A stretch of 39,132 bases of DNA, taken from the IMG/VR virus record IMGVR_UViG_3300046674_000493, positions 1-39,132 of that record; one strand, given 5' to 3'. The notes beneath the pieces were generated by a model. The model searched no databases, was not told the origin of the DNA, and was given only the letters and a program-made list of their open reading frames with translations. The stretch comes from a virus. Numbering within the stretch: the first letter of the stretch is position 1; each line of letters starts with the position of its first letter. Positions 1-39,132 of this stretch are shown here, piece after piece. A program made the translations under genes and the position numbers.

Positions 1-127
1 GTCGCCCTGATCCAGGGCGGCACCGAGGCCAACAAAGTCCTGCGGACCATGGTCGAGTGGGTGACCAAGCTGGTCAACGCCTACACCGACCTGCCGAGTT
101 GGGCCCAGACCTCGGCCGTGGCGATCC
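1..127. repeat. Terminal overlap, identical to 39006..39132
   Basis: Base-by-base identity of the first and last 127 nt of the window. Confidence 0.97.
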
Positions 128-1857
128 TCGGGATCGCCGGCGCGCTGGCCGTCGCCGCGGCCAGCTTCCTCCTGGTCCTGCCGCGCATCGCGGCCTTCCA
201 GACGTCCCTCGCCACTCTGGCGACGACGATGCCGAGGCTCGCCACCGCAGCGAGCGGCACCATGTCCATCCTCGGCGGGCCGTTCGGCGCGATCCTCGGG
301 ATCGCCACCGCCGCCCTCACCGTGTTCGGACTCGTCAACTCCGGCGCGAAGCAGAAGGTGGAGGGGTTGACCGACGCCGTCAAGGCCGACGGCGCGGCCA
401 TCGGCGCCAACACCAAGGCCTGGCTGGCGCACGAGCTGGAGACCCGCGGCGTGCTGAAAGCCGCCGAGGCTCTCGGCGTGAGCACCTCGGATCTGACGGA
501 CGCGGTCCTCGGCAACGGCGAAGCGGTGCAGCGCGTCAACGGCGCCCTGCAGTCATACCGCGACCAGGCCGCCGAGGTGGCGGCCGCCGGATCCGACGCC
601 GGCGCCGCCCAGGACGAATGGTCGAAGAGCCTCGTCAAGGTCGACGACGTCCTGCAGGGCCTGAGCCCCGAGATCGGCAAGTCGGTGGACGCCGCGAAGC
701 GCGAGGCCGAGGCCGCCGGGGCCGCCGCCGACGGCACGAAGCGTCTCGGCACCGAGGCCGCCACGACGGCCGACGAGCTGGGGGACACCCGCACCGAGGC
801 CGAGAAGCTGACCGACACCCTGAACACGCTGAACGGCGCGAACATCAGCGCGGCGGAAGCAGCCATGGGCATGCAGTCCTCCCTGGCCGGCCTGCGTAAG
901 GAGGTCGGCGACTCGGGGACGAGCCTGGACATCACCACGGAGAAGGGCCGCGCCGTGAAGGGTGCGTTCCTGGACGCGGCGAAGGCGGCGGAGGCGCACG
1001 CCGAGGCCGTCCAGAAGCAGACCGGCTCCACGGAGCAGGCCAACATCGTGCTGGGGCAGGACATCCAGGCCCTCAAGGACACGATGAAGGCTGCGGGGTT
1101 CACGCAGCAGCAGATCGAGACGCTGACCTCCGCCTATGCCAACGTCCCGAAGACGGCGGCGACCACGGTCACCGACCCGGGCGCGCTGCAGACCATCGCC
1201 GACCTCCAGGACATCAAGAAGAAGGTCGAGGACGTCCCGCCGGGCAAGTCGATCACGGTGAAGGCGCCGTCGGCCGACGCTCTCCGCGACCTGGAGATCA
1301 TCGGCTACACCGTCGAGCACCTCAAGGACGGCAAGGTCAAGATCACCGTCCCGACCTCCGACGCGTTCGACGGGACGACCCGGATCCAGTCGTACATCAA
1401 CGGCATCACCGGCAAGACCGTGCACGTCAACATCGACGGCTCCGTCAACATCCCCGGCTCGGTGGGCTGGAGGATGTCGGCGCAGGCCGACGGCGGGATC
1501 GTCGGCCTCGCGGACGGCGCCATCACGGCCGCCGCGTCCGGCTTCTCGACCCGCCAGGCGGGCGTCTCCAACCGGGCGATCCTGTGGGCGGAGGCCGGCC
1601 CGGAGGCGTACATCCCCCTCGACCCGGCGAAACGCGCCCGCTCCACCGCCCTCCTCGGGCAGGTCGCCGCGGACTTCGGGTACCAGCTGGTGCCCGCGGC
1701 CCGGGACCTGATCCCCGTCGGGCAGCTTGCGAGCGCCCCGGCCGCTCCGGCGGCACCGGCCGGCCGAGGCCCGACCAGCGTCACGCTGTACGGCGCGAGC
1801 CAGAGCTTCTCTGAGCAACTCGCCGACGTCGTAAGGCATTTGGAGTTCCCCATCTGA
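1..1857 (+). CDS. Tail tape measure protein, C-terminal part (continues from 37539..39005 across the circular junction)
   Basis: In-frame continuation of the ORF that runs off the right end. Ala/Gly/Glu-rich helical text, hydrophobic segment ILGIAGALAVAAASFLLVL and a C-terminal ILWAEAGPEAYIPL-type motif. Lies after the G/GT chaperones and before the minor tail genes; stop TGA 1855-1857. Confidence 0.9.
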   Translation, partial: VALIQGGTEANKVLRTMVEWVTKLVNAYTDLPSWAQTSAVAILGIAGALAVAAASFLLVLPRIAAFQTSLATLATTMPRLATAASGTMSILGGPFGAILGIATAALTVFGLVNSGAKQKVEGLTDAVKADGAAIGANTKAWLAHELETRGVLKAAEALGVSTSDLTDAVLGNGEAVQRVNGALQSYRDQAAEVAAAGSDAGAAQDEWSKSLVKVDDVLQGLSPEIGKSVDAAKREAEAAGAAADGTKRLGTEAATTADELGDTRTEAEKLTDTLNTLNGANISAAEAAMGMQSSLAGLRKEVGDSGTSLDITTEKGRAVKGAFLDAAKAAEAHAEAVQKQTGSTEQANIVLGQDIQALKDTMKAAGFTQQQIETLTSAYANVPKTAATTVTDPGALQTIADLQDIKKKVEDVPPGKSITVKAPSADALRDLEIIGYTVEHLKDGKVKITVPTSDAFDGTTRIQSYINGITGKTVHVNIDGSVNIPGSVGWRMSAQADGGIVGLADGAITAAASGFSTRQAGVSNRAILWAEAGPEAYIPLDPAKRARSTALLGQVAADFGYQLVPAARDLIPVGQLASAPAAPAAPAGRGPTSVTLYGASQSFSEQLADVVRHLEFPI

Positions 1858-1870
1858 GAGGAGGCCGACC

Positions 1871-2743
1871 GTGGCCGGATACACGCCGGGGCAGGTGCTC
1901 GGCGGACGGACCGTCACTCTCGGCGCCGTCACGCTGGGCGCCGTGGACAGTGCCGGCGTGGCGTGGACGCTGAACCGCGACGGCCTGCAGGGATGGGACA
2001 GCCCGGAGGTGCGGACCCAGTACTCGGACCGGCAGGCCGACCACGGAGCGTGGGCCGGTCCGACGTACCTGGCCGCCCGCGTTGTTACCCTCGCCGGGAC
2101 GATCACCGCCCCGGACCTCGCTGCCCTGGATACTGCCGTCGAACAGCTCCTCGCGGCCGCGTCCCTGACGGACACCGTGCTGAGCGTCGCCGAGACGGTG
2201 CCCAAGCAGGCGACGGTGCGGCGTTCGGGGCGGGTCCTGGTGCGGTTGGAGACGGACCGGATCGCGGCGTACAGCGTCATGCTGACGGCCGCCGACCCAC
2301 GCCGGTACAGCACCACCGAGCAGGCCGTCTCCACCGGGCTGCCGGTGTCCTCGGGAGGCGTCACGCTGCCCATCACTCTGCCGCTGACCATCACGGCCGG
2401 CAGCAGCTCAGGCACGATCACCCTGACCAACAGCGGCACGATCGCCACCCGGCCGCGGTTCATCGTCAGCGGGCCCGTGCCCGGCTTCGCGATCCTCGTG
2501 CAGTACCAGGACAGCACCGTTCGCCAGCTCGCCTACACAGACACTCTCGGCCTGGGCGACAGCCTGACCATCGATACGGACGCCCGCACCGTGCTCCTCA
2601 ACGGCACCGTGTCCAGGCGCCGTTACCTCTCCGGCCCGTGGCCGGACATCCCGCCCGGCCAGACGATCACGGTCCAGTGGACCTCTGCCGGATCCGACCC
2701 CACCGCGCTCCTCTACGGCGCGGCCCGATCCGCATGGATGTGA
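1871..2743 (+). CDS. Distal tail protein (Dit-like, siphovirus tail family)
   Basis: GTG start just after the TMP stop with a GAGAGGAGG RBS; first gene after the TMP. N-terminal text (WTLNRDGLQGWDSPEVR...HGAWAGPTYLAARVVTLAGTI) resembles Sipho_tail-type proteins from memory. Strong GC3 bias. Confidence 0.6.
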   Translation: MAGYTPGQVLGGRTVTLGAVTLGAVDSAGVAWTLNRDGLQGWDSPEVRTQYSDRQADHGAWAGPTYLAARVVTLAGTITAPDLAALDTAVEQLLAAASLTDTVLSVAETVPKQATVRRSGRVLVRLETDRIAAYSVMLTAADPRRYSTTEQAVSTGLPVSSGGVTLPITLPLTITAGSSSGTITLTNSGTIATRPRFIVSGPVPGFAILVQYQDSTVRQLAYTDTLGLGDSLTIDTDARTVLLNGTVSRRRYLSGPWPDIPPGQTITVQWTSAGSDPTALLYGAARSAWM

Positions 2744-2752
2744 GGACCCACC

Positions 2753-3799
2753 GTGCCCACTGACCCTCTCTGGCTGCCGACGCTGCCGTACGACGAGACC
2801 GAATTCCGCAAGATGGACCTGGCGCTCGTCATGGCCGACGGCACGGCTCTCGGCGCGCGACCGGGCATCCGCGCCGGCGACCCGGGCCTCGCCGTCACCC
2901 TGGCCGGCACCACTGTGAACGTGTCCGCGGGCACGGCGGTGCTGTACCGGTCCGGGCAGGGCCTCTACCGGGCCCAGATGCCCGCCAGCAGCCCGGGCAC
3001 ACTCGCCGCCGCCAACGCCTCGTTCTCGCGCATCGACCTGGTGTATCTGCGGGTGTGGGACACCGCGGTCGACGCCTCCGGCCTGCGCAAAGCAGACACG
3101 GTCTACCTGGCGGGGACCGCCTCGGCGACGCCGGTGGCGCCCACCCCGGGCGCCAGCGAGATCTACATTTCCCTCGCCACCATCACCGTGCCCAGCACCG
3201 GCGGCGGCGGCACCGGCGCGGCCACCGTCTCCAGCGCGGTCCGGCAGATCACCGTCGCCCCCGGCGGCATCCTGCCCGTCTCCAGCAGCACCGACCTCGC
3301 CATCAGCGGCACCTACGTCGGCCAGGCCCGGTACAACACCGTCCGCAGCATGCCCGAGTACTGGAACGGCACCGCCTGGGCCGCCCAGGGCGACTGGTCG
3401 TCCTTCACGCCCACGTGGACGGCGGCGACCACCAATCCGGCCCTCGGCAACGGGACATTGGCCTCCCGCTGGACCCGCGTGGGCCGCCAGATCACCTGGA
3501 TCGGCCTGATGGGCGCCGGGTCAACCACCAATGGGGGTAACGGCGTCTGGTCGATGTCCCTGCCGACCCAGGCCGCCGCCAACGGCGTCATCGCGGTGGG
3601 CAGTGCGAATTATTTCAACCAGGGCGACAACGACTACGTCGGCGTCTGCCAGATCAGCAGCAACGCCACCACCGCGACGTTCTCCGTCAAGACCGGCGCT
3701 GCCGCCCAGACCTTCACCAATGTCTCCAACTCCACGCCGGTCGCGGCCGGCTCCACGTCGAACCTTCGTTGGAGCATCGTTTACGAGGCTGGCGCTTGA
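2753..3799 (+). CDS. Minor tail protein, putative receptor-binding protein
   Basis: GTG start 10 nt after the previous stop. The C-terminal half (WSSFTPTWTAATTNPALGNGTLASRWTRVGRQITW...) resembles the conserved C-terminal module of actinophage minor tail/fibre proteins (from memory). Confidence 0.55.
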   Translation: MPTDPLWLPTLPYDETEFRKMDLALVMADGTALGARPGIRAGDPGLAVTLAGTTVNVSAGTAVLYRSGQGLYRAQMPASSPGTLAAANASFSRIDLVYLRVWDTAVDASGLRKADTVYLAGTASATPVAPTPGASEIYISLATITVPSTGGGGTGAATVSSAVRQITVAPGGILPVSSSTDLAISGTYVGQARYNTVRSMPEYWNGTAWAAQGDWSSFTPTWTAATTNPALGNGTLASRWTRVGRQITWIGLMGAGSTTNGGNGVWSMSLPTQAAANGVIAVGSANYFNQGDNDYVGVCQISSNATTATFSVKTGAAAQTFTNVSNSTPVAAGSTSNLRWSIVYEAGA

Positions 3800-4881
3800 T
3801 GGCCCCGGTCGAACTCGCCTGGCTCGCCTGCGACCTGCGCACCGGGGCCGTCGCCGAGGAACTGCCCACCCTGCGCCCCAGCCAGGCCCTGTCACGGCGC
3901 CTCGGCGCGGTCACCGCGTTCACCGGCGACCTGCACCTCGCCCGCGCGCCGCGCGAGTGGGAGGCGGCGACCGACCCCGGCCGGACCATGCTCGTGGGCG
4001 TCGACACCACCACCGGCGACCCGGTCTGGTCCGGCCTCGTCCTCAACCGCGCCGGCGGGTCCGGTGCCCAGGTGCAACTCGCGGCGGCGACGCCCGAGGT
4101 GTGGCTCGACCGCCGCTACACCGGCACCTACAGCGCCACGGCCACCGACCAGGCGACCATCATGGCCAACATCGCCGGCCCTGCACTCGCCTCCGGCCCC
4201 CCGATCGTCATGGCGGCCACCCCCACCGGCGTCCTCGACGACTACAGCATCGACGACGCCGCCGACCGGACCATCCTGTCTGTGCTGGAGGAGATCAGCG
4301 ACCAGCAGGGCGCCCCCGAGTGGACGATCGACACCCGGTGGGCCGACGCCTCGCACACCCGCATCGAGCTGGTCCTGCGGATCCAGGCCACCATCGGCGT
4401 GCAGAGCACCACGCCCGACGCGGTGTTCGACCTTCCCGGCGCCGTCGCCGAGTACACGCTCACCGAGTCGTACGAACGCGGCCGCGGCGCCACCTCGGTA
4501 ACCGCGCGGGGGGACCGGGCAGACGGCGTCCGCGCCACCAGCACCCCCCACACCGACACGGCCCTGCTGGCCGCGGGCTGGGGCCTGTGGGAATACCGCT
4601 GGACACCCGCCCAGGGCATCACCTCCACCGACCAGCTGGAGTCCCACGCCGCCGAAGCCCTCGCCCTCATGGGCACGGGCAGCCGGGCCTGGTCCCTCAA
4701 CGCGGTCGCCTCGCGCGCACCCCGCGTCGGCAGCGCCTGGGGCCTGGGCGACAGCGTGCGCCTGGCCGTCGCCACCTCCCCCCGGCACCCCGCCGGCGTC
4801 AACGTCGTCGCCCGCGCCTACGCCTGGACCCTCGACCCGGCCGCCGACCGAATCTCCCCGATCCTCCTGGAGGACGCATGA
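3799..4881 (+). CDS. Minor tail protein
   Basis: ATGA stop/start overlap with the previous gene at 3797-3801, so the track start 3769 is probably too far upstream. N-terminus MAPVELAWLACDLRTG; position in the tail module. Confidence 0.55.
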   Translation: MAPVELAWLACDLRTGAVAEELPTLRPSQALSRRLGAVTAFTGDLHLARAPREWEAATDPGRTMLVGVDTTTGDPVWSGLVLNRAGGSGAQVQLAAATPEVWLDRRYTGTYSATATDQATIMANIAGPALASGPPIVMAATPTGVLDDYSIDDAADRTILSVLEEISDQQGAPEWTIDTRWADASHTRIELVLRIQATIGVQSTTPDAVFDLPGAVAEYTLTESYERGRGATSVTARGDRADGVRATSTPHTDTALLAAGWGLWEYRWTPAQGITSTDQLESHAAEALALMGTGSRAWSLNAVASRAPRVGSAWGLGDSVRLAVATSPRHPAGVNVVARAYAWTLDPAADRISPILLEDA

Positions 4882-5336
4882 CCACCCGCAACAACCAGCT
4901 GCCCAAAGACGCGTCCTGGCTGGCCCGCAAGGTGCTCGAGGTCATCGACGACATCACCCACCTGCGCGCGCACACCCCGGACATGGCCGCCGCGGACGCC
5001 CTGCTCGCACCGGCGGACACCGACATCACCCGGTGGCCGCAGACCACGGCCAGCGTCTTCACCACCGTCGCCCGCTGCTACAACGTCGCCTGGAAGCCGC
5101 GGCTTCGGCTTCTCGTGGCGACGACCACCTCGGGCGGCAGCACCGGCACCGTCCGCGTTTCCATCAACGGCACCGTCTGGGCCACCGGCAGCGCGGGGGC
5201 GGCACTCGACATCACCGCGGCCCTGCCCGCGGGCGTCAGCATCGGCGCCCAGTACCAGATCACCGTGGAGGCCGTGCGCACGTCCGGCGCCGGCTCCGTC
5301 TATGCCCAGGTCCAGCTGATCCGCGCCACCGACTGA
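4878..5336 (+). CDS. Hypothetical protein (tail module)
   Basis: ATGA overlap at 4878-4881. Only the last 152 codons of track ORF 3531..5336 have normal protein composition; the upstream part is Arg/Pro-rich out-of-frame read-through of the previous genes. Confidence 0.5.
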   Translation: MTTRNNQLPKDASWLARKVLEVIDDITHLRAHTPDMAAADALLAPADTDITRWPQTTASVFTTVARCYNVAWKPRLRLLVATTTSGGSTGTVRVSINGTVWATGSAGAALDITAALPAGVSIGAQYQITVEAVRTSGAGSVYAQVQLIRATD

Positions 5337-5346
5337 GGAGCAACAC

Positions 5347-5727
5347 GTGCACAAGGTCACCACCCTGCGTGCCGACAACCCGCAGGAACTCGCCGACCGG
5401 ATGGCTCCTATCGCCGTCGACGAGTACCGCGCCGGCCGCGCCGGCCAGCTGTCCGCACCCACGTCCGGGCAGACCCAGATCCCCGCCGAACTCTGGCTGC
5501 TGGCGGTCGCCCGCGTCAGCCCGGAACCCGGCGAATGGACCATCTACGCCCTCACCAGCGACGAGGACATCCCCGGCTGGCCCTACAACACCGGCTACTA
5601 CAACGGCGGCCTGCGGACGCCCCCGCAGTTCGCGCAGGCCCTCGCCGCAGCCGGCTACCAGGTCGCCCTCCGCCACTACAGCGGATTCACGGTGACCTGC
5701 ACCGACCAGGACGTCCCGCTCACCTGA
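5347..5727 (+). CDS. Hypothetical protein
   Basis: GTG start preceded by GAGGAG (5335-5340); GC3-biased ORF between the tail and lysis genes. Confidence 0.5.
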   Translation: MHKVTTLRADNPQELADRMAPIAVDEYRAGRAGQLSAPTSGQTQIPAELWLLAVARVSPEPGEWTIYALTSDEDIPGWPYNTGYYNGGLRTPPQFAQALAAAGYQVALRHYSGFTVTCTDQDVPLT

Positions 5728-5765
5728 TCCCCGGCCCGTCCGGGCCCATCACACCTGGAGGCCTG

Positions 5766-6800
5766 ATGGCCTGGTACCCCGGCGCCGAGCGCACGGAGCT
5801 CCAACCCGAATCCGACGGCCAGCCGGCCATCGTCCCCACCCAGCTCATCCTGCACAGCATCGCCGCCCCGTGGACGCCGCGCCGGATCTACGAGTACTGG
5901 CGCGACTCCACCAACCTGGAGTCGCACTTCGGCCTCGGGTTCGACGGCAGCCTCGGCCAGTACATCGGGACGCAGACCCGCGCGGACGCGAACATGCACG
6001 CCAACCTCCGGCCGGACGGCACCGGCGCGGTATCGGTCGAGTCGGCGTCCAACCTCCAGCACACCGACCCCTGGACGGACGCGCAGGTCGAGGCGCTGAT
6101 CCGGCTCGGCGTCTGGATGCACCAGCAGCACGGGATCCCGCTGCGGATCTGCCGCACCTGGGACGACCCCGGCTACGGCGTGCACCGGATGTTCCCGCAG
6201 TGGTCGGACGGCGGCACCGCCTGCCCCGGCGACGCGCGGGTCCGGCAGTTCCACGAGCTGGTGTTCCCGGGCATCGTCGCCCGCGCAACCGGGACCGCAG
6301 CTCCCGCTCCTACCCCCGCGCCGACCCCGGCGCCCGTCCAGGAGGACGACATGACCCCCGAGGAACTCCTCACCCACCGCGTGCCGCTCGCCACCCTGCC
6401 CGGAGGCTATGTGCCCTCCGTGGAGGAGCTCCTGAACGGCGCGAAGGCCGCGGACAGCCTGATCGAGGGGCTGCGCGCCGACCTGCCGGCCCTGCTCCTC
6501 AACGCGCCGATGCCGCAGGGCGCGGCCCTGTCCAACGGCTACGTGCCCACCGTCTGGGAGGCCATCAACGGCGCCCAGACCGCAGGCTCCCAGATCGCCG
6601 CGCTCACCGCGCAGATGACCGCACAGGGCGTCGCGAACGCGGCTGCCCTCACCGCGCTGTCCACCCTCGTCGCCCAGGTCCACGGCCTGGACGTCGCCGC
6701 GGTCGGGGCAACCGTGGAGGCCGCCGTCACGCGGGCCCTCGCCACGGGCACCGTCTCCGTCGACGTCCAGGTCCATAACACCACCACCCCGAAGGGCTGA
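5766..6800 (+). CDS. Endolysin, N-acetylmuramoyl-L-alanine amidase (Amidase_2/PGRP-type) with unassigned C-terminal repeat domain
   Basis: ATG 5766 after a CTGGAGG RBS. N-domain motifs LILHSIAAPW ... GVHRMF...TACPG fit Zn-amidase His/His/Cys ligand spacing. PAPTPAPTPAP linker, then an Ala-rich C-domain with an internal repeat. Immediately upstream of the holin. Confidence 0.85.
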   Translation: MAWYPGAERTELQPESDGQPAIVPTQLILHSIAAPWTPRRIYEYWRDSTNLESHFGLGFDGSLGQYIGTQTRADANMHANLRPDGTGAVSVESASNLQHTDPWTDAQVEALIRLGVWMHQQHGIPLRICRTWDDPGYGVHRMFPQWSDGGTACPGDARVRQFHELVFPGIVARATGTAAPAPTPAPTPAPVQEDDMTPEELLTHRVPLATLPGGYVPSVEELLNGAKAADSLIEGLRADLPALLLNAPMPQGAALSNGYVPTVWEAINGAQTAGSQIAALTAQMTAQGVANAAALTALSTLVAQVHGLDVAAVGATVEAAVTRALATGTVSVDVQVHNTTTPKG

Positions 6801-6805
6801 CCACC

Positions 6806-7027
6806 ATGTCCCGCTACCTGATTGACCTCGGCGAGCGCGTCGGCGCGACCGCCGCAGAGGCAGGCCTCGCCGTCGTCATCACCGAGGTCGGCAGCCTGCC
6901 CGCGTGGTGGGTGCCGCTGCTCATCCCGATCCTGGCCGCCGCGAAGAGCCTGTGCGCGGGCTTCGTCGGCCGCAAGGACACCGCCGCGCTGCTGCCCGCG
7001 GGCACCGACCCGGCCAGTCGCCCGTGA
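6806..7027 (+). CDS. Holin
   Basis: 73 aa directly after the endolysin. Hydrophobic segments AGLAVVITEVGSL and WWVPLLIPILAAAKSLCAGFV with a charged C-terminus. N-terminal LGERVGATAAEAG resembles r1t-type holins (from memory). Confidence 0.65.
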   Translation: MSRYLIDLGERVGATAAEAGLAVVITEVGSLPAWWVPLLIPILAAAKSLCAGFVGRKDTAALLPAGTDPASRP

Positions 7028-7311
7028 GCGGGCCGGAGACCGACCGGCCAGCGGTCTCCCTGGCCCTCGAACTGGCCGAGATCCGGAGGAGTGTGGACGT
7101 CGGATTCGCCCGTACGGACGGACAGCTCGCGCTCGTCCTCCAGCGCGTCGACCAGAGCGACGGTCAGGTCGCCGAGCTCAAGGACGAGGTGGCCAGCCTC
7201 CGGGGCGAGGTCGAGGAGCTCAAGCGGCGCCGCTTCCCCATCCCCATCGTCGGCGCCCTCACCGGCCTCGCCGCCCTGGCCGTCGCCCTCATCCCCCTGC
7301 TCACCCGCTGA
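7024..7311 (+). CDS. Lysis-cassette protein, coiled coil with C-terminal membrane anchor
   Basis: GTGA overlap with the holin stop (7024-7027). Heptad-like stretch VAELKDEVASLRGEVEELKRRR followed by FPIPIVGALTGLAALAVALIPLL. Confidence 0.5.
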   Translation: MSGPETDRPAVSLALELAEIRRSVDVGFARTDGQLALVLQRVDQSDGQVAELKDEVASLRGEVEELKRRRFPIPIVGALTGLAALAVALIPLLTR

Positions 7312-7318
7312 CCCACCA

Positions 7319-7350
7319 CGCCCCCGCTCGGCTACGGCCGGGCGGGGGCG
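7319..7350. terminator. Bidirectional hairpin between convergent genes
   Basis: Perfect 9-bp stem CGCCCCCGC / GCGGGGGCG with a 14-nt loop. Lies between the + strand stop at 7311 and the - strand stop at 7372. No U-tract. Confidence 0.55.
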
Positions 7351-7371
7351 CTTCGTCGTGCCCGGGCCCCG

Positions 7372-7860
7372 TCAGTACTTCGGGCAGATGTGCGTGTGCA
7401 CGACGTCGAGGATCCGCGCCGCAGTGGCGAGCCCGAAACCCTCTGGGTGGTTCGGGCTAATGAACCGCTTATTGGCGAGGTCGAGCAGCTTCTCTCGGTC
7501 CGTGGGCCAGGCGGCGATCGAGGTGCACTCGTCGCGGCCCCGGTTGACGGCTTTGTCGTCCTTGCCGTTGACGATCTCCGGGTTGATGGCGATGAGCGCC
7601 GCGATGTACTTCGCAGTGGTCGCGGCGTCCGGCTTCGGTGGGAGGCTGCCTGCGGACTCGACTGCAGGGCTGCTCGCGGGCGAGGCCGCAGGTGTCGGAG
7701 CGGCAGGCACCGAACTGGTCGCCGGGGCTGCGGGCGCGGCGCTGCTGGCGGCCGGCACCGGAGCGGCCGCAGGCTTCGCCGGCGTGCTGCTGGCACACCC
7801 GGTCACGCCGAGCGCGATCGCTGCGGCGAGGATGATCGTGGTGGTTGTACGGATGCGCAT
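7372..7860 (-). CDS. Secreted lipoprotein (moron)
   Basis: ATG at 7860 (complement) after an AGGGGGGA RBS. Signal peptide MRIRTTTTIILAAAIALGVTGC with lipobox VTGC, a Pro/Ala/Ser linker, then a ~85-aa globular C-domain with two Cys. Only the last 162 codons of track ORF 7372..8562 are credible. Confidence 0.8.
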   Translation of the reverse strand: MRIRTTTTIILAAAIALGVTGCASSTPAKPAAAPVPAASSAAPAAPATSSVPAAPTPAASPASSPAVESAGSLPPKPDAATTAKYIAALIAINPEIVNGKDDKAVNRGRDECTSIAAWPTDREKLLDLANKRFISPNHPEGFGLATAARILDVVHTHICPKY

Positions 7861-8000
7861 GGTCCCCCCTGGGACGTGATGGTCAGGTGGGGACCGTACC
7901 GGCGTGGTGGTGGCGAGATGCCGAAGTTGCAGAGCCGTGACCGTACGGGCGATCGCCGGCAACGCCCCCGACCTGGAGCCGGGGCGCGTCGCGTCCGCGG

Positions 8001-8555
8001 TCAGCGAGCAGCGGCCACGGCGTCGGTGTACAGCTCGGTCGTGAGGTCGCTCTCCTCGATGCCGAGGCCGCCGAGGACGGCGCGCACCGCGGCCAGTGCC
8101 GGCTCGACGTCGTCCTCGGCGGCCTGGGTCTCCAGCTCGATGAACGTCTCGCCGAGCTCGGGCACCCGCACCAGCGTCGCCAGCATGGAGCGGCCCTCGG
8201 CGTGAAGCGTGTAGTTGCGGCATCGCTTCTCGAAGCGGATGACGGGGACGTAGCCGAGACCCCGCACGATCTCGTGAGCAGCCTCGGCATCCTCGACTCG
8301 AGTCTCGGCCTCGGGCTTCGAGCCGGAGGCGTCGTCGACCCGGGCGCCCTTGTACGTCAGCACGGTGCGGGTGTCGTCGGCGGCGTGGACGGTGCGGATC
8401 CGCAGCTCGCGGTCGCCGTCCCCAAGGGCACCGGCAGAGGTGTCGTAGTAGGTGTCCTGGTAGACCTCCGGACGGCCAGGGCCGTAGGCGTCTTCCAGGC
8501 GGCTCATCACGGCCTCGGGGTCCCGTACGACCGCCTTGAGCTCTGCCTCGATCAT
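8001..8555 (-). CDS. CYTH-domain protein (class IV adenylate cyclase / triphosphate tunnel metalloenzyme-like)
   Basis: ATG at 8555 (complement) 6 nt after GAGGAG. N-terminal ExExK signature (MIEAELK), then LRIR, TYKG, EAETRVED, FEKRCRNY and GETFIELE strand motifs typical of CYTH. Confidence 0.85.
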   Translation of the reverse strand: MIEAELKAVVRDPEAVMSRLEDAYGPGRPEVYQDTYYDTSAGALGDGDRELRIRTVHAADDTRTVLTYKGARVDDASGSKPEAETRVEDAEAAHEIVRGLGYVPVIRFEKRCRNYTLHAEGRSMLATLVRVPELGETFIELETQAAEDDVEPALAAVRAVLGGLGIEESDLTTELYTDAVAAAR

Positions 8556-8565
8556 GTGCCACTCC

Positions 8566-9414
8566 TCAGATGACGCGCTGTCCGTCCTCGACCATCGCAT
8601 CAAACAGCCTGCGGAAGCCCCGGTACAAGGGGCCCGCCGGGGTCGCTAGGACCTTGTACGTGGCGGACTCGTGGCCCTCCCAGTCGGCATCGAACGCCGA
8701 GACGTACAGGGTGCCGTCGAGCCTGATGATTCGCCACACCGGCAGTGTCCGGTACCGGTACGCCTCGACGTGGCCGAGGATGGCCAGCTCGCGCAGCCGC
8801 GCTTCGGCGAGGTGAATGCCGCCGGCGAGCGACTCGGGAGACTCGCCGATCTCTGCGGCCCGTCGGGCAAGGGCAGGCGAGTCCGGGTCGAGCAGCAGAA
8901 CGCGCACCGTCGGCGGGTCGTCGCCGTCCCGGTCGAGGTGAGGCCGGAGCAGGGAGTCCCGCAGAGCGAGCAGGCCCAGGCCCCGCACGGCGAGCACATC
9001 GATCTCGCGGGCTGCCCGGGCGGCGCGCTGGATCTCGGTGGCGGCGACGCTCTGCTCCGAGTAGACCCGGACCACCTCTGGGAACGCGGCGAGGTCGAAT
9101 GCCGCACCGCCGGGGCGGTTCTCACGTTGGGGTGCCAGGCCGAGCAGACGGCGGGCGTCGTCCGGCATGCTCAGGCCCTCGGCGATCCGCTCGTACACAT
9201 CGAGCCGCGAGACCTCTCGTCGCCCGTGGATGATCTCGTTGACGCGGCTCTGGGTCATCCCCGTGGCGACGCCGATCCGGGCCTGGCTGGCGCCGCTGTG
9301 GTGCTGCACCGCCCGGAACAGCGCACCGACGTCCCGGGCCTTGAGAGCCCGACGGACCTCGGAGTTCTGCCAGGTGAGGTCAGGCAGGCTGATGGGCATG
9401 ACGGCCGTTCCCAT
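8566..9414 (-). CDS. XRE-family HTH protein with ~180-aa unassigned C-terminal domain
   Basis: HTH text SGASQARIGVATGMTQSRVNEIIHGRREVS. C-domain text VRVLLLDPDSP...YRYRTLPVWRIIRLDGTLYVSAFDADWEGHESATYKV. ATG 9414 has a GAGGA RBS; an alternative GTG lies at 9426. The stop TGA overlaps the RBS of the CYTH gene. Confidence 0.8.
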   Translation of the reverse strand: MGTAVMPISLPDLTWQNSEVRRALKARDVGALFRAVQHHSGASQARIGVATGMTQSRVNEIIHGRREVSRLDVYERIAEGLSMPDDARRLLGLAPQRENRPGGAAFDLAAFPEVVRVYSEQSVAATEIQRAARAAREIDVLAVRGLGLLALRDSLLRPHLDRDGDDPPTVRVLLLDPDSPALARRAAEIGESPESLAGGIHLAEARLRELAILGHVEAYRYRTLPVWRIIRLDGTLYVSAFDADWEGHESATYKVLATPAGPLYRGFRRLFDAMVEDGQRVI

Positions 9415-9534
9415 GGTGGTCCTCACGTCGCCTGAGGGGCTATCTCAGGGTGAGATTACCGGTTGGGTATCGGATCTGACTGCCCGTTGGCCGACGCTGT
9501 GAGTGTGGACGACACACGACCGCAGGGAGTCCTG

Positions 9535-9723
9535 ATGACCGACACTGAGATGCACGGCTACGGCGTCCGCTGGGACCCGAAGGATCGATGCTGGCGGGTC
9601 CGCAACGAAGAGACCGGCGAATGGCTGCTCGGGCCCGACGGCGAGCCCCAGGCCTGGTCGGACTTCACCACCGCGGACATCGCCCACCGGCAGTTTCAGC
9701 CGCCCGCGCCGCGGACGTGGTGA
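9535..9723 (+). CDS. Hypothetical small protein
   Basis: ATG 9535 after GCAGGGAG; 62 aa, Trp-rich; divergent from the HTH gene. Confidence 0.45.
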   Translation: MTDTEMHGYGVRWDPKDRCWRVRNEETGEWLLGPDGEPQAWSDFTTADIAHRQFQPPAPRTW

Positions 9724-9932
9724 CCGAGTCAGGCGAGCAGACGACGGGGTACTGCCAGGCCTGCGGACAGTACGGGCAGGGCCGTTTCGTCGAGGTCATC
9801 AACAGCCACTCCGACGCGATAGACCGGTGTCAGGGGTGCCGCAAGTTCGCAGTGGGCCCTCCCGTTCCGCGGCGCCTCCCGCCGATCGACTCACCAGGCC
9901 TCTCGGGCCAGCAGCGGGCCAGCAGGACCTGA
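9717..9932 (+). CDS. Small zinc-ribbon-like protein
   Basis: GTG start overlapping the previous stop. Two CxxC pairs (YCQACGQ ... RCQGCRKF). Confidence 0.45.
   Translation: MVTESGEQTTGYCQACGQYGQGRFVEVINSHSDAIDRCQGCRKFAVGPPVPRRLPPIDSPGLSGQQRASRT
9904..9925. repeat. Candidate integrase arm-type site (left), GGGCCAGCAGCGGGCCAGCAGG
   Basis: Matches 10179..10200 at 20 of 22 positions in direct orientation. Internally a tandem of GGGCCAGC(A/G)G. Lies 81 bp from the attP core. Confidence 0.45.
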
Positions 9933-9955
9933 TTTCGGGTGGCTCCCGGATGCGA

Positions 9956-9995
9956 CGAAGCCCCCACCCGCCGATGCTCCGGCTGGTGGGGGCTT
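9956..9995. terminator. Bidirectional hairpin terminator next to the tRNA-derived core
   Basis: Perfect 12-bp stem GAAGCCCCCACC / GGTGGGGGCTTC with a 16-nt loop. Downstream of the + gene ending at 9932 and of the minus-strand tRNA 3' end. Confidence 0.6.
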
Positions 9996-10005
9996 CGCAG
10001 TAGGA

Positions 10006-10051
10006 GGTGGGCCGCCAGGGGCTCGAACCCTGAACCTACGGATTAAAAGTC
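10006..10051 (-). other. attP core: 3' 46 nt of a tRNA-Lys(UUU) gene (anticodon loop to acceptor end)
   Basis: The reverse complement reads GA-CTTTTAA-TCCGT-AGGTT-CAGGG-TTCGAGC-CCCTG-GCGGCCC-A-CC. That gives anticodon loop, 3' anticodon stem, variable loop, full T-arm, 3' acceptor strand and discriminator. No matching 5' half is present. It lies adjacent to the integrase gene. Confidence 0.7.
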
Positions 10052-10178
10052 TCAATCTCGCTCTGACAGCCTGTGATACTCAGTGCCAGTACATGTCTTG
10101 CAGTGCAGTTCAGAGGCCTAACAGCATGATATTCCGTGCGCTGCGGATAGCTCTCATGATGCCCTGTTACAGGGCGTT

Positions 10179-10200
10179 CGGGCCAGCGGCGGGCCAGCAG
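10179..10200. repeat. Candidate integrase arm-type site (right), GGGCCAGCGGCGGGCCAGCAGA
   Basis: Direct repeat of 9904..9925; 128 bp from the core, between the core and the int stop. Confidence 0.45.
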
Positions 10201-10249
10201 AAAAGGCCCCGCCACCTGGGGTGACGAGACCTCGATCCGCATGCTCAGT

Positions 10250-11839
10250 CTACTCCGTGACCACTTCCGGGTCGACGTACTTCGGCTGCCGACGAGCCCG
10301 CGGCACCATGCCGGCCGCGCGCTCCGCGACCTCCTTGTCCACCTCGGGCAGCAACGTGGTGTACGTGTCCGAGGCCAAGGTGATCGTGCTGTGCCGCAAC
10401 GTCTCCTTGATGGTGTGGAGGTCTCCGCCGCCGGCGTGGATGACCGTCGCGGCCTGGTGTCGTAGGTCCCGCAGGTTGATGGGCGGCAGGCCGGCCGCCT
10501 TCGAGATCCGGCGGAACGCGTCGCTCACCATCTCCGGGTGCAGCCACGTCCCGTCCTCCTGCGTGAAGACCTTCCCGGTGTCCGTCCAGGACGGCGCCTT
10601 CGTCGGGTCGCCGCCCTGGGCCAGGAACTCGGCCCGCGAGGCGAGTTGGGCGTCGCGCTCGGCCAGCTGCCGGACGCGGTGCTCACGCAGGACGGCAACG
10701 GTGACGCTGTCGAGCCCGATGGTCGCCGCGCTGCCGTCCGTCTTCGGCGCAGTCTCGATCGGGGTCCAGCCGTCCTGAACGATCTCCGTGGCGACGGTGA
10801 GCTCGGCCTGGTCGAGGTCGACGTTCAGCCAGTCCTGGCCGACGCCTTCGCCACGGCGCAGGCCGCGGAACGCGATCAGGTGGAAGAACGCGTAGAGGCG
10901 GTCGTCCTCGGCGGCGTCAAGGAACTCGCCGAGCTGGGGCAGGGTCCACACCATGACCGCGGACGGCTTCTCGCCGGTCCGCCGCCACCGCTCGACGTGC
11001 TGGGCGGTCCACAGCATCGCCTTGGGGCGCCGGCCGGAGTCCATCTCCAGGTGCTCGGCCGGGTTGAAGGTGATGAGCTGGCGGGCGATGGCGGAGTTGA
11101 GCGCGGCCCGGATGGTGGAGCGGATCCGCTGGCGGGTGGCCGGCCCAGTGATACGCCGGAACGGCTTCATCTCGGCGAGCACGGCGCGTTCGGCCGCGAT
11201 CCGCTGCTTCGTCTCGGCGCTGGGTACTCCGGGCTTGCCGACGCGGGTGCGGGCGACCTGCTCGCGGCGGGCCTGGTTCTCCGCGGCGATGACCTCGTTG
11301 GCGTCGGCGATGGCGTCGAACATCTCGACGAGGTGGCCGACGTTGAGGCGGTCCAGGCGCAGATGCCCGATGCGGGGCTTGAGGTGTACGCGAGTGTGGG
11401 ACTCGTAGCCGTTGGTGGTCGTCTTGCGGGTCTTCTTGGAGGCGAGCCAGGTGTCGAGCCAGTCCCCGACGGTCATCTTGCCTTCGAGGGGGATGCCGAC
11501 TCCGAGGCGGCGTTGGACCTCGATGATGTCGGGGATCGGGGAGCGGTTCTTGGCGACGTCGACGAGCAGGGCGGCGACTCGTTGTTCGGCGTCGTCGTCG
11601 CCCTTGGCGAGGTCGAGAATCGCGCGGACCTTGTCGAGTTCGGCCTGGGCCTTGGCGACGGTGTCGAAGCCGGTGCGGCGGAAGGTACGCCGCTTGCCGT
11701 CGCGGTCGGCGGGGAGTTCTTGGCGGAACGCCGGCGCTCCGTGATTCTTCCTAGCCAAGGTGGGACAGGCCGAGCCGAGGAGCTTACCGTCCTCGCCCCG
11801 GCATTCGCACCGCTTGTAGACCCCGCCACCGCGCCTCAT
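10250..11839 (-). CDS. int: Tyrosine integrase
   Basis: 529 aa. Catalytic-domain motifs FRGLRRGE, LRDLRHQAAT and LRHSTITLASDTYTT (R..HxxR..Y). Actinophage-type N-terminus MRRGGGVYKRCECRG. Adjacent to the tRNA-derived att core. Confidence 0.95.
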   Translation of the reverse strand: MRRGGGVYKRCECRGEDGKLLGSACPTLARKNHGAPAFRQELPADRDGKRRTFRRTGFDTVAKAQAELDKVRAILDLAKGDDDAEQRVAALLVDVAKNRSPIPDIIEVQRRLGVGIPLEGKMTVGDWLDTWLASKKTRKTTTNGYESHTRVHLKPRIGHLRLDRLNVGHLVEMFDAIADANEVIAAENQARREQVARTRVGKPGVPSAETKQRIAAERAVLAEMKPFRRITGPATRQRIRSTIRAALNSAIARQLITFNPAEHLEMDSGRRPKAMLWTAQHVERWRRTGEKPSAVMVWTLPQLGEFLDAAEDDRLYAFFHLIAFRGLRRGEGVGQDWLNVDLDQAELTVATEIVQDGWTPIETAPKTDGSAATIGLDSVTVAVLREHRVRQLAERDAQLASRAEFLAQGGDPTKAPSWTDTGKVFTQEDGTWLHPEMVSDAFRRISKAAGLPPINLRDLRHQAATVIHAGGGDLHTIKETLRHSTITLASDTYTTLLPEVDKEVAERAAGMVPRARRQPKYVDPEVVTE

Positions 11840-11858
11840 AGGGAAACCTCCAATTTTC

Positions 11859-12608
11859 TCAATCTCTTGGAATGCCGGGGACGAAATTCATACGCGGCAG
11901 ATCCGGCCTCTCGGCAACCATTTCGATGTCGATGGCACCACCGGGAGGATCAGCATCCGGAAAGGGGATCAGCGGCAGATATGACGCCTCGGGATCATCC
12001 GAGTGATCTGTAGCTAGGAACTCGATCCACCACCTGACTTGCTCCTCCCCTTGGTCAAGCAACCTCTGCTCTTCTCGGGCCGACTGCTCATACGCCCTCT
12101 TCAGGTCGTCTGTAGGCGCGTCGCGTGCCAGGTGCCGGAGCTGCAAAATCCTGTGTTGCTTCTTGAGAAGCTGCCGTTTTCCTTCGGCAACTTTTCGCAC
12201 CATGAAGATCTCACTCCTCATGAGATCGCTCTGATTTGGACGAAGGTCACGCTTCTGCGCCGGTGCCTCACCCGAGAACCAGGCCACTGCACTCAGAGGC
12301 GCCCCATTGACGCCCGGGACAAATTCTACCTCCTCTACCAATCCAACTGGATAGAAGAGGGCGACCGGCGGAACCCCGAGAGCCGACCCAAGGACAATTA
12401 CTTCCGCTAGAGATACGTTCAGCCTTCGACCGTTTTCAAAGTTTGCCAGGACAGAACGGGCAATTGGAAACCCGATCTCACTGCACTTATCGGCGAGCTG
12501 TTGGGCGCTCATGCCCTGCCGCTGGCGGTGCCTCCGCACCTCTCCGGCCACGACTCCGGCGAGGTGCGCCGACCAATCTAGATGCCGTTCCGTGTCATTT
12601 GATGTCAT
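11859..12608 (-). CDS. XRE-family HTH repressor (cI-like), atypical low-GC codon usage
   Basis: ATG at 12608 (complement). HTH text GMSAQQLADKCSEIGFPIARSVLANFENGRR. 19 nt upstream of int on the same strand and divergent from the xis-like gene. Many A/T-ending codons, unlike the rest of the genome. Confidence 0.75.
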   Translation of the reverse strand: MTSNDTERHLDWSAHLAGVVAGEVRRHRQRQGMSAQQLADKCSEIGFPIARSVLANFENGRRLNVSLAEVIVLGSALGVPPVALFYPVGLVEEVEFVPGVNGAPLSAVAWFSGEAPAQKRDLRPNQSDLMRSEIFMVRKVAEGKRQLLKKQHRILQLRHLARDAPTDDLKRAYEQSAREEQRLLDQGEEQVRWWIEFLATDHSDDPEASYLPLIPFPDADPPGGAIDIEMVAERPDLPRMNFVPGIPRD

Positions 12609-12697
12609 GGCATCACAGTCTGCCTGCTGGCTTGACAGTTGGCAACACAGCGACAGATGATCGAGACAACCGCACAACAACTGGCTGGAAGTGACAC
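12609..12697. promoter_or_regulatory. Divergent switch region (back-to-back promoters/operator)
   Basis: TTGACA (12632-12637, + strand) and TTGCCA (12640-12645, - strand) form the imperfect palindrome TTGACAGTTGGCAA. On the minus strand, TTGCCA-N17-CAGACT sits 8 nt before the repressor ATG, which has no RBS. Confidence 0.4.
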
Positions 12698-13000
12698 GTG
12701 ACAGCACAACGCGAGCGCCCTGCCCGATCGATGAGCAGAGCCGAGCTGCTCTCTTTGCCTGCAAGCGTCGACATCGTGACAGCCGGGAGGGCCTTCGGGC
12801 TCGGCAGGACGACCGCCTACCAGCTCGCTCGTACGGGCAGCTTTCCCTGCAAGGTTCTGCGCACGGGAAAGGCCTACCGGGCCATCACCGCCGACTTGCT
12901 CCGGGTCCTCCTGATCAGCCCGGATAACGAGAACGCCGCCGCGGGTGCAACCGCGGCGGCGTCTGACGAGACACCCAGCTCCACCAGCGCTGACCAGTAG
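12698..13000 (+). CDS. xis: Excisionase-like / MerR-type HTH DNA-binding protein
   Basis: Text LLSLPASVDIVTAGRAFGLGRTTAYQLARTGSFPCKVLRTGKAYR is typical of excisionase-family HTH. Divergent from repressor-int. An alternative ATG lies at 12731. Confidence 0.6.
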   Translation: MTAQRERPARSMSRAELLSLPASVDIVTAGRAFGLGRTTAYQLARTGSFPCKVLRTGKAYRAITADLLRVLLISPDNENAAAGATAAASDETPSSTSADQ

Positions 13001-13015
13001 AAGGAGGCACGTCTC

Positions 13016-13567
13016 GTGCCAAATCGTACGACGGCGACAACGGCGTCGCCCGCCAGACCCCTGCCCACCGTCGCGTTCATGGCCCTCCGCAACGCCCCGT
13101 ACGCCGTCAAACCCATCGAGGTCGCAGACGGCCTCTGGATGGTCGGCTACAACGCCACCGACCCCGACGTCGACCACAACTTCGCCGCCGGCGTCATGCG
13201 CTACCTGATCGGCGAGTTCGAGGACATCACCACCCCGGCCGACGACCTGCAGCAGATCCTCGCCCACGCCATCCGCAGCGCGAAGAACCCCCGCGCCCTC
13301 GCCGACCAGCTCATGGTCGCCATCATCGACGCCGCCGGCACCGGCCACGCCGCCGACGACTGGTCCCCCTCCGACCAGGCCAGCAACGAGATGTACCGCG
13401 CCACCAGCACGCTGATCGGCGAGACGTTCCGTCGGCACGTCGAAGCCGCCCGCGCCGCCGGTGACCCAGCTCAGGCCGCGCGCGACATGCTCGCCGGCCT
13501 CACCGCCGCCGTCGAGCTGTGCAACGCCGAGTACACCCGGCCCGAGATGGTGGACGGTGCCCGATGA
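13016..13567 (+). CDS. Hypothetical early protein
   Basis: GTG start after a GAAGGAGG RBS; GC3-biased 183-aa ORF. Confidence 0.55.
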   Translation: MPNRTTATTASPARPLPTVAFMALRNAPYAVKPIEVADGLWMVGYNATDPDVDHNFAAGVMRYLIGEFEDITTPADDLQQILAHAIRSAKNPRALADQLMVAIIDAAGTGHAADDWSPSDQASNEMYRATSTLIGETFRRHVEAARAAGDPAQAARDMLAGLTAAVELCNAEYTRPEMVDGAR

Positions 13568-13776
13568 GCCTCGACACCCTGCTCGCGCAGCACCCCGACG
13601 TCACCCTCGCCGAGATCGGCCCCGGTGAACTCGGCCAGCACTTCAAGGGCTTCCTCGGCCTGCTGCTCATCGAGAACGACGGCCACATGGTCATCGGTGT
13701 CCCGGAGGGCCAGGACCCGGGGGAACGCTTCCTCATCGTCGGCACGCTGCTGACCCAAGCTGGTGATGCCCGATGA
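13564..13776 (+). CDS. Hypothetical early protein
   Basis: ATGA overlap with the previous stop; 70 aa. Confidence 0.45.
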   Translation: MSLDTLLAQHPDVTLAEIGPGELGQHFKGFLGLLLIENDGHMVIGVPEGQDPGERFLIVGTLLTQAGDAR

Positions 13777-14276
13777 GCGAACACCGCGCCCGCCTCGAAG
13801 CCTCCATGCGCGAGTTCAACCTGACCGAGATCGCCAAGCTCATCACCTCCACCGACTTGACCTGCCTCAGCCTCAACGGACCGGCCGACGCCATCTTCAC
13901 CATCGGGCCAGTCCGCGTCCGCGGCCTGTTCGTCGGGTCGAACGGTGTGCACTGGGCAGACGGTGCCCTCCTCGTCGAATCCCTCGACCCGGACCCGGCT
14001 ACACGCGAGGCGCTCCTCCAGGCGATCGCCACCGAGCTGCCGGACTGCCACGACCTGTGGATCGCCACGGCCAGCCGCGGCATCTGGAACGCCTTGATCT
14101 CGCCGGTCAGCGACCTGGCGATCCTGCTGGGATACCCGCCAGCGAACCAGATGCCGGCCGACAACTGGGCCCGCACCTGGGGAGACAGCCCAGAGCGAAC
14201 AGACGAGCAGGAGCTCGCCTGGGTCGCCGGAGGTGGCAAGTGCACGTCCTCCTACCGGAAGGACAGCATCCTGTGA
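13773..14276 (+). CDS. Hypothetical early protein
   Basis: ATGA overlap with the previous stop; 167 aa; GC3 bias. Confidence 0.55.
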   Translation: MSEHRARLEASMREFNLTEIAKLITSTDLTCLSLNGPADAIFTIGPVRVRGLFVGSNGVHWADGALLVESLDPDPATREALLQAIATELPDCHDLWIATASRGIWNALISPVSDLAILLGYPPANQMPADNWARTWGDSPERTDEQELAWVAGGGKCTSSYRKDSIL

Positions 14277-14716
14277 GCAGCCACGTCCCCGGCCAGTGGC
14301 CGGCCAACTGCGGCCGACCGACCACGACCGGCCCCTGGCGGGCCGAGCGCGCCCTCGGACGCGCGCCGCTCGCGCCCGCCGCCACGGTCGTCCCCATCGT
14401 GACGGCTGAGGTCACCATCGACCTCTCCCCGTCCGACATCTACGACCGCCATCAGCTGGACGAGGCCCTGCAGCAACAGACCCGGCACAGCTTCGAAGGT
14501 GCTGCGGTCCGCGTGATCCTCGGGCGCCAGGCGCTCAGCGACACCTCGCTCCCCCGCCGGCTCGCGGGCCACACCCTCGGGACGGTGTCCATCACGGTCG
14601 TCGGCGCGCCCGACACGCTGCCCCATCGGATCCGGATGTTCGCCGCCGAGCTGCACACCGAGTGCCGGTCCGTGTTGGCGGACCACCTTGCGATGCTCGC
14701 CGAACTGCGTTCGTAG
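14273..14716 (+). CDS. Hypothetical early protein
   Basis: GTGA overlap at 14273-14276. In frame with the distal part of track ORF 13763..14716. Confidence 0.45.
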   Translation: MSSHVPGQWPANCGRPTTTGPWRAERALGRAPLAPAATVVPIVTAEVTIDLSPSDIYDRHQLDEALQQQTRHSFEGAAVRVILGRQALSDTSLPRRLAGHTLGTVSITVVGAPDTLPHRIRMFAAELHTECRSVLADHLAMLAELRS

Positions 14717-14729
14717 CGGCCGCACTTCA

Positions 14730-14776
14730 CCGCCGAGGGCGCGACCTACCCCGCGTAGAGACCGCGCCCTCGGCGG
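14730..14776. terminator. Strong hairpin after the first early operon
   Basis: Perfect 14-bp stem CCGCCGAGGGCGCG / CGCGCCCTCGGCGG with a 19-nt loop that can pair further (CTAC/GTAG). Confidence 0.6.
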
Positions 14777-14854
14777 CACCCGAACCCCCTGACCAGCGCG
14801 ACGGAAAGAGCCTCCGTACGTGAAGTCCAGCACCAGCGCTGAAGGAGGCACGAC

Positions 14855-15703
14855 GTGACCGCAGACGTCGTTCTCGACCACCTCTACCGAGTCACCCGGA
14901 CCATCCCCCGGGGGAGCGACTCCCAGAAGTCCGGGCGCTGCCCGGCGCACGAGGACCGCAACGCCTCGCTCTCGATCCGGCTGCTGCCGGACAAGACCCT
15001 CCTGAAGTGCCACGCCATGTGCTCGCTGGACGCCATCCTGGCGGCCGCCGACCTCACCGAGGCCGACCTGTTTAACCAGCCCCTCCCGCAGAGCGAGCGC
15101 CGCGGGTCCGACGACCAGTGGATGCCGTGCACCCGCGAGGGGCATCACCGAGTCGCCGAGTATCTCTACACCGATGAGCACGGCACGGTGGAGTACGGCG
15201 TCTGCCGCTGCGACCGCAAGTGCTTCCGACAGTGGCGAGTCGATCCAACCACCAAGTCGGGCCGCCGCTGGAAGCTGACCGACGAGTCGGGACAACTGCT
15301 CGTCCAGCCGCGGCCCTATCGGCTGCCGGCCATCCTGGTCGCCATCGCCGCCGAGGCCGTCATCTGGATCTGCGAGGGTGAGAAGGACGTCGAGGCCTTG
15401 GTCGCGCGCGGCTTCGAGGCGACCTGCAACAGCGGGGGTGCCGGCAAGTGGAGTCCGGAACACGCCCGGCACCTTCGAGGCGCAGACGTCACGATCGTCG
15501 CCGACCGCGACCCGGCCGGCCGCAAGCACGCCGAGCTGGTCGTCGAGACCCTGCGCGGCCTGGCCCACTCCGTCTACGTGGTCCAGGCCCGGCACGGCAA
15601 GGACGCCTTCGACCACTTCGCCGGAGGCGGCACGTCCGCCGACTTCCTGCCGGTCTGGGCTCCGATCCCGTACCCGGGCGACCCCTCGGGAGCCGCCTCG
15701 TGA
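14855..15703 (+). CDS. DNA primase (CHC2-like zinc finger + Toprim domain)
   Basis: Zn-finger text CPAHEDRNASLSI...KCHAMC. Y-x-Y-x-D-x-x-G motif EYLYTDEHGTVEYGVCR..KCFRQW. Toprim text ICEGEKDVEAL...TIVADRDPAG. Confidence 0.85.
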   Translation: MTADVVLDHLYRVTRTIPRGSDSQKSGRCPAHEDRNASLSIRLLPDKTLLKCHAMCSLDAILAAADLTEADLFNQPLPQSERRGSDDQWMPCTREGHHRVAEYLYTDEHGTVEYGVCRCDRKCFRQWRVDPTTKSGRRWKLTDESGQLLVQPRPYRLPAILVAIAAEAVIWICEGEKDVEALVARGFEATCNSGGAGKWSPEHARHLRGADVTIVADRDPAGRKHAELVVETLRGLAHSVYVVQARHGKDAFDHFAGGGTSADFLPVWAPIPYPGDPSGAAS

Positions 15704-17265
15704 GCGCCGAAGCGCAGTGGGCGCAGGACGTGAAGGCCCGGACGTGGGACAGCGGAGTGTATCCCGAAGATGCAGAGGGCTGGGACGAGCCGGTTCCGCT
15801 GGCTCCTCCTCCCCCGCTGCCGCTGGATCCGGCACGCCTGCGTGGCATCGGCGTGATGGCCGAGGCCGTCGCCAGGAGCCTGCAAGTCCCGGTCGACCTG
15901 CCGGCATGGCTCGGGATGGCCGTCGCTTCCACGGCGATCGGCGGCCGCCGGACCGTCACCCCCAAGGACGACTGGGTGGAGCCCGTCACGCTGTACACGA
16001 TGCCGGTGGCCGCCCCCGGCGAGATGAAGTCACCAGCCCTGTCACTGATGGCCAAGCCTGTTTTCGACGAGCAGAAGCGCCGGCGGGACGAGGACAAGCA
16101 CAGCGTCGCCCGCGACCAGCAGGACCGACGCATCGCCGAAGCATGCATCTCGGATGCCGAGTCCAAGGTGATCAAGGCCTCCGACGCCGAGAAGCGGAAG
16201 TCAGCTCGAACGAACCTCGACATGGCCCGTGACGAGCTCGAAGCCCTCGGCGCGCCGAAGGTGTTCACCCAGCTGATCGCCGACGACACGACGCCGGAGG
16301 CCGCTGTGGACGTGATCGCCGAACAGGGCGAGCGCCTAGCCGTCCTCTCGACGGAGTCCTCCTTCCTGGGGAACGTAGGAGGCCGGTACAGCAAGTCCGC
16401 CAACCCCGAGATCGTGCTGAAGGCCTGGAACCACGAGCCTCACTCCGTGAACCGGAAGACGGGCAAGACGCTCATCCTGGAGCGCCCGAACCTCTCCCTC
16501 GGCCTGGCCGTCCAACCCGGGTTCCTCACGGGCATGGGCGAGACCGGCGACGTGTTCGAAGCTCGCGGGCTGATGGCCCGGTTCATCTTCTCCATGCCCA
16601 CCAGCCGTGTCGGCGAGCGGGTGTACGACACCGCAGCAATCCCGGCCGACGTCCGGAACGCCTACACGGATGCGGTGCTGCGGATGATGACGGTCATCTG
16701 GGATGACGAGGAGAACCGGGAGATGCAGCTCGACGAGAAGGCCAAGGAGTCCTTCAAGTCGTTCTGGGAGGAGCTGGAGCCCCGGCACAAGGCGCACGGC
16801 GATCTGGCCTCGGTCGAGGGGTGGGCGAAGAAGCTGCCCGGCCAGGTGCTGCGCATCGCGGCGGTCCTCACCTTGTTCGAGGCACCGGACTGTCTGACCG
16901 TGAGCGGCGAGATCATGGACGACGCCATCAGCCTGGTGCCTTACATGATTGACCATGCCCGCCGAGTCGCTGATCTCATGTCAGCCGAGCGGCAGTCGAA
17001 GCTGGGACCCGCGCGGGCCGTTCTGGACTGGCTCCGCCGCACGGAAACGCGAGGTCGATTCGCCGCCGGCGATGTGGAGAAGGGCGTCCGAGGCCAGCAG
17101 TGGTGCACCTCCGTCGAGGACGTGGACTCGGCGATCGCACTCCTACTGAGGTCGGACTGGCTTCGGTGCATCGATCCGCCGGAGCGCGAGCCGGGTACGC
17201 GTGGCCGGCCGCCCAAGCCGCGCTTCGTGGCGCACCCGGCCGTGTTCATCCCTCCTCCGCGCTGA
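15700..17265 (+). CDS. DUF3987-like replication protein (primase-associated, helicase-position)
   Basis: GTGA overlap with the primase stop. 521 aa with text resembling YfjI/DUF3987 proteins that follow primases on integrative elements (from memory). No classical Walker A motif seen. Confidence 0.65.
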   Translation: MSAEAQWAQDVKARTWDSGVYPEDAEGWDEPVPLAPPPPLPLDPARLRGIGVMAEAVARSLQVPVDLPAWLGMAVASTAIGGRRTVTPKDDWVEPVTLYTMPVAAPGEMKSPALSLMAKPVFDEQKRRRDEDKHSVARDQQDRRIAEACISDAESKVIKASDAEKRKSARTNLDMARDELEALGAPKVFTQLIADDTTPEAAVDVIAEQGERLAVLSTESSFLGNVGGRYSKSANPEIVLKAWNHEPHSVNRKTGKTLILERPNLSLGLAVQPGFLTGMGETGDVFEARGLMARFIFSMPTSRVGERVYDTAAIPADVRNAYTDAVLRMMTVIWDDEENREMQLDEKAKESFKSFWEELEPRHKAHGDLASVEGWAKKLPGQVLRIAAVLTLFEAPDCLTVSGEIMDDAISLVPYMIDHARRVADLMSAERQSKLGPARAVLDWLRRTETRGRFAAGDVEKGVRGQQWCTSVEDVDSAIALLLRSDWLRCIDPPEREPGTRGRPPKPRFVAHPAVFIPPPR

Positions 17266-17380
17266 TTTTCTCCATTAATTCCATGCCGCAGGGGTCTCGC
17301 GACTTATCTCCAGGAGTCCCCGTAAGTCCATTTTTTAACTAAATATAACTCTCTGCTACTGAGCAGGTAACTCAGAGTCG
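17266..17380. promoter_or_regulatory. AT-rich intergenic region (candidate origin and/or promoter)
   Basis: The most A/T-rich stretch of the window (CCATTTTTTAACTAAATATAACTCTC). It carries small hairpins CTGCT-ACTG-AGCAG and CTGAG-CAGGTAA-CTCAG and lies directly downstream of the replication genes. Confidence 0.35.
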
Positions 17381-17491
17381 ATGACCCGACGACCTGTGCC
17401 AGCCTCCCCGCTTCGTGGGCCATGGAGAAAAGGGAGAAAAGCCAGTACCCGTCGCCAACCCCCCGCCGACTCGACCGCGAAGGAGAAGATC

Positions 17492-17758
17492 ATGACCGTC
17501 CAGACAGCGGGAGACCTGCTCCACGACGTCCTCATGGCGTCACCCCCTTATGACCGCCGGAGGCACGCCGACGATGCCGCCCGTACGGCGCTTCTCGCTC
17601 TCGTCGACGCACTCGCCTACGAGGACGACAGTCCCCATCGGATCGAGTACCTGCACTCCCTGATCGGAATGCACGGAGCTGGTCCGGACCTCGTCGCCGA
17701 GGCGATCGTTACGGCAGCGGGATGGCTGCAACTGGCACGGATCGGGCGCGAGCCGTGA
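17492..17758 (+). CDS. Hypothetical protein
   Basis: ATG after a GAAGGAGAAG RBS; 88 aa. The track start 17381 lies in non-coding-looking sequence. Confidence 0.5.
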   Translation: MTVQTAGDLLHDVLMASPPYDRRRHADDAARTALLALVDALAYEDDSPHRIEYLHSLIGMHGAGPDLVAEAIVTAAGWLQLARIGREP

Positions 17759-17937
17759 AGCGCCCGCTGCGGACCCGTGCACGGTCCTGCACTGGCAAGC
17801 GGGCCCATGAGACCGAGGGTTCAGCCACTGAGCACCTGGGTCGACTGATGCGGCAGGGCGGGGTCCGGCTCAACGCCTACCGCTGCAAGTTCTGCCAGTT
17901 GTGGCACGTCGGCCACCTTCCCAAGCCCCGTACCTGA
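17755..17937 (+). CDS. Small Cys/His protein (YRCxxCxxWHxGH motif)
   Basis: GTGA overlap; C-terminal text AYRCKFCQLWHVGH. Confidence 0.5.
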   Translation: MKRPLRTRARSCTGKRAHETEGSATEHLGRLMRQGGVRLNAYRCKFCQLWHVGHLPKPRT

Positions 17938-17946
17938 GAGGCCAGC

Positions 17947-18165
17947 ATGCTCACCATCCCCTCAGACCTCGCCACCTGGCGTCCCAACGACGTCACCGCG
18001 TGGCTCTCCAACATCTGCGAGGACCGCCGGGTCACCGATCAGGAGTTCGCGGCGGCGCAGGCTGCCGTGCACACGGCCCTGCTCAGCCCGACCGGGCCCA
18101 CTCCGGTCGGTGCGGTCGTCGTCGAGCTGGCCCCGTTCCGCCAACGGACCGGTCGCACCGCCTGA
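17947..18165 (+). CDS. Hypothetical protein
   Basis: ATG 17947 after GAGAGG; 72 aa. Confidence 0.5.
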   Translation: MLTIPSDLATWRPNDVTAWLSNICEDRRVTDQEFAAAQAAVHTALLSPTGPTPVGAVVVELAPFRQRTGRTA

Positions 18166-18235
18166 CCCGTCCGCCGCCCGGCCACACCACGCCGACGGCA
18201 CCGCCCAACCCGCCAGCCCAGCCCGGAGGTACCCA

Positions 18236-18856
18236 GTGAACTGCCTCACCTGCGAAGAGCCGACCCAGTACGGCGCCTACCTGTGCCAGCCCTGCACCAG
18301 CAAGACGGACGACTACCTGCGGGGGCTGCCGGCGCTGTACGAAGCGCTCGGCGCGTATCTGCGGCCCTCGTCGCAGGTGTCAGTGTCGGTCGGCAGTAGC
18401 AGTCCGGCGCCGGACGCGCCGATGCCGGTGTCCGAGCCCGCCTTGGACCTGCGAGGCCCGGGCGGGATGGTGCAGGTCATGGAGGACTGGCGACAGGCGT
18501 GGTGCGAGGACGCCGGGATCCGGTGGCCGGGCGCCTTCGGGGACTACCAGGGCCGGCTGCTGCGGGTGGTCCGGGCGCTGCGCGGGCAGTTGCCGGCCAT
18601 CGCCAGCTCCTGGCCGGAGGCCGGCAGCTTCGCGGCGGAGGTCCGGCAGCTGCACGGGGCGGCCAGTTCGATCATCGCGCCGCGCGAGCGGACGGTGCGG
18701 GCTGGCACCTGCTCGGCGAAGCTGGACGACGGGTCGGTGTGCGGCGCGGTGCTCCGGGCGACGCCGGCCGTGCCGGAGATCCGGTGTGCGTGGTGCAAGA
18801 CCGCCTACCCGCCCAGCACCTGGCTGGACCTGGCAGACAGTCAGGCTGCGGCATGA
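18236..18856 (+). CDS. Zinc-finger-containing hypothetical protein
   Basis: GTG after GGAGGT. N-terminal CLTCEE..LCQPC and C-terminal CSAKLDDGSVC...CAWC cysteine pairs. Confidence 0.55.
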   Translation: MNCLTCEEPTQYGAYLCQPCTSKTDDYLRGLPALYEALGAYLRPSSQVSVSVGSSSPAPDAPMPVSEPALDLRGPGGMVQVMEDWRQAWCEDAGIRWPGAFGDYQGRLLRVVRALRGQLPAIASSWPEAGSFAAEVRQLHGAASSIIAPRERTVRAGTCSAKLDDGSVCGAVLRATPAVPEIRCAWCKTAYPPSTWLDLADSQAAA

Positions 18857-19155
18857 ATCGCGTGTTGGACTTGCCAGACGTAAGCACTGGTGCTTACAGT
18901 TGTGACGTGGCCAACGCATCCGGTACCTACAGGGATGTGAATACCTGGAGAGAACGCCATGACCGCGCCGTTCAGGACCAAGAGGCCGCACGTCAGGCCT
19001 ACCGCAAAGCCAGCATCGAACGGGCGCTCGCCCTACGAGACGGAGAAGCCGAACTCGGCTCACAAGCTGCCGTAGCTCGCGCACTCGGAGTCACTCGCCC
19101 AATCGTCAACCGGGCAATCCGAGCCCTCCACAAAGCCGAGGAAACCCCCGGCTAA
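18853..19155 (+). CDS. Small HTH DNA-binding protein with atypical (low GC3) codon usage
   Basis: ATGA overlap. C-terminal HTH text GSQAAVARALGVTRPIVNRAIRAL. Many A/T-ending codons (TTG, CCA, GTA, ACT, GGT, AGT, AGA, GAA, CAA, AAA). Confidence 0.55.
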   Translation: MNRVLDLPDVSTGAYSCDVANASGTYRDVNTWRERHDRAVQDQEAARQAYRKASIERALALRDGEAELGSQAAVARALGVTRPIVNRAIRALHKAEETPG

Positions 19156-19169
19156 GCACAACGCAAGCA

Positions 19170-19203
19170 GCCCTGCTCTGGTGTTAGAGCACCAGAGCAG
19201 GGC
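19170..19203. terminator. Strong hairpin
   Basis: Perfect 14-bp stem GCCCTGCTCTGGTG / CACCAGAGCAGGGC with a 6-nt loop. Confidence 0.65.
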
Positions 19204-19239
19204 CTGACCGAACCCCTTGCCTCAACAAGGAGCCCAGCT

Positions 19240-19878
19240 GTGCGCCATCTTGCCATGCCCACGAACACCCCGGCCCTCGGCCCGGACCAGCAGTTCGAGG
19301 TGATCTACCGCGACCACTCCCGGCAGATCACCACCCACATCGCGGCGAACCTCTACCGCACCGACCGCCACCTCGCCGAGGACCTCACCGCCGAGACGTT
19401 CATCCGCCTCTGGCGCAGCCTCACCGCCGGCATTCAGGTTGAGCACCCCCGCGCGCTGCTCAACACCATCGCCGGCCGGGCCATCGCCGACCACTTCCGC
19501 CGCGCCAGCAGCCGCGAGGCCGTCACCGACTTCACCGTCGGCAACCACACCGAGGTCGCCAGCGGCGCCGCGTACGTCCCGCACCTCTCCCTGCTGCTGG
19601 CCGAGGTCGAGCAGGCCGAGCAGCACCTCACCGAGGCCTGCGACGCCTACAAGGCCCTCACCCAGCGGTATGCCTCCGCCTGCGGCCTCCTCGCGCTGGC
19701 AACGCCCGAGCAGCACGCCCGAGCGGTCATCCGCCGCGACCGCGCCGTCCTGCTCCGCGAGGCCGCGCTCGACGAGTTCGCTGCTGCCGCGCTCGCCGCC
19801 GCCCGGGCCCGAGCCGCCTGGAACGCGGGCGCCGATACGGCCACCGCTGGCCGCGCCGAGCTGAAGGCAGCGGCCTGA
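19240..19878 (+). CDS. Sigma-70 family region-2-only protein (ECF-like N-domain, Ala-rich helical C-terminus)
   Basis: GTG after AAGGAG. FEVIYRDHSRQI...DRHLAEDLTAETFIRLWRSL...ALLNTIAGRAIADHFRR matches sigma region 2.1-2.4 patterns. No region-4 HTH is recognisable. Confidence 0.65.
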   Translation: MRHLAMPTNTPALGPDQQFEVIYRDHSRQITTHIAANLYRTDRHLAEDLTAETFIRLWRSLTAGIQVEHPRALLNTIAGRAIADHFRRASSREAVTDFTVGNHTEVASGAAYVPHLSLLLAEVEQAEQHLTEACDAYKALTQRYASACGLLALATPEQHARAVIRRDRAVLLREAALDEFAAAALAAARARAAWNAGADTATAGRAELKAAA

Positions 19879-20153
19879 TGGCCGCCCGGCGCCTGCCCGA
19901 CTACGCGGCCGACGGCCCCCTGCACTTGCTCATGCTGCACATGAACCTGGACGTCGACGACCCGCAGGACGTCCTCCTCGCTGCGGTCTACCAGTTGGCC
20001 GCCAGGCTGGAGCGGCGCATCGCGCCGTGGGACGCCGAGGGCCTCGACCTGCTCGGCGCGCACGCCTCGTACCGGCTGACGGCCGGCTCGTGCAGCGTCC
20101 ACCTGGCCGCCCGCGTCGCCCCGTACAACGAGCTGCAGAGCAGCGTCCGGTGA
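19878..20153 (+). CDS. Hypothetical protein
   Basis: ATGA overlap; 91 aa. Confidence 0.5.
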   Translation: MAARRLPDYAADGPLHLLMLHMNLDVDDPQDVLLAAVYQLAARLERRIAPWDAEGLDLLGAHASYRLTAGSCSVHLAARVAPYNELQSSVR

Positions 20154-20545
20154 GGGCCGACCGCACCGTGACGGTGCAGACCTGGGACCAGGGGCCCGTG
20201 ACCACCCCCGAGCCGGAATGGTGCACCGGCGAGCACGAGGACGGCCTGCACCTGGTCGACCTCGTCCACGACGGACCCGACATCAGCCTGACCGTCGACA
20301 CCGAGGCCGGCCCGGTCGAGCTCCTGCACCTGCTGCTCACGCAGTACCCGTACGCCACCCGGCCCGAGGCCCGGGCGCTGTACATGGCGGTCAACCTCGA
20401 AGGCGGCTACCGCCCCTTCCGGGACGACATCGCGCTGTACCGGCTCGCCGACCAGCTCGTCGAGAACGCCGTGCAGCTGCGCGCCATCGCCCGCCAGCTC
20501 GCCGAACTCCGCATTGCCGAGGATGACTCGGCCAACAGCCAGTGA
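20150..20545 (+). CDS. Hypothetical protein (PEWCTGEH motif)
   Basis: GTGA overlap; 131 aa. The text resembles a family common in actinophages and plasmids (from memory). Confidence 0.5.
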   Translation: MRADRTVTVQTWDQGPVTTPEPEWCTGEHEDGLHLVDLVHDGPDISLTVDTEAGPVELLHLLLTQYPYATRPEARALYMAVNLEGGYRPFRDDIALYRLADQLVENAVQLRAIARQLAELRIAEDDSANSQ

Positions 20546-20666
20546 CCGGCCCGAAGTGCCCGTGTGGCTGCGGCAACCCGCCCGGCCAGCACACCCCGCC
20601 CCGCCCGTAGCTCACCCGGCGGAAGTGCCAGCGCCCCGTGCGCCGTGGTCACCGCCCCCATCACCG

Positions 20667-20703
20667 CCCGGGGCCGAGGTGCAGACACACCCTCGGCCCC
20701 GGG
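20667..20703. terminator. Hairpin followed by GGGCCACCAAC box
   Basis: Perfect 13-bp stem CCCGGGGCCGAGG / CCTCGGCCCCGGG with an 11-nt loop. Confidence 0.5.
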
Positions 20704-20730
20704 CCACCAACACACTTCAAGGGGATACCC

Positions 20731-21057
20731 ATGTCCGACCGCGCCGACTTCACCACCGGCCTTCGCCAGCTCGCCGACTGGCTCGACGCCAACCCCCAGG
20801 TCAGGCAGCCCGGCTCCGAGCGTCTCCTGATCTCGCTGTCCACCAACCCGGCCGTCGAGGAGTTCGCGGCCCAGCACGGCCTGCAGACCACGGCCGACGA
20901 CGAGGGCAACCTCTCCGCCGACCTCACCTTCGGGCCGATCACCTACCACGCCTACGGCTACGTCGACTTCGACGCGCACTGCGCCCGCAACGACGAGCGC
21001 CGCGCACGCAGCTGGGCCGCCGAGCAGGGCCTGACCCTCACCCCGCAGACCTCCTGA
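20731..21057 (+). CDS. Hypothetical protein
   Basis: ATG after CAAGGGGA; 108 aa. Confidence 0.55.
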   Translation: MSDRADFTTGLRQLADWLDANPQVRQPGSERLLISLSTNPAVEEFAAQHGLQTTADDEGNLSADLTFGPITYHAYGYVDFDAHCARNDERRARSWAAEQGLTLTPQTS

Positions 21058-21065
21058 CCCCTCCG

Positions 21066-21091
21066 CCCGGGCCGGAGGACCCCGGCCCGGG
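21066..21091. terminator. Hairpin followed by GGGCCACCAAC box
   Basis: Perfect 10-bp stem CCCGGGCCGG / CCGGCCCGGG with a 6-nt loop. Confidence 0.45.
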
Positions 21092-21116
21092 CCACCAACC
21101 CCCGGAGCACACACCC

Positions 21117-22190
21117 ATGAGCCTGCTCATGCGCAACGTCACGCGCACCCGCACTGTCCCCTTCGCCCCGTACCCCGGCGCCCCCGTCGAGCACTTCGAC
21201 GAGGAGTACATCGTCACCGTCCCCCGCGACTGGGACCGAGCCGTCCTCGTCGGCGTCGCGGTCGGAACCGGCCTCCTCCTCACCCTCGCCGTCAGCTGGT
21301 CCACCGCCAGCATCGGCGCCCTGCTCGCGCTCAGCGGAGTGATGGCCGTCATCGCGTACGGCGTCGCCGCCGTCTTCGACGCCGCATGGATCATCTGCAT
21401 GGCCCTGGAGTGGCTCGCCCGCTACGACCCCCGCAAGGCCGTCCTGCCGCGCCGCGCAGGCTACGCAGCCCTCGGCATCTCCATGGCCTCCATCGCCACC
21501 GAGGCCGTCATCATCACGGGCGGGTGGAAGGGAATCGCCGTCGGGCTCATCGGCTCCGCCGTCTCCCTCATCGCCAAGGGGATCTGGACGCTCGCCATCC
21601 GGCACACGGCCAAGCCGCTGAGCCCGATCGAGCAGCAGTATGTGGCCCGGCGACAGGCCGCCGCCGGCGCCGAGCTCGCCATGGCCGGCATCGAGCGTCA
21701 GCTGGAGCGCTCCCGCTCGCACCTCACCGCCTACCGCGAGGCCTACGCCCGGCCCGCCGTCGTGGAGGCGCCCAAGGACATCGACCGGGCAGCCGACCAC
21801 GCCCGCAGTCTGCTGCCCGGCGCCACTGATGACGAGATCACCGCCCAGCTCACCGACGCCGGGCTGGTCATGTGGCCGGTCATTCCGCCGGTCACATCGC
21901 ACCTGCGGGATGACCACCGATCTGACCACTCGGATGACCACAGTCCCGACCGCACCCCGGCCACCGTCTCGGTCGGATTCCAGCGCCGCGAGCCGGTCAC
22001 CCCGCCGGTCACCCCACCCCCCGGCCAGATGACCGGCGCCGAACTCCTGGCTGCCGCACGGCGCCTTGACCGCGAGGCCCGCAAAGGGAAGCCGTCCATC
22101 CCGGTCACCATTCAGACCCTCCAGGACGAGCTCGGCCTCTCCCGCCGCGACGCCCGGGACCTGCGCCGCAACATCGTCGGCGAGGAGTAG
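21117..22190 (+). CDS. Polytopic membrane protein with C-terminal HTH-like tail (DUF2637/Spd-like, unverified)
   Basis: ATG 21117. About five hydrophobic segments (e.g. AVLVGVAVGTGLLLTLAVSW, IGALLALSGVMAVIAYGVAAVF, IAVGLIGSAVSLIAKGIWTLAI), a helical middle part, and a C-terminal TIQTLQDELGLSRRDARDLRR. Confidence 0.65.
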   Translation: MSLLMRNVTRTRTVPFAPYPGAPVEHFDEEYIVTVPRDWDRAVLVGVAVGTGLLLTLAVSWSTASIGALLALSGVMAVIAYGVAAVFDAAWIICMALEWLARYDPRKAVLPRRAGYAALGISMASIATEAVIITGGWKGIAVGLIGSAVSLIAKGIWTLAIRHTAKPLSPIEQQYVARRQAAAGAELAMAGIERQLERSRSHLTAYREAYARPAVVEAPKDIDRAADHARSLLPGATDDEITAQLTDAGLVMWPVIPPVTSHLRDDHRSDHSDDHSPDRTPATVSVGFQRREPVTPPVTPPPGQMTGAELLAAARRLDREARKGKPSIPVTIQTLQDELGLSRRDARDLRRNIVGEE

Positions 22191-22193
22191 GCC

Positions 22194-22340
22194 GTGCTCG
22201 CCCTGCTGCTCTTCGCGCTCCCCGCCGCCATGGTCGCCGCCGGCGCCGGCCTCCTGCCGCGCCGCCCCCTCCTCGCACTCCTCCAGGCGACCCTCTGCCT
22301 CTGGGCCGCCACCCTTCTCATCATCATCACCTGGAGCTGA
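22194..22340 (+). CDS. Small membrane protein (48 aa, not in ORF track)
   Basis: GTG after GAGGAG. Translation VLALLLFALPAAMVAAGAGLL...LCLWAATLLIIITWS. Strong GC3 bias. Confidence 0.45.
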   Translation: MLALLLFALPAAMVAAGAGLLPRRPLLALLQATLCLWAATLLIIITWS

Positions 22341-22345
22341 CCGTC

Positions 22346-22507
22346 ATGAGCGTCCTGTCCAAGCTCATCGGCACCACCGTCAAGACCACCACCGGCAGCC
22401 GGACCCCGCGAGAGCGCGCCCGCCGCGCCGCCGAGATCCGCCGCATCGACAAGGGCACCGCCAACTGGCTCCGCGCCGGCGGCTGGAACCCCCGGAAGGA
22501 CCGCTGA
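22346..22507 (+). CDS. Small basic protein (53 aa, not in ORF track)
   Basis: ATG after GGAG. Translation MSVLSKLIGTTVKTTTGSRTPRERARRAAEIRRIDKGTANWLRAGGWNPRKDR. GC3 bias. Confidence 0.4.
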   Translation: MSVLSKLIGTTVKTTTGSRTPRERARRAAEIRRIDKGTANWLRAGGWNPRKDR

Positions 22508-22509
22508 CC

Positions 22510-22797
22510 ATGGCCCTCAACCTCGATCAGCTCCGACCCAGCTACAACCTCTCCGCCCTCGGGGCCAGCATCGCCCCCGCCATCTGGTGGGGCCACACCC
22601 TCACCGCGTCGACCACCTCGGGCCCCCTCGCCCCCCTCGGCCTCACCCTCGCCGCCCTGCTCGCCACCGGCGCCGCCGACCTCAAGGTCGGCCTGTGGCC
22701 CACCCGGGCCCTGCTCCTCACCCCCATCACCGCCCTGCTCGTCAGCACGCCCGCCCTGCACGCCGTCCTCAACGTCACCACCGGAGCCGCCCTGTGA
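22510..22797 (+). CDS. Membrane protein
   Basis: ATG 3 nt after the previous stop; 95 aa with about three hydrophobic segments. Confidence 0.5.
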   Translation: MALNLDQLRPSYNLSALGASIAPAIWWGHTLTASTTSGPLAPLGLTLAALLATGAADLKVGLWPTRALLLTPITALLVSTPALHAVLNVTTGAAL

Positions 22798-23354
22798 GCA
22801 CCACCACCGTCACCCTCGGCGGCGCGGCCGTCGGCCTCGTGCTCCACATCCGCGAGTTCGGCCCCGGCCTCTGGGCCATCGCCATGAAGAAGGCCGGCAA
22901 GGGAGGCCCGCCCAAGGGTGACGGCGCCGATGCCGACACCAAGAGCCGGTTCGACATCAGGGCCCACACGCCCTACCTGCTGGGCGACGGCATCGGCATG
23001 CTCGCCATCGCCGTCCCCGGAGGATTCATCGGCACCGTCGCCGGCCGGATCCTCGGCATCAGCAACAGCCTCGGCGACAGGGTGCTCTCGGCCGGGGCCG
23101 GCAGCCCCACCGTCGCCGCCACCCGGGCCGCTGCCCACACGATGGACAGCTACGGCAGCCTGGTCGTCCTGCTCCTGGTCGCCACCGTCTTCGTGCTGCG
23201 CAAGTCGATGTCGAAGCCGCAGCGCAAGCAGCTGATCACCGGGATCTGGTCCGGCTCCACGATCGGCCTGTCCGCCGGCGCGGCCGGCCTCACCGCCGCC
23301 GTCCTCATCCCCGTCGCCCAGCAGCTCGGCCACGCCATCGGCGGCCAGCTGTGA
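22794..23354 (+). CDS. Membrane protein
   Basis: GTGA overlap; 186 aa; several hydrophobic segments (GAAVGLVLHI, GIGMLAIAVPGGFIGTVAG, LVVLLLVATVFVL, IGLSAGAAGLTAAVLIPVA). Confidence 0.55.
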   Translation: MSTTTVTLGGAAVGLVLHIREFGPGLWAIAMKKAGKGGPPKGDGADADTKSRFDIRAHTPYLLGDGIGMLAIAVPGGFIGTVAGRILGISNSLGDRVLSAGAGSPTVAATRAAAHTMDSYGSLVVLLLVATVFVLRKSMSKPQRKQLITGIWSGSTIGLSAGAAGLTAAVLIPVAQQLGHAIGGQL

Positions 23355-23911
23355 GCACCGTCCAGGGCAGAGCCGCCACCCGCCTGTACAGCGGCTCTGC
23401 CCTGGTCGCCCAGCGGATCGGCGCCTGGTTCGCCCCCGAGGAGCGGCCCGTCGCCGCGACCATCCGGTGCGGAGGCGCCCTGTGGGCAGGTGCGCACTTC
23501 GGGCCCGGGCTCCTCGACCACGGGCCGCTGCTGGCCGCGGCCAGCGTGTGCTGGTGCTGGGCAGCGTGGCGGGCCAAACCGATCGAGGACAAGTCGGAGC
23601 AGGACGGCGAGGCCGAGAGCCCGCAGCACACCGTCGAGGAGATCCGCACCGGCGTCCACCAGCTCCTCCACGCGGCCGTCGCCGGCCGCAACGGCGTCCA
23701 CCTCTCCGAGCTGCTCGACACCCTCCAGCAGGCCGGGCTCCTCGGCGCCGAGGTCACCCTCCCTGAGCTGCGCCGCGCACTGGACCGCTGGGGCATCCCC
23801 ACCCGCGACTCCCTCAAGGTCGCCGGCCTCAACCGCGCCGGCGTCCACCGCGACGACCTCCCGCCCCTTCCCGAACCCCTCCCCCAACCGGTCCTGGCCG
23901 ACGCCGGGTAG
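23351..23911 (+). CDS. Membrane protein with C-terminal winged-helix-like domain
   Basis: GTGA overlap. N-terminal hydrophobic and Trp/Cys-rich segments (LLAAASVCWCWAAW). C-terminal text VHLSELLDTLQQAGLLGAEVTLPELRRALDRWGIPT. Confidence 0.55.
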   Translation: MSTVQGRAATRLYSGSALVAQRIGAWFAPEERPVAATIRCGGALWAGAHFGPGLLDHGPLLAAASVCWCWAAWRAKPIEDKSEQDGEAESPQHTVEEIRTGVHQLLHAAVAGRNGVHLSELLDTLQQAGLLGAEVTLPELRRALDRWGIPTRDSLKVAGLNRAGVHRDDLPPLPEPLPQPVLADAG

Positions 23912-23912
23912 A

Positions 23913-23991
23913 GGTAGTTCCCGCAGGTCAGACCAGAACTACCCGCCCAACTACCCGACCGACTACGCGCCCCGACTACCTCACGACTACC
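23913..23991. repeat. Iteron array: one inverted plus five direct copies of RACTACC
   Basis: GGTAGTT at 23913-23919 (inverted copy). ACTAC cores start at 23938, 23950, 23962, 23975 and 23986, with spacing 12, 12, 13 and 11 nt. Non-coding, immediately after the stop at 23911. Confidence 0.6.
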
Positions 23992-24024
23992 GTGCCCGTC
24001 CCGGGATCGCCCGGGACGGGCACG
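23991..24024. terminator. Perfect 15-bp GC-rich hairpin
   Basis: CGTGCCCGTCCCGGG-ATCG-CCCGGGACGGGCACG. Confidence 0.6.
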
Positions 24025-24030
24025 CCGCTG

Positions 24031-24057
24031 TCCACAGCCCCATCCACAGCTGTGGAT
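24031..24057. promoter_or_regulatory. Operator-like 16-bp perfect palindrome plus extra half-site
   Basis: ATCCACAGCTGTGGAT at 24042-24057 with an upstream half-site TCCACAGC at 24031-24038. Lies about 31 nt upstream of the small HTH gene. Confidence 0.5.
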
Positions 24058-24088
24058 CACGTCGGCAGCCGGTGGCATCATCGGGTGC

Positions 24089-24256
24089 ATGCGCATCGTT
24101 GACACCGCCGCCGCCGAACTGGCCACCGGGGTCCGGGCCGGGACCCTGCGCCAGTGGCTGCGCCGCCGGCGCCTCACCGCGCACGGCCACGACTACTACG
24201 GGCGGGCCCTGGTCGACCTGGACGAGATCGCCGCGCTCAAGGCCCGCGCGAAGTAG
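24089..24256 (+). CDS. Small MerR/excisionase-family HTH protein (55 aa, not in ORF track)
   Basis: Translation MRIVDTAAAELATGVRAGTLRQWLRRRRLTAHGHDYYGRALVDLDEIAALKARAK. Strong GC3 bias. Stop TAG 24254-24256. Confidence 0.55.
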   Translation: MRIVDTAAAELATGVRAGTLRQWLRRRRLTAHGHDYYGRALVDLDEIAALKARAK

Positions 24257-24337
24257 GCGCTTGCCAAGATCCGCGAGCCTTGTAACACTGAACGCGGTAG
24301 CGCATGCCCAGAGGCAGGCGACCACAGACCACCGAAA

Positions 24338-24365
24338 GCCCCGCAGCCAGCACCTGGCGCGGGGC
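24338..24365. terminator. Hairpin after the small HTH gene
   Basis: Stem GCCCCGC(A)GCCAG / CTGGCGCGGGGC (12 bp with one bulged A) and a 3-nt loop. Confidence 0.5.
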
Positions 24366-24438
24366 CTTCGTCGTGAGGCATCGTCACAACTCGGACAAGG
24401 CACCATCGCTCTGGCGGCCGCACAGTCAGAGTTCGCCC

Positions 24439-24702
24439 ATGGGATTCATCAACAACGTCAAGGGCAGCATGGCCGGCGGCGCGGCCAAGACCGCGTACGA
24501 CCGCGGCGACCAGGTCTTCGTCTTCAAGGCCATCGAGGCCAACTCCAAGAGCACCAGCACCGGATCCATGCACGGCATGGCCGAGCAGATCCAGGCCATC
24601 GAGGCCGAAGGCTGGGCTCTCACCAACATGACAGCCGGCGAGGGCAAGACCGCGATGGGTGGCGAGCGCATCGCCCTGATCTGCCTCTTCCGCCGCCGCT
24701 GA
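24439..24702 (+). CDS. Hypothetical small protein
   Basis: ATG 24439, 87 aa (MGFINNVKGSMAGG...IQAIEAEGWALTNM...ALICLFRRR). No clear RBS. The upstream part of track ORF 24304 looks non-coding. Confidence 0.45.
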   Translation: MGFINNVKGSMAGGAAKTAYDRGDQVFVFKAIEANSKSTSTGSMHGMAEQIQAIEAEGWALTNMTAGEGKTAMGGERIALICLFRRR

Positions 24703-24761
24703 CAGGACACCACCACGGCCCGGCCCCGCAACGCGAGGTCGGGCCGCCCCGCGTCTGACCG

Positions 24762-25061
24762 TTACTCGCTGGCCGCCTTCTCGGCAGCCACCGGTACGGC
24801 AGCCGGCGTCGCTTCGCGAGTCAGGCCGATCGCCCCAGCGATCAGCGTCGCGCCCAGGACGATGAAGAACCAGGCCTGGTTGGCCCGGCCGACCAACGCC
24901 TCCGCACAGCCTGCCTTCTCCCTACCGAGCATGCTCGTCGGATCCGGCGCCCACCCGCTGCCGCAGTCGTCGCCGACCTTCCACAAGCCGTACGCCAGAC
25001 CCGCCACAACCAGGAAGCCACCCGCGACCGCCAGCGCTCGCACCACACGTTGAAGCACCAC
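24762..25061 (-). CDS. Reverse-strand two-TM membrane protein (moron candidate)
   Basis: Hydrophobic segments ALAVAGGFLVVAGLAYGLW and AWFFIVLGATLIAGAIGL flank a Cys-containing loop (DDCGSGW...KAGC). GTG starts at 25061, 25058 or 25046 avoid overlap with the HNH gene; the track start is 25133. Confidence 0.5.
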   Translation of the reverse strand: MVLQRVVRALAVAGGFLVVAGLAYGLWKVGDDCGSGWAPDPTSMLGREKAGCAEALVGRANQAWFFIVLGATLIAGAIGLTREATPAAVPVAAEKAASE

Positions 25062-25114
25062 ACACCCCCACCAGATCGACAGCAATCGCGCCAGCGTAGA
25101 GGTGAGGTGATCCA

Positions 25115-25471
25115 GTGGCCAGACGTCGCGCACTCACCGTCTGCTCCACCCCCGGCTGCCCCGAGTACACCGAGGCCGGCCGCTGCGCCGACCACCGCGC
25201 CCAAGCCGACGCACGCCGAGGTACCGCCCGCCAACGCGGCTACGGCGGCCAACACGAGAAGCGGTTCCGGCCCGCCGTCCTCGCCCGCGACCCCCAGTGC
25301 GTGCTGTGCAAGAGCAGGCCGAGCCAGCACGCCGACCACTACCCGTTGTCTCGGCGCGAACTGGTCGCCGCCGGGCAGGACCCGGACGACCCGCAGTTCG
25401 GCCGAGGCCTCTGCGGCCCCTGCCACTCCACCGAGACCGCACACCACCAACCCGGAGGGTGGAACACGTGA
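25115..25471 (+). CDS. HNH endonuclease
   Basis: Motifs CSTPGCP...GRCADH, CVLCKSRPSQHADHYPLSRRE and GLCGPCHSTET. Position upstream of the terminase genes is typical of cos-type HK97-like packaging. Confidence 0.9.
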   Translation: MARRRALTVCSTPGCPEYTEAGRCADHRAQADARRGTARQRGYGGQHEKRFRPAVLARDPQCVLCKSRPSQHADHYPLSRRELVAAGQDPDDPQFGRGLCGPCHSTETAHHQPGGWNT

Positions 25472-26031
25472 CGGCCTACCTCGACCAGCTCGCCCGCCAA
25501 CGTGACGAAGCCCAGCAGCTCCTCCACGACGCCGAGACCGAGCTCGCCGAACTTCGCCCCCTCCGCCGCCAGCTCTACGACGCCGAGACCGCCCAAGACG
25601 GCGCGTACCGCGAGCGTGCCCAGCTCGTGGCCTGGCTCGCCACCATCTACCCCGCCGTCATCACCCCCGACCCCAACGTCGATCCCAACAGCTGGCAGAT
25701 CCTCTACCTCACCGCTGGCGGCCACCAGCTGTCCTGGCACATCTCCGCCAACGACGTCGAGCTGTTCAACCACGTCGAACACGTCGGACCGGACGACCCG
25801 CGCGCCCAGTGGGACGGCCACACCACCGCGCAGAAGTACGAGGTAATCCGTGCCCTGGCCTCCACCCTCGCCCCTACCAGAGCGCCCCGCCAGGACGCCG
25901 CCTGCCGCGACAGCCACCCGGCCTACGACGCTGCCACTCGACTCCGAGTGTCCAACGGGCAATGCACCCGCTGCGGCCTCCTCATCCAAGACGACCGGGG
26001 CCAGTGGCGCGCCATCGCCGTGACCGCATGA
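25468..26031 (+). CDS. Hypothetical protein (WDGH-motif family)
   Basis: GTGA overlap. N-terminal coiled coil, then GGHQLSWHI and AQWDGHTTAQKYE motifs. Confidence 0.55.
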   Translation: MTAYLDQLARQRDEAQQLLHDAETELAELRPLRRQLYDAETAQDGAYRERAQLVAWLATIYPAVITPDPNVDPNSWQILYLTAGGHQLSWHISANDVELFNHVEHVGPDDPRAQWDGHTTAQKYEVIRALASTLAPTRAPRQDAACRDSHPAYDAATRLRVSNGQCTRCGLLIQDDRGQWRAIAVTA

Positions 26032-26297
26032 AGCCCTGGCCCCGTCGGAAACCGACCGCCCTGGCGCCGCGCGCCAACCCGACCCGCATCGCCGTCCTCG
26101 AACACGACCTCCTCGGTGTGCAGCCCGAGCCCGGCAGCCCGGCCGCTCTCGCCCTCGCGCTCCGCCGCACCAGCGACTGCATCACCCACCAGCCCGTAGA
26201 CATCACCACCCTCAGCGACCGACGCCCGGTCGGGCTGTGCCAGTCCTGCGGCCGGCACATGGTCCACGACACCAACGGAGAGTGGAGGATCGCGTGA
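26028..26297 (+). CDS. Hypothetical protein
   Basis: ATGA overlap; 89 aa. Confidence 0.5.
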   Translation: MKPWPRRKPTALAPRANPTRIAVLEHDLLGVQPEPGSPAALALALRRTSDCITHQPVDITTLSDRRPVGLCQSCGRHMVHDTNGEWRIA

Positions 26298-26671
26298 CCA
26301 GCCAGGTCCTGCTGACCATCGCCCGCGAACACATCGAGCGGCACCGCCTCGTCCTGCTGCTGTGGATCGAGGCCAACGGCATCGACTCGAAGCTCGTGCC
26401 GATCGACCAGCCGATCACCGTCGAGCAGGTCGGCGACCGCACCGTCATCTGCTACCGCGAGTACCAGCTCTCCACCGAGGGCAACAGGATGATCGACCCG
26501 GACAACCGCAACCAGGCGCTGACCCTGCGTCGGGCCACCGACCAACGCGTCCCGCTCGCCAGTATTGCCATCGAGCAGCTGCTCGCCGACGTCGCCACTG
26601 CTGCCCACGCGCACGCGCGCCCACTGCACCTGGTGTTCGAGCCGGCCGTCACCGAAGGGACGGAGTCGTGA
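26294..26671 (+). CDS. Hypothetical protein
   Basis: GTGA overlap; 125 aa. Confidence 0.5.
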   Translation: MTSQVLLTIAREHIERHRLVLLLWIEANGIDSKLVPIDQPITVEQVGDRTVICYREYQLSTEGNRMIDPDNRNQALTLRRATDQRVPLASIAIEQLLADVATAAHAHARPLHLVFEPAVTEGTES

Positions 26672-26847
26672 GCACCCACTCCGTGCAGGTGTACAGGCTG
26701 CCCGAGGGCGGCCTGATGGTCGCCGAGGAGCACACCTGGACGGCTGAGGAGTGCGCGCAGGCGCTCTGTGCCCTGGCCGGCAGGCACCCGGCGGCCGGCC
26801 ACGTCTGGTGGTCGACCACGGAGGGTGACCAGACCCCTGGGGGGTGA
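26668..26847 (+). CDS. Hypothetical small protein
   Basis: GTGA overlap; 59 aa. Confidence 0.4.
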   Translation: MSTHSVQVYRLPEGGLMVAEEHTWTAEECAQALCALAGRHPAAGHVWWSTTEGDQTPGG

Positions 26848-27006
26848 CCCCCAACTCGGTGGGCACCAGGACCGCCGGGGAGGGACCTCGCTGTGTGTAC
26901 GGGTCTGGAGTTCCAGAATCGAGCGTCGAGTGACGCTGTGTGACCCCAGCCCGGCCGCAACGGCCGGGCGCTGACGTGCCGCAACGGCACCCCCGGAGGT
27001 GATCAC
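26848..27006. promoter_or_regulatory. Candidate cos / terminase-recognition region
   Basis: Non-coding gap directly upstream of terminase. Direct repeats CGCTGTGTG at 26889 and 26934. Twin hairpins share the loop context CCG-CAA-CGG (26949-26969 and 26976-26990). There is a locally lower-GC patch. Confidence 0.3.
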
Positions 27007-27621
27007 ATGGGAGGCATGGGCCCGGCGCCGAAGCCGACGTCCGAGCGGCGCCGACGCAACGTCACGGCCGCCACGACCAGGCTGCCCGCCGGCGGCCGTA
27101 CCGGCGACGCACCGCGCTGGCCACTGCTGGCCGACATCGTCATGGTCGAGCAGCGCGACTCCGCGCGGCGCCTGGCCGACGAGCTTGAACTCCAGCTCCT
27201 GGAGCCCGACCTGACCGGCCGCGCCCGTTCGTCCGCACAGAAGAAGCACGACGCCGCGAACAGCTCGGCCAACATCCTCGACCGCCAGCTCGAAGCGCAG
27301 GCCGAGGTCGAGGCCGAACTGTGGACCGAGCTGTGGGCCACCCCGCAGGCCGCTGCCTGGGAGCGCCTCGGCTGGACCCGCGAGGTCGCCCAGTACGTCC
27401 GCTGGAAGGTGAAGGCGGAGGGCGGCGACCTGGACGCCTCGAAGGAGGCCCGCCAGCTCGCCGACCGGCTCGGTCTCAACCCGCTGGCGATGCTGCGGCT
27501 GCGCTGGGAAGTTGCCGAGGACGAGGTCGGCGAACAGCGCCAGCAGCGAACGGCCGCACGACGGCCGGCGAGTGCCCAGCGCCGGCTGAAGGTGGTTGAC
27601 CCCGGTGTGGCGGGGGCCTGA
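27007..27621 (+). CDS. Terminase small subunit (P27-like)
   Basis: ATG after GGAGGT. N-terminal GPAPKPTSERRRRN and WTELWATPQAAAWERLGW motifs are typical of the P27-family small subunit. Directly precedes TerL. Confidence 0.8.
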   Translation: MGGMGPAPKPTSERRRRNVTAATTRLPAGGRTGDAPRWPLLADIVMVEQRDSARRLADELELQLLEPDLTGRARSSAQKKHDAANSSANILDRQLEAQAEVEAELWTELWATPQAAAWERLGWTREVAQYVRWKVKAEGGDLDASKEARQLADRLGLNPLAMLRLRWEVAEDEVGEQRQQRTAARRPASAQRRLKVVDPGVAGA

Positions 27622-29176
27622 GTACCCGGGCGAGTTCCCCAGCCTGGGCTGGCAGGTCGGGGAATGGATCGAGGAGCACTGCGTCATCCCGGACGGCGAC
27701 CGCCTGGGCCACCCGTACCTCCTCACGGACGAAATGTGGACGTTCCTGGCCTGGCACTACCGGCTGAAGCCGGATGCCACGGAGGACGGTTGGGCGTCTG
27801 CCTGGGAGTTCCGACGTAGCCAGCTGGTGCGCCCGCAGAAGTGGGGCAAAGGGCCGCTCACGGCCGCGATGATCTGCGCCGAGGCGGTCGGCCCGGTGCG
27901 GTTCGCTGGCTGGGACGCGGCCGGGGAGCCACTCGGCCGGGAGTGGGCAACGCCCTGGATCCAGGTCACCGCGACCAGCGAGGACCAGACGGACAACGTC
28001 TACCGCGCGCTCCGCCCGATGATCGACGAAGGGCCGCTGGCCGACTGGATCCCGGACACCGGGGAGACCCGGATCAACGTTCCGGGCGGCGGCCTCATCG
28101 AGCCCGTCACCAGCTCGAAGAACGCCCGCCTCGGCCAGCGCATCACCTTCGCCGTCCAGGACGAGACGCACTGCTGGACGGAGTCGAACGGCGGCTGGTC
28201 GATCGCCGCGACCCAGCGTCGCAACCTGTCGGGCACCGGCGGCCGGGCGGTCGAGACCACCAACGCCTGGGACCCGTCGGAGCAGTCCGTTGCTCAGCGC
28301 ACCCAGGAGAGTCCGGTCAAGGACGTCCATCGCGACCACCGGATGCCGCCGCCAGCCTCGCTGAAGAACAAGGCCGAGAGGCGCCGGTCCCTGCGGATCG
28401 CGTACGGCGACTCGGCGAAGCGCCCGGGCGGCTGGGTCGACCTGGACCGCATCGACGGCGAGCTGCAGGAGATCGCCGAGACCGACCCGGCCCAGGCGGA
28501 ACGCTTCTACCTGAACCGGATCGTGGCCGGCACCGGCGCGTGGCTGGACCGGGACCGCTGGGACCAGCGCGCCGACAAGGCCCGCGTACTGCCCACCCGG
28601 CCGAGGATCGTCCTCGGTTTCGACGGCTCCGACCTGGACGACTGGAGTGCCTTCCGGGCCGAGACCCTGGACGGCTTCCAGTTCACGCCGACGTACGGGC
28701 CCGACGCCCGGCCGACGGTGTGGAACCCGGCCGAGTGGGGCGGCCAGGTGCCGCGCCTTGAGGTCGACGCAGCACTCGACGAGCTGATGCGCGTCTACGA
28801 CGTCGTCCGGCTGTACGCCGACCCGCCGTACTGGGAGAGCGAGTTGGATGCCTGGGTCGACAAGTACGGCGACAAGCGGGTCATCCGATGGGCAACCTAC
28901 CGGGCGACGCAGATGCACGCGGCGGCCGAGCGGCTCGTCACCGACGTCTGCAAGAAGGACACGACGTGGCGGCACGACGGCTGCCCGCTGACGGCGGCGC
29001 ACGTCGCCAACGCCCGCAAGGCGGCGCGGCCCGGCAACCGGTACGTGCTCCGCAAGGCCTCCGTCGCCCAGAAGATCGACCTCGCCGTCACCAGCATCCT
29101 CGCCCACGAGGCCGCCGGCGACGCCATCGCCGCAGGCGAGGCCAACGGCCAGAAGTTCTACGTCTACACCGGATAG
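27596..29176 (+). CDS. Terminase large subunit
   Basis: 526 aa. N-terminal text FPSLGWQVGEWIEEHCVIPDG...LTDEMWTFLAWHYRL is typical of HK97/Terminase_1-type TerL. A likelier start is GTG 27605, 9 nt after GAAGGTGG. Confidence 0.92.
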   Translation: MTPVWRGPEYPGEFPSLGWQVGEWIEEHCVIPDGDRLGHPYLLTDEMWTFLAWHYRLKPDATEDGWASAWEFRRSQLVRPQKWGKGPLTAAMICAEAVGPVRFAGWDAAGEPLGREWATPWIQVTATSEDQTDNVYRALRPMIDEGPLADWIPDTGETRINVPGGGLIEPVTSSKNARLGQRITFAVQDETHCWTESNGGWSIAATQRRNLSGTGGRAVETTNAWDPSEQSVAQRTQESPVKDVHRDHRMPPPASLKNKAERRRSLRIAYGDSAKRPGGWVDLDRIDGELQEIAETDPAQAERFYLNRIVAGTGAWLDRDRWDQRADKARVLPTRPRIVLGFDGSDLDDWSAFRAETLDGFQFTPTYGPDARPTVWNPAEWGGQVPRLEVDAALDELMRVYDVVRLYADPPYWESELDAWVDKYGDKRVIRWATYRATQMHAAAERLVTDVCKKDTTWRHDGCPLTAAHVANARKAARPGNRYVLRKASVAQKIDLAVTSILAHEAAGDAIAAGEANGQKFYVYTG

Positions 29177-29186
29177 GGGGTGGCCC

Positions 29187-30635
29187 ATGGCAACCGAAGC
29201 GGACGCCCGCAGGCTCGTGGACATCCTCGCGTCCGAGCTGGGCACGCGCGCGGGGCTCGTGACCAGGAACTCGAACTACTACCGCGGCAAGCACCCGCTG
29301 CGGTTCGCGAGCAAGGAGTTCCGCGAGTACTTCGCCGAGCAGTACGCCGGCTTCTCGGACAACTGGGTCCAGCCGGTCAGCGACTCCCCGGTGGAACGCC
29401 TCACCGTAGTCGGTATCCAGGCGGCTGGGCAGATGGAGGCCGACTCGGAGCTGTGGCAGGTCTGGCAGCGCAACGGCCTCGACGCCGACAGTCAGCTCGG
29501 GTTCCTCGGCGCGGTCACCTCCGCGCGCTGCCACGTACTGGTGTGGGGCGACCCGAAGAACCCGGACCTGCCGGTCGTCACCTTCGAGGACGCCTCGTCG
29601 TCGATCGTGGCGTACGAGCCCGGGTCGCGGCGCCGGCGCCGGGCGGCGCTGAAGATGTGGCAGGACGGGATGTGCGAGTACGCCACCCTCTACCTGCCGA
29701 CCGAAGTCTGGAAGTTCGAGCGCCCGCTGGGGCCCGGGCCGAAGAAGTCCCCGCAGATGGCGGAGGCCGACAAGGCCCTGGACGCCTGGGAGCCCCGGGA
29801 AACCGAGGACGAACCGAACCCGCAGCCGAACCCGATCGGCGTCGTGCCGATGGTGGAGCTGCCGAACCGCCCGCTCCTGGCGGAGGACCCGATCTCGGAC
29901 GTGTCCGGCGTGATCGCCATGCAGGACGCGATCAACCTGCTGTGGGCCCAGCTGTTCACCGCCGCCGACTTCGCATCCCTGGCCCAGCGCATCGTGATCG
30001 GCGCCGAGGTGCCCAAGATGCCGATCCTCGACGCGAACGGTCAGAAGGTCGGCGAGAGGCCGATCGACCTGAAGAAGTTCGCCAAGGACCGCGTTCTGTG
30101 GCTGGAGAACCCCAACGCCAAGGTCGACTCCTGGCCGGCGGCGAACCTCACGGCCTACACCGAGGTCATCACCGTCGCCGTCGGCCACATCGCCGCGCAG
30201 ACCCGCACCCCGCAGCACTACCTCATCGGCAAGATGGCCAACCTGTCCGGTGACGCCCTGCTCGCCGCCGAAACCGGCCTCGTCATGAAGGCCAAGGAGA
30301 AACAGCTCTGGTTCGGGCAGGCCCTGCGTGAGGTCTTCCAGCTGATCGCCCTCGCCCAGGGCGAGCGTGCCAAGGCCGATGCGGTGGCCGGCGGCATGGT
30401 GCTGTGGGCGGACGCGGAGACCCGCAGCATCGCCGCCCTCACCGACTCCCTGCTGAAGCTCAAGCAGGTCGGATTCCCCTTCGAGTTCCTCGCCCGGCGC
30501 TTCGGCCTCACCCCGACCGAGGTGTCCGACCTCATGGCGATGCGCGAGCGCGAGGCGGCGGCCGACCCGGTCTCCGCCCTGCTGGCCGGCAAGCCCGGCC
30601 TCGCCCCGCCGCCTGCTCCGGTCCCGGCGGGGTAA
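29187..30635 (+). CDS. Portal protein (SPP1 gp6-like)
   Basis: 482 aa directly after TerL. Text YYRGKHPLRFASKEFREYF...FSDNWVQPV is typical of gp6-type portals. Confidence 0.9.
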   Translation: MATEADARRLVDILASELGTRAGLVTRNSNYYRGKHPLRFASKEFREYFAEQYAGFSDNWVQPVSDSPVERLTVVGIQAAGQMEADSELWQVWQRNGLDADSQLGFLGAVTSARCHVLVWGDPKNPDLPVVTFEDASSSIVAYEPGSRRRRRAALKMWQDGMCEYATLYLPTEVWKFERPLGPGPKKSPQMAEADKALDAWEPRETEDEPNPQPNPIGVVPMVELPNRPLLAEDPISDVSGVIAMQDAINLLWAQLFTAADFASLAQRIVIGAEVPKMPILDANGQKVGERPIDLKKFAKDRVLWLENPNAKVDSWPAANLTAYTEVITVAVGHIAAQTRTPQHYLIGKMANLSGDALLAAETGLVMKAKEKQLWFGQALREVFQLIALAQGERAKADAVAGGMVLWADAETRSIAALTDSLLKLKQVGFPFEFLARRFGLTPTEVSDLMAMREREAAADPVSALLAGKPGLAPPPAPVPAG

Positions 30636-30638
30636 GCG

Positions 30639-31667
30639 GTGGACGCGGAGACCCTCGCGGCCGAGCACTACAGGCGCCAGGCCCGAATCGCCCTGGCTAC
30701 CTCGCGGGCCGCTGCCCGCGAGTGGCAGCAGATGCCCACCGCCGACCTGTCCGCAGCCTGGGCGACGGGCACCGGGCCGCGGCTGTTCGCGATCGTGTCC
30801 GCCGGCCAGCTCGCCTCGGCGGAGGGCGCCACCGAGTACGTCGACCTCGCGGCCACCGCGCAGGGCGCCGCCCGAAATCCACCCTCCTTGGCCGTGGACG
30901 CGCAGGCCTTCAGCGGCATCGCCGCAGACGGCCGCAGCCTGGGATCCCTCCTCTACCAGCCGGTGATCCACACCAAGACGGCGATCGCCGGCGGCGCCAC
31001 CACCGACCGGGCCATGCAACAGGGCCTTGCCCAGCTGCTGACGATCGTCTCCTCGGAGGTCCCGGACGCCGGCCGGGCGGCGGTCGGCACGGCCATCACG
31101 GCGGACCGCCGCTGCACCGGCTACGTCCGCGTGCTCAACCCGCCGTCCTGCTCGCGGTGCGTCGTCCTGGCCGGCAAGGAGTTCGCCTGGAACCAGGGCT
31201 TCCAGCGGCACCCGCGGTGCGACTGCGCACACCTGCCGACAACCCGCTACCGGCGGGGCAACCCGGCGATGGACCCGAGCGACTACTTCCACAGCCTGAC
31301 CCGCGCCGAGCAGGACAAGACGTTCACCGTCGCCGGCGCCCGCGCGATCCGCGACGGCGCCGACATCACGGCCGTCGTCAACGCCCGCCGGGGCATCTCC
31401 ACCGTCGGCTCCTACGTGCGCGACGACGTCACCCACCGCGGGCGCATCACCCAGACCAGCCTGCTCGGCCAACGGGTGACCACCACGACCGAGAGCACGA
31501 CGAAGCGCGGCCTCGCCGCCCAACGCCTGCGCAACCTCGACCGCGACAAGGCCAAGGGACGTGGGGCCCGCCAGATCCGCCGCCTCACCCCCGAAGCGAT
31601 CTACCAGCTCGCCTCCGACCGCACCGAGGCGATCCGACTCCTTCATCGCTTCGGCTACCTCTACTGA
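30639..31667 (+). CDS. MuF-like minor capsid / head morphogenesis protein
   Basis: Follows the portal. Cys/His motif CSRCVVLAGKEF...FQRHPRCDCAHLP matches the Phage_Mu_F / SPP1 gp7 signature. Confidence 0.78.
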   Translation: MDAETLAAEHYRRQARIALATSRAAAREWQQMPTADLSAAWATGTGPRLFAIVSAGQLASAEGATEYVDLAATAQGAARNPPSLAVDAQAFSGIAADGRSLGSLLYQPVIHTKTAIAGGATTDRAMQQGLAQLLTIVSSEVPDAGRAAVGTAITADRRCTGYVRVLNPPSCSRCVVLAGKEFAWNQGFQRHPRCDCAHLPTTRYRRGNPAMDPSDYFHSLTRAEQDKTFTVAGARAIRDGADITAVVNARRGISTVGSYVRDDVTHRGRITQTSLLGQRVTTTTESTTKRGLAAQRLRNLDRDKAKGRGARQIRRLTPEAIYQLASDRTEAIRLLHRFGYLY

Positions 31668-31714
31668 CCCCGCCGACCGCAACGGCCGGCCCCAACTCCT
31701 GCAACAGGAGCGAC

Positions 31715-32476
31715 ATGCAGCCCGACGAAGCCCTGCCCACCCATCCCCTCACCGGCCTCGTCGCCGTCGGCTGGCGCAAGGCCCGCCCGCACTACGGCGA
31801 GAGCAGCCCTCAGCCAATCTGGCCGATCGCTGGCGGTGCCCCCGAGGACGACGAGACCGACGACGAGGCCGACGACGAGGCCGGGGAAGGCGCCTCGGGT
31901 GAGGACGAAGACGACTCGGGCGGCCAGGGCGACGATCAGCTCCGCCCAGCCGGCACCAAGGCCCTGGAGGCGGAGAAGACCCGACGCAAGGCCGAGGCCG
32001 AGCGTCGCCGCACCGCCGAGGCCCGTATCGCCGAGCTGGAACAGCAGCTTGCCGCAGGAGCCCAGAGCGACGACGGCCCCACCCCGGAACAGATCCGGCG
32101 CGAGGCGACCAGCGCCGCGACTGCCAAGGCCAACGAACGGATCATCCGCTCCGAGGTCCGCGCCGCCGCGGCCGGCAAGCTCAGCGACCCGCGCGACGCC
32201 CTCCAGTTCATCGACCTGACCCGATTCGAGGTCGACGAGGACGGCCAGGTCGACGAGGAGGAGGTCGCCGAGGCGATCGACGACCTGATCAAGAACAAGC
32301 CCTACCTGGCCGCCGCAACGGCGAAGCCACGGTTCGAGGGCACCGGCGACGGTGGCGCCCGCAAGGGGTCCGCCGGCACCAAGCAGTACACCGAAGCGGA
32401 CATCAAGAAGATGACGCCCGAGCAGATCGACGAGGCTCACCGCAAGGGTCAGCTGCGCGACTACATGGGCACCTGA
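31715..32476 (+). CDS. Scaffolding protein
   Basis: ATG after CAGGAG. Acidic tract (EDDETDDEADDEAGEGASGEDEDD), then charged helical text. Immediately upstream of the major capsid gene. Confidence 0.7.
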   Translation: MQPDEALPTHPLTGLVAVGWRKARPHYGESSPQPIWPIAGGAPEDDETDDEADDEAGEGASGEDEDDSGGQGDDQLRPAGTKALEAEKTRRKAEAERRRTAEARIAELEQQLAAGAQSDDGPTPEQIRREATSAATAKANERIIRSEVRAAAAGKLSDPRDALQFIDLTRFEVDEDGQVDEEEVAEAIDDLIKNKPYLAAATAKPRFEGTGDGGARKGSAGTKQYTEADIKKMTPEQIDEAHRKGQLRDYMGT

Positions 32477-32493
32477 CCCCGAGAGGACCCCCT

Positions 32494-33357
32494 GTGGCCA
32501 TCACCCGATTCAAGCCGGAGATCTGGAGCGCCAAGCTCCTGATCGCCCTGCGCAAGGAACTCGTCTACGCCGGGCCCGGCATGCTCAACCGCGACTACGA
32601 GGGCGACATCAAGAACGCGGGCGACACCGTCCGCATCACCAGCATCTCCGACCCGACCGTTGGCACCTACGTGCCCAACAGCACGGTCATCGTCCCGGAG
32701 GAGCTCACCGACGCACAGCGCACCCTGGTCATCGACCAGGCCAAGTACTGGGCGTTCAAGGTCGACGACGTCGACAAGCGCCAGGCCGCCGGCGACGTCA
32801 TGACGGAGGCCATGTCCCGCGCCGCGTACAAGGTCGCCGACCAGATCGACCAGTACCTCGCCGGGTTCTACACCGGCATCCAGAGCGCCAACGTCCTCGG
32901 CTCCACCGGTTCCCCGGTCGACACGCACACCACCGTCACCGACGCCTACGACAAGGTCCTCGTCCCCCTGCGGACCAAGCTCAAGCGGGCCAACGTCCCC
33001 ACCGCCGGCCGGTGGGTCGTCGTCTCCCCGGAGTTCACCGCGTCCCTGCTCCTCGACCCGCGCTTCATCAAGGCCAACGAGGCCGGCGACGGCGGCCAGG
33101 GCCTGCGCAACGGCTACGTAGGCCGGGCCGCCGGCTTCGACATCGTCGAGTCGAACAACACCCCCAACCCGTCCGGCGACACCCAGGTCATCACCGCCGG
33201 CATCAGCCAGGCCATCAGCTTCGCCGAGCAGATCGCCGAGACCGAGGCCTACCGCCCCGAGGCCGGCTTCTCCGACGCCGTCAAGGGCCTGGCCGTCTAC
33301 GGCGGCAAGCTCCTGCGCCCGGACATGCTCGCCTGCGCCTTCATCGACCCGGCCTGA
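32494..33357 (+). CDS. Major capsid protein
   Basis: 287 aa. N-terminus MAITRFKPEIWSAKLL...YEGDIKNAGDTVRI is typical of the actinophage P22-coat-like/HK97-fold MCP family. Position after the scaffold. Confidence 0.85.
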   Translation: MAITRFKPEIWSAKLLIALRKELVYAGPGMLNRDYEGDIKNAGDTVRITSISDPTVGTYVPNSTVIVPEELTDAQRTLVIDQAKYWAFKVDDVDKRQAAGDVMTEAMSRAAYKVADQIDQYLAGFYTGIQSANVLGSTGSPVDTHTTVTDAYDKVLVPLRTKLKRANVPTAGRWVVVSPEFTASLLLDPRFIKANEAGDGGQGLRNGYVGRAAGFDIVESNNTPNPSGDTQVITAGISQAISFAEQIAETEAYRPEAGFSDAVKGLAVYGGKLLRPDMLACAFIDPA

Positions 33358-33373
33358 TCGGAGACCCCAGACC

Positions 33374-33751
33374 ATGGCACGCACCGCAGTCGCCTACTCC
33401 AACTTCCTGCCCAACGCCGCCGTCACCGACGCGTCGCTCACGGCCGTCACCCTCAACCCGGGCACCAGCAACGGGCACGTCATCTCCAAGGCAGCGCCCG
33501 AACTCACCATCCTGCGCGTCGCCGTCGGTGCGACCGGCGGCAACATCACCGTCAAGGCCGGCGCCTACCCGCCTGCACTCGCCGCCGGCCAAGGTGACCT
33601 GGTCACCACCGTCGGCGCGAACAGCATCAGCTGGATCGGCCCGCTCGAGTCGGGCCGCTTCCTGCAGAACGACGGAAGCCTGCTCATCGACGTCGCCGCC
33701 GCAGTCGTCCCTGGCACCATCACCGCCCTCAAGGTCCCGAGGAACACCTGA
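33374..33751 (+). CDS. Hypothetical structural protein (paralogue of 35827..36156)
   Basis: 125 aa, beta-rich text with the shared (W/M)IGPL motif. Preceded by the 16-nt junction GCCTGATCGGAGACCC. Confidence 0.5.
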   Translation: MARTAVAYSNFLPNAAVTDASLTAVTLNPGTSNGHVISKAAPELTILRVAVGATGGNITVKAGAYPPALAAGQGDLVTTVGANSISWIGPLESGRFLQNDGSLLIDVAAAVVPGTITALKVPRNT

Positions 33752-34053
33752 TGCCCGACACCATCCACGTGCGGGGCGAGGGCGGCATGGTCATCGCCAT
33801 GGACCTTCCGCTCCCCGAGCCGATCGAGCAGCGGCTCGTCAAGGGCCAGATCCAGCGCGTCAACCGGGACGGCACCCCCTACGCCGGCAAGGCCGACCCC
33901 GAGGTCCCGGCCCCGCCCGACCGGGCGCCGGCCAAGGCCGCACCCAAGGCGGAGTGGGTCGGCTGGGCCGTCGCCAACGGCGCCGACCCGGAGGCCGCCG
34001 AGGCCCTCAGCAAGAACGACCTGATCGAGCAGTACGGCGCCGCAGCAGAGTAG
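33751..34053 (+). CDS. Hypothetical head-module protein
   Basis: ATGA overlap; 100 aa. Confidence 0.5.
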   Translation: MPDTIHVRGEGGMVIAMDLPLPEPIEQRLVKGQIQRVNRDGTPYAGKADPEVPAPPDRAPAKAAPKAEWVGWAVANGADPEAAEALSKNDLIEQYGAAAE

Positions 34054-34062
34054 GAGGCCCCG

Positions 34063-34629
34063 ATGAGCCTGCCCCCTCTGGCCACCACCGCCGACGCGAC
34101 CGCGTACGGCTACACCCTGCCCCCGGCGGACGCCGACGCGCTCCTCAACCGCGCGTCGGTCCGCATCCGCCGGGCGGCCGGACAGCCCATCACGCCGAGC
34201 GTCGTCACCGTGCAGCTCGACGTCGAGGACGACGCGGTCGTGCTGCCGGCCCCGCCAGTCGTCACCGTCCAGCAGGTCCAGGCCGTCGCCCCGGACGGCA
34301 CCCTCACCACCCTCACGGCCTGGGTGTGGGACACCGACCGGCTCCGGGTTCCGGCCTGCTCGGCTACCCGCATCCAGGCGACCTACCAGCGCGGCTGGCA
34401 GGTCGTCCCCGACGGCATCGTCGAACTCGCCTGCCAGGTGGCCAACCGGCTCTCGCTGACCCCGGCCGGCATGGACATCGGCGTGCGCTCGCGCACCATC
34501 GACGACTACAGCGAGACCTTCGCCGTCGAGCAGATGGACGTCGCCGGCGACCTGCTGCCCGGCGAGGAGACCGCGCTGAAGCGCGAGCTCGGCGCTCCCC
34601 CGGCCGCCTGGGTGGTGGGGACCTCGTGA
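34063..34629 (+). CDS. Head-tail connector (gp6-like adaptor)
   Basis: Position and N-terminal text LATTADATAYGYTLPPADADALLNRASVRIRRAAGQ are typical of head-tail connector proteins. Confidence 0.6.
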   Translation: MSLPPLATTADATAYGYTLPPADADALLNRASVRIRRAAGQPITPSVVTVQLDVEDDAVVLPAPPVVTVQQVQAVAPDGTLTTLTAWVWDTDRLRVPACSATRIQATYQRGWQVVPDGIVELACQVANRLSLTPAGMDIGVRSRTIDDYSETFAVEQMDVAGDLLPGEETALKRELGAPPAAWVVGTS

Positions 34630-35036
34630 TCGACCTCGGTCCCCTCCTTACGCGCGGCCGGGCGGCGCACGAGCAGCTCATGCTCGACAGCATCCGCCTG
34701 CTGAGGCCCGCAGCAGCCACCTACGACCCGGCGACCGGAGCCACCGTCCAGCCGGACCCCCGGGTCCTGTACGCCGGCCCGGCCCGGGTGAAGCCCTCTG
34801 TCGCGGTCTCCGAGGGCGCCGACGTCGGGCAGCGACTCGTCGTGCAGCGCCGCTACGAAGTCGCCCTGCCCTGGGCAGCGGCGCCGATCGCGGTCGACCG
34901 GGTGCTGCCCGGCGACCAGGTCGAGGTGACCGCCTCACCGGACCCGCGGCTCGTCGGCATGCTGCTGTGGGTCACCTCGGTCGGGGAGTCGGCGACCGCC
35001 ACCGCGTGGCGCCTCAGCGCGGAGGACCGGTCGTGA
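34626..35036 (+). CDS. Head closure / head-tail adaptor protein
   Basis: GTGA overlap; 136 aa. Only the distal part of track ORF 33012..35036 is credible. Confidence 0.5.
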   Translation: MIDLGPLLTRGRAAHEQLMLDSIRLLRPAAATYDPATGATVQPDPRVLYAGPARVKPSVAVSEGADVGQRLVVQRRYEVALPWAAAPIAVDRVLPGDQVEVTASPDPRLVGMLLWVTSVGESATATAWRLSAEDRS

Positions 35037-35413
35037 GCGCCGACATCTCCGGCCTGGAGGCGTTCGTCGCCGACCTGGCCCGGGTCGGCCTGGAGCTGGA
35101 GCGGCGCACTCAGCAGGTCGTCGCGAAGGGCGCCCTGAACATCAAGCGGGACTGGCAGGCGAACGCCCGGGCAACGGCCGGGCGCCATGCCCGCCTCTAC
35201 CCGGCAAGCATCGGCTACGACCTCACGGTCACACCGGCCGGCGCGAGCGCGGTCATCGGCCCGGACAAGGACCGCCCCCAGGGGGCGCTCGGCAACCTGC
35301 TGGAGTTCGGCACGTCCCGCCAGGGCGGCCACCTCGACGGCGCCCGGGCGCTGGCCGCCGAGGAGCCGCGCTTCATCGCCGCGATCGAGGCCCTGGGAGG
35401 TGAACTCCTGTGA
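35033..35413 (+). CDS. HK97 gp10-like neck protein
   Basis: GTGA overlap. Text RRTQQVVAKGALNIKRDWQANA...GALGNLLEFGT resembles the HK97 gp10 family. Confidence 0.55.
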   Translation: MSADISGLEAFVADLARVGLELERRTQQVVAKGALNIKRDWQANARATAGRHARLYPASIGYDLTVTPAGASAVIGPDKDRPQGALGNLLEFGTSRQGGHLDGARALAAEEPRFIAAIEALGGELL

Positions 35414-35814
35414 CCAGCCCGGCCGTCCTGCCGCACGTCGCCGCTCTGGAAGCCGCCATCGAGGCTGTGCCGCTGGCGGTGTACCTCGGCGGGGCGCCGG
35501 CAGCCACTTCGCTGCCCGCCTCCTACGTCGTCCTCTACCCGGCCGGCGGCGCCGCCGCGCCCGCGTCTCTCGCGGACGACCGGACGACGCTGGAGGCGCT
35601 CGTGCAGATCACGTGCGTGTCCACGCTGCCCGACGGTGCGCTCGGCACTGCCGACCGGGTCCGCGCCGCCCTGGCCGGCCCGCTCACGGTGGCGGGCCGC
35701 GCGACGTGGCGGCCGGAGGAGCTCGGCGGCCCGCCCCTACAGAGGGATGACGACGTCACCCCGCCGCTCTACTACGTGCCGGTCCAGTACCGGCTGCGAT
35801 CCATCCCCGCCTGA
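35410..35814 (+). CDS. Tail terminator / tail completion protein
   Basis: GTGA overlap; 134 aa; position before the major tail gene. Confidence 0.5.
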   Translation: MTSPAVLPHVAALEAAIEAVPLAVYLGGAPAATSLPASYVVLYPAGGAAAPASLADDRTTLEALVQITCVSTLPDGALGTADRVRAALAGPLTVAGRATWRPEELGGPPLQRDDDVTPPLYYVPVQYRLRSIPA

Positions 35815-35826
35815 TCGGAGACCCTG

Positions 35827-36156
35827 ATGCCCCTGCTCACTCCACAGGTCGTGAGCCTGGCCGGCACGACCCCCACCTACGGCGCCGCCGTCGCGTCCAC
35901 CACGGTGGCTTGCGACGAGCGCACGTTTCTCCACGTCAAGAACACCGCCGGGTCCTCAATGACGGTCACCCTGACCGCCACGGGTGCCATCCGCGGGCAG
36001 AAGGCCGCCGACGTGGTGATCACCGTGCCCGCGACGACCGGCGACAAGATGATCGGGCCGCTGCCCGCCGAACTGTTCGCCGGGGCCGTGGACGGCACCT
36101 GCGCCGTCACCTACTCCTCCACGACCTCCGTCACCGTCGCAGCCCTGCGGATCTGA
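35827..36156 (+). CDS. Hypothetical structural protein (paralogue of 33374..33751)
   Basis: 109 aa. Shares the ...TV...IGPL...DG...ALR pattern and the identical 16-nt upstream junction. Confidence 0.5.
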   Translation: MPLLTPQVVSLAGTTPTYGAAVASTTVACDERTFLHVKNTAGSSMTVTLTATGAIRGQKAADVVITVPATTGDKMIGPLPAELFAGAVDGTCAVTYSSTTSVTVAALRI

Positions 36157-36216
36157 CCCTGCCCATCCCCGCCCCCGCGCCACCGGCCGGGGGCTTCGAC
36201 ATGCCCAGGAGGGCAC

Positions 36217-36696
36217 ATGTCTGACGTCATCGGCGACGGCAAGATCCGGGTGGCCTGGGTTGCTGCCATCGCCAACATCAACGCGCCGACCGCCGCCGAG
36301 ATCGCCGCGGGCATCGACGCGACGACCCGCATCACCCCCGACGGTCTGAAGACCGACCCCACCACGGCCGCCGTCGACACCGGCAGCCTCGCCTCCACGT
36401 ACGACACGGAGGAGAACGGGCGGACCAAGTTCGCCAACGAGCTGACGCTCAAGAGGGGCGACACCGGGCCCGAGGACCTGCTGTACGGCACCCTCGTCAA
36501 GGGCGCCCGCGGCTACCTTGTCGTGCGCCGCGCCCTCCCGTACGCGACCGCCTGGGCGGCCGGCCAGCAGGTCGAGGTCTACCCGACGGTGTGCGGCGAG
36601 CGCATGAACAAGGCCACCGCGCCCAACGAGGTCATGAAGTTCACCGCCCCGATGCGGGTCTACAGCCCGCCGGCCACCGCCGCCGTGGTCGCCTGA
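36217..36696 (+). CDS. Major tail protein
   Basis: ATG after CAGGAGGG; 159 aa. Position immediately upstream of the G/GT chaperone pair. Confidence 0.75.
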   Translation: MSDVIGDGKIRVAWVAAIANINAPTAAEIAAGIDATTRITPDGLKTDPTTAAVDTGSLASTYDTEENGRTKFANELTLKRGDTGPEDLLYGTLVKGARGYLVVRRALPYATAWAAGQQVEVYPTVCGERMNKATAPNEVMKFTAPMRVYSPPATAAVVA

Positions 36697-37226
36697 TGAC
36701 CGCCAAGCAGCCGCCTGTACCGGGCATCGAGGACCTCATCGCGGCCGCCACCCTGCGGGAGACCACCGTCCCGCTGTGCCTGGCCGGCCACCTGGTCGCC
36801 GAGTACGAGGACCTAGAGCGCCAGCTCTCCGACGCCGCCACGCTCGTCGGACAATCCCTCGCGGGCTCCCCGCGCGTGCCCATCGCGGAGCGGATCGAGG
36901 AACTGCGCGCCGAGATGGCCCAGCACCTCGTCAACTTCCGGTTCCGAGCGCTCGGGGGCACGGGGTGGTCCGACCTGCTCGCCGCCCACCCGGACCCCGG
37001 CCGGGCGTTCAAGCTGGCGACCTTCGTTCCGGCGGCGATCTCGGCGTGCGCGATCGGGCCCGAGATGACCCCTGAGCAGTACCTGCGCCTGGAGGCGCGC
37101 CTGTCGCACGGCCAGCGCGAGGCCCTGTTCGACGCCGTGTGGACCCTCAACACCGTGGCCCAGGCGGCCGTCCCTTTCTCGCTGCTCGCCTCCGCGACCG
37201 CCTCGGGCCGCACCGGCGAGAGCTAG
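36696..37226 (+). CDS. Tail assembly chaperone (gpG-like)
   Basis: ATG overlapping the major tail stop (TGATG). Contains the slippery heptamer near its 3' end, and the downstream -1 frame stays open to the TMP start. Confidence 0.75.
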   Translation: MTAKQPPVPGIEDLIAAATLRETTVPLCLAGHLVAEYEDLERQLSDAATLVGQSLAGSPRVPIAERIEELRAEMAQHLVNFRFRALGGTGWSDLLAAHPDPGRAFKLATFVPAAISACAIGPEMTPEQYLRLEARLSHGQREALFDAVWTLNTVAQAAVPFSLLASATASGRTGES

Positions 37227-37546
37227 AGGCCGCCCGCGCCTGGGGGGTGCCCCGCTCGCTCTTCCTCGGCCGGCCGCTGCCCGGCCCGGGCGAGCCCCTG
37301 TGGACCGAGGACGACCGGGCGTGGGCGCTCGCCCTCCTCCAGGTCGAGGCCGAGGCCTGCACCGGCTGCGGGCAAATCCTCGCCGACTCCACCAACCCCG
37401 ACTCTGAGGGCCGGTGGACCGCCGAGGTGCTGCGGTGCCACGCCTGCACGACGGCCGCCCACCACGCCGAGAAGTTCCAGCAGGCCGGCGGCGATGGCCA
37501 CGGCGCCCACGTCCGCGTCTACCGGAAGGAGGACCGTCGTGACTGA
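36696..37546 (+). CDS. Tail assembly chaperone G-T fusion made by -1 programmed frameshift at 37172..37178
   Basis: Frame 0 reads ...AAV PFS..., and after slippage ...AAVPF-LAARLRDRLGPHRRELEAARAWGVPRS... continues to TGA 37544-37546, overlapping the TMP GTG start at 37539. Confidence 0.7.
37172..37178 (+). promoter_or_regulatory. -1 ribosomal frameshift slippery heptamer C-CCT-TTC
   Basis: X-XXY-YYZ pattern in the correct phase with the gpG frame (codons GTC CCT TTC), 46 nt before the G stop. Confidence 0.7.
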
Positions 37547-39132
37547 CCGCACGGTGAACGTCCGCCTGGGCGTCGACAACAGCACTGCCCGGCGCTCCGT
37601 GACGCAGTCCGAGGCCGACTTCCGGCGCCTGGGGGTCGCCGCGGCGGCGGCCGGCGCCGAGCAGCAGACCGCCTTCCAGCGGGCGGCCACCGTCTCGCAG
37701 AGCGCGTTCGAGCGGACGGCGGCCGTCGCGCAGGCCACCGGCCGGGCGACCCAGGAATCCGTTCTCGCGACGTCGACCAGCCTCGGGCGGCTCGCCGTGT
37801 CCGCCGAGGAGGTTCCGACGACGTTCGCGTCCGCTGCCTCGATCTCGTCCCGGGCGATGGGTGAGCTGGCGACGTCCACGTCGGCGGCGGCAGCCTCGGT
37901 CGTCGCGTCCGAGACCCGCATGTCCGAGGCCACGGTCGCCGCGTCCACGGGCATCGAGCGGTCGCTGGCGATGCGGCTGGCGGCCGGTGAGGCCGTGATG
38001 GCCCAGCAGGGCGCGTTGGCGGCCGCGACGTCGGCGTCGTCCGCCACGCAGGCGTCCGCATTCTCCCGAGCGGCCACCGCCGTGGACCGCGCGGACACCG
38101 CGTTCAGCGGGGCCCGTACCACCGGGCTCGCCATGCTCGCGATGTTCGCCGCGGCCTCGGTCACCGCCGCCAAGTTCGAGAAGAGCATGTCCGGGGTCGC
38201 GGCGGTCGCCGACACGGACGCGGCGTCGCTGGCCCAGCTGCGTGACGCGGCGCTGGACGCCGGCCGCGCCACCTCCTACAGCGCGTCGCAGGCCGCGGAT
38301 GCCGAGGGCGAGCTGGCGCGCGCGGGTGTCAGCGTCGCGGACATCCTCGGCGGCGCCCTGCGCGGCGCCCTGTCCCTGGCTGCGGCCGGGCAGCTCGGCC
38401 TGTCCGAGGCCGCCACGATCTCCGCGCAGTCCATGAACACGTTCGGCCTGCGCGGCAAGGACGTTGCGCACATCGCGGACGTCCTCGCCGCCGGCGCCAA
38501 CAAGTCGGCGGCCGACGTGCACGGGCTGGGCGAGTCCCTGCGGATGGGCGGCCTGCTCGCCCACCAGACCGGCCTGTCCCTCGAGGACACCGTCGGCACG
38601 TTGTCGGCCTTCGCCGACCACGCGCTGATCGGTTCCGACGCCGGCACCAGCCTCAAGACGATGCTTCAGCGGCTCACGCCGCAGTCGGACGAGGCGCGCG
38701 GCATGATGGACAAGTTGGGCTTCAGCGCGTACGACGCGCAGGGCCAGTTCGTCGGCCTGGACAAACTCGCCGGGAACATGAAGCGGAGCTTCTCGGACCT
38801 GACGCCCGAGGCCCGCAACGCGGCGTTCGGCGTCATCTTCGGGTCCGACGCGGTCCGTGCGGCAACCATCCTGTACGAGCAGGGCTCCGAGGGCATCAGC
38901 CGCTACCGGGGCGAGGTCGACGACGCCGGCGCCGCTTCCCGCATGGCCGCCGTCCAGCTCGACAACCTGTCCGGCGACCTGGAGGCCCTCGGCGGCGCCC
39001 TGGAGGTCGCCCTGATCCAGGGCGGCACCGAGGCCAACAAAGTCCTGCGGACCATGGTCGAGTGGGTGACCAAGCTGGTCAACGCCTACACCGACCTGCC
39101 GAGTTGGGCCCAGACCTCGGCCGTGGCGATCC
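37539..39132 (+). CDS. Tail tape measure protein, N-terminal part (continues at base 128 / overlaps bases 1..127)
   Basis: GTG after GGAAGGAGGA. TP901-type TMP core text (FEKSMSGVAAVADT, LAAGANKSAADVHGLGESL, GTSLKTMLQRL, FGVIFGSDAVRAA). No stop before the window end. The joined protein is about 1107 aa. Confidence 0.9.
   Translation, partial: MTDRTVNVRLGVDNSTARRSVTQSEADFRRLGVAAAAAGAEQQTAFQRAATVSQSAFERTAAVAQATGRATQESVLATSTSLGRLAVSAEEVPTTFASAASISSRAMGELATSTSAAAASVVASETRMSEATVAASTGIERSLAMRLAAGEAVMAQQGALAAATSASSATQASAFSRAATAVDRADTAFSGARTTGLAMLAMFAAASVTAAKFEKSMSGVAAVADTDAASLAQLRDAALDAGRATSYSASQAADAEGELARAGVSVADILGGALRGALSLAAAGQLGLSEAATISAQSMNTFGLRGKDVAHIADVLAAGANKSAADVHGLGESLRMGGLLAHQTGLSLEDTVGTLSAFADHALIGSDAGTSLKTMLQRLTPQSDEARGMMDKLGFSAYDAQGQFVGLDKLAGNMKRSFSDLTPEARNAAFGVIFGSDAVRAATILYEQGSEGISRYRGEVDDAGAASRMAAVQLDNLSGDLEALGGALEVALIQGGTEANKVLRTMVEWVTKLVNAYTDLPSWAQTSAVAI
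39006..39132. repeat. Terminal overlap, identical to 1..127
   Basis: Base-by-base identity. Confidence 0.97.

Follow-up and report, generated by a model that had tools for sequence, protein, structure and literature searches.

Results

A minus-strand gene pair lies between the lysis genes and attP of a complete phage genome

The stretch of DNA analysed here (the window; 39,132 nt, the whole of IMG/VR virus record IMGVR_UViG_3300046674_000493) begins and ends with the same 127 bases, and because both ends are identical we read it as the complete genome of a phage, 39,005 bp long and either circular or terminally redundant. Its tail genes, an Amidase_2 endolysin gene (5535–6800) and a candidate holin gene all run on the plus strand. 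Beyond the lysis genes lie two minus-strand genes, encoding a sensor/regulator (8566–9414) and a CYTH, or triphosphate-tunnel metalloenzyme (TTM), protein (8001–8555), as a first-pass annotation made from the letters alone had described, and each sequence feature that it listed is there; both genes show actinomycete coding bias (GC3 0.88–0.89). The attP core (10006–10051, minus strand) is situated ~0.6 kb from this pair, between it and a tyrosine integrase gene (10250–11839, minus strand), beside which are found a putative second XRE repressor gene (11862–12608) and an Xis-like (Xis/Cro-like) gene. The pair occupies the lysogeny-side strand.

The attP core, which is context to the gene pair and outside the module, is identical at 46 of 46 positions to the 3′ end of tRNA-Lys(UUU) in Kitasatospora loci L027 and L016, and this identity to a host tRNA means that, in the integrated prophage, the pair must lie at the att-proximal end. 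The integrated state is visible in four loci (L014, L016, L027 and L047), with tRNA-Lys ~0.8–1.5 kb upstream of the helix-turn-helix (HTH) gene, and tRNA-Lys also precedes the gene pair in L055. The first-pass annotation had placed the two genes at a prophage end: the attP-adjacent position stands, whereas the window itself, with its identical 127-bp ends, is not an integrated prophage, so that the term applies to the predicted integrated state only.

Searches of the surrounding sequence returned little. Megablast of positions 5000–12500 against 50,697 phage records gave no DNA-level match, a promoter and terminator consensus scan of 7200–10300 detected neither, and a GC-rich hairpin after the CYTH stop folded no better than shuffled sequence (z = −0.86). 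The downstream lipoprotein gene (7372–7860) was rejected as a module member, as it recurs in only 2 loci; more generally, no third gene is conserved among 90 loci, the biggest neighbour cluster spanning 8 of them.

The genes are coupled and share a conserved upstream palindrome

The sensor/regulator gene can be read from a GTG at 9426 (ORF 8566–9426, 286 aa) or from an ATG four codons later at 9414 (282 aa). The latter is the start chosen by the JGI gene call, whose 282-aa product is 100% identical to the window protein, and by nearly all homologues. At the junction with the CYTH gene (8556–8568, minus strand), the TGA stop (8566–8568) falls within the GAGGAG ribosome-binding site and is followed by GGAGTGGCAC and the ATG at 8555, a gap of 10 nt. 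Across 96 pairs the two genes are separated by −4 to 22 nt, which agrees with this arrangement, and the translational coupling originally proposed for the window is borne out.

Located 28–59 nt upstream of the start codon is a putative promoter/operator element (9442–9473, minus strand; CGATACCCAACC-GGTAATCTCACCCTGAGAT) in which the palindrome reads ATCTCA-N3-TGAGAT and TAATCT could serve as a −10 hexamer. All 90 HTH-type loci carry the palindromic element, 35–64 nt from the start (consensus tCGATAcCCnnnCGGTAATCTCACnGTGAGAT), and it occurs once in the 39-kb phage genome, where 0.01 occurrences are expected by chance. An Rfam scan of the whole window returned no family, so the element is not a known RNA; since arm mismatches in relatives are not compensatory, a protein-binding DNA site is favoured. 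The pair would then be autoregulated through a palindrome over its own promoter, with the HTH protein as the probable ligand of this operator. A role of this protein as the phage immunity repressor was considered and rejected, given the lone operator at its own promoter and the separate repressor and Xis pair beside the integrase gene.

The downstream product resembles triphosphate-tunnel hydrolases

The 184-aa product of the downstream gene (8001–8555, minus strand) is a predicted triphosphohydrolase that matches Pfam CYTH (PF01928) over residues 1–176 (E 1.1e-17; 64.8 bits against a cut-off of 23.2). The signature motifs recognised in the first-pass annotation are present and kept in partners of the HTH protein elsewhere: ExExK reads MIEAELK (residues 1–7), with E3, E5 and K7 unchanged in all of six diverse partners and, across 96, conserved at 98% or more; RxR reads ELRIR, with R52 and R54 invariant; and ExE reads FIELE (FLEVE or FVELE in partners), both glutamates being invariant. 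By homology to 2EEN and 7NS8, the protein would adopt the CYTH eight-stranded β-barrel tunnel fold.

CYTH proteins include both hydrolases and class IV adenylate cyclases (AC-IV), and the earlier suggestion of a cyclase that might alter cAMP was not upheld. A sequence search of the PDB retrieved PH1819 (5e-14) and SaTTM (3e-7); in a profile search of the same database built on the partners, PH1819 scored 2.7e-25 and SaTTM 2e-14 (archaeal triphosphatases, range 1e-25 to 1e-14), with the true class IV cyclases (YpCyaB) the weakest matches at only E 8e-3. Given this contrast between PH1819 and YpCyaB, the name of the NCBIfam model TIGR00318 ‘cyaB’, which the window protein exceeds (65.2 bits against a cut-off of 57.95), is not decisive. 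Three hallmarks of AC-IV have been described (PMC8233210): an HF motif before ExExK (HFxxxxExExK), replacement of the first Arg of xxRxR by a small residue, and ExA in place of ExE on strand β-8. All three are missing here. Only M-I precede ExExK, the in-frame upstream residues read EEWH with no HF, and the partners are alike in this respect; the second motif is ELRIR; and the third is FIELE. These published motif rules place the CYTH protein among the predicted triphosphate-tunnel hydrolases and outside the class IV adenylate cyclases, which makes cAMP synthesis unlikely. SaTTM itself is described as a triphosphatase without cyclic-nucleotide synthesis.

The upstream product joins an XRE-type HTH to a PLD fold lacking the HKD motif

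The upstream protein had been described as an XRE-type HTH fused to a C-terminal domain that could not be assigned, and both parts of that description agree with Pfam: HTH_31 matches residues 33–95 in 286-aa numbering (9142–9330, minus strand; E 1.3e-8; 35 bits against a cut-off of 27), and the last ~175 residues have no Pfam match. An AF2 model of the whole protein (pLDDT 92) was compared with known structures by Foldseek, a search that the annotation had proposed for the C-terminal domain. The HTH region matched C.AhdI, C.BclI and the 434 repressor. Against the PDB, the model matched TrmBL2 (2.6e-6), vaccinia F13 (1.3e-5) and the PLD 7e0m (1.3e-4), with further matches to NucT, Zucchini and PLD3; matches to PLD proteins had a probability of about 1.0. 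On this model, the C-terminal domain (residues ~112–286; 8569–9093, minus strand) has a PLD fold.

The catalytic HxK(x)4D motif of that fold is not found: three alignments contain no invariant His or Lys, and the expected position reads V230-W231-R232-x4-D237, in a register set by motif spacing and predicted strands, not by residue-level structural alignment. Conserved residues of the domain are Arg, Glu and Trp. A semi-conserved His is found in an EGHxS motif, and the PLD-like domain may retain some activity.

Single-sequence and profile searches of the PDB linked the C-terminal domain to solved PLD proteins at the level of noise only, so the relation to PLD is one of fold. The window protein has no match to Pfam PLDc or to Pfam TrmB and Regulator_TrmB, and a BFVD fold search gave no match below E 1e-3. 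The domain family is small (232 representative clusters) and appears to be a remote relative of Pfam DUF5919 (PF19319): one member, P0196, scores 25.8 bits against that family's cut-off of 23.5, three others (P0177, P0216 and P0204) fall below it, and the window protein has no match at E ≤ 0.01. We found no mention of DUF5919 in the literature searched.

The pairing recurs across variants, hosts and mobile elements

The first-pass annotation had staked its reading on the two genes occurring together elsewhere, and they do, in about 150 other places. In 89 of 90 close loci, the next gene downstream is a CYTH gene on the same strand, the lone exception being a 1.5-kb contig that ends there, and the same is true of all 58 credible metagenome relatives with sufficient downstream sequence (31–73% GC); reciprocally, a search from the CYTH side found the partner in 6 of 6 viral contigs. 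Recurrence on this scale excludes chance as the source of the adjacency.

Every distant variant sampled retains the CYTH pairing, including those in which membrane (TM) helices replace the HTH (P0165, P0150, P0179 and P0158) and one with another N-terminus (P0156). No CYTH gene, by contrast, adjoins the PLD-like/HD fusions on either of the two contigs that extend far enough to show one, and extra hydrolase genes of the His_Phos_1, HIT and NUDIX families are found in variant operons. As the HTH can be swapped and CYTH is either replaced by HD or supplemented, the invariant core appears to be a PLD-like sensor lacking the HKD motif together with a nucleotide or phosphate hydrolase.

The distribution of the pair is sporadic. 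Relatives number 249 among 185,579 species genomes, and within the Streptomycetaceae only some members have one; of 50,697 phage records, that of phage mu1/6 alone contains the pair. Carriers comprise the window phage, mu1/6, IMG/VR contigs, prophages, serine-recombinase elements and plasmids. Both genes are intact in att-bounded prophage remnants of 2.9–4.5 kb. With a dN/dS of ~0.23–0.24 (HTH/PLD-like gene, ~0.24), sequence comparison indicates that the pair is under purifying selection, including in prophage remnants. Where disrupted copies were seen (L051 and L063), only the CYTH gene was affected and the HTH gene was intact.

Neither protein matches a PADLOC-DB v2.0.0 family at E ≤ 0.1, and we found no literature description of this gene pair, in agreement with the initial statement that no system with this architecture had been described. 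Flanking genes in 80 Streptomycetaceae genomes show no defence-island signal. They are ordinary and heterogeneous: the 142 ORFs that flank 52 genome loci, the set in which defence genes were tallied, contain 146 Pfam families and only 3 integrases; scattered, weak defence matches comprise one ThsA, one GajA, one PDC-S35 and unspecific mad/AriA. Recognisable phage genes flank only ~20 of 80 loci in a phage-homology test of low sensitivity. One distant variant adjoins GmrSD_N and a DNA methylase.

Discussion

A candidate sensor–triphosphohydrolase module

The most likely reading of the pair, which we hold tentatively, is a lysogen-expressed, self-regulated conflict module made of a sensor and a triphosphohydrolase. 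It would be a self-contained, horizontally mobile two-gene unit that a temperate Kitasatospora/Streptomyces phage carries on its lysogeny side and that is expressed from a promoter of its own. The first gene product, a dimer-type XRE HTH joined to a PLD fold without the catalytic HKD histidine, would bind the palindrome at its own promoter and so keep the operon low, and its PLD-like domain might partner with the enzyme, whether through physical contact or through a phosphate-rich ligand that the domain binds, to gate the amount or activity of CYTH. The enzyme, for its part, would hydrolyse a triphosphate-bearing substrate and make no cAMP; candidates are NTPs or dNTPs, inorganic triphosphate, 5′-triphosphate RNA ends or a polyphosphorylated alarmone. 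In such a role the pair would benefit the lysogen through exclusion or abortive infection of superinfecting phages, a triggered sensor leading to the hydrolysis of triphosphates or nucleotides. Set against this reading, an HTH output is atypical for an abortive-infection effector, and the pair has no PADLOC match, no defence-island signal and a rarity of 1 in 50,697 phage records.

A broader and more doubtful proposition is that the relatives together form an unrecognised, scattered family of conflict systems (31–73% GC), in which a PLD-like sensor without catalytic residues controls a triphosphate-tunnel or fused HD hydrolase that destroys a triphosphorylated molecule on infection. The window pair would be the founding example of this putative family. 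Its sensors would be anchored either on DNA, through an HTH, or in the membrane, through 2–3 helices; the targets would be nucleotides, RNA 5′ ends or an alarmone, and such a defence chemistry would be one undemonstrated so far for CYTH enzymes.

Alternative roles

The layout at the window, with an HTH gene followed by a coupled or overlapping enzyme gene and a palindromic putative operator at the promoter, is also canonical for type II toxin–antitoxin loci. The pair might accordingly be an addiction-like module in which a CYTH toxin drains ATP/NTP or another essential triphosphate and the HTH/PLD-like protein serves as antitoxin and autorepressor, the main effect being stabilisation of the prophage or island, not phage exclusion. 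Its sporadic, mobile distribution, its persistence in heavily decayed att-bounded remnants and the disruption of CYTH alone in L051 and L063, which is the direction of loss that a toxin–antitoxin pair tolerates, all accord with this proposal. We nevertheless consider it unlikely, since the partner, at 282 aa, is a large structured protein, variants that are membrane-anchored and have no HTH are still paired, extra NUDIX, HIT and phosphatase genes are ill-suited to a two-part pair, and no known toxin or antitoxin family is matched. The HD domain, moreover, is part of the same polypeptide as the supposed antitoxin domain, and such covalent fusion is hard to square with toxin release. We know of no characterised TTM that is toxic, a further point against a CYTH toxin.

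Judged similarly improbable is a regulator of lysogenic conversion or housekeeping, in which the PLD-like domain would sense a polyphosphorylated compound (candidates being PPPi/polyP, (p)ppGpp, Ap4A and p4A) and induce its hydrolase, tuning host stress or development. A substrate-sensing repressor beside its degrading enzyme fits an autoregulated operator and parallels the TrmB type of HTH with a non-catalytic PLD-like effector domain, TrmB having a sugar-sensing role. CYTH has an established link to polyphosphate and triphosphate metabolism, the NUDIX, HIT, HD and histidine-phosphatase accessories all act on nucleotide polyphosphates, and many chromosomal copies sit amid ordinary metabolic genes. 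The sporadic occurrence noted above (249 relatives among 185,579 species genomes, in part of the Streptomycetaceae) and carriage by phages, plasmids and integrative elements argue otherwise, however, and TM-anchored variants cannot regulate transcription.

The chances are slim that the HTH protein is internal to the phage's own circuitry, acting in lysogeny or induction as a second repressor or anti-repressor while CYTH serves as a metabolic accessory. Its gene does lie in the lysogeny region, on the strand shared with the integrase and putative repressor genes, and its HTH is like those of phage repressors and controller proteins; yet the putative operator is found once in the genome, at the pair's own promoter, a separate repressor and Xis/Cro-like pair exists, and purifying selection maintains the pair in remnants where no phage remains to be regulated, while non-phage elements carry it as well. 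Least probable of all is a CyaB-type enzyme making cAMP or another cyclic nucleotide that the HTH protein senses, in a Pycsar/CBASS-like defence or a rewiring of host development: the TIGR00318 score, the annotation of mu1/6 gp1 as a class IV adenylate cyclase and the resemblance of a constant nucleotide enzyme and sensor with variable outputs (HTH, TM) to signal-based immunity would suit it, but the absent AC-IV determinants, the poor rank of AC-IV structures and the lack of cyclic-nucleotide synthesis described for SaTTM, the nearest characterised relative, tell against it, as does the replacement of CYTH by HD hydrolase fusions, which favours a hydrolase partner over a signal synthase.

Significance

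CYTH/TTM enzymes have been known for two decades and, to our knowledge, have almost no bacterial physiology attached. If the conflict-module reading is true, it would give them a concrete biological role, provide a first function for the DUF5919-like PLD domain, and add a new sensor–effector pairing to the phage-carried conflict systems of antibiotic-producing actinomycetes. The system is tractable, having two genes, a sharply defined putative operator, clear catalytic residues, a cultured phage (mu1/6) and natural minimal islands that hold little else. The motif analysis also corrects the widespread ‘class IV adenylate cyclase’ database annotation for this CYTH clade.

Comparison with known systems

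Type II toxin–antitoxin systems such as Xre-RES and HigBA share with the window pair the XRE-first gene order, coupling, a palindromic putative operator and mobile carriage. They differ in having no homology to it, and its upstream protein is large with a PLD fold and has TM- and HD-fused variants. A conceptual likeness, in the form of a sensor-controlled phosphohydrolase acting on nucleotide triphosphates, extends to nucleotide-depletion defences, among which are dGTPase and dCTP deaminase, and to CARF/SAVED–CYTH fusions, which are listed among CRISPR-linked effectors and set a precedent for the conflict-module reading. The interchange of HD and CYTH in relatives likewise echoes SAMHD1-like HD dNTPases. 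None of these depletion or CARF/SAVED systems is homologous, and the window sensor is a PLD fold without catalytic residues, not CARF or SAVED.

Closer in build is the TrmB family of archaeal chromatin or sugar regulators, whose member TrmBL2 (5BPD) is the top Foldseek match over the whole model. Like the window protein, TrmBL2 joins an N-terminal DNA-binding HTH to a PLD-like domain without catalytic residues, and it offers a precedent for a catalytically dead PLD fold as the effector module of a transcription factor. It differs in its winged-helix HTH (XRE in the window), in the lack of detectable sequence similarity and in having no CYTH pairing. For the enzyme, the best sequence matches among solved structures are SaTTM (Saci_0718, 7NS8) and PH1819 (2EEN), which resemble the phage CYTH protein in being single-domain proteins of ~180–200 aa that have ExExK, RxR and ExE but lack the HF motif; their group forms cluster 3, and AC-IV cluster 10, in the classification of Vogt et al. 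2021 (PMC8233210). Unlike the phage gene, those for SaTTM and PH1819 stand alone in archaea, and neither a PLD-like partner nor a phage context has been reported for them.

The closest relative is found in phage mu1/6 (NC_007967), whose gp2 and gp1 are known from annotation only (‘helix-turn-helix domain-containing protein’ and ‘class IV adenylate cyclase’), a search for functional studies of either having found none. The remainder of its genome is dissimilar to the window at the DNA level. In this cultured temperate phage of similar size, gp2 and gp1 nonetheless constitute an orthologous pair, 73% and 75% identical to the window proteins, in the same order and spacing and at the same genome position, after the endolysin and holin genes and before the integrase.

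Genome layout and attachment site

The window (39,132 bases, 71% G+C) begins and ends with the same 127 bases (1–127 identical to 39006–39132). The identical ends mark it as a complete phage genome of 39,005 bp, either circularly permuted or terminally redundant, and not as a prophage embedded in host DNA. A GC3-based gene map combined with domain searches gives its layout: tail genes, an Amidase_2 endolysin (5535–6800) and a small candidate holin on the plus strand; a minus-strand block of a lipoprotein gene (7372–7860), the CYTH gene (8001–8555) and the HTH gene (8566–9414); two small overlapping plus-strand ORFs (9535–9723 and 9717–9932); a minus-strand tyrosine integrase (10250–11839), adjoined by a second XRE-HTH gene (HTH_31/HTH_3; 11862–12608, minus), which an Xis-like HTH_17 gene faces (12698–12997, plus); and plus-strand early genes followed by terminase, portal and capsid genes. 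The second XRE-HTH gene and the HTH_17 gene probably form the switch of the phage (immunity repressor plus excisionase/Cro).

The attP core (10006–10051, minus strand) matches the 3′ 46 nt of a Kitasatospora tRNA-Lys(UUU) gene at 46/46 positions (related loci L027 and L016), which points to Kitasatospora or a close relative as the most likely host. Once integrated, the pair would lie ~0.6 kb from one att junction, and this arrangement is visible in four loci (L014, L016, L027 and L047), where tRNA-Lys stands ~0.8–1.5 kb upstream of the HTH gene; the prophage-end location assigned by the first-pass annotation thus holds for the integrated state and not for the window, a complete phage genome. 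Two 31-nt direct repeats, 87% identical (9895–9925 and 10170–10200; CAGG..TCGGGCCAGC[A/G]GCGGGCCAGCAG), stand on either side of the attP core and may be integrase arm sites. An inverted repeat beside the core (9956–9997; 18-nt arms, 94% complementary) would follow the reconstituted tRNA after integration. The two small ORFs run divergently from the HTH gene towards attP and overlap at GTGGTGA; they have no Pfam matches and no relatives in the other loci, and the second encodes a zinc-ribbon-like CxxC...CxxC motif (YCQACGQ...CQGCRKF).

The lipoprotein gene, co-oriented with the CYTH gene and downstream of it, encodes a signal and lipobox (...LGVTGCASS). It matches phrog_12816 (E 2e-26) and shows weak similarity to DUF732. 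As it accompanies the pair at just 2 of the 90 loci, it is a separate accessory gene, possibly a second lysogen-expressed function.

Conservation of the gene pair

Relatives of the HTH protein number in the hundreds, the best 120 being Kitasatospora and Streptomyces proteins of 67–84% identity. Whether the HTH–CYTH neighbourhood recurs elsewhere had been left by the first-pass annotation to a search, and it does: the CYTH gene is next on the same strand, after 15–30 nt, in 89 of 90 loci (5 IMG/VR viral contigs, phage mu1/6, 4 loci from contig look-up and 80 species-representative genomes drawn from 249 matches among 185,579 genomes), the sole exception being a 1.5-kb contig whose sequence stops there. 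When the CYTH protein was used as the query instead, six viral contigs were found, and each has the partner upstream. No third conserved gene accompanies the pair in the 90 loci. A cultured, temperate phage of Streptomyces, mu1/6, encodes the pair as gp2/gp1 and is the only carrier among 50,697 phage records; there the pair occupies the same position as in the window, after the holin and before the integrase. The pair is also present on three Streptomyces plasmids, and S. scabiei ATCC 49173 (L069) is among its natural carriers.

Several loci show individual features. The chromosome of Streptomyces sp. NBC_01622 carries two copies, at 0.19 Mb and 7.03 Mb (L032 and L075), the former in an element that also encodes a serine recombinase, a D5_N primase and an NlpC/P60 protein. 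On a soil metagenome contig (L121), the pair is flanked by XRE-HTH + DUF5753 genes (647–1561 and 6428–7282) of the common actinomycete ‘Scr1-like’ regulator family. At two loci the CYTH gene is truncated beside a full-length HTH gene (L051, 1078–2191, with CYTH residues 98–184 left; L063, 6001–7126, with residues 1–88 left); the converse, an intact CYTH gene with a damaged HTH gene, was not seen in a search whose design could hardly show one.

The upstream protein couples an HTH to a PLD-like domain

The HTH gene likely starts at ATG 9414 (282 aa), the start that the JGI call and nearly every homologue have. The N-terminal HTH first described is present, as an HTH_31 domain (residues 33–95), and so is the coupling of the two genes, the TGA stop lying inside GAGGAG, 10 nt before the downstream ATG. 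The C-terminal part, which had been called unassignable, indeed leaves ~175 residues that match nothing in Pfam, NCBIfam or PADLOC. When the last 187 residues were searched exhaustively against 1.84 billion proteins, only 232 representative clusters came back, and the family is therefore small.

Structure prediction offers an assignment. An AlphaFold2 model built from a 42-member diverse alignment (mean pLDDT 92), compared with the PDB by Foldseek, places the domain in the phospholipase D fold, with matches to TrmBL2 (E 2.6e-6, best overall), vaccinia F13 (E 1.3e-5) and the PLD 7e0m (E 1.3e-4), as well as to NucT and Zucchini. TrmBL2 is an archaeal DNA-binding protein in which an HTH and a PLD-like domain are likewise joined. 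The Foldseek comparison proposed in the first-pass annotation thus recognises the fold, but the domain lacks the canonical HxK(x)4D motif, and three alignments show not one invariant His or Lys. Where the spacing resembles that of HKD, in a register inferred from spacing and predicted strands, the sequence reads V-W-R-x4-D, with W231, R232 and D237 nearly invariant. R148, R161, R175, R189, E192 and E195 are conserved as well. An EGHxS motif holds a semi-conserved His, given which the domain may retain some activity. Pfam DUF5919 is matched by several relatives, in one case above the cut-off, so that the domain is a remote member of that uncharacterised family, of which our literature search found no mention.

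The CYTH enzyme is predicted to be a hydrolase

The CYTH domain is full-length, and MIEAELK, ELRIR, TYKG and FIELE are all where the sequence had been read to carry them. The identification of this protein as class IV adenylate cyclase-like, with its cAMP reading, fares differently. True class IV adenylate cyclases have an HF motif four residues before ExExK, a small residue for the first Arg of xxRxR, and ExA, not ExE, on strand β-8 (Vogt et al. 2021, PMC8233210). None of the three is found in the phage protein, which starts two residues before ExExK and has ELRIR and FIELE, and these residues of the phage protein are invariant in partners down to 37% identity, including one from a 32% G+C organism. 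The partner profile, searched against the PDB, is nearest to archaeal triphosphate-tunnel metalloenzymes (PH1819, E 2.7e-25; SaTTM, E 2e-14), the Yersinia cyclase reaching only 8e-3; in the same paper, SaTTM is reported to hydrolyse triphosphates without forming a cyclic nucleotide (Vogt et al. 2021, PMC8233210). Because motifs and profile both point to these triphosphatases, the NCBIfam name ‘class IV adenylate cyclase’, which mu1/6 gp1 also bears, is likely an over-annotation. The phage enzyme is predicted to be a hydrolase and not a cyclase, and cAMP-based readings appear unlikely.

Variant operons share a constant core

In some relatives the HTH is replaced by two or three membrane helices, and in others by a different N-terminal region; the CYTH gene is directly downstream in every such variant on a long enough contig, often with a 4-nt overlap. 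A metagenome scan seeded with membrane-anchored variants gave 69 loci, with CYTH directly downstream in 58/58 credible relatives having enough sequence (31–73% G+C); its three negatives were marginal matches of 35–56 residues. In four representative clusters the PLD-like domain is fused to an HD phosphohydrolase; relatives with such a fusion include the proteins P0204, P0216, P0218, P0234, P0271 and P0272 and the gene at L170, 2004–3398. Two contigs carrying a fusion gene extend far enough to be informative, and neither has a CYTH gene near it, so that these genes stand alone there. The L170 gene adjoins GIY-YIG, ImuB/DnaE2-like polymerase and LexA genes. Some variant operons add further nucleotide or phosphate hydrolases (a histidine phosphatase, a HIT protein or a NUDIX protein): NUDIX follows CYTH in L121 (3506–5467), and His_Phos_1 precedes the pair on the contig encoding P0179, with a large serine recombinase adjoining. 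Across these exchanges and additions the invariant core is therefore a PLD-like domain plus a phosphohydrolase, which on the Rosetta-stone principle are probably physical partners.

A putative operator precedes the HTH gene

Upstream of the HTH gene, in flanks that are otherwise unalignable, lies a ~32-nt element, tCGATAcCCnnnCGGTAATCTCACnGTGAGAT (window 9442–9473), which is present in 90/90 HTH-type loci, 35–64 nt before the start codon. It holds the perfect palindrome ATCTCAC-n-GTGAGAT, and its TAATCT could serve as a −10 hexamer. Arm mismatches in relatives are not compensatory and Rfam gives no match, so the element fits a protein operator rather than an RNA; we infer that the HTH protein may autorepress its own operon through it. 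The core occurs once in the 39 kb (0.01 chance matches expected). Since there are no other operator sites, and a separate repressor/Xis pair stands by the integrase, the HTH protein is unlikely to be the phage master switch.

The pair outlasts the phage

Three genomes have a second copy of the 3′ part of tRNA-Lys a few kb downstream, and these repeats bound islands of 2.9 kb (L047, 2923–5882), 4.5 kb (L016, 2281–6777) and 4.4 kb (L027, 5164–9590, with integrase fragments at 8738–9408). These hold an intact pair and little else, and are prophage remnants that retained it. Pairwise dN/dS, remnants included, is ~0.24 (HTH gene) and ~0.23 (CYTH gene), so the host retains the pair once the phage has decayed, as would be expected of either a beneficial or an addictive pair. 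On the other side of the balance, the neighbours of the pair in 52 genome loci are a heterogeneous set of ordinary genes in which integrases and defence matches are few; recognisable phage genes adjoin only about a quarter of loci, by a search of low sensitivity. One distant variant (L095) lies beside GmrSD and a DNA methylase: at 3016–6625, His_Phos_1 and HIT genes follow CYTH, and then GmrSD_N and N6_N4 methylase genes.

Interpretation and comparison with known systems

The best-supported reading is that the pair is a mobile, self-regulated sensor-plus-hydrolase module. The HTH would repress the operon at its own operator, the dead PLD domain would couple to the hydrolase, either touching it or acting through a phosphate-rich ligand, and the CYTH enzyme would cut a triphosphate-bearing molecule. 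For its role we tentatively favour conflict with incoming phages, for instance by exclusion or abortive infection, at somewhat less than an even chance: the pair sits beside attP on the lysogeny strand, is carried by phages and other mobile elements, persists in remnants and swaps its outputs (HTH versus membrane helices).

A toxin–antitoxin-like addiction module would suit the gene layout and the two disrupted copies that lost CYTH and kept the HTH gene, but the HD fusions and membrane variants weaken this reading, which we consider unlikely. Equally improbable seems a role in tuning host physiology, with the pair regulating polyphosphorylated metabolites. A phage-internal regulator is very unlikely, and the cyclase version of the first-pass annotation slightly more unlikely still.

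We class the pair with the accessory or conflict modules that temperate phages carry, in this case one of two genes. Each part falls in a known fold or superfamily and the combination appears to be new, as had been supposed: it is not in PADLOC, our literature search found no paper describing HTH/PLD-like plus CYTH, and the pair fits the definition of none of the families considered. That it founds a new defence-system family, with chemistry not yet shown for CYTH enzymes, is possible, if rather doubtful. The conflict role also draws on a precedent, the CARF/SAVED–CYTH fusions of CRISPR loci.

Follow-up and report, generated by a model that had tools for sequence, protein, structure and literature searches.

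What does a cluster of small membrane-protein genes, resembling the spread (spd) operons of Streptomyces plasmids, do in the genome of a temperate, tailed actinomycete phage? The window (i.e., the whole 39,132-nt stretch of DNA analyzed here; 72% GC) encodes terminase, portal, capsid, tail, and lysis genes, and such a cluster lies in it between the early and the packaging genes. A sequence-only reading had likened the cluster to actinomycete Spd modules and had suggested exclusion of superinfecting DNA or spreading between hyphal compartments as its role.

Six coupled genes in the lytic transcription unit

Six tightly packed, co-directional open reading frames (g1 to g6) occupy positions 21117-23911 of the + strand, with the coordinates and sizes originally proposed. 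Third-position GC is 0.92 to 0.96 in each of them, indicating that they are coding, and independent gene calls in a public-assembly relative (L061; 82% identical) recover the same set of six (353, 50, 52, 95, 186, and 189 aa), including counterparts of both small genes (g3, 69% identical; g2, 42% identical). The ATG of g1 at 21117 is preceded by a GGAG ribosome-binding site 9 nt upstream. The intergenic gaps from g1 to g4 measure 3, 5, and 2 nt, and GTGA start/stop overlaps, read directly from the sequence, join g4 to g5 at 22794 and g5 to g6 at 23351, bearing out the coupled translation suggested earlier. The features of the locus are as follows.

21066..21099, + strand: GC-rich hairpin (10-bp stem CCCGGGCCGG / CCGGCCCGGG, 6-nt loop) and GGGCCACCAAC box, from sequence reading
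21117-22190, + strand: g1, putative SpdB-family leader, 357 aa (third-position GC, 0.92)
22194-22340, + strand: g2, 48-aa peptide with two hydrophobic segments (third-position GC, 0.94; transmembrane scan)
22346-22507, + strand: g3, 53-aa basic soluble peptide with 14 K+R (third-position GC, 0.96; GGAG about 10 nt upstream)
22510-22797, + strand: g4, 95-aa membrane protein with two transmembrane segments and one weak segment (third-position GC, 0.96; hydrophobicity)
22794-23354, + strand: g5, 186-aa membrane protein with four hydrophobic segments (phrog_16379, 4e-25; GTGA overlap with g4)
23351-23911, + strand: g6, 186-aa predicted winged-helix protein with a probable transmembrane hairpin (AlphaFold2 model)
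23906..23991, no strand assigned: g6-associated cis element (from sequence; layout recurrent 3' of g6 homologs)
23991..24024, + strand: terminator-like GC hairpin with a perfect 15-bp stem and no T tract (repeat search, 100% complementary)

Transmembrane (TM) counts are family-averaged hydrophobicity values (four in g1, two in g2, two plus a weak one in g4, and four in g5); with the basic residues of g3, they agree with the first description of g2 as hydrophobic, g3 as basic, and g4 and g5 as membrane proteins. The upstream hairpin runs into the GGGCCACCAAC box, which is duplicated, and then into the GGAG site and g1, forming the upstream boundary of the operon. The hairpin at 23991..24024 closes the module, and GC hairpins are also found 3' of the iterons (see below) in sister loci. 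Early genes (Toprim, DUF3987, sigma-like, and DUF6907) flank the operon upstream and TerS, portal, and capsid genes downstream, so the stated placement between early and packaging genes is correct; the neighbors scanned with Pfam are sigma-like, DUF6907, and HTH_17. Together, the six genes make up a single operon with coupled translation, part of the rightward (lytic) transcription unit of the phage, and have the layout of spd/tra modules (three to seven small, diverse membrane-protein genes with overlapping stop and start codons). Identity as an AICE (integrase, RepSA-type replication, and TraB, with no virion genes) was rejected, since virion genes are present and TraB is absent.

Relationship of the leader to plasmid spread proteins

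The g1 protein begins with a beta-hairpin bearing a conserved PRDWD motif, followed by four TM helices (residues 39-164), a long helix (170-210), a disordered linker (255-300), and a three-helix, helix-turn-helix (HTH)-like domain (307-354). Its AlphaFold2 (AF2) model has a pLDDT of 80 overall and of 84 to 94 in the three-helix tail, in line with the initial view of a polytopic protein with a C-terminal HTH-like tail; by the positive-inside rule, the long helix and the tail face the cytoplasm. The protein matches phrog_35187 (1e-51) and has 220 homologs in Kitasatospora/Streptomyces.

In hhalign comparisons, the g1 profile matched pIJ101 SpdB at 80.4% (E = 1.3e-5) as a single sequence and at 91.4% (E = 9.1e-7; 109 columns) as a family alignment, values that may be over-scored because profile comparison of TM segments can inflate scores. 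The aligned columns fall in the TM domain only, spanning TM2 to TM4 and the motifs FD.AW/LDGGW and AKG.W/AKALW, and the precomputed assignment PF27080 (PF27080.1) is found on pIJ101 SpdB and on at least seven g1 relatives among the 120 listed. These profile matches indicate that the four-TM domain of g1 is a remote homolog of the plasmid spread protein. As in pIJ101 SpdB and pSVH1 SpdB2, with which g1 shares the four-TM N-terminal domain, the membrane domain is followed by a cytoplasmic C-terminal domain. SpdB2 is an oligomeric four-TM pore former with affinity for both DNA and peptidoglycan and is required for spreading within the mycelium, and its homologs in actinophages phiC31 and VWB have already been noted (Thoma et al. 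2015, PMC4447253). An SpdB-family HMM did not match an SpdB-type C-terminal domain (PF27079 region) in g1, where the AF2 model has a different, HTH-like type; the same HMM matched the C-domains of the L016 and L024 leaders, and at least one leader has an SpdB-type C-domain.

The DUF2637-type reading made at the outset stands for the class, in that g1 belongs to the SpdB/DUF2637 class by its 91.4% match, but not for the Pfam family. DUF2637 (PF10935; gathering score, 22.8 bits) gave no match to g1 at E <= 1 and none in a six-frame search of the whole phage genome, and its profile-profile probability with g1 was only 7 to 22%. Positive controls for this model were pSCL3 (36.5 bits) and the leaders of six sister modules (23.8 to 60.8 bits against the 22.8-bit cut-off), which are true DUF2637 proteins at the g1 position. 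Four hybrid leaders combine a DUF2637-like N-domain with a g1-type C-domain (DUF2637 scores of 23.8, 21, and 15 bits, and none in the fourth). DUF2637 proteins thus take the same slot as g1, leading sister prophage modules and the pSCL3 operon, and in an AICE-like element one precedes a TraB-like gene.

Sequence likeness to Spd proteins was detected only in the leader. No similarity was detectable between g2 to g6 and pIJ101 SpdA, orf66, KilB, or Tra; relative to the SpdA, orf66, KilB, Spd79, and SpdB3 proteins of plasmids, g2 to g6 are unrelated in sequence as judged from the pIJ101 proteins compared. Many sister modules have a 48- to 66-aa gene at the g2 position (50 aa in L061). The g3 gene is conserved in L061 (52 aa) and was not seen as a conserved member of more distant modules. 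Proteins of the g4 family (15 called in the fetched loci) are encoded directly upstream of g5, and the g5 family is encoded immediately 5' of g6 in most modules as its conserved partner.

g6 and its cis element

The N-terminal part of g6 consists of three helices, which end in a conserved W..AAWRA motif, and an acidic linker. The predicted winged helix follows at residues 95-166 (helices 95-110, 118-127, and 137-146; strand 115-117; beta-hairpin 152-166), with a near-invariant GVHRDDL wing and the H1-S1-H2-H3-S2-W-S3 topology in the AF2 model (pLDDT of 85 overall and 94 to 97 for residues 95-166). The top Foldseek matches were nearly all winged-helix domains, all of them at E values of 0.35 or worse. 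The winged-helix C-domain described earlier is thereby upheld by the model; the N-terminal TM segments are only probable, and membrane anchoring is less certain than had been implied because no more than two helices of g6 are moderately hydrophobic, and these are weak as TM segments by the standard of this phage.

A composite cis element begins at the g6 stop codon. It comprises two inverted iterons (GGGTAG, overlapping the stop codon, and AGGTAGTT), a conserved GCAGGTC core 3' of them at 23923-23929, and five direct RACTACC/G iterons at 23937, 23949, 23961, 23974, and 23985, spaced 11 to 13 bp apart (about 12). The phage genome has seven RACTACC copies, five of them inside the 23906..23991 array, and each genome has one unique iteron array. 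In L061 the iterons are kept and the spacers vary; across relatives, the conserved form is the inverted iterons, the GCAGGTC core, and four or five direct RACTACC repeats.

The core occurs within 160 nt of the g6 stop codon in 17 of 34 loci (8.6% in the background), and arrays of at least four iterons occur at 8 of the 34 (2.9% in the background), enrichments whose significance is optimistic because the loci compared are related. Within 995 kb scanned, 17 of 20 occurrences of the composite element were at g6 3' ends, and a recognizable element is present in only about half of the g6 loci. Comparison sequences without g6 (pIJ101, an AICE, two small plasmids, and phage SF3) did not contain the element. 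Iteron type tracks g6 clades rather than leader type, a co-variation that is not independent evidence because the two are physically linked. From the fold of g6 and the adjacency of the iterons, we infer that g6 may bind them. SpdA2 similarly binds a cis site, sps, at its own gene (PMC4170104), and the phage likewise has a candidate DNA-binding member with a cis site at its own gene. A winged-helix protein with a probable membrane anchor, together with a conserved cis element starting at its stop codon, is what is new here.

Distribution of the module in Streptomycetaceae

The g6 family comprises 744 representative clusters at E <= 1e-3 and is present in 89 of the 301 Streptomycetaceae genomes sampled (about 30%). 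The earlier suggestion of a rare phage-AICE hybrid trait is not tenable, as the module is widespread among prophages. Synteny was compared across 34 nonredundant g6-bearing loci. In Streptomycetaceae prophages, the standard order is leader, small peptide(s), g4, g5, and g6, located between replication and packaging genes; 50 large proteins encoded downstream of modules included 12 portals, 9 terminases, 6 capsids, and no FtsK. Temperate siphophages of Streptomycetaceae conserve this module, with a leader of the SpdB/DUF2637 class, and the phage operon is a local version of it. Leader type switches about 15 times on the g6 tree, with clustering no greater than that of shuffled labels, and the genes directly 3' of the module vary while g6 and the iterons are constant.

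Searches of deposited phage records with g5 and g6 (tblastn) gave no match. In phiC31, only gp25 matches the DUF2637 and g1 profiles, weakly, and g5, g6, and the iteron element are lacking. As far as our searches reached, the full module is absent from the literature on the phiC31 and VWB SpdB2 homologs.

A plasmid version exists in pSCL3 of S. clavuligerus, which encodes a full-length g6 homolog (97.9%), and in three other linear plasmids, as a GntR - WhiB - DUF2637 - ... - g6-homolog operon near the ends. The pSCL3 operon has a polytopic leader, a small peptide, two middle proteins, the g6 homolog, ATCTAC iterons, and a TGACCTGCG core, but it differs in being plasmid-borne, with a divergent GntR regulator and WhiB and no phage genes nearby.

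Absence of a motor and alternation with TraB

When all six frames of the 39-kb genome were searched with Pfam, no FtsK_SpoIIIE match was obtained at E <= 0.1, which corroborates the initial remark that the phage has no FtsK/TraB-like gene. Neither a TraB-like protein nor a Walker-A candidate turned up in the g6-bearing modules of the 34 nonredundant loci, and pSCL3 had no FtsK_SpoIIIE match at all. Conversely, in three other elements (G100, G188, and G052), g1 relatives lie directly upstream of approximately 700-aa open reading frames scoring over the Pfam FtsK_SpoIIIE cut-off, and none of the three has g5 or g6. This position of g1 relatives directly 5' of TraB-like translocases speaks for the Spd-like reading made at the outset. 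Profile searches did not assign ordinary phage functions: the PHROGs of g1, g5, and g6 are annotated "unknown function."

The phage operon resembles plasmid spd operons in its small, translationally coupled membrane proteins but has neither TraB nor a GntR-type TraR/KorA repressor, and its replicon is a tailed phage. Among the Pfam-scanned neighbors there was no GntR-type repressor; GntR occurs only at the plasmid version (pSCL3). Streptomyces plasmid-phages such as pZL12/phiZL12 and others, mentioned in PMC4170104, also join a tailed phage to transfer genes of the plasmid type within this group of hosts; they are reported to carry the TraB motor, whereas this phage and all g6-bearing loci examined lack it.

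The pairing of g6 with its iterons parallels that of TraB with clt. Both combine a membrane-anchored protein (probable for g6), a C-terminal winged helix, and short direct repeats, with an SpdB-class leader upstream; g6, however, lacks an ATPase domain and is not similar in sequence to pIJ101 Tra. The clt repeats are 8-bp direct repeats, whereas the g6 iterons are 7 bp long at approximately 12-bp spacing and are accompanied by the GCAGGTC core and inverted copies.

Proposed role and alternative explanations

We propose, with a probability of roughly 0.45, that this motor-less, SpdB-led operon serves, through a g6 anchor bound to the iterons, to hold phage DNA at the hyphal membrane or to move it there. 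The g1, g2, g4, and g5 proteins would form an oligomeric membrane complex like the SpdB2-centered complex of pSVH1, and the g6 winged helix would bind the iterons, thereby fastening the phage genome to this assembly at one defined site. Because TraB comes next to this leader family in other elements, in place of g5-g6, the pair g5-g6 and the iterons may be read as a motor-less counterpart of TraB and clt, with anchoring and site recognition kept and the pump missing. During lytic growth or induction, the complex might position phage DNA at the membrane or septal cross-walls and might help it reach neighboring hyphal compartments; the module has no motor of its own, and energy could conceivably be supplied by a translocase of the host or of a resident element, or by some other process. 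A bolder version, which we consider doubtful, is that g5-g6 and the iterons replace TraB and clt outright, such that phages dock a defined site of their genome on an SpdB-type pore, borrow a translocase from the host or a resident element, and pass naked DNA across cross-walls.

Alternatively, the module could be a membrane-tethered organizer of replication or packaging, in which g6 anchors the genome to a g1-g5 scaffold and no DNA moves between compartments. Its role would be comparable to that of the membrane protein p16.7 of Bacillus phage phi29. Such an organizer would suit the position of the module at the replication/packaging junction in every locus, the joining of a probable membrane anchor to a DNA-binding fold in g6, the single iteron array per genome, and the lack of a motor. 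It leaves unexplained the SpdB-family leader and its pairing with TraB elsewhere, and a candidate origin region and replication genes lie 6 kb upstream. The module is also not a general requirement, given that phiC31 lacks g5 and g6 and that deposited phages gave no tblastn matches to them. We regard this explanation as unlikely.

Could g6 instead be a ToxR/CadC-type, membrane-tethered transcription factor that binds the direct repeats and switches late genes according to the state of the membrane complex? The repeats are about one helical turn apart and 60 to 100 bp upstream of the next gene, late genes follow, the fold is a winged helix, and g6 and the iterons stay constant while the downstream genes vary. 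However, a strong GC hairpin separates the iterons from the next gene, a search for a promoter-like site found none, and the element, given its overlap with the g6 stop codon, would form the 3' end of the operon transcript. In addition, pSCL3 has the same element after its g6 homolog with no late phage genes nearby. These points make the regulatory explanation very unlikely.

Superinfection exclusion or another prophage defense, with a membrane complex blocking DNA entry of incoming phages or plasmids, was among the first suggestions. Uncharacterized membrane proteins of temperate phages are often exclusion factors. Plasmid spd/tra genes are toxic or growth-retarding when unregulated (PMC4447253). 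Nevertheless, PADLOC gave no match for any of g1 to g6 at E <= 0.1, the cluster belongs to the lytic operon, is far removed from the region of immunity and integrase genes, and has typical codon composition, and six coupled genes plus a cis site far exceed known exclusion systems. We therefore give exclusion little credence. An accessory lysis role, with the SpdB-like leader as a holin-like pore, draws on the passage of T7 lysozyme across the Escherichia coli membrane through SpdB2 (PMC4447253) but is extremely improbable, as a lysis cassette lies approximately 14 kb away (Amidase_2 endolysin at 5766-6800, then two small holin-like genes at 6806-7311) and DNA-binding domains and a cis element have no place in lysis.

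How phages handle a compartmented, multinucleate mycelium is poorly understood, and the role of SpdB-like genes in actinophages has been an open question in print ever since the phiC31 genome. These genes now belong to a defined, testable unit, i.e., a conserved operon of fixed order with a predicted site-specific DNA-binding anchor (g6) and a matching cis site, and the pairing of one leader family with either TraB or g5-g6 offers a natural comparison set. Even if the role lies in replication or regulation instead, an uncharacterized module is present in approximately 30% of the Streptomycetaceae genomes sampled. Binding of g6 to the iterons, together with movement or positioning of DNA by the module, would tie phage biology to plasmid conjugation and spreading, and a DNA-transfer apparatus would be seen to work, or to have been repurposed, without a motor of its own. 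Should naked phage DNA indeed cross the cross-walls, virion-independent spread inside the mycelium would be common among temperate phages of the Streptomyces family, well beyond the rare plasmid-phages.

Genomic setting and organization of the six-gene cluster

At 39 kb and with terminal repeats, the window represents a complete virus record. Its minus strand encodes a tyrosine integrase, an HTH_31 regulator, and a CYTH enzyme, and a rightward unit (Toprim primase, DUF3987 helicase, sigma-70 region-2 protein, and DUF6907) precedes the six genes. Downstream are a small HTH_17 gene and genes for the terminase small subunit, an SPP1-type portal, capsid, and tail; the 526-aa protein encoded after the terminase small subunit, which had no Pfam match, is likely the large terminase. 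This gene map bears out the placement of the cluster between early and late genes in the sequence-only reading, and all six plus-strand ORFs described there were recovered at the same positions.

Features of the cluster. Genes are from ORF reading and third-position GC content (GC3); transmembrane (TM) segments are from per-sequence and family-averaged hydrophobicity.
21117-22190, + strand: g1, leader gene (357 aa), four TM segments
22194-22340, + strand: g2, two TM segments
22346-22507, + strand: g3, basic and soluble
22510-22797, + strand: g4, two to three TM segments
22794-23354, + strand: g5, four TM segments
23351-23911, + strand: g6, last gene (186 aa), two helices that are merely moderately hydrophobic
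23906-23991: repeat-containing cis element, starting at the g6 stop codon
23991-24024: perfect hairpin with a 15-bp stem, 3' of the cluster

The GC3 of each gene is 0.92 to 0.96, and the frame plot changes frame precisely at the gene borders. The intergenic gaps are 3, 5, and 2 nt, and direct reading of the sequence confirmed the GTGA overlaps proposed at 22794 and 23351. A GC hairpin with a 10-bp stem and a GGAG ribosome-binding site (RBS) lie upstream of the ATG at 21117; the interval 20400-24400 yielded neither a sigma-70-like promoter nor a T-tract terminator. A contig from a public assembly (L061; g1 82% identical) contains the same six genes, independently called at 353, 50, 52, 95, 186, and 189 aa, and the short genes g2 and g3 are supported because their counterparts were called there. 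In the dN/dS comparison of the window with L061, synonymous sites are constrained by the extreme GC3, and no selection signal is readable.

The DUF6907 gene (20150-20545) and a 108-aa gene just upstream of g1 (20731-21057; 59% protein identity) have counterparts upstream of a g1 relative in a Kitasatospora prophage (L007), and, judged from these sequences, the conserved block may extend upstream through both genes. Between the 3' hairpin and the 55-aa HTH_17 gene, a CCACAGCTGTGG palindrome and a TCCACAGC half-site (24031-24056), both retained in L061, may represent an operator for the HTH_17 protein. The six genes were rejected as a lysis cassette, since an Amidase_2 endolysin gene followed by two small holin-like genes is located elsewhere (5766-7311), and a PADLOC search rejected them as a known defense system.

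The leader protein belongs to the SpdB class

Pfam and NCBIfam searches of all six proteins returned nothing meaningful, and PHROGs placed g1, g5, and g6 in families of unknown function. The cluster had been read as resembling plasmid "spread" (Spd) modules, of which DUF2637-type and small Spd membrane proteins are characteristic. For the leader, membership of Pfam DUF2637 was not upheld, with no match to g1 even at an E value of ≤1, and the N-terminal domain of g1 reached a probability of only 7 to 22% against ten DUF2637 domains (hhalign), for which direct homology is not claimed. A relation of the leader to Spd proteins was supported: the g1 family profile matched the single pIJ101 SpdB sequence at 80% probability (hhalign) and the SpdB family alignment at 91.4% (E value, 9e-7; 109 columns covering TM2 to TM4 and two shared motifs). 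Precomputed Pfam annotations placed PF27080 on 7 of the 120 g1 relatives listed, and pIJ101 SpdB and all its close homologs carry both PF27080 and PF27079.

In the AlphaFold model of g1 (pLDDT, 80), an N-terminal beta-hairpin bearing the invariant PRDWD motif precedes four TM helices, which are followed by a helix of 40 residues, a disordered linker, and a C-terminal three-helix bundle. For this bundle, Foldseek gave a single structural match, local in extent, to PefI, a winged-helix regulator. Foldseek similarity of the model to pentameric ligand-gated channels was insignificant (rmsd, >12 Å) and was rejected as meaningless. More than 200 g1 relatives were found in Kitasatospora and Streptomyces. 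Most are named "protein transporter Sec31" by NCBI, and a few "MFS transporter"; the former label looks like a propagated misannotation of an SpdB-class protein.

A module with exchangeable leaders is conserved in many prophages

The two g1 relatives that were located in genomes are in prophages, in the same slot (after replication genes and before HNH, terminase, and portal genes). Among 301 sampled Streptomycetaceae genomes, 89 were matched by the g6 profile and 47 by the g1 profile, and about half of the matches to the g1 N-terminal domain have a g6 match 1 to 4 kb downstream on the same strand. We fetched 40 neighborhoods of 20 kb, called genes by our own GC3-based method, and searched them with our own profiles. 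The order leader (approximately 230 to 460 aa), small peptide(s), g4, g5, and g6 was repeated in 34 nonredundant loci, and 50 large proteins downstream of g6 included 12 portals, 6 capsids, 9 terminases, and no FtsK proteins (Pfam). The module is conserved in many prophages. The g6 family, for which no Pfam model exists, comprises 744 representative clusters (E value, ≤1e-3) in 1.84 billion proteins. When the DNA of the region was compared with phages and plasmids, the sole match was a 200-bp one to phage SF3; g5 and g6 had no tblastn match among deposited phage genomes.

Genuine Pfam DUF2637 proteins (23.8 to 60.8 bits; cutoff, 22.8) serve as leaders in six sister modules. The leaders of four loci (L029, L021, L028, and L038) combine an N-terminal domain with a g1-type C-terminal domain; three of these N-terminal domains scored merely near or below the cutoff against DUF2637 (23.8, 21, and 15 bits), and that of L021 had no match. 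The SpdB-type C-terminal domain occurs in one leader and in one chromosomal DUF2637 protein. Approximately 15 changes of leader type were counted on the g6 tree, where leader types cluster no more than shuffled labels do and well-supported sister pairs carry different leaders. From this mixture and these changes, we therefore infer that g1-, DUF2637-, and SpdB-type proteins fill one functional slot.

The last gene and its cis element

In the model of g6 (pLDDT, 85), three helices at the N terminus are joined by an acidic linker to a canonical winged helix (pLDDT, 94 to 97). The top Foldseek matches are nearly all winged-helix domains, yet with E values of >0.3, and phmmer against PDB sequences returned nothing. 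Long g6 variants (380 to 430 aa) carry additional sequence at the N terminus and contain no Walker A motif.

A conserved element opens at the g6 stop codon, which is overlapped by the first of its one or two inverted GGTAG iterons; the core CGCAGGTCA comes next, and then four to five direct RACTACC iterons spaced 11 to 13 bp apart. This 80-bp stretch holds five of the window's seven RACTACC copies. The other two, both GACTACC (18311-18317 and 18542-18548), are inside a 248-aa zinc-ribbon gene (18110-18856) and may reflect chance, with three copies expected genome-wide. L061 retains the iterons with different spacers and one unit fewer. The core occurs ≤160 nt from the g6 stop codon in 17 of 34 loci (versus 8.6% for other genes) and arrays of ≥4 iterons in 8 of 34 (versus 2.9%). 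Composite elements number 20 in 995 kb, 17 of them at the 3' end of a g6 gene. The P values of these enrichments are optimistic because the loci are related. No such element occurs in pIJ101, in two small plasmids carrying g1 relatives, in an AICE, or in phage SF3, and g6 is missing from all of these. Iteron variants (ACTACC, TCTACC, inverted CCTACR, and GTTTACC) track g6 clades rather than leader types, and the g6 recognition region covaries with iteron type along the phylogeny, a pattern inseparable from linkage.

In four unrelated prophages (L005, L023, L030, and L032), a GC hairpin with a CTGGCAG-type loop lies approximately 20 to 150 nt past the g6 homolog, followed by a near-identical TCCCATCCCGATCACGAGACAGGAG running into the RBS of the next gene; together, these may form an RNA or regulatory element that is conserved at the boundary between early and late genes.

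Plasmid loci and TraB-linked loci

The reported lack of an FtsK/TraB-like ORF held in a six-frame search of the viral genome, which gave zero FtsK_SpoIIIE matches. We fetched 20 further g1-family loci, chosen for having no g6 match in a coarse search. Several still have g5 or g6; in others, a Walker A protein of approximately 610 to 790 aa directly follows the g1 relative. Three of these proteins match an AICE TraB, and FtsK_SpoIIIE exceeds the Pfam cutoff in three (G100:C49, G188:C1, and G052:C11). All TraB-linked g1 loci lack g5 and g6, and no TraB-like protein was found in the g6-bearing loci examined. The TraB-linked loci gave zero matches to phage and AICE seed proteins. One AICE-like element (an integrase gene and 516-aa and 739-aa TraB-like genes) has a DUF2637 gene upstream in the same orientation.

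A g6 homolog also occurs on plasmid pSCL3 (443121-453405, a few kb from the end), in an operon comprising a divergent GntR gene, WhiB, 95-aa, DUF2637 (514 aa), 57-aa, 345-aa, and 146-aa genes, and the full-length g6 homolog (275 aa), behind which sits an ATCTAC and TGACCTGCG version of the element. Three other linear Streptomyces plasmids have a similar operon, and FtsK_SpoIIIE had zero matches in pSCL3. The g4, g5, and g6 families all scored ≤1.3% (hhalign) against the middle proteins of pSCL3 and against SpdA, orf66, KilB, orf56, and Tra of pIJ101. On the circular plasmid pSITFR-21c (103.5 kb), which may be a phage-plasmid, a g1 relative, a gene with a NERD nuclease domain, and a 423-aa g6 relative (16.6 to 21.3 kb) lie among numerous small hypothetical genes. 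Plasmid-phages are known (PMC4170104).

Relation to known systems and proposed function

Homologs of SpdB2 in the actinophages phiC31 and VWB have been noted in print (PMC4447253). In phiC31, gp25 alone (36291-37007) weakly matches our profiles (DUF2637 E value, 0.002; g1 E value, 0.027; both in a tiny database), whereas g5, g6, and the cis element, including its GCAGGTC core motif, are absent; gp25 is probably the "SpdB2 homologue" of the literature. We did not find descriptions elsewhere of the fixed leader-g4-g5-g6 synteny, the g6 family as a winged-helix protein with a predicted membrane anchor, the conserved element of iterons and core that accompanies it, the repeated leader swapping, or the either/or relation of g5-g6 modules with TraB.

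The operon is coupled, is headed by an SpdB-class four-TM protein, and lacks a motor; at its end are a winged-helix protein with a hydrophobic hairpin and a repeat element tied to that gene. What the six proteins do we infer throughout. Among the alternatives, a membrane-bound organizer of phage replication or packaging, encoded between the genes for these processes, is possible but unlikely. A ToxR-like regulator of late genes, to which a putatively membrane-anchored winged helix encoded ahead of them could correspond, is improbable, and we give little credence to superinfection exclusion by the membrane proteins. An accessory pore for lysis is highly improbable.

SpdB2 of pSVH1, an oligomeric four-TM protein that forms pores and interacts with DNA, peptidoglycan, and TraB, is required for intramycelial spreading, and the C-terminal winged helix of TraB reads the 8-bp repeats of clt (PMC4447253). 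By analogy with pSVH1, g1 to g5 would build a membrane complex to which g6 would tie the phage genome via the iterons, and g5-g6 with the iterons would form a motorless counterpart of TraB and clt. Speculatively, such a complex would position phage DNA at cross-walls and allow it to be passed between compartments.

Follow-up and report, generated by a model that had tools for sequence, protein, structure and literature searches.

A phased repeat array beside a winged-helix gene at the middle-to-late gene junction of a Streptomyces-type temperate phage

In the plasmids pWTY27 and pSVH1, the direct and inverted repeats of the clt locus start within the 3' end of a gene whose product is anchored in the membrane and carries a winged helix at its C-terminus (PMC3583192). 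Plasmid clt motifs are 7-9 bp long, with TGACACC in pWTY27, CCGCACA[C/G][C/G] in pJV1 and an 8-bp motif in pSVH1 (PMC3583192). In SaPI/PICI origins, e.g. that of EcCICFT073, short repeat sets flank a non-repeat centre and lie 3' of a DNA-binding-protein gene (PMC6092414). BldC binds direct repeats cooperatively, and these repeats are contiguous AT-rich 9-mers (PMC5859096). Late activators of the RinA type are located just before terS (PMC3753634), and AlpA acts via a promoter element and a downstream terminator (PMC7969949, PMC9371919). The consensus sequences of the DnaA box are listed in PMC4285127.

Here we describe a gap between two gene groups of a viral genome. The window, i.e. the whole stretch of DNA analysed, is 39,132 nucleotides long (IMG/VR record IMGVR_UViG_3300046674_000493, positions 1 to 39,132), and its source genome is a complete temperate phage of the Streptomyces type. 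The gap at 23912-24088 measures 177 nt by direct reading and with the repeat finder, and has a GC content of 0.68 as a whole and 0.62 in the repeat array. Upstream of it lies a six-gene membrane cluster, with small membrane proteins among the neighbours, and downstream lie the HNH, terminase and head genes. The region is at the boundary between middle and late genes, and an early-to-late switch was among the roles that the preliminary description had considered. In relatives the neighbouring genes follow one another in the same order, and the array is kept where the neighbouring protein is 43-70% identical.

That description had presented the gap and the small gene behind it as one hub of cis-acting elements. 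All of the listed elements were found at their positions, far beyond chance. The hub is not a single unit, however, since in relatives an ORF parts the array from the hairpin, the palindrome and the HTH gene, or the HTH gene is missing altogether, and the three modules are kept separately. Our full explanation, to which we give an even chance of being right, is that the gap is the junction of a middle operon (the six-gene membrane cluster) and the late region and holds three independent modules. The first would be the array, acting as a repeat docking site for the winged-helix protein encoded just upstream. The second would be a terminator-like 15-bp hairpin, and the third the operator and promoter of a tiny regulator, ahead of the packaging genes.

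The repeat array and its 10-bp core

The plus strand of 23937-23991 carries five direct RACTAC(C/G) repeats, whose period is 11-13 nt, as seen by reading the sequence, with the repeat finder and by simulation. Successive RACTACS copies are 12, 12, 13 and 11 nt apart and lie at 23937-43, 23949-55, 23961-67, 23974-80 and 23985-91. These five and one inverted copy had been reported before, and the reading and the repeat finder agreed on them. Half of the heptamer matches of the whole 39-kb genome (6 of 12) are packed into 80 nt; in 300 first-order Markov simulations the largest heptamer cluster was 2.

The left arm holds two inverted GGTAG copies on the minus strand (23907-23919), supported by the sequence and by arm covariation. 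The first, at 23907-11, shares bases with the stop codon (TAG) of the winged-helix gene (23351-23911), so that the array begins in the last codons of that gene; this is an extra copy that the preliminary description had missed. The second, GGTAGTT at 23913-19, is complementary to the first direct copy. The sixth arm position covaries with its partner in 11/11 distinct arm variants, and covariation is weak beyond it (7/11 and 3/11). Arm pairing was counted by a script, and the inverted arms are out of register in the MAFFT alignment.

Between the inverted and the direct repeats lies a 10-bp non-repeat core, CGCAGGTCAG (23922-23931). The phase of the repeats, whose conservation had been proposed as a check, is kept in relatives: the first CTACC stands at +17 from the start of the core, and in other loci most spacings fall within 10-13 nt, 12 being the commonest. 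The array element recurs in about 50 actinophage contigs. When 47 loci were chosen by the protein motif alone, 35 of them carried the core with at most one mismatch 47-79 nt past the HRDDL codons, compared to 6.6% of control windows. The core is in plus orientation in 12 of these 35 loci and in minus orientation in 23, and it flips between the same flanking genes. In long-tailed members of the family, the array and the core persist inside the ORF. The position inside ORFs and the flipping of the core point to a constraint at the DNA level. The core is also conserved across the specificity classes described below. For the array and core, neither inspection nor scanning gave a consistent match to a sigma-70 promoter or to one of the ECF-sigma type (GGAAC ... 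CGTC). A pattern scan of bacterial genome contigs yielded chance matches alone among the matches listed and is uninformative on the bacterial distribution.

Between 23912 and 23990, C is abundant and G scarce (0.43 vs 0.19), and pairing of the inverted arms would give an 8-bp stem (-17.3 kcal/mol, z = -3.4), which would suit an RNA-level element such as a nut-like stem-loop or a Rho-loading site. A cos/pac packaging site would be another reading of this kind, and the fold of the 55-aa protein encoded nearby also resembles the DNA-binding domains of small terminases. However, the core is reversed relative to transcription in the 23 minus-oriented loci, the downstream repeats in L192 are oppositely oriented, and no match was found in Rfam. 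Moreover, phage Kromp has its left physical end at a point that aligns to about 26882, within the gap ahead of terS, together with conserved twin hairpins. This alignment suggests that cos maps near 26.88 kb, so that the hub would be 2.9 kb upstream of it and not at a genome end. We regard an RNA-level or packaging function of the array as extremely improbable.

The winged-helix protein and its pairing with the array

The gene directly upstream (23351-23911, plus strand, GC3 0.94) encodes a 186-aa winged-helix protein, which was characterised by an AlphaFold model and a 29-homologue alignment. A helical hairpin of moderate hydrophobicity at its N-terminus is followed by an acidic linker and then by the winged-helix domain at the C-terminus. 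The C-domain is predicted with a pLDDT above 94 and the topology H-b-H-H-b-b, and it ends in a G(V/I)HRDDL wing motif that is invariant in the 29-homologue alignment. The structural neighbours of the winged-helix domain are generic (E above 0.3). Nearly all of the 130 family representatives are 180-340 aa long and have the domain at the C-terminus. Since the N-terminal hydrophobicity is modest (1.16 and 0.75, Kyte-Doolittle), membrane anchoring of the 186-aa protein is uncertain.

Loci of the family were found with an alignment-based scan; a search of the viral contigs with the single 186-aa protein gave no match, and neither did tblastn of the winged-helix protein against GenBank phages. The 357-aa membrane protein had partial matches only among GenBank phages, in SF3 and TurkishDelight. 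NCBIfam returned nothing, and neither did PADLOC for the cluster proteins.

Across about 56 loci the repeat motif tracks the type of the wing. The wing LKV(A/S)G goes with the repeat CTACC (31 loci), the wing RVRVRGLGVTVG with CTACA (9 loci), VRDP..QPVRAG with GTTGC (4 loci), QLYLDG with CTAG/CTAT (3 loci) and GVRTAxGNGPG with CCAAC (6 loci). A prediction made in advance also held, as P0008 and P0017 share the TGTTGC motif of L006, and P0012 shares the CTAG of L011. In a crude most-frequent-pentamer test, the 4-copy arrays of the minor classes were not separable from the GC-rich background, and in its place the motifs were tabulated class by class.

Given this change of the repeat motif with the type of the wing, the C-domain of the 23351 product is the likeliest binder of the array, and the array is most likely the cis binding site of this protein itself. 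Several copies of the probably membrane-associated protein would load beside the gene that encodes it and build up a nucleoprotein complex that acts in cis. The earlier proposal of a nucleoprotein assembly site was thus retained with the 23351 product as its most likely ligand, whereas nothing linked the 21117 product, which had also been named, to the site. Far from being confined to this phage, such an array pairs a DNA-binding domain throughout the family with a site that lies in the end of the gene encoding it. With at least five protein/motif specificity classes and a constant core that faces either way, this pairing offers tractable cognate pairs for studying winged-helix specificity.

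The preliminary description had also compared the region to clt loci and centromeres. In such a case, translocation or segregation of phage DNA, e.g. between hyphal compartments, would be the task of the winged-helix protein together with the membrane cluster, as it is that of TraB and Spd in Streptomyces plasmids. The comparison with clt stands as far as the layout is concerned. The array is arranged as in pWTY27 and pSVH1 (PMC3583192), with repeats overlapping the 3' end of the presumed binder's gene as in the clt/TraB/TraA systems of pSVH1, pWTY27, pIJ101 and pJV1, and this is true of other wing classes too. The array protein resembles TraB in its predicted C-terminal winged helix, and TraB has N-terminal membrane helices (PMC3583192), which are uncertain in the phage protein; the neighbouring genes encode small membrane proteins. 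In contrast to clt/TraB, there is no FtsK/SpoIIIE-like motor domain anywhere in the phage (no PF01580 match), the array motifs differ from the plasmid motifs (PMC3583192), and the phage has a conserved 10-bp core of variable orientation. The winged-helix proteins, at their 180-340 aa, contain no ATPase domain that we could find. Furthermore, the element is not a conjugative plasmid but a phage that integrates via the encoded tyrosine integrase. The centromere reading was weakened by the missing ATPases, because besides the FtsK type the phage has no ParA-type ATPase (no match to AAA_31 or CbiA, the families that the search covered). A clt- or centromere-like function of the array is unlikely.

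It is our guess that the array complex holds a section of the phage chromosome at the membrane complex. In its widest and rather unlikely form, the winged-helix protein, the array and the orientation-free core would be an undescribed cis-acting module of actinomycete phages. The protein would be made and put into the membrane beside its own gene, capture the array and pin the chromosome to the six-protein membrane complex. That complex, lacking a TraB-type motor, would move phage DNA or organise it, for example in a spread across hyphal cross-walls like that of plasmid Spd/clt or in membrane-attached replication or packaging. The pairing gives a handle on the uncharacterised six-gene membrane module of many Streptomyces-type phages and prophages.

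The first hairpin, the DnaA-like boxes and the origin question

The perfect 15-bp hairpin at 23991-24024 (plus strand), noted in the preliminary description, was confirmed. It is GC-rich, with a 4-nt loop and no U-tract, and folds with -35.7 kcal/mol (z = -5.9). Relatives have hairpins of differing sequence in the matching position, with some compensatory pairs, and a structure kept through sequence change fits a terminator at the end of an operon. Terminators without a U-tract have been reported in actinomycetes. The hairpin may end the transcript of the upstream membrane cluster or stabilise its 3' end. There is no T-run after this hairpin or the second one described below, and the scan found no canonical terminators. 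Similar hairpins occur within one and the same rightward unit, which together with the missing U-tracts suggests that the hairpins may stabilise RNA and not terminate transcription.

Three DnaA-box-like 9-mers follow at 24028-24059, namely CTGTCCACA (24028-36), CCATCCACA (24040-48) and, on the minus strand, TGATCCACA (24051-59). CCATCCACA and TGATCCACA together make up the 16-bp palindrome at 24042-57, which, like the half-site TCCACAGC at 24031, had been described exactly. The 9-mers match TTGTCCACA or TTATCCACA at 8/9, 7/9 and 6/9 positions, and relatives have perfect boxes (TTATCCACA in L005, TTGTCCACA twice in L008). The TCCACA trio was found in 4 loci only and co-occurs with the HTH gene in 4/4 of them; L192 has the HTH gene without the trio. 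A palindrome scan of viral contigs returned mostly unrelated contexts.

The HTH gene has an extended -10 element, TGG CATCAT (24073-24081, plus strand), 7 nt before the ATG, which implies a leaderless mRNA. It was read from the sequence, and its layout, TGGnATCAT-N5-7-ATG after the hairpin, is present in L003, L008, L006, L315, L098, L129 and L192, whichever gene comes next. A consensus promoter scan of the region called nothing. The trio would be an operator over the -35 position of this apparently leaderless promoter, with the 55-aa protein itself, host DnaA or both as its ligand.

If host DnaA and not the phage HTH protein bound the trio, the late regulator would be coupled to the replication state of the host, or DnaA would be titrated. 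In this respect it is of note that the boxes vary among relatives and yet stay within the DnaA-box consensus (CTGTCCACA, TTATCCACA and twice TTGTCCACA), and that unrelated high-GC viral contigs also show the direct-plus-head-to-head arrangement, there with full TTATCCACA boxes. On the other hand, about 0.5 boxes with an 8/9 match are expected by chance in 39 kb, as estimated from base composition, and DnaA boxes at one mismatch are not enriched in the genome (6 observed vs 3.7 expected). The joint presence of trio and HTH gene in all four loci fits autoregulation equally well. DnaA clusters at oriC, the dnaA promoter and plasmid or phage origins likewise hold 9-mers near TTGTCCACA/TTATCCACA, whereas here there are only three candidate boxes, placed over a promoter and with no unwinding element nearby. 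We rate binding by DnaA as possible but on the whole improbable; it would give host DnaA an input to the late switch of the phage.

The phased repeats (five direct and two inverted, with an 11-13 nt period) beside the three DnaA-box-like 9-mers would suit a second, iteron-type replication origin. The repeats would bind an initiator, the boxes would recruit host DnaA, and the hairpin or the palindrome would aid melting. With two repeat sets around a non-repeat centre, directly 3' of a DNA-binding-protein gene, the locus does have the layout of SaPI/PICI origins (PMC6092414). Unlike in those origins, however, the repeat sets here enclose the GC-rich core and no AT-rich centre, and the upstream protein is a 186-aa winged helix and not a helicase. 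The hub has no AT-rich stretch for unwinding, as its GC content is 0.62-0.68 compared to 0.54 at 17266-17491. Family profile scans found no Rep, helicase or ATPase signature in the 186-aa protein, which is a single winged helix, and hence there is no initiator next door. The array and the DnaA-like boxes are separable, the boxes being absent from most array-bearing loci, and arrays that fall within ORFs are kept as well. The genes for the primase and the helicase (14855-17265) have an origin-like site of their own right after the helicase gene, where two inverted iteron sets surround an AT-rich centre (17266-17440). From its sequence, the region at 17.27-17.44 kb is the better candidate for an origin, and the proposal of a second origin was given up as quite unlikely. 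Phased repeats beside DnaA-like boxes should therefore not be annotated as an origin by default.

The 55-aa HTH protein and the late genes

The small gene at 24089-24256 (plus strand, GC3 0.96) encodes a stand-alone 55-aa protein with a predicted MerR-type winged HTH of BldC-like fold, in line with the preliminary description, which had read this ORF of strong GC3 bias as an excisionase/MerR-type HTH. The profile matches were weak. Pfam HTH_17 was matched below the gathering threshold (E = 0.007, 17.1 bits vs a cut-off of 27), and a MerR-like PHROG at 1.6e-5. The AlphaFold model (pLDDT 93) has BldC (6AMK, 6AMA), NmlR, CarH, RacA, phage TerS DNA-binding domains and RdfS as its top Foldseek matches, with the best fit to BldC (TM 0.65-0.69, probability 1.0). 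Like BldC, the protein is without the coiled coil and the effector domain of MerR (PMC5859096). In contrast, identity to BldC is only about 22% and there are no AT-rich 9-bp repeats near the 55-aa gene; its candidate site, the palindrome and one direct half-site, is unlike BldC sites.

Since BldC is the top structural neighbour and the gene is only 100 nt from the array, the 55-aa protein, and not the winged-helix protein, might bind the direct repeats as a head-to-tail multimer. This is very unlikely, because arrays are present in many loci with no HTH homologue nearby and the array motif tracks the wing type of the winged-helix protein. In addition, the contiguous AT-rich 9-mers of BldC stand against the 5-7-mers of the array with their 12-bp period.

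Directly behind the HTH stop codon lies a conserved promoter (24261-24289, plus strand) with the -35 element TTGCCA, a 17-nt spacer and TG-n-AACACT. In 5/5 loci the late promoter behind the HTH gene keeps the blocks CTTG and TGTCACACT; a strict consensus scan did not call the promoter. The half-site is clear in the -35 region of the late promoter only in L008. A second hairpin follows at 24333-24370 (plus strand, arms 24333-44 and 24359-70) as a candidate terminator or attenuator, based on the repeat finder, the fold and relatives. The preliminary description had mentioned it as well, and it is real and conserved, with compensatory changes in 4/21 predicted pairs across 5 loci. In L192, the HNH gene comes directly after it. 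The order of regulator gene, promoter, terminator-like hairpin and regulated genes was the same in 5/5 loci.

Behind the gene come the conserved promoter and the covarying hairpin, and beyond these the HNH and terminase genes, so that the 55-aa protein is probably a late-gene regulator. It would act on the promoter-plus-terminator unit directly behind its own gene, ahead of the HNH, terminase and head genes. Its mode of action would be that of a late activator or of an antiterminator in the manner of AlpA or Q. As with the RinA/ArpU/LtrC activators and the AlpA/Q antiterminators, a small regulator gene is the last one before the packaging genes and is followed by a conserved promoter (PMC3753634; PMC7969949; PMC9371919). 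The terminator-like hairpin after the promoter, here known from sequence, adds to the likeness to AlpA. The 55-aa protein matched none of the RinA/ArpU/LtrC, Phage_AlpA and Q families in Pfam, PHROG and NCBIfam, and the HTH_17/MerR-like similarity was the only one obtained. A point against this role is that both the 55-aa gene and an HTH_17-like gene at 12731-13000 are possible excisionases. The second half of the locus nevertheless offers a testable model for how the packaging genes are switched on, built from a BldC-like regulator with a leaderless mRNA, the conserved promoter and a terminator-like hairpin that covaries.

Separable modules in the 177-nt gap

The IMG/VR virus record of 39,132 bp is complete, with terminal repeats from circular assembly. 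Genes were called by GC3 and then scanned against profile libraries. Judged by its sequence, the phage is a temperate siphophage of the Streptomyces type. Tail and lysis genes (1-7311) are followed by a tyrosine integrase on the minus strand (10250-11839), early genes (from 12039), primase and helicase (14855-17265), a protein with sigma region 2 only (19255-19878) and six small proteins, mostly membrane (21117-23911). Next come the gap under study (23912-24088, hereafter the hub), a 55-aa helix-turn-helix (HTH) gene (24089-24256), an HNH endonuclease (25115) and the small (27016) and large (27596) terminases. The 207-aa sigma-like product matched only ECF sigma region 2, in many NCBIfam models (lowest E 3e-9; scores far below cut-offs); region 4 was not found in it, and a search of the hub revealed no promoter motif matching it.

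All elements listed in the preliminary description were found in place by reading the sequence and with a repeat finder. Six of the 12 RACTACS heptamers of the genome lie within 80 nt, and the largest heptamer cluster in 300 Markov simulations was two. Two features had been overlooked: a second inverted GGTAG (23907-23911), which overlaps the TAG stop codon, and the non-repeat 10-mer CGCAGGTCAG (23922-23931, the core) between the inverted and direct copies.

We collected homologues of the upstream 186-aa protein (23351-23911, plus strand) and compared their contigs. The neighbouring gene order was constant: a membrane protein of ~270-370 aa, small membrane peptides, two proteins of ~185 aa, the gap, small genes, HNH and terminase. 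All hub elements are kept in loci L003 and L005. In L008, a 47-aa zinc-ribbon ORF separates the array from the group of hairpin, palindrome and HTH gene, while L009, L012 and many viral contigs carry unrelated small genes after the array and lack the HTH gene. The hub had been regarded as one unit; these contigs split it into three separable modules, so the array goes with the upstream gene and the palindrome with the HTH gene. The gap elements exist and are non-random, conserved and modular. In many relatives, among them L046, L081, L126, L107, L338 and L340, a small-protein gene directly follows the array; its product starts with the zinc-ribbon motif MPYEYRC..C and has a hydrophobic helix at its end. 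The window has no such gene at this position.

The repeat array co-varies with the wing of the upstream protein

The AlphaFold model of the 186-aa protein (mean pLDDT 85; C-domain >94) opens with three helices, continues through a disordered acidic linker and ends in a helix-strand-helix-helix-strand-strand domain with a winged-helix fold. Foldseek matched it to generic winged-helix domains only (PadR, ArgR, Fur, ORC, MCM8; E >0.3). We found no sequence relatives in the PDB and no family in Pfam, NCBIfam or PADLOC. An exhaustive HMMER search gave 130 cluster representatives, nearly all of 180-340 aa with the domain C-terminal, and none contained an ATPase. Since N-terminal hydrophobicity is modest in the window protein (1.16 and 0.75) and reaches 2.2 in distant homologues, membrane association is likely for the family and only plausible for the window protein. 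One distant relative from the representative search, P0093 (373 aa), has a winged-helix-like segment at the N-terminus together with T5orf172/MUG113 and FtsK-gamma domains, and was the only link found between this domain and an FtsK-type DNA-reading module.

The array is shared across the protein family. The repeat phase noted earlier held in relatives, where pattern scans and inspection revealed a fixed geometry with further copies every 11-13 nt. In array-bearing loci, GGTAG lies 8-9 nt before the core and the first CTACC 17-19 nt after the core start. To remove ascertainment bias, we chose 50 viral loci (47 distinct) by the protein wing motif G(V/I)HRDDL alone. Of the 47 distinct loci, 35 have the core, with at most one mismatch, 47-79 nt downstream of the wing codons; among control windows, only 105 of 1590 carry it. 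The core is forward in 12 of the 35 and backward in the other 23.

The repeat motif and the wing type co-vary. Wings of the LKV(A/S)G type go with CTACC (31 loci, 3-8 copies), RVRVRGLGVTVG with CTACA (9 loci), VRDP..QPVRAG or GVRTPDGVRAG with GTTGC/GCAAC (4 loci), QLYLDGRNRAG with CTAG/CTAT (3 loci) and GVRTAxGNGPG with CCAAC (6 loci). A forecast made from L006 and L011 before the data were seen, covering part of the wing-motif pairing only, held for three family representatives: TGTTGC repeats in P0008 and P0017, and CTAG repeats in P0012. We infer that the winged helix binds the repeats. One might guess that the resulting complex tethers DNA to a membrane complex.

In family members with a longer C-tail, the reading frame runs on through the array and core. 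Moreover, in L080 and L107 the core is in opposite orientation between the same flanking genes and repeat arms. Since the array is found inside ORFs and the core flips within the same flanks, the constraint on the array is on duplex DNA, not on RNA or coding sequence. The downstream repeats of L192 are also in inverted orientation. Within the innermost inverted pair, arm position 6 was complementary in 11 of 11 distinct variants, and the next two positions in 7/11 and then 3/11. Because complementarity drops after position 6, we define a symmetric unit of 6-7 bp and claim no hairpin function for the array arms.

The in-frame GTAG/CTAC array and core of long-tailed members (L351, L353, L357, L361, L366, L349 and L350) lie ~50-200 nt past the HRDDL codons and are translated into a low-complexity Ala/Thr/Val/Pro tail. 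Here the protein sequence seems to be set by the DNA site.

Hairpins, DnaA-like trio and the HTH gene

Hairpin 1 (23991-24024) folds with -35.7 kcal/mol (z = -5.9), and relatives have strong hairpins of differing sequence at the same place, downstream of the array or of the inserted small ORF. It has no U-tract and a canonical terminator scan was negative. With moderate confidence, we consider it an operon-end terminator or a 3'-end stabiliser. Both hairpin 1 and hairpin 2 (24333-24370) would terminate transcription.

The trio that follows (24028-24059) comprises the half-site CTGTCCACA and a palindrome with the halves CCATCCACA and, on the minus strand, TGATCCACA. The box bound by DnaA with high affinity is TTGTCCACA for Streptomyces and Mycobacterium, TTATCCACA for E. 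coli and Bacillus and TGATCCACA for Caulobacter (PMC4285127). Perfect boxes occur in two relatives, one TTATCCACA in L005 and two TTGTCCACA in L008; unrelated high-GC viral contigs carry full TTATCCACA boxes in a direct-plus-head-to-head arrangement like that of the trio. The 4 loci with the trio all have the HTH gene behind it; the HTH gene of L192 has no trio. The trio may be bound by host DnaA, by the HTH protein in autoregulation, or by both. Full DnaA-box clusters in such unrelated contigs (L144, L154, L155, L159/L173, L176, L190) consist of one or two direct TTATCCACAG and then a head-to-head pair.

TGG-CATCAT (24073-24081) stops 7 nt short of the ATG, and the trio covers its -35 position. 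The HTH mRNA is probably leaderless, since no Shine-Dalgarno sequence lies between this -10 element and the ATG. TGGnATCAT-N5-7-ATG follows the hairpin in L003, L008, L006, L315, L098, L129 and L192, whichever gene is first.

Sequence matches of the 55-aa protein were weak (HTH_17, 17.1 bits against a cut-off of 27; a MerR-like PHROG, 1.6e-5; the PADLOC methylation-associated defence model mad1, 3.5e-6). Its structural model is confident (pLDDT 93) and gives its fold: BldC was the best neighbour, followed by the DNA-binding domains of NmlR, CarH, MtaN and RacA, phage small-terminase DNA-binding domains and the RdfS excisionase. The protein might be an excisionase; a second weak HTH_17 gene, near the immunity region (12731-13000), is better placed for that role.

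Directly behind the HTH stop codon lies a conserved promoter (-35 TTGCCA, 24261-66; TG-n-AACACT, 24281-89), followed by a conserved GCATGCCC block and hairpin 2 (-30.7 kcal/mol, z = -4.2, within a 61-nt stretch). Across five loci, four of the 21 predicted pairs of this hairpin are changed on both sides; in L192, it is directly followed by the HNH gene. In Gram-positive phages, genes for late activators immediately precede terS (PMC3753634), and AlpA, once loaded at a promoter element, takes RNA polymerase through a terminator further downstream (PMC7969949, PMC9371919). By analogy with these systems, which the locus resembles in gene order and fold only, we infer that the HTH protein may control the late promoter.

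In the window (24304-24438) and its equivalents in L003, L005, L008 and L192, the GCATGCCC block gives an ATG (GTG in L192) a few bases past the predicted late-promoter start. From this codon, a short ORF (6-19 codons) runs to a stop in or just past hairpin 2; in the window, it continues in frame into an 87-aa gene. The ORF may serve as a leader peptide or attenuator, or its presence may be coincidental. In L003 (3734-4863), the closest relative, and in L004, a gene for an N6/N4 DNA methyltransferase lies behind the unit of HTH gene, promoter and hairpin. Because of this gene and the mad1 match, some HTH members may act like controller proteins.

ALTERNATIVES: RNA-element, transfer, origin and cos readings

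The hub is unlikely to be an RNA element: it has no Rfam match and its core orientation is not fixed. Searches of the phage found no ParA-type and no FtsK-type ATPase, which argues against the proposed centromere-like site. The likeness to clt/TraA of pWTY27 (PMC3583192) is in the layout; the FtsK-type ATPase is missing.

A second origin had also been suggested. The hub lacks both an AT-rich stretch and an adjacent initiator. A parallel in layout with PICI origins leaves this role a minor probability. A better layout is present at 17266-17440, right after the helicase gene, where an AT-rich centre (GC 0.54) is bordered by inverted sets of two repeats each, of the TTTTCTCCA type to its left and of the TGGAGAAAA type to its right, as in the SaPI/PICI origin (PMC6092414). 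This is probably the real origin of the phage.

The window has a match to the terminase region of Streptomyces phage Kromp, with base 1 of the Kromp record falling at ~26882. A physical end (cos) probably lies near this position, assuming that the Kromp record begins at its physical end. The hub would thus be ~2.9 kb inside the predicted right end and is unlikely to be cos; the cos-homologous region lies outside it. The gap before terS (26848-27015) aligns with the first 200 bases of Kromp, and this alignment contains a TGTACGGGTCTGG block and conserved twin GCCGCAACGGC-type hairpins before terS.
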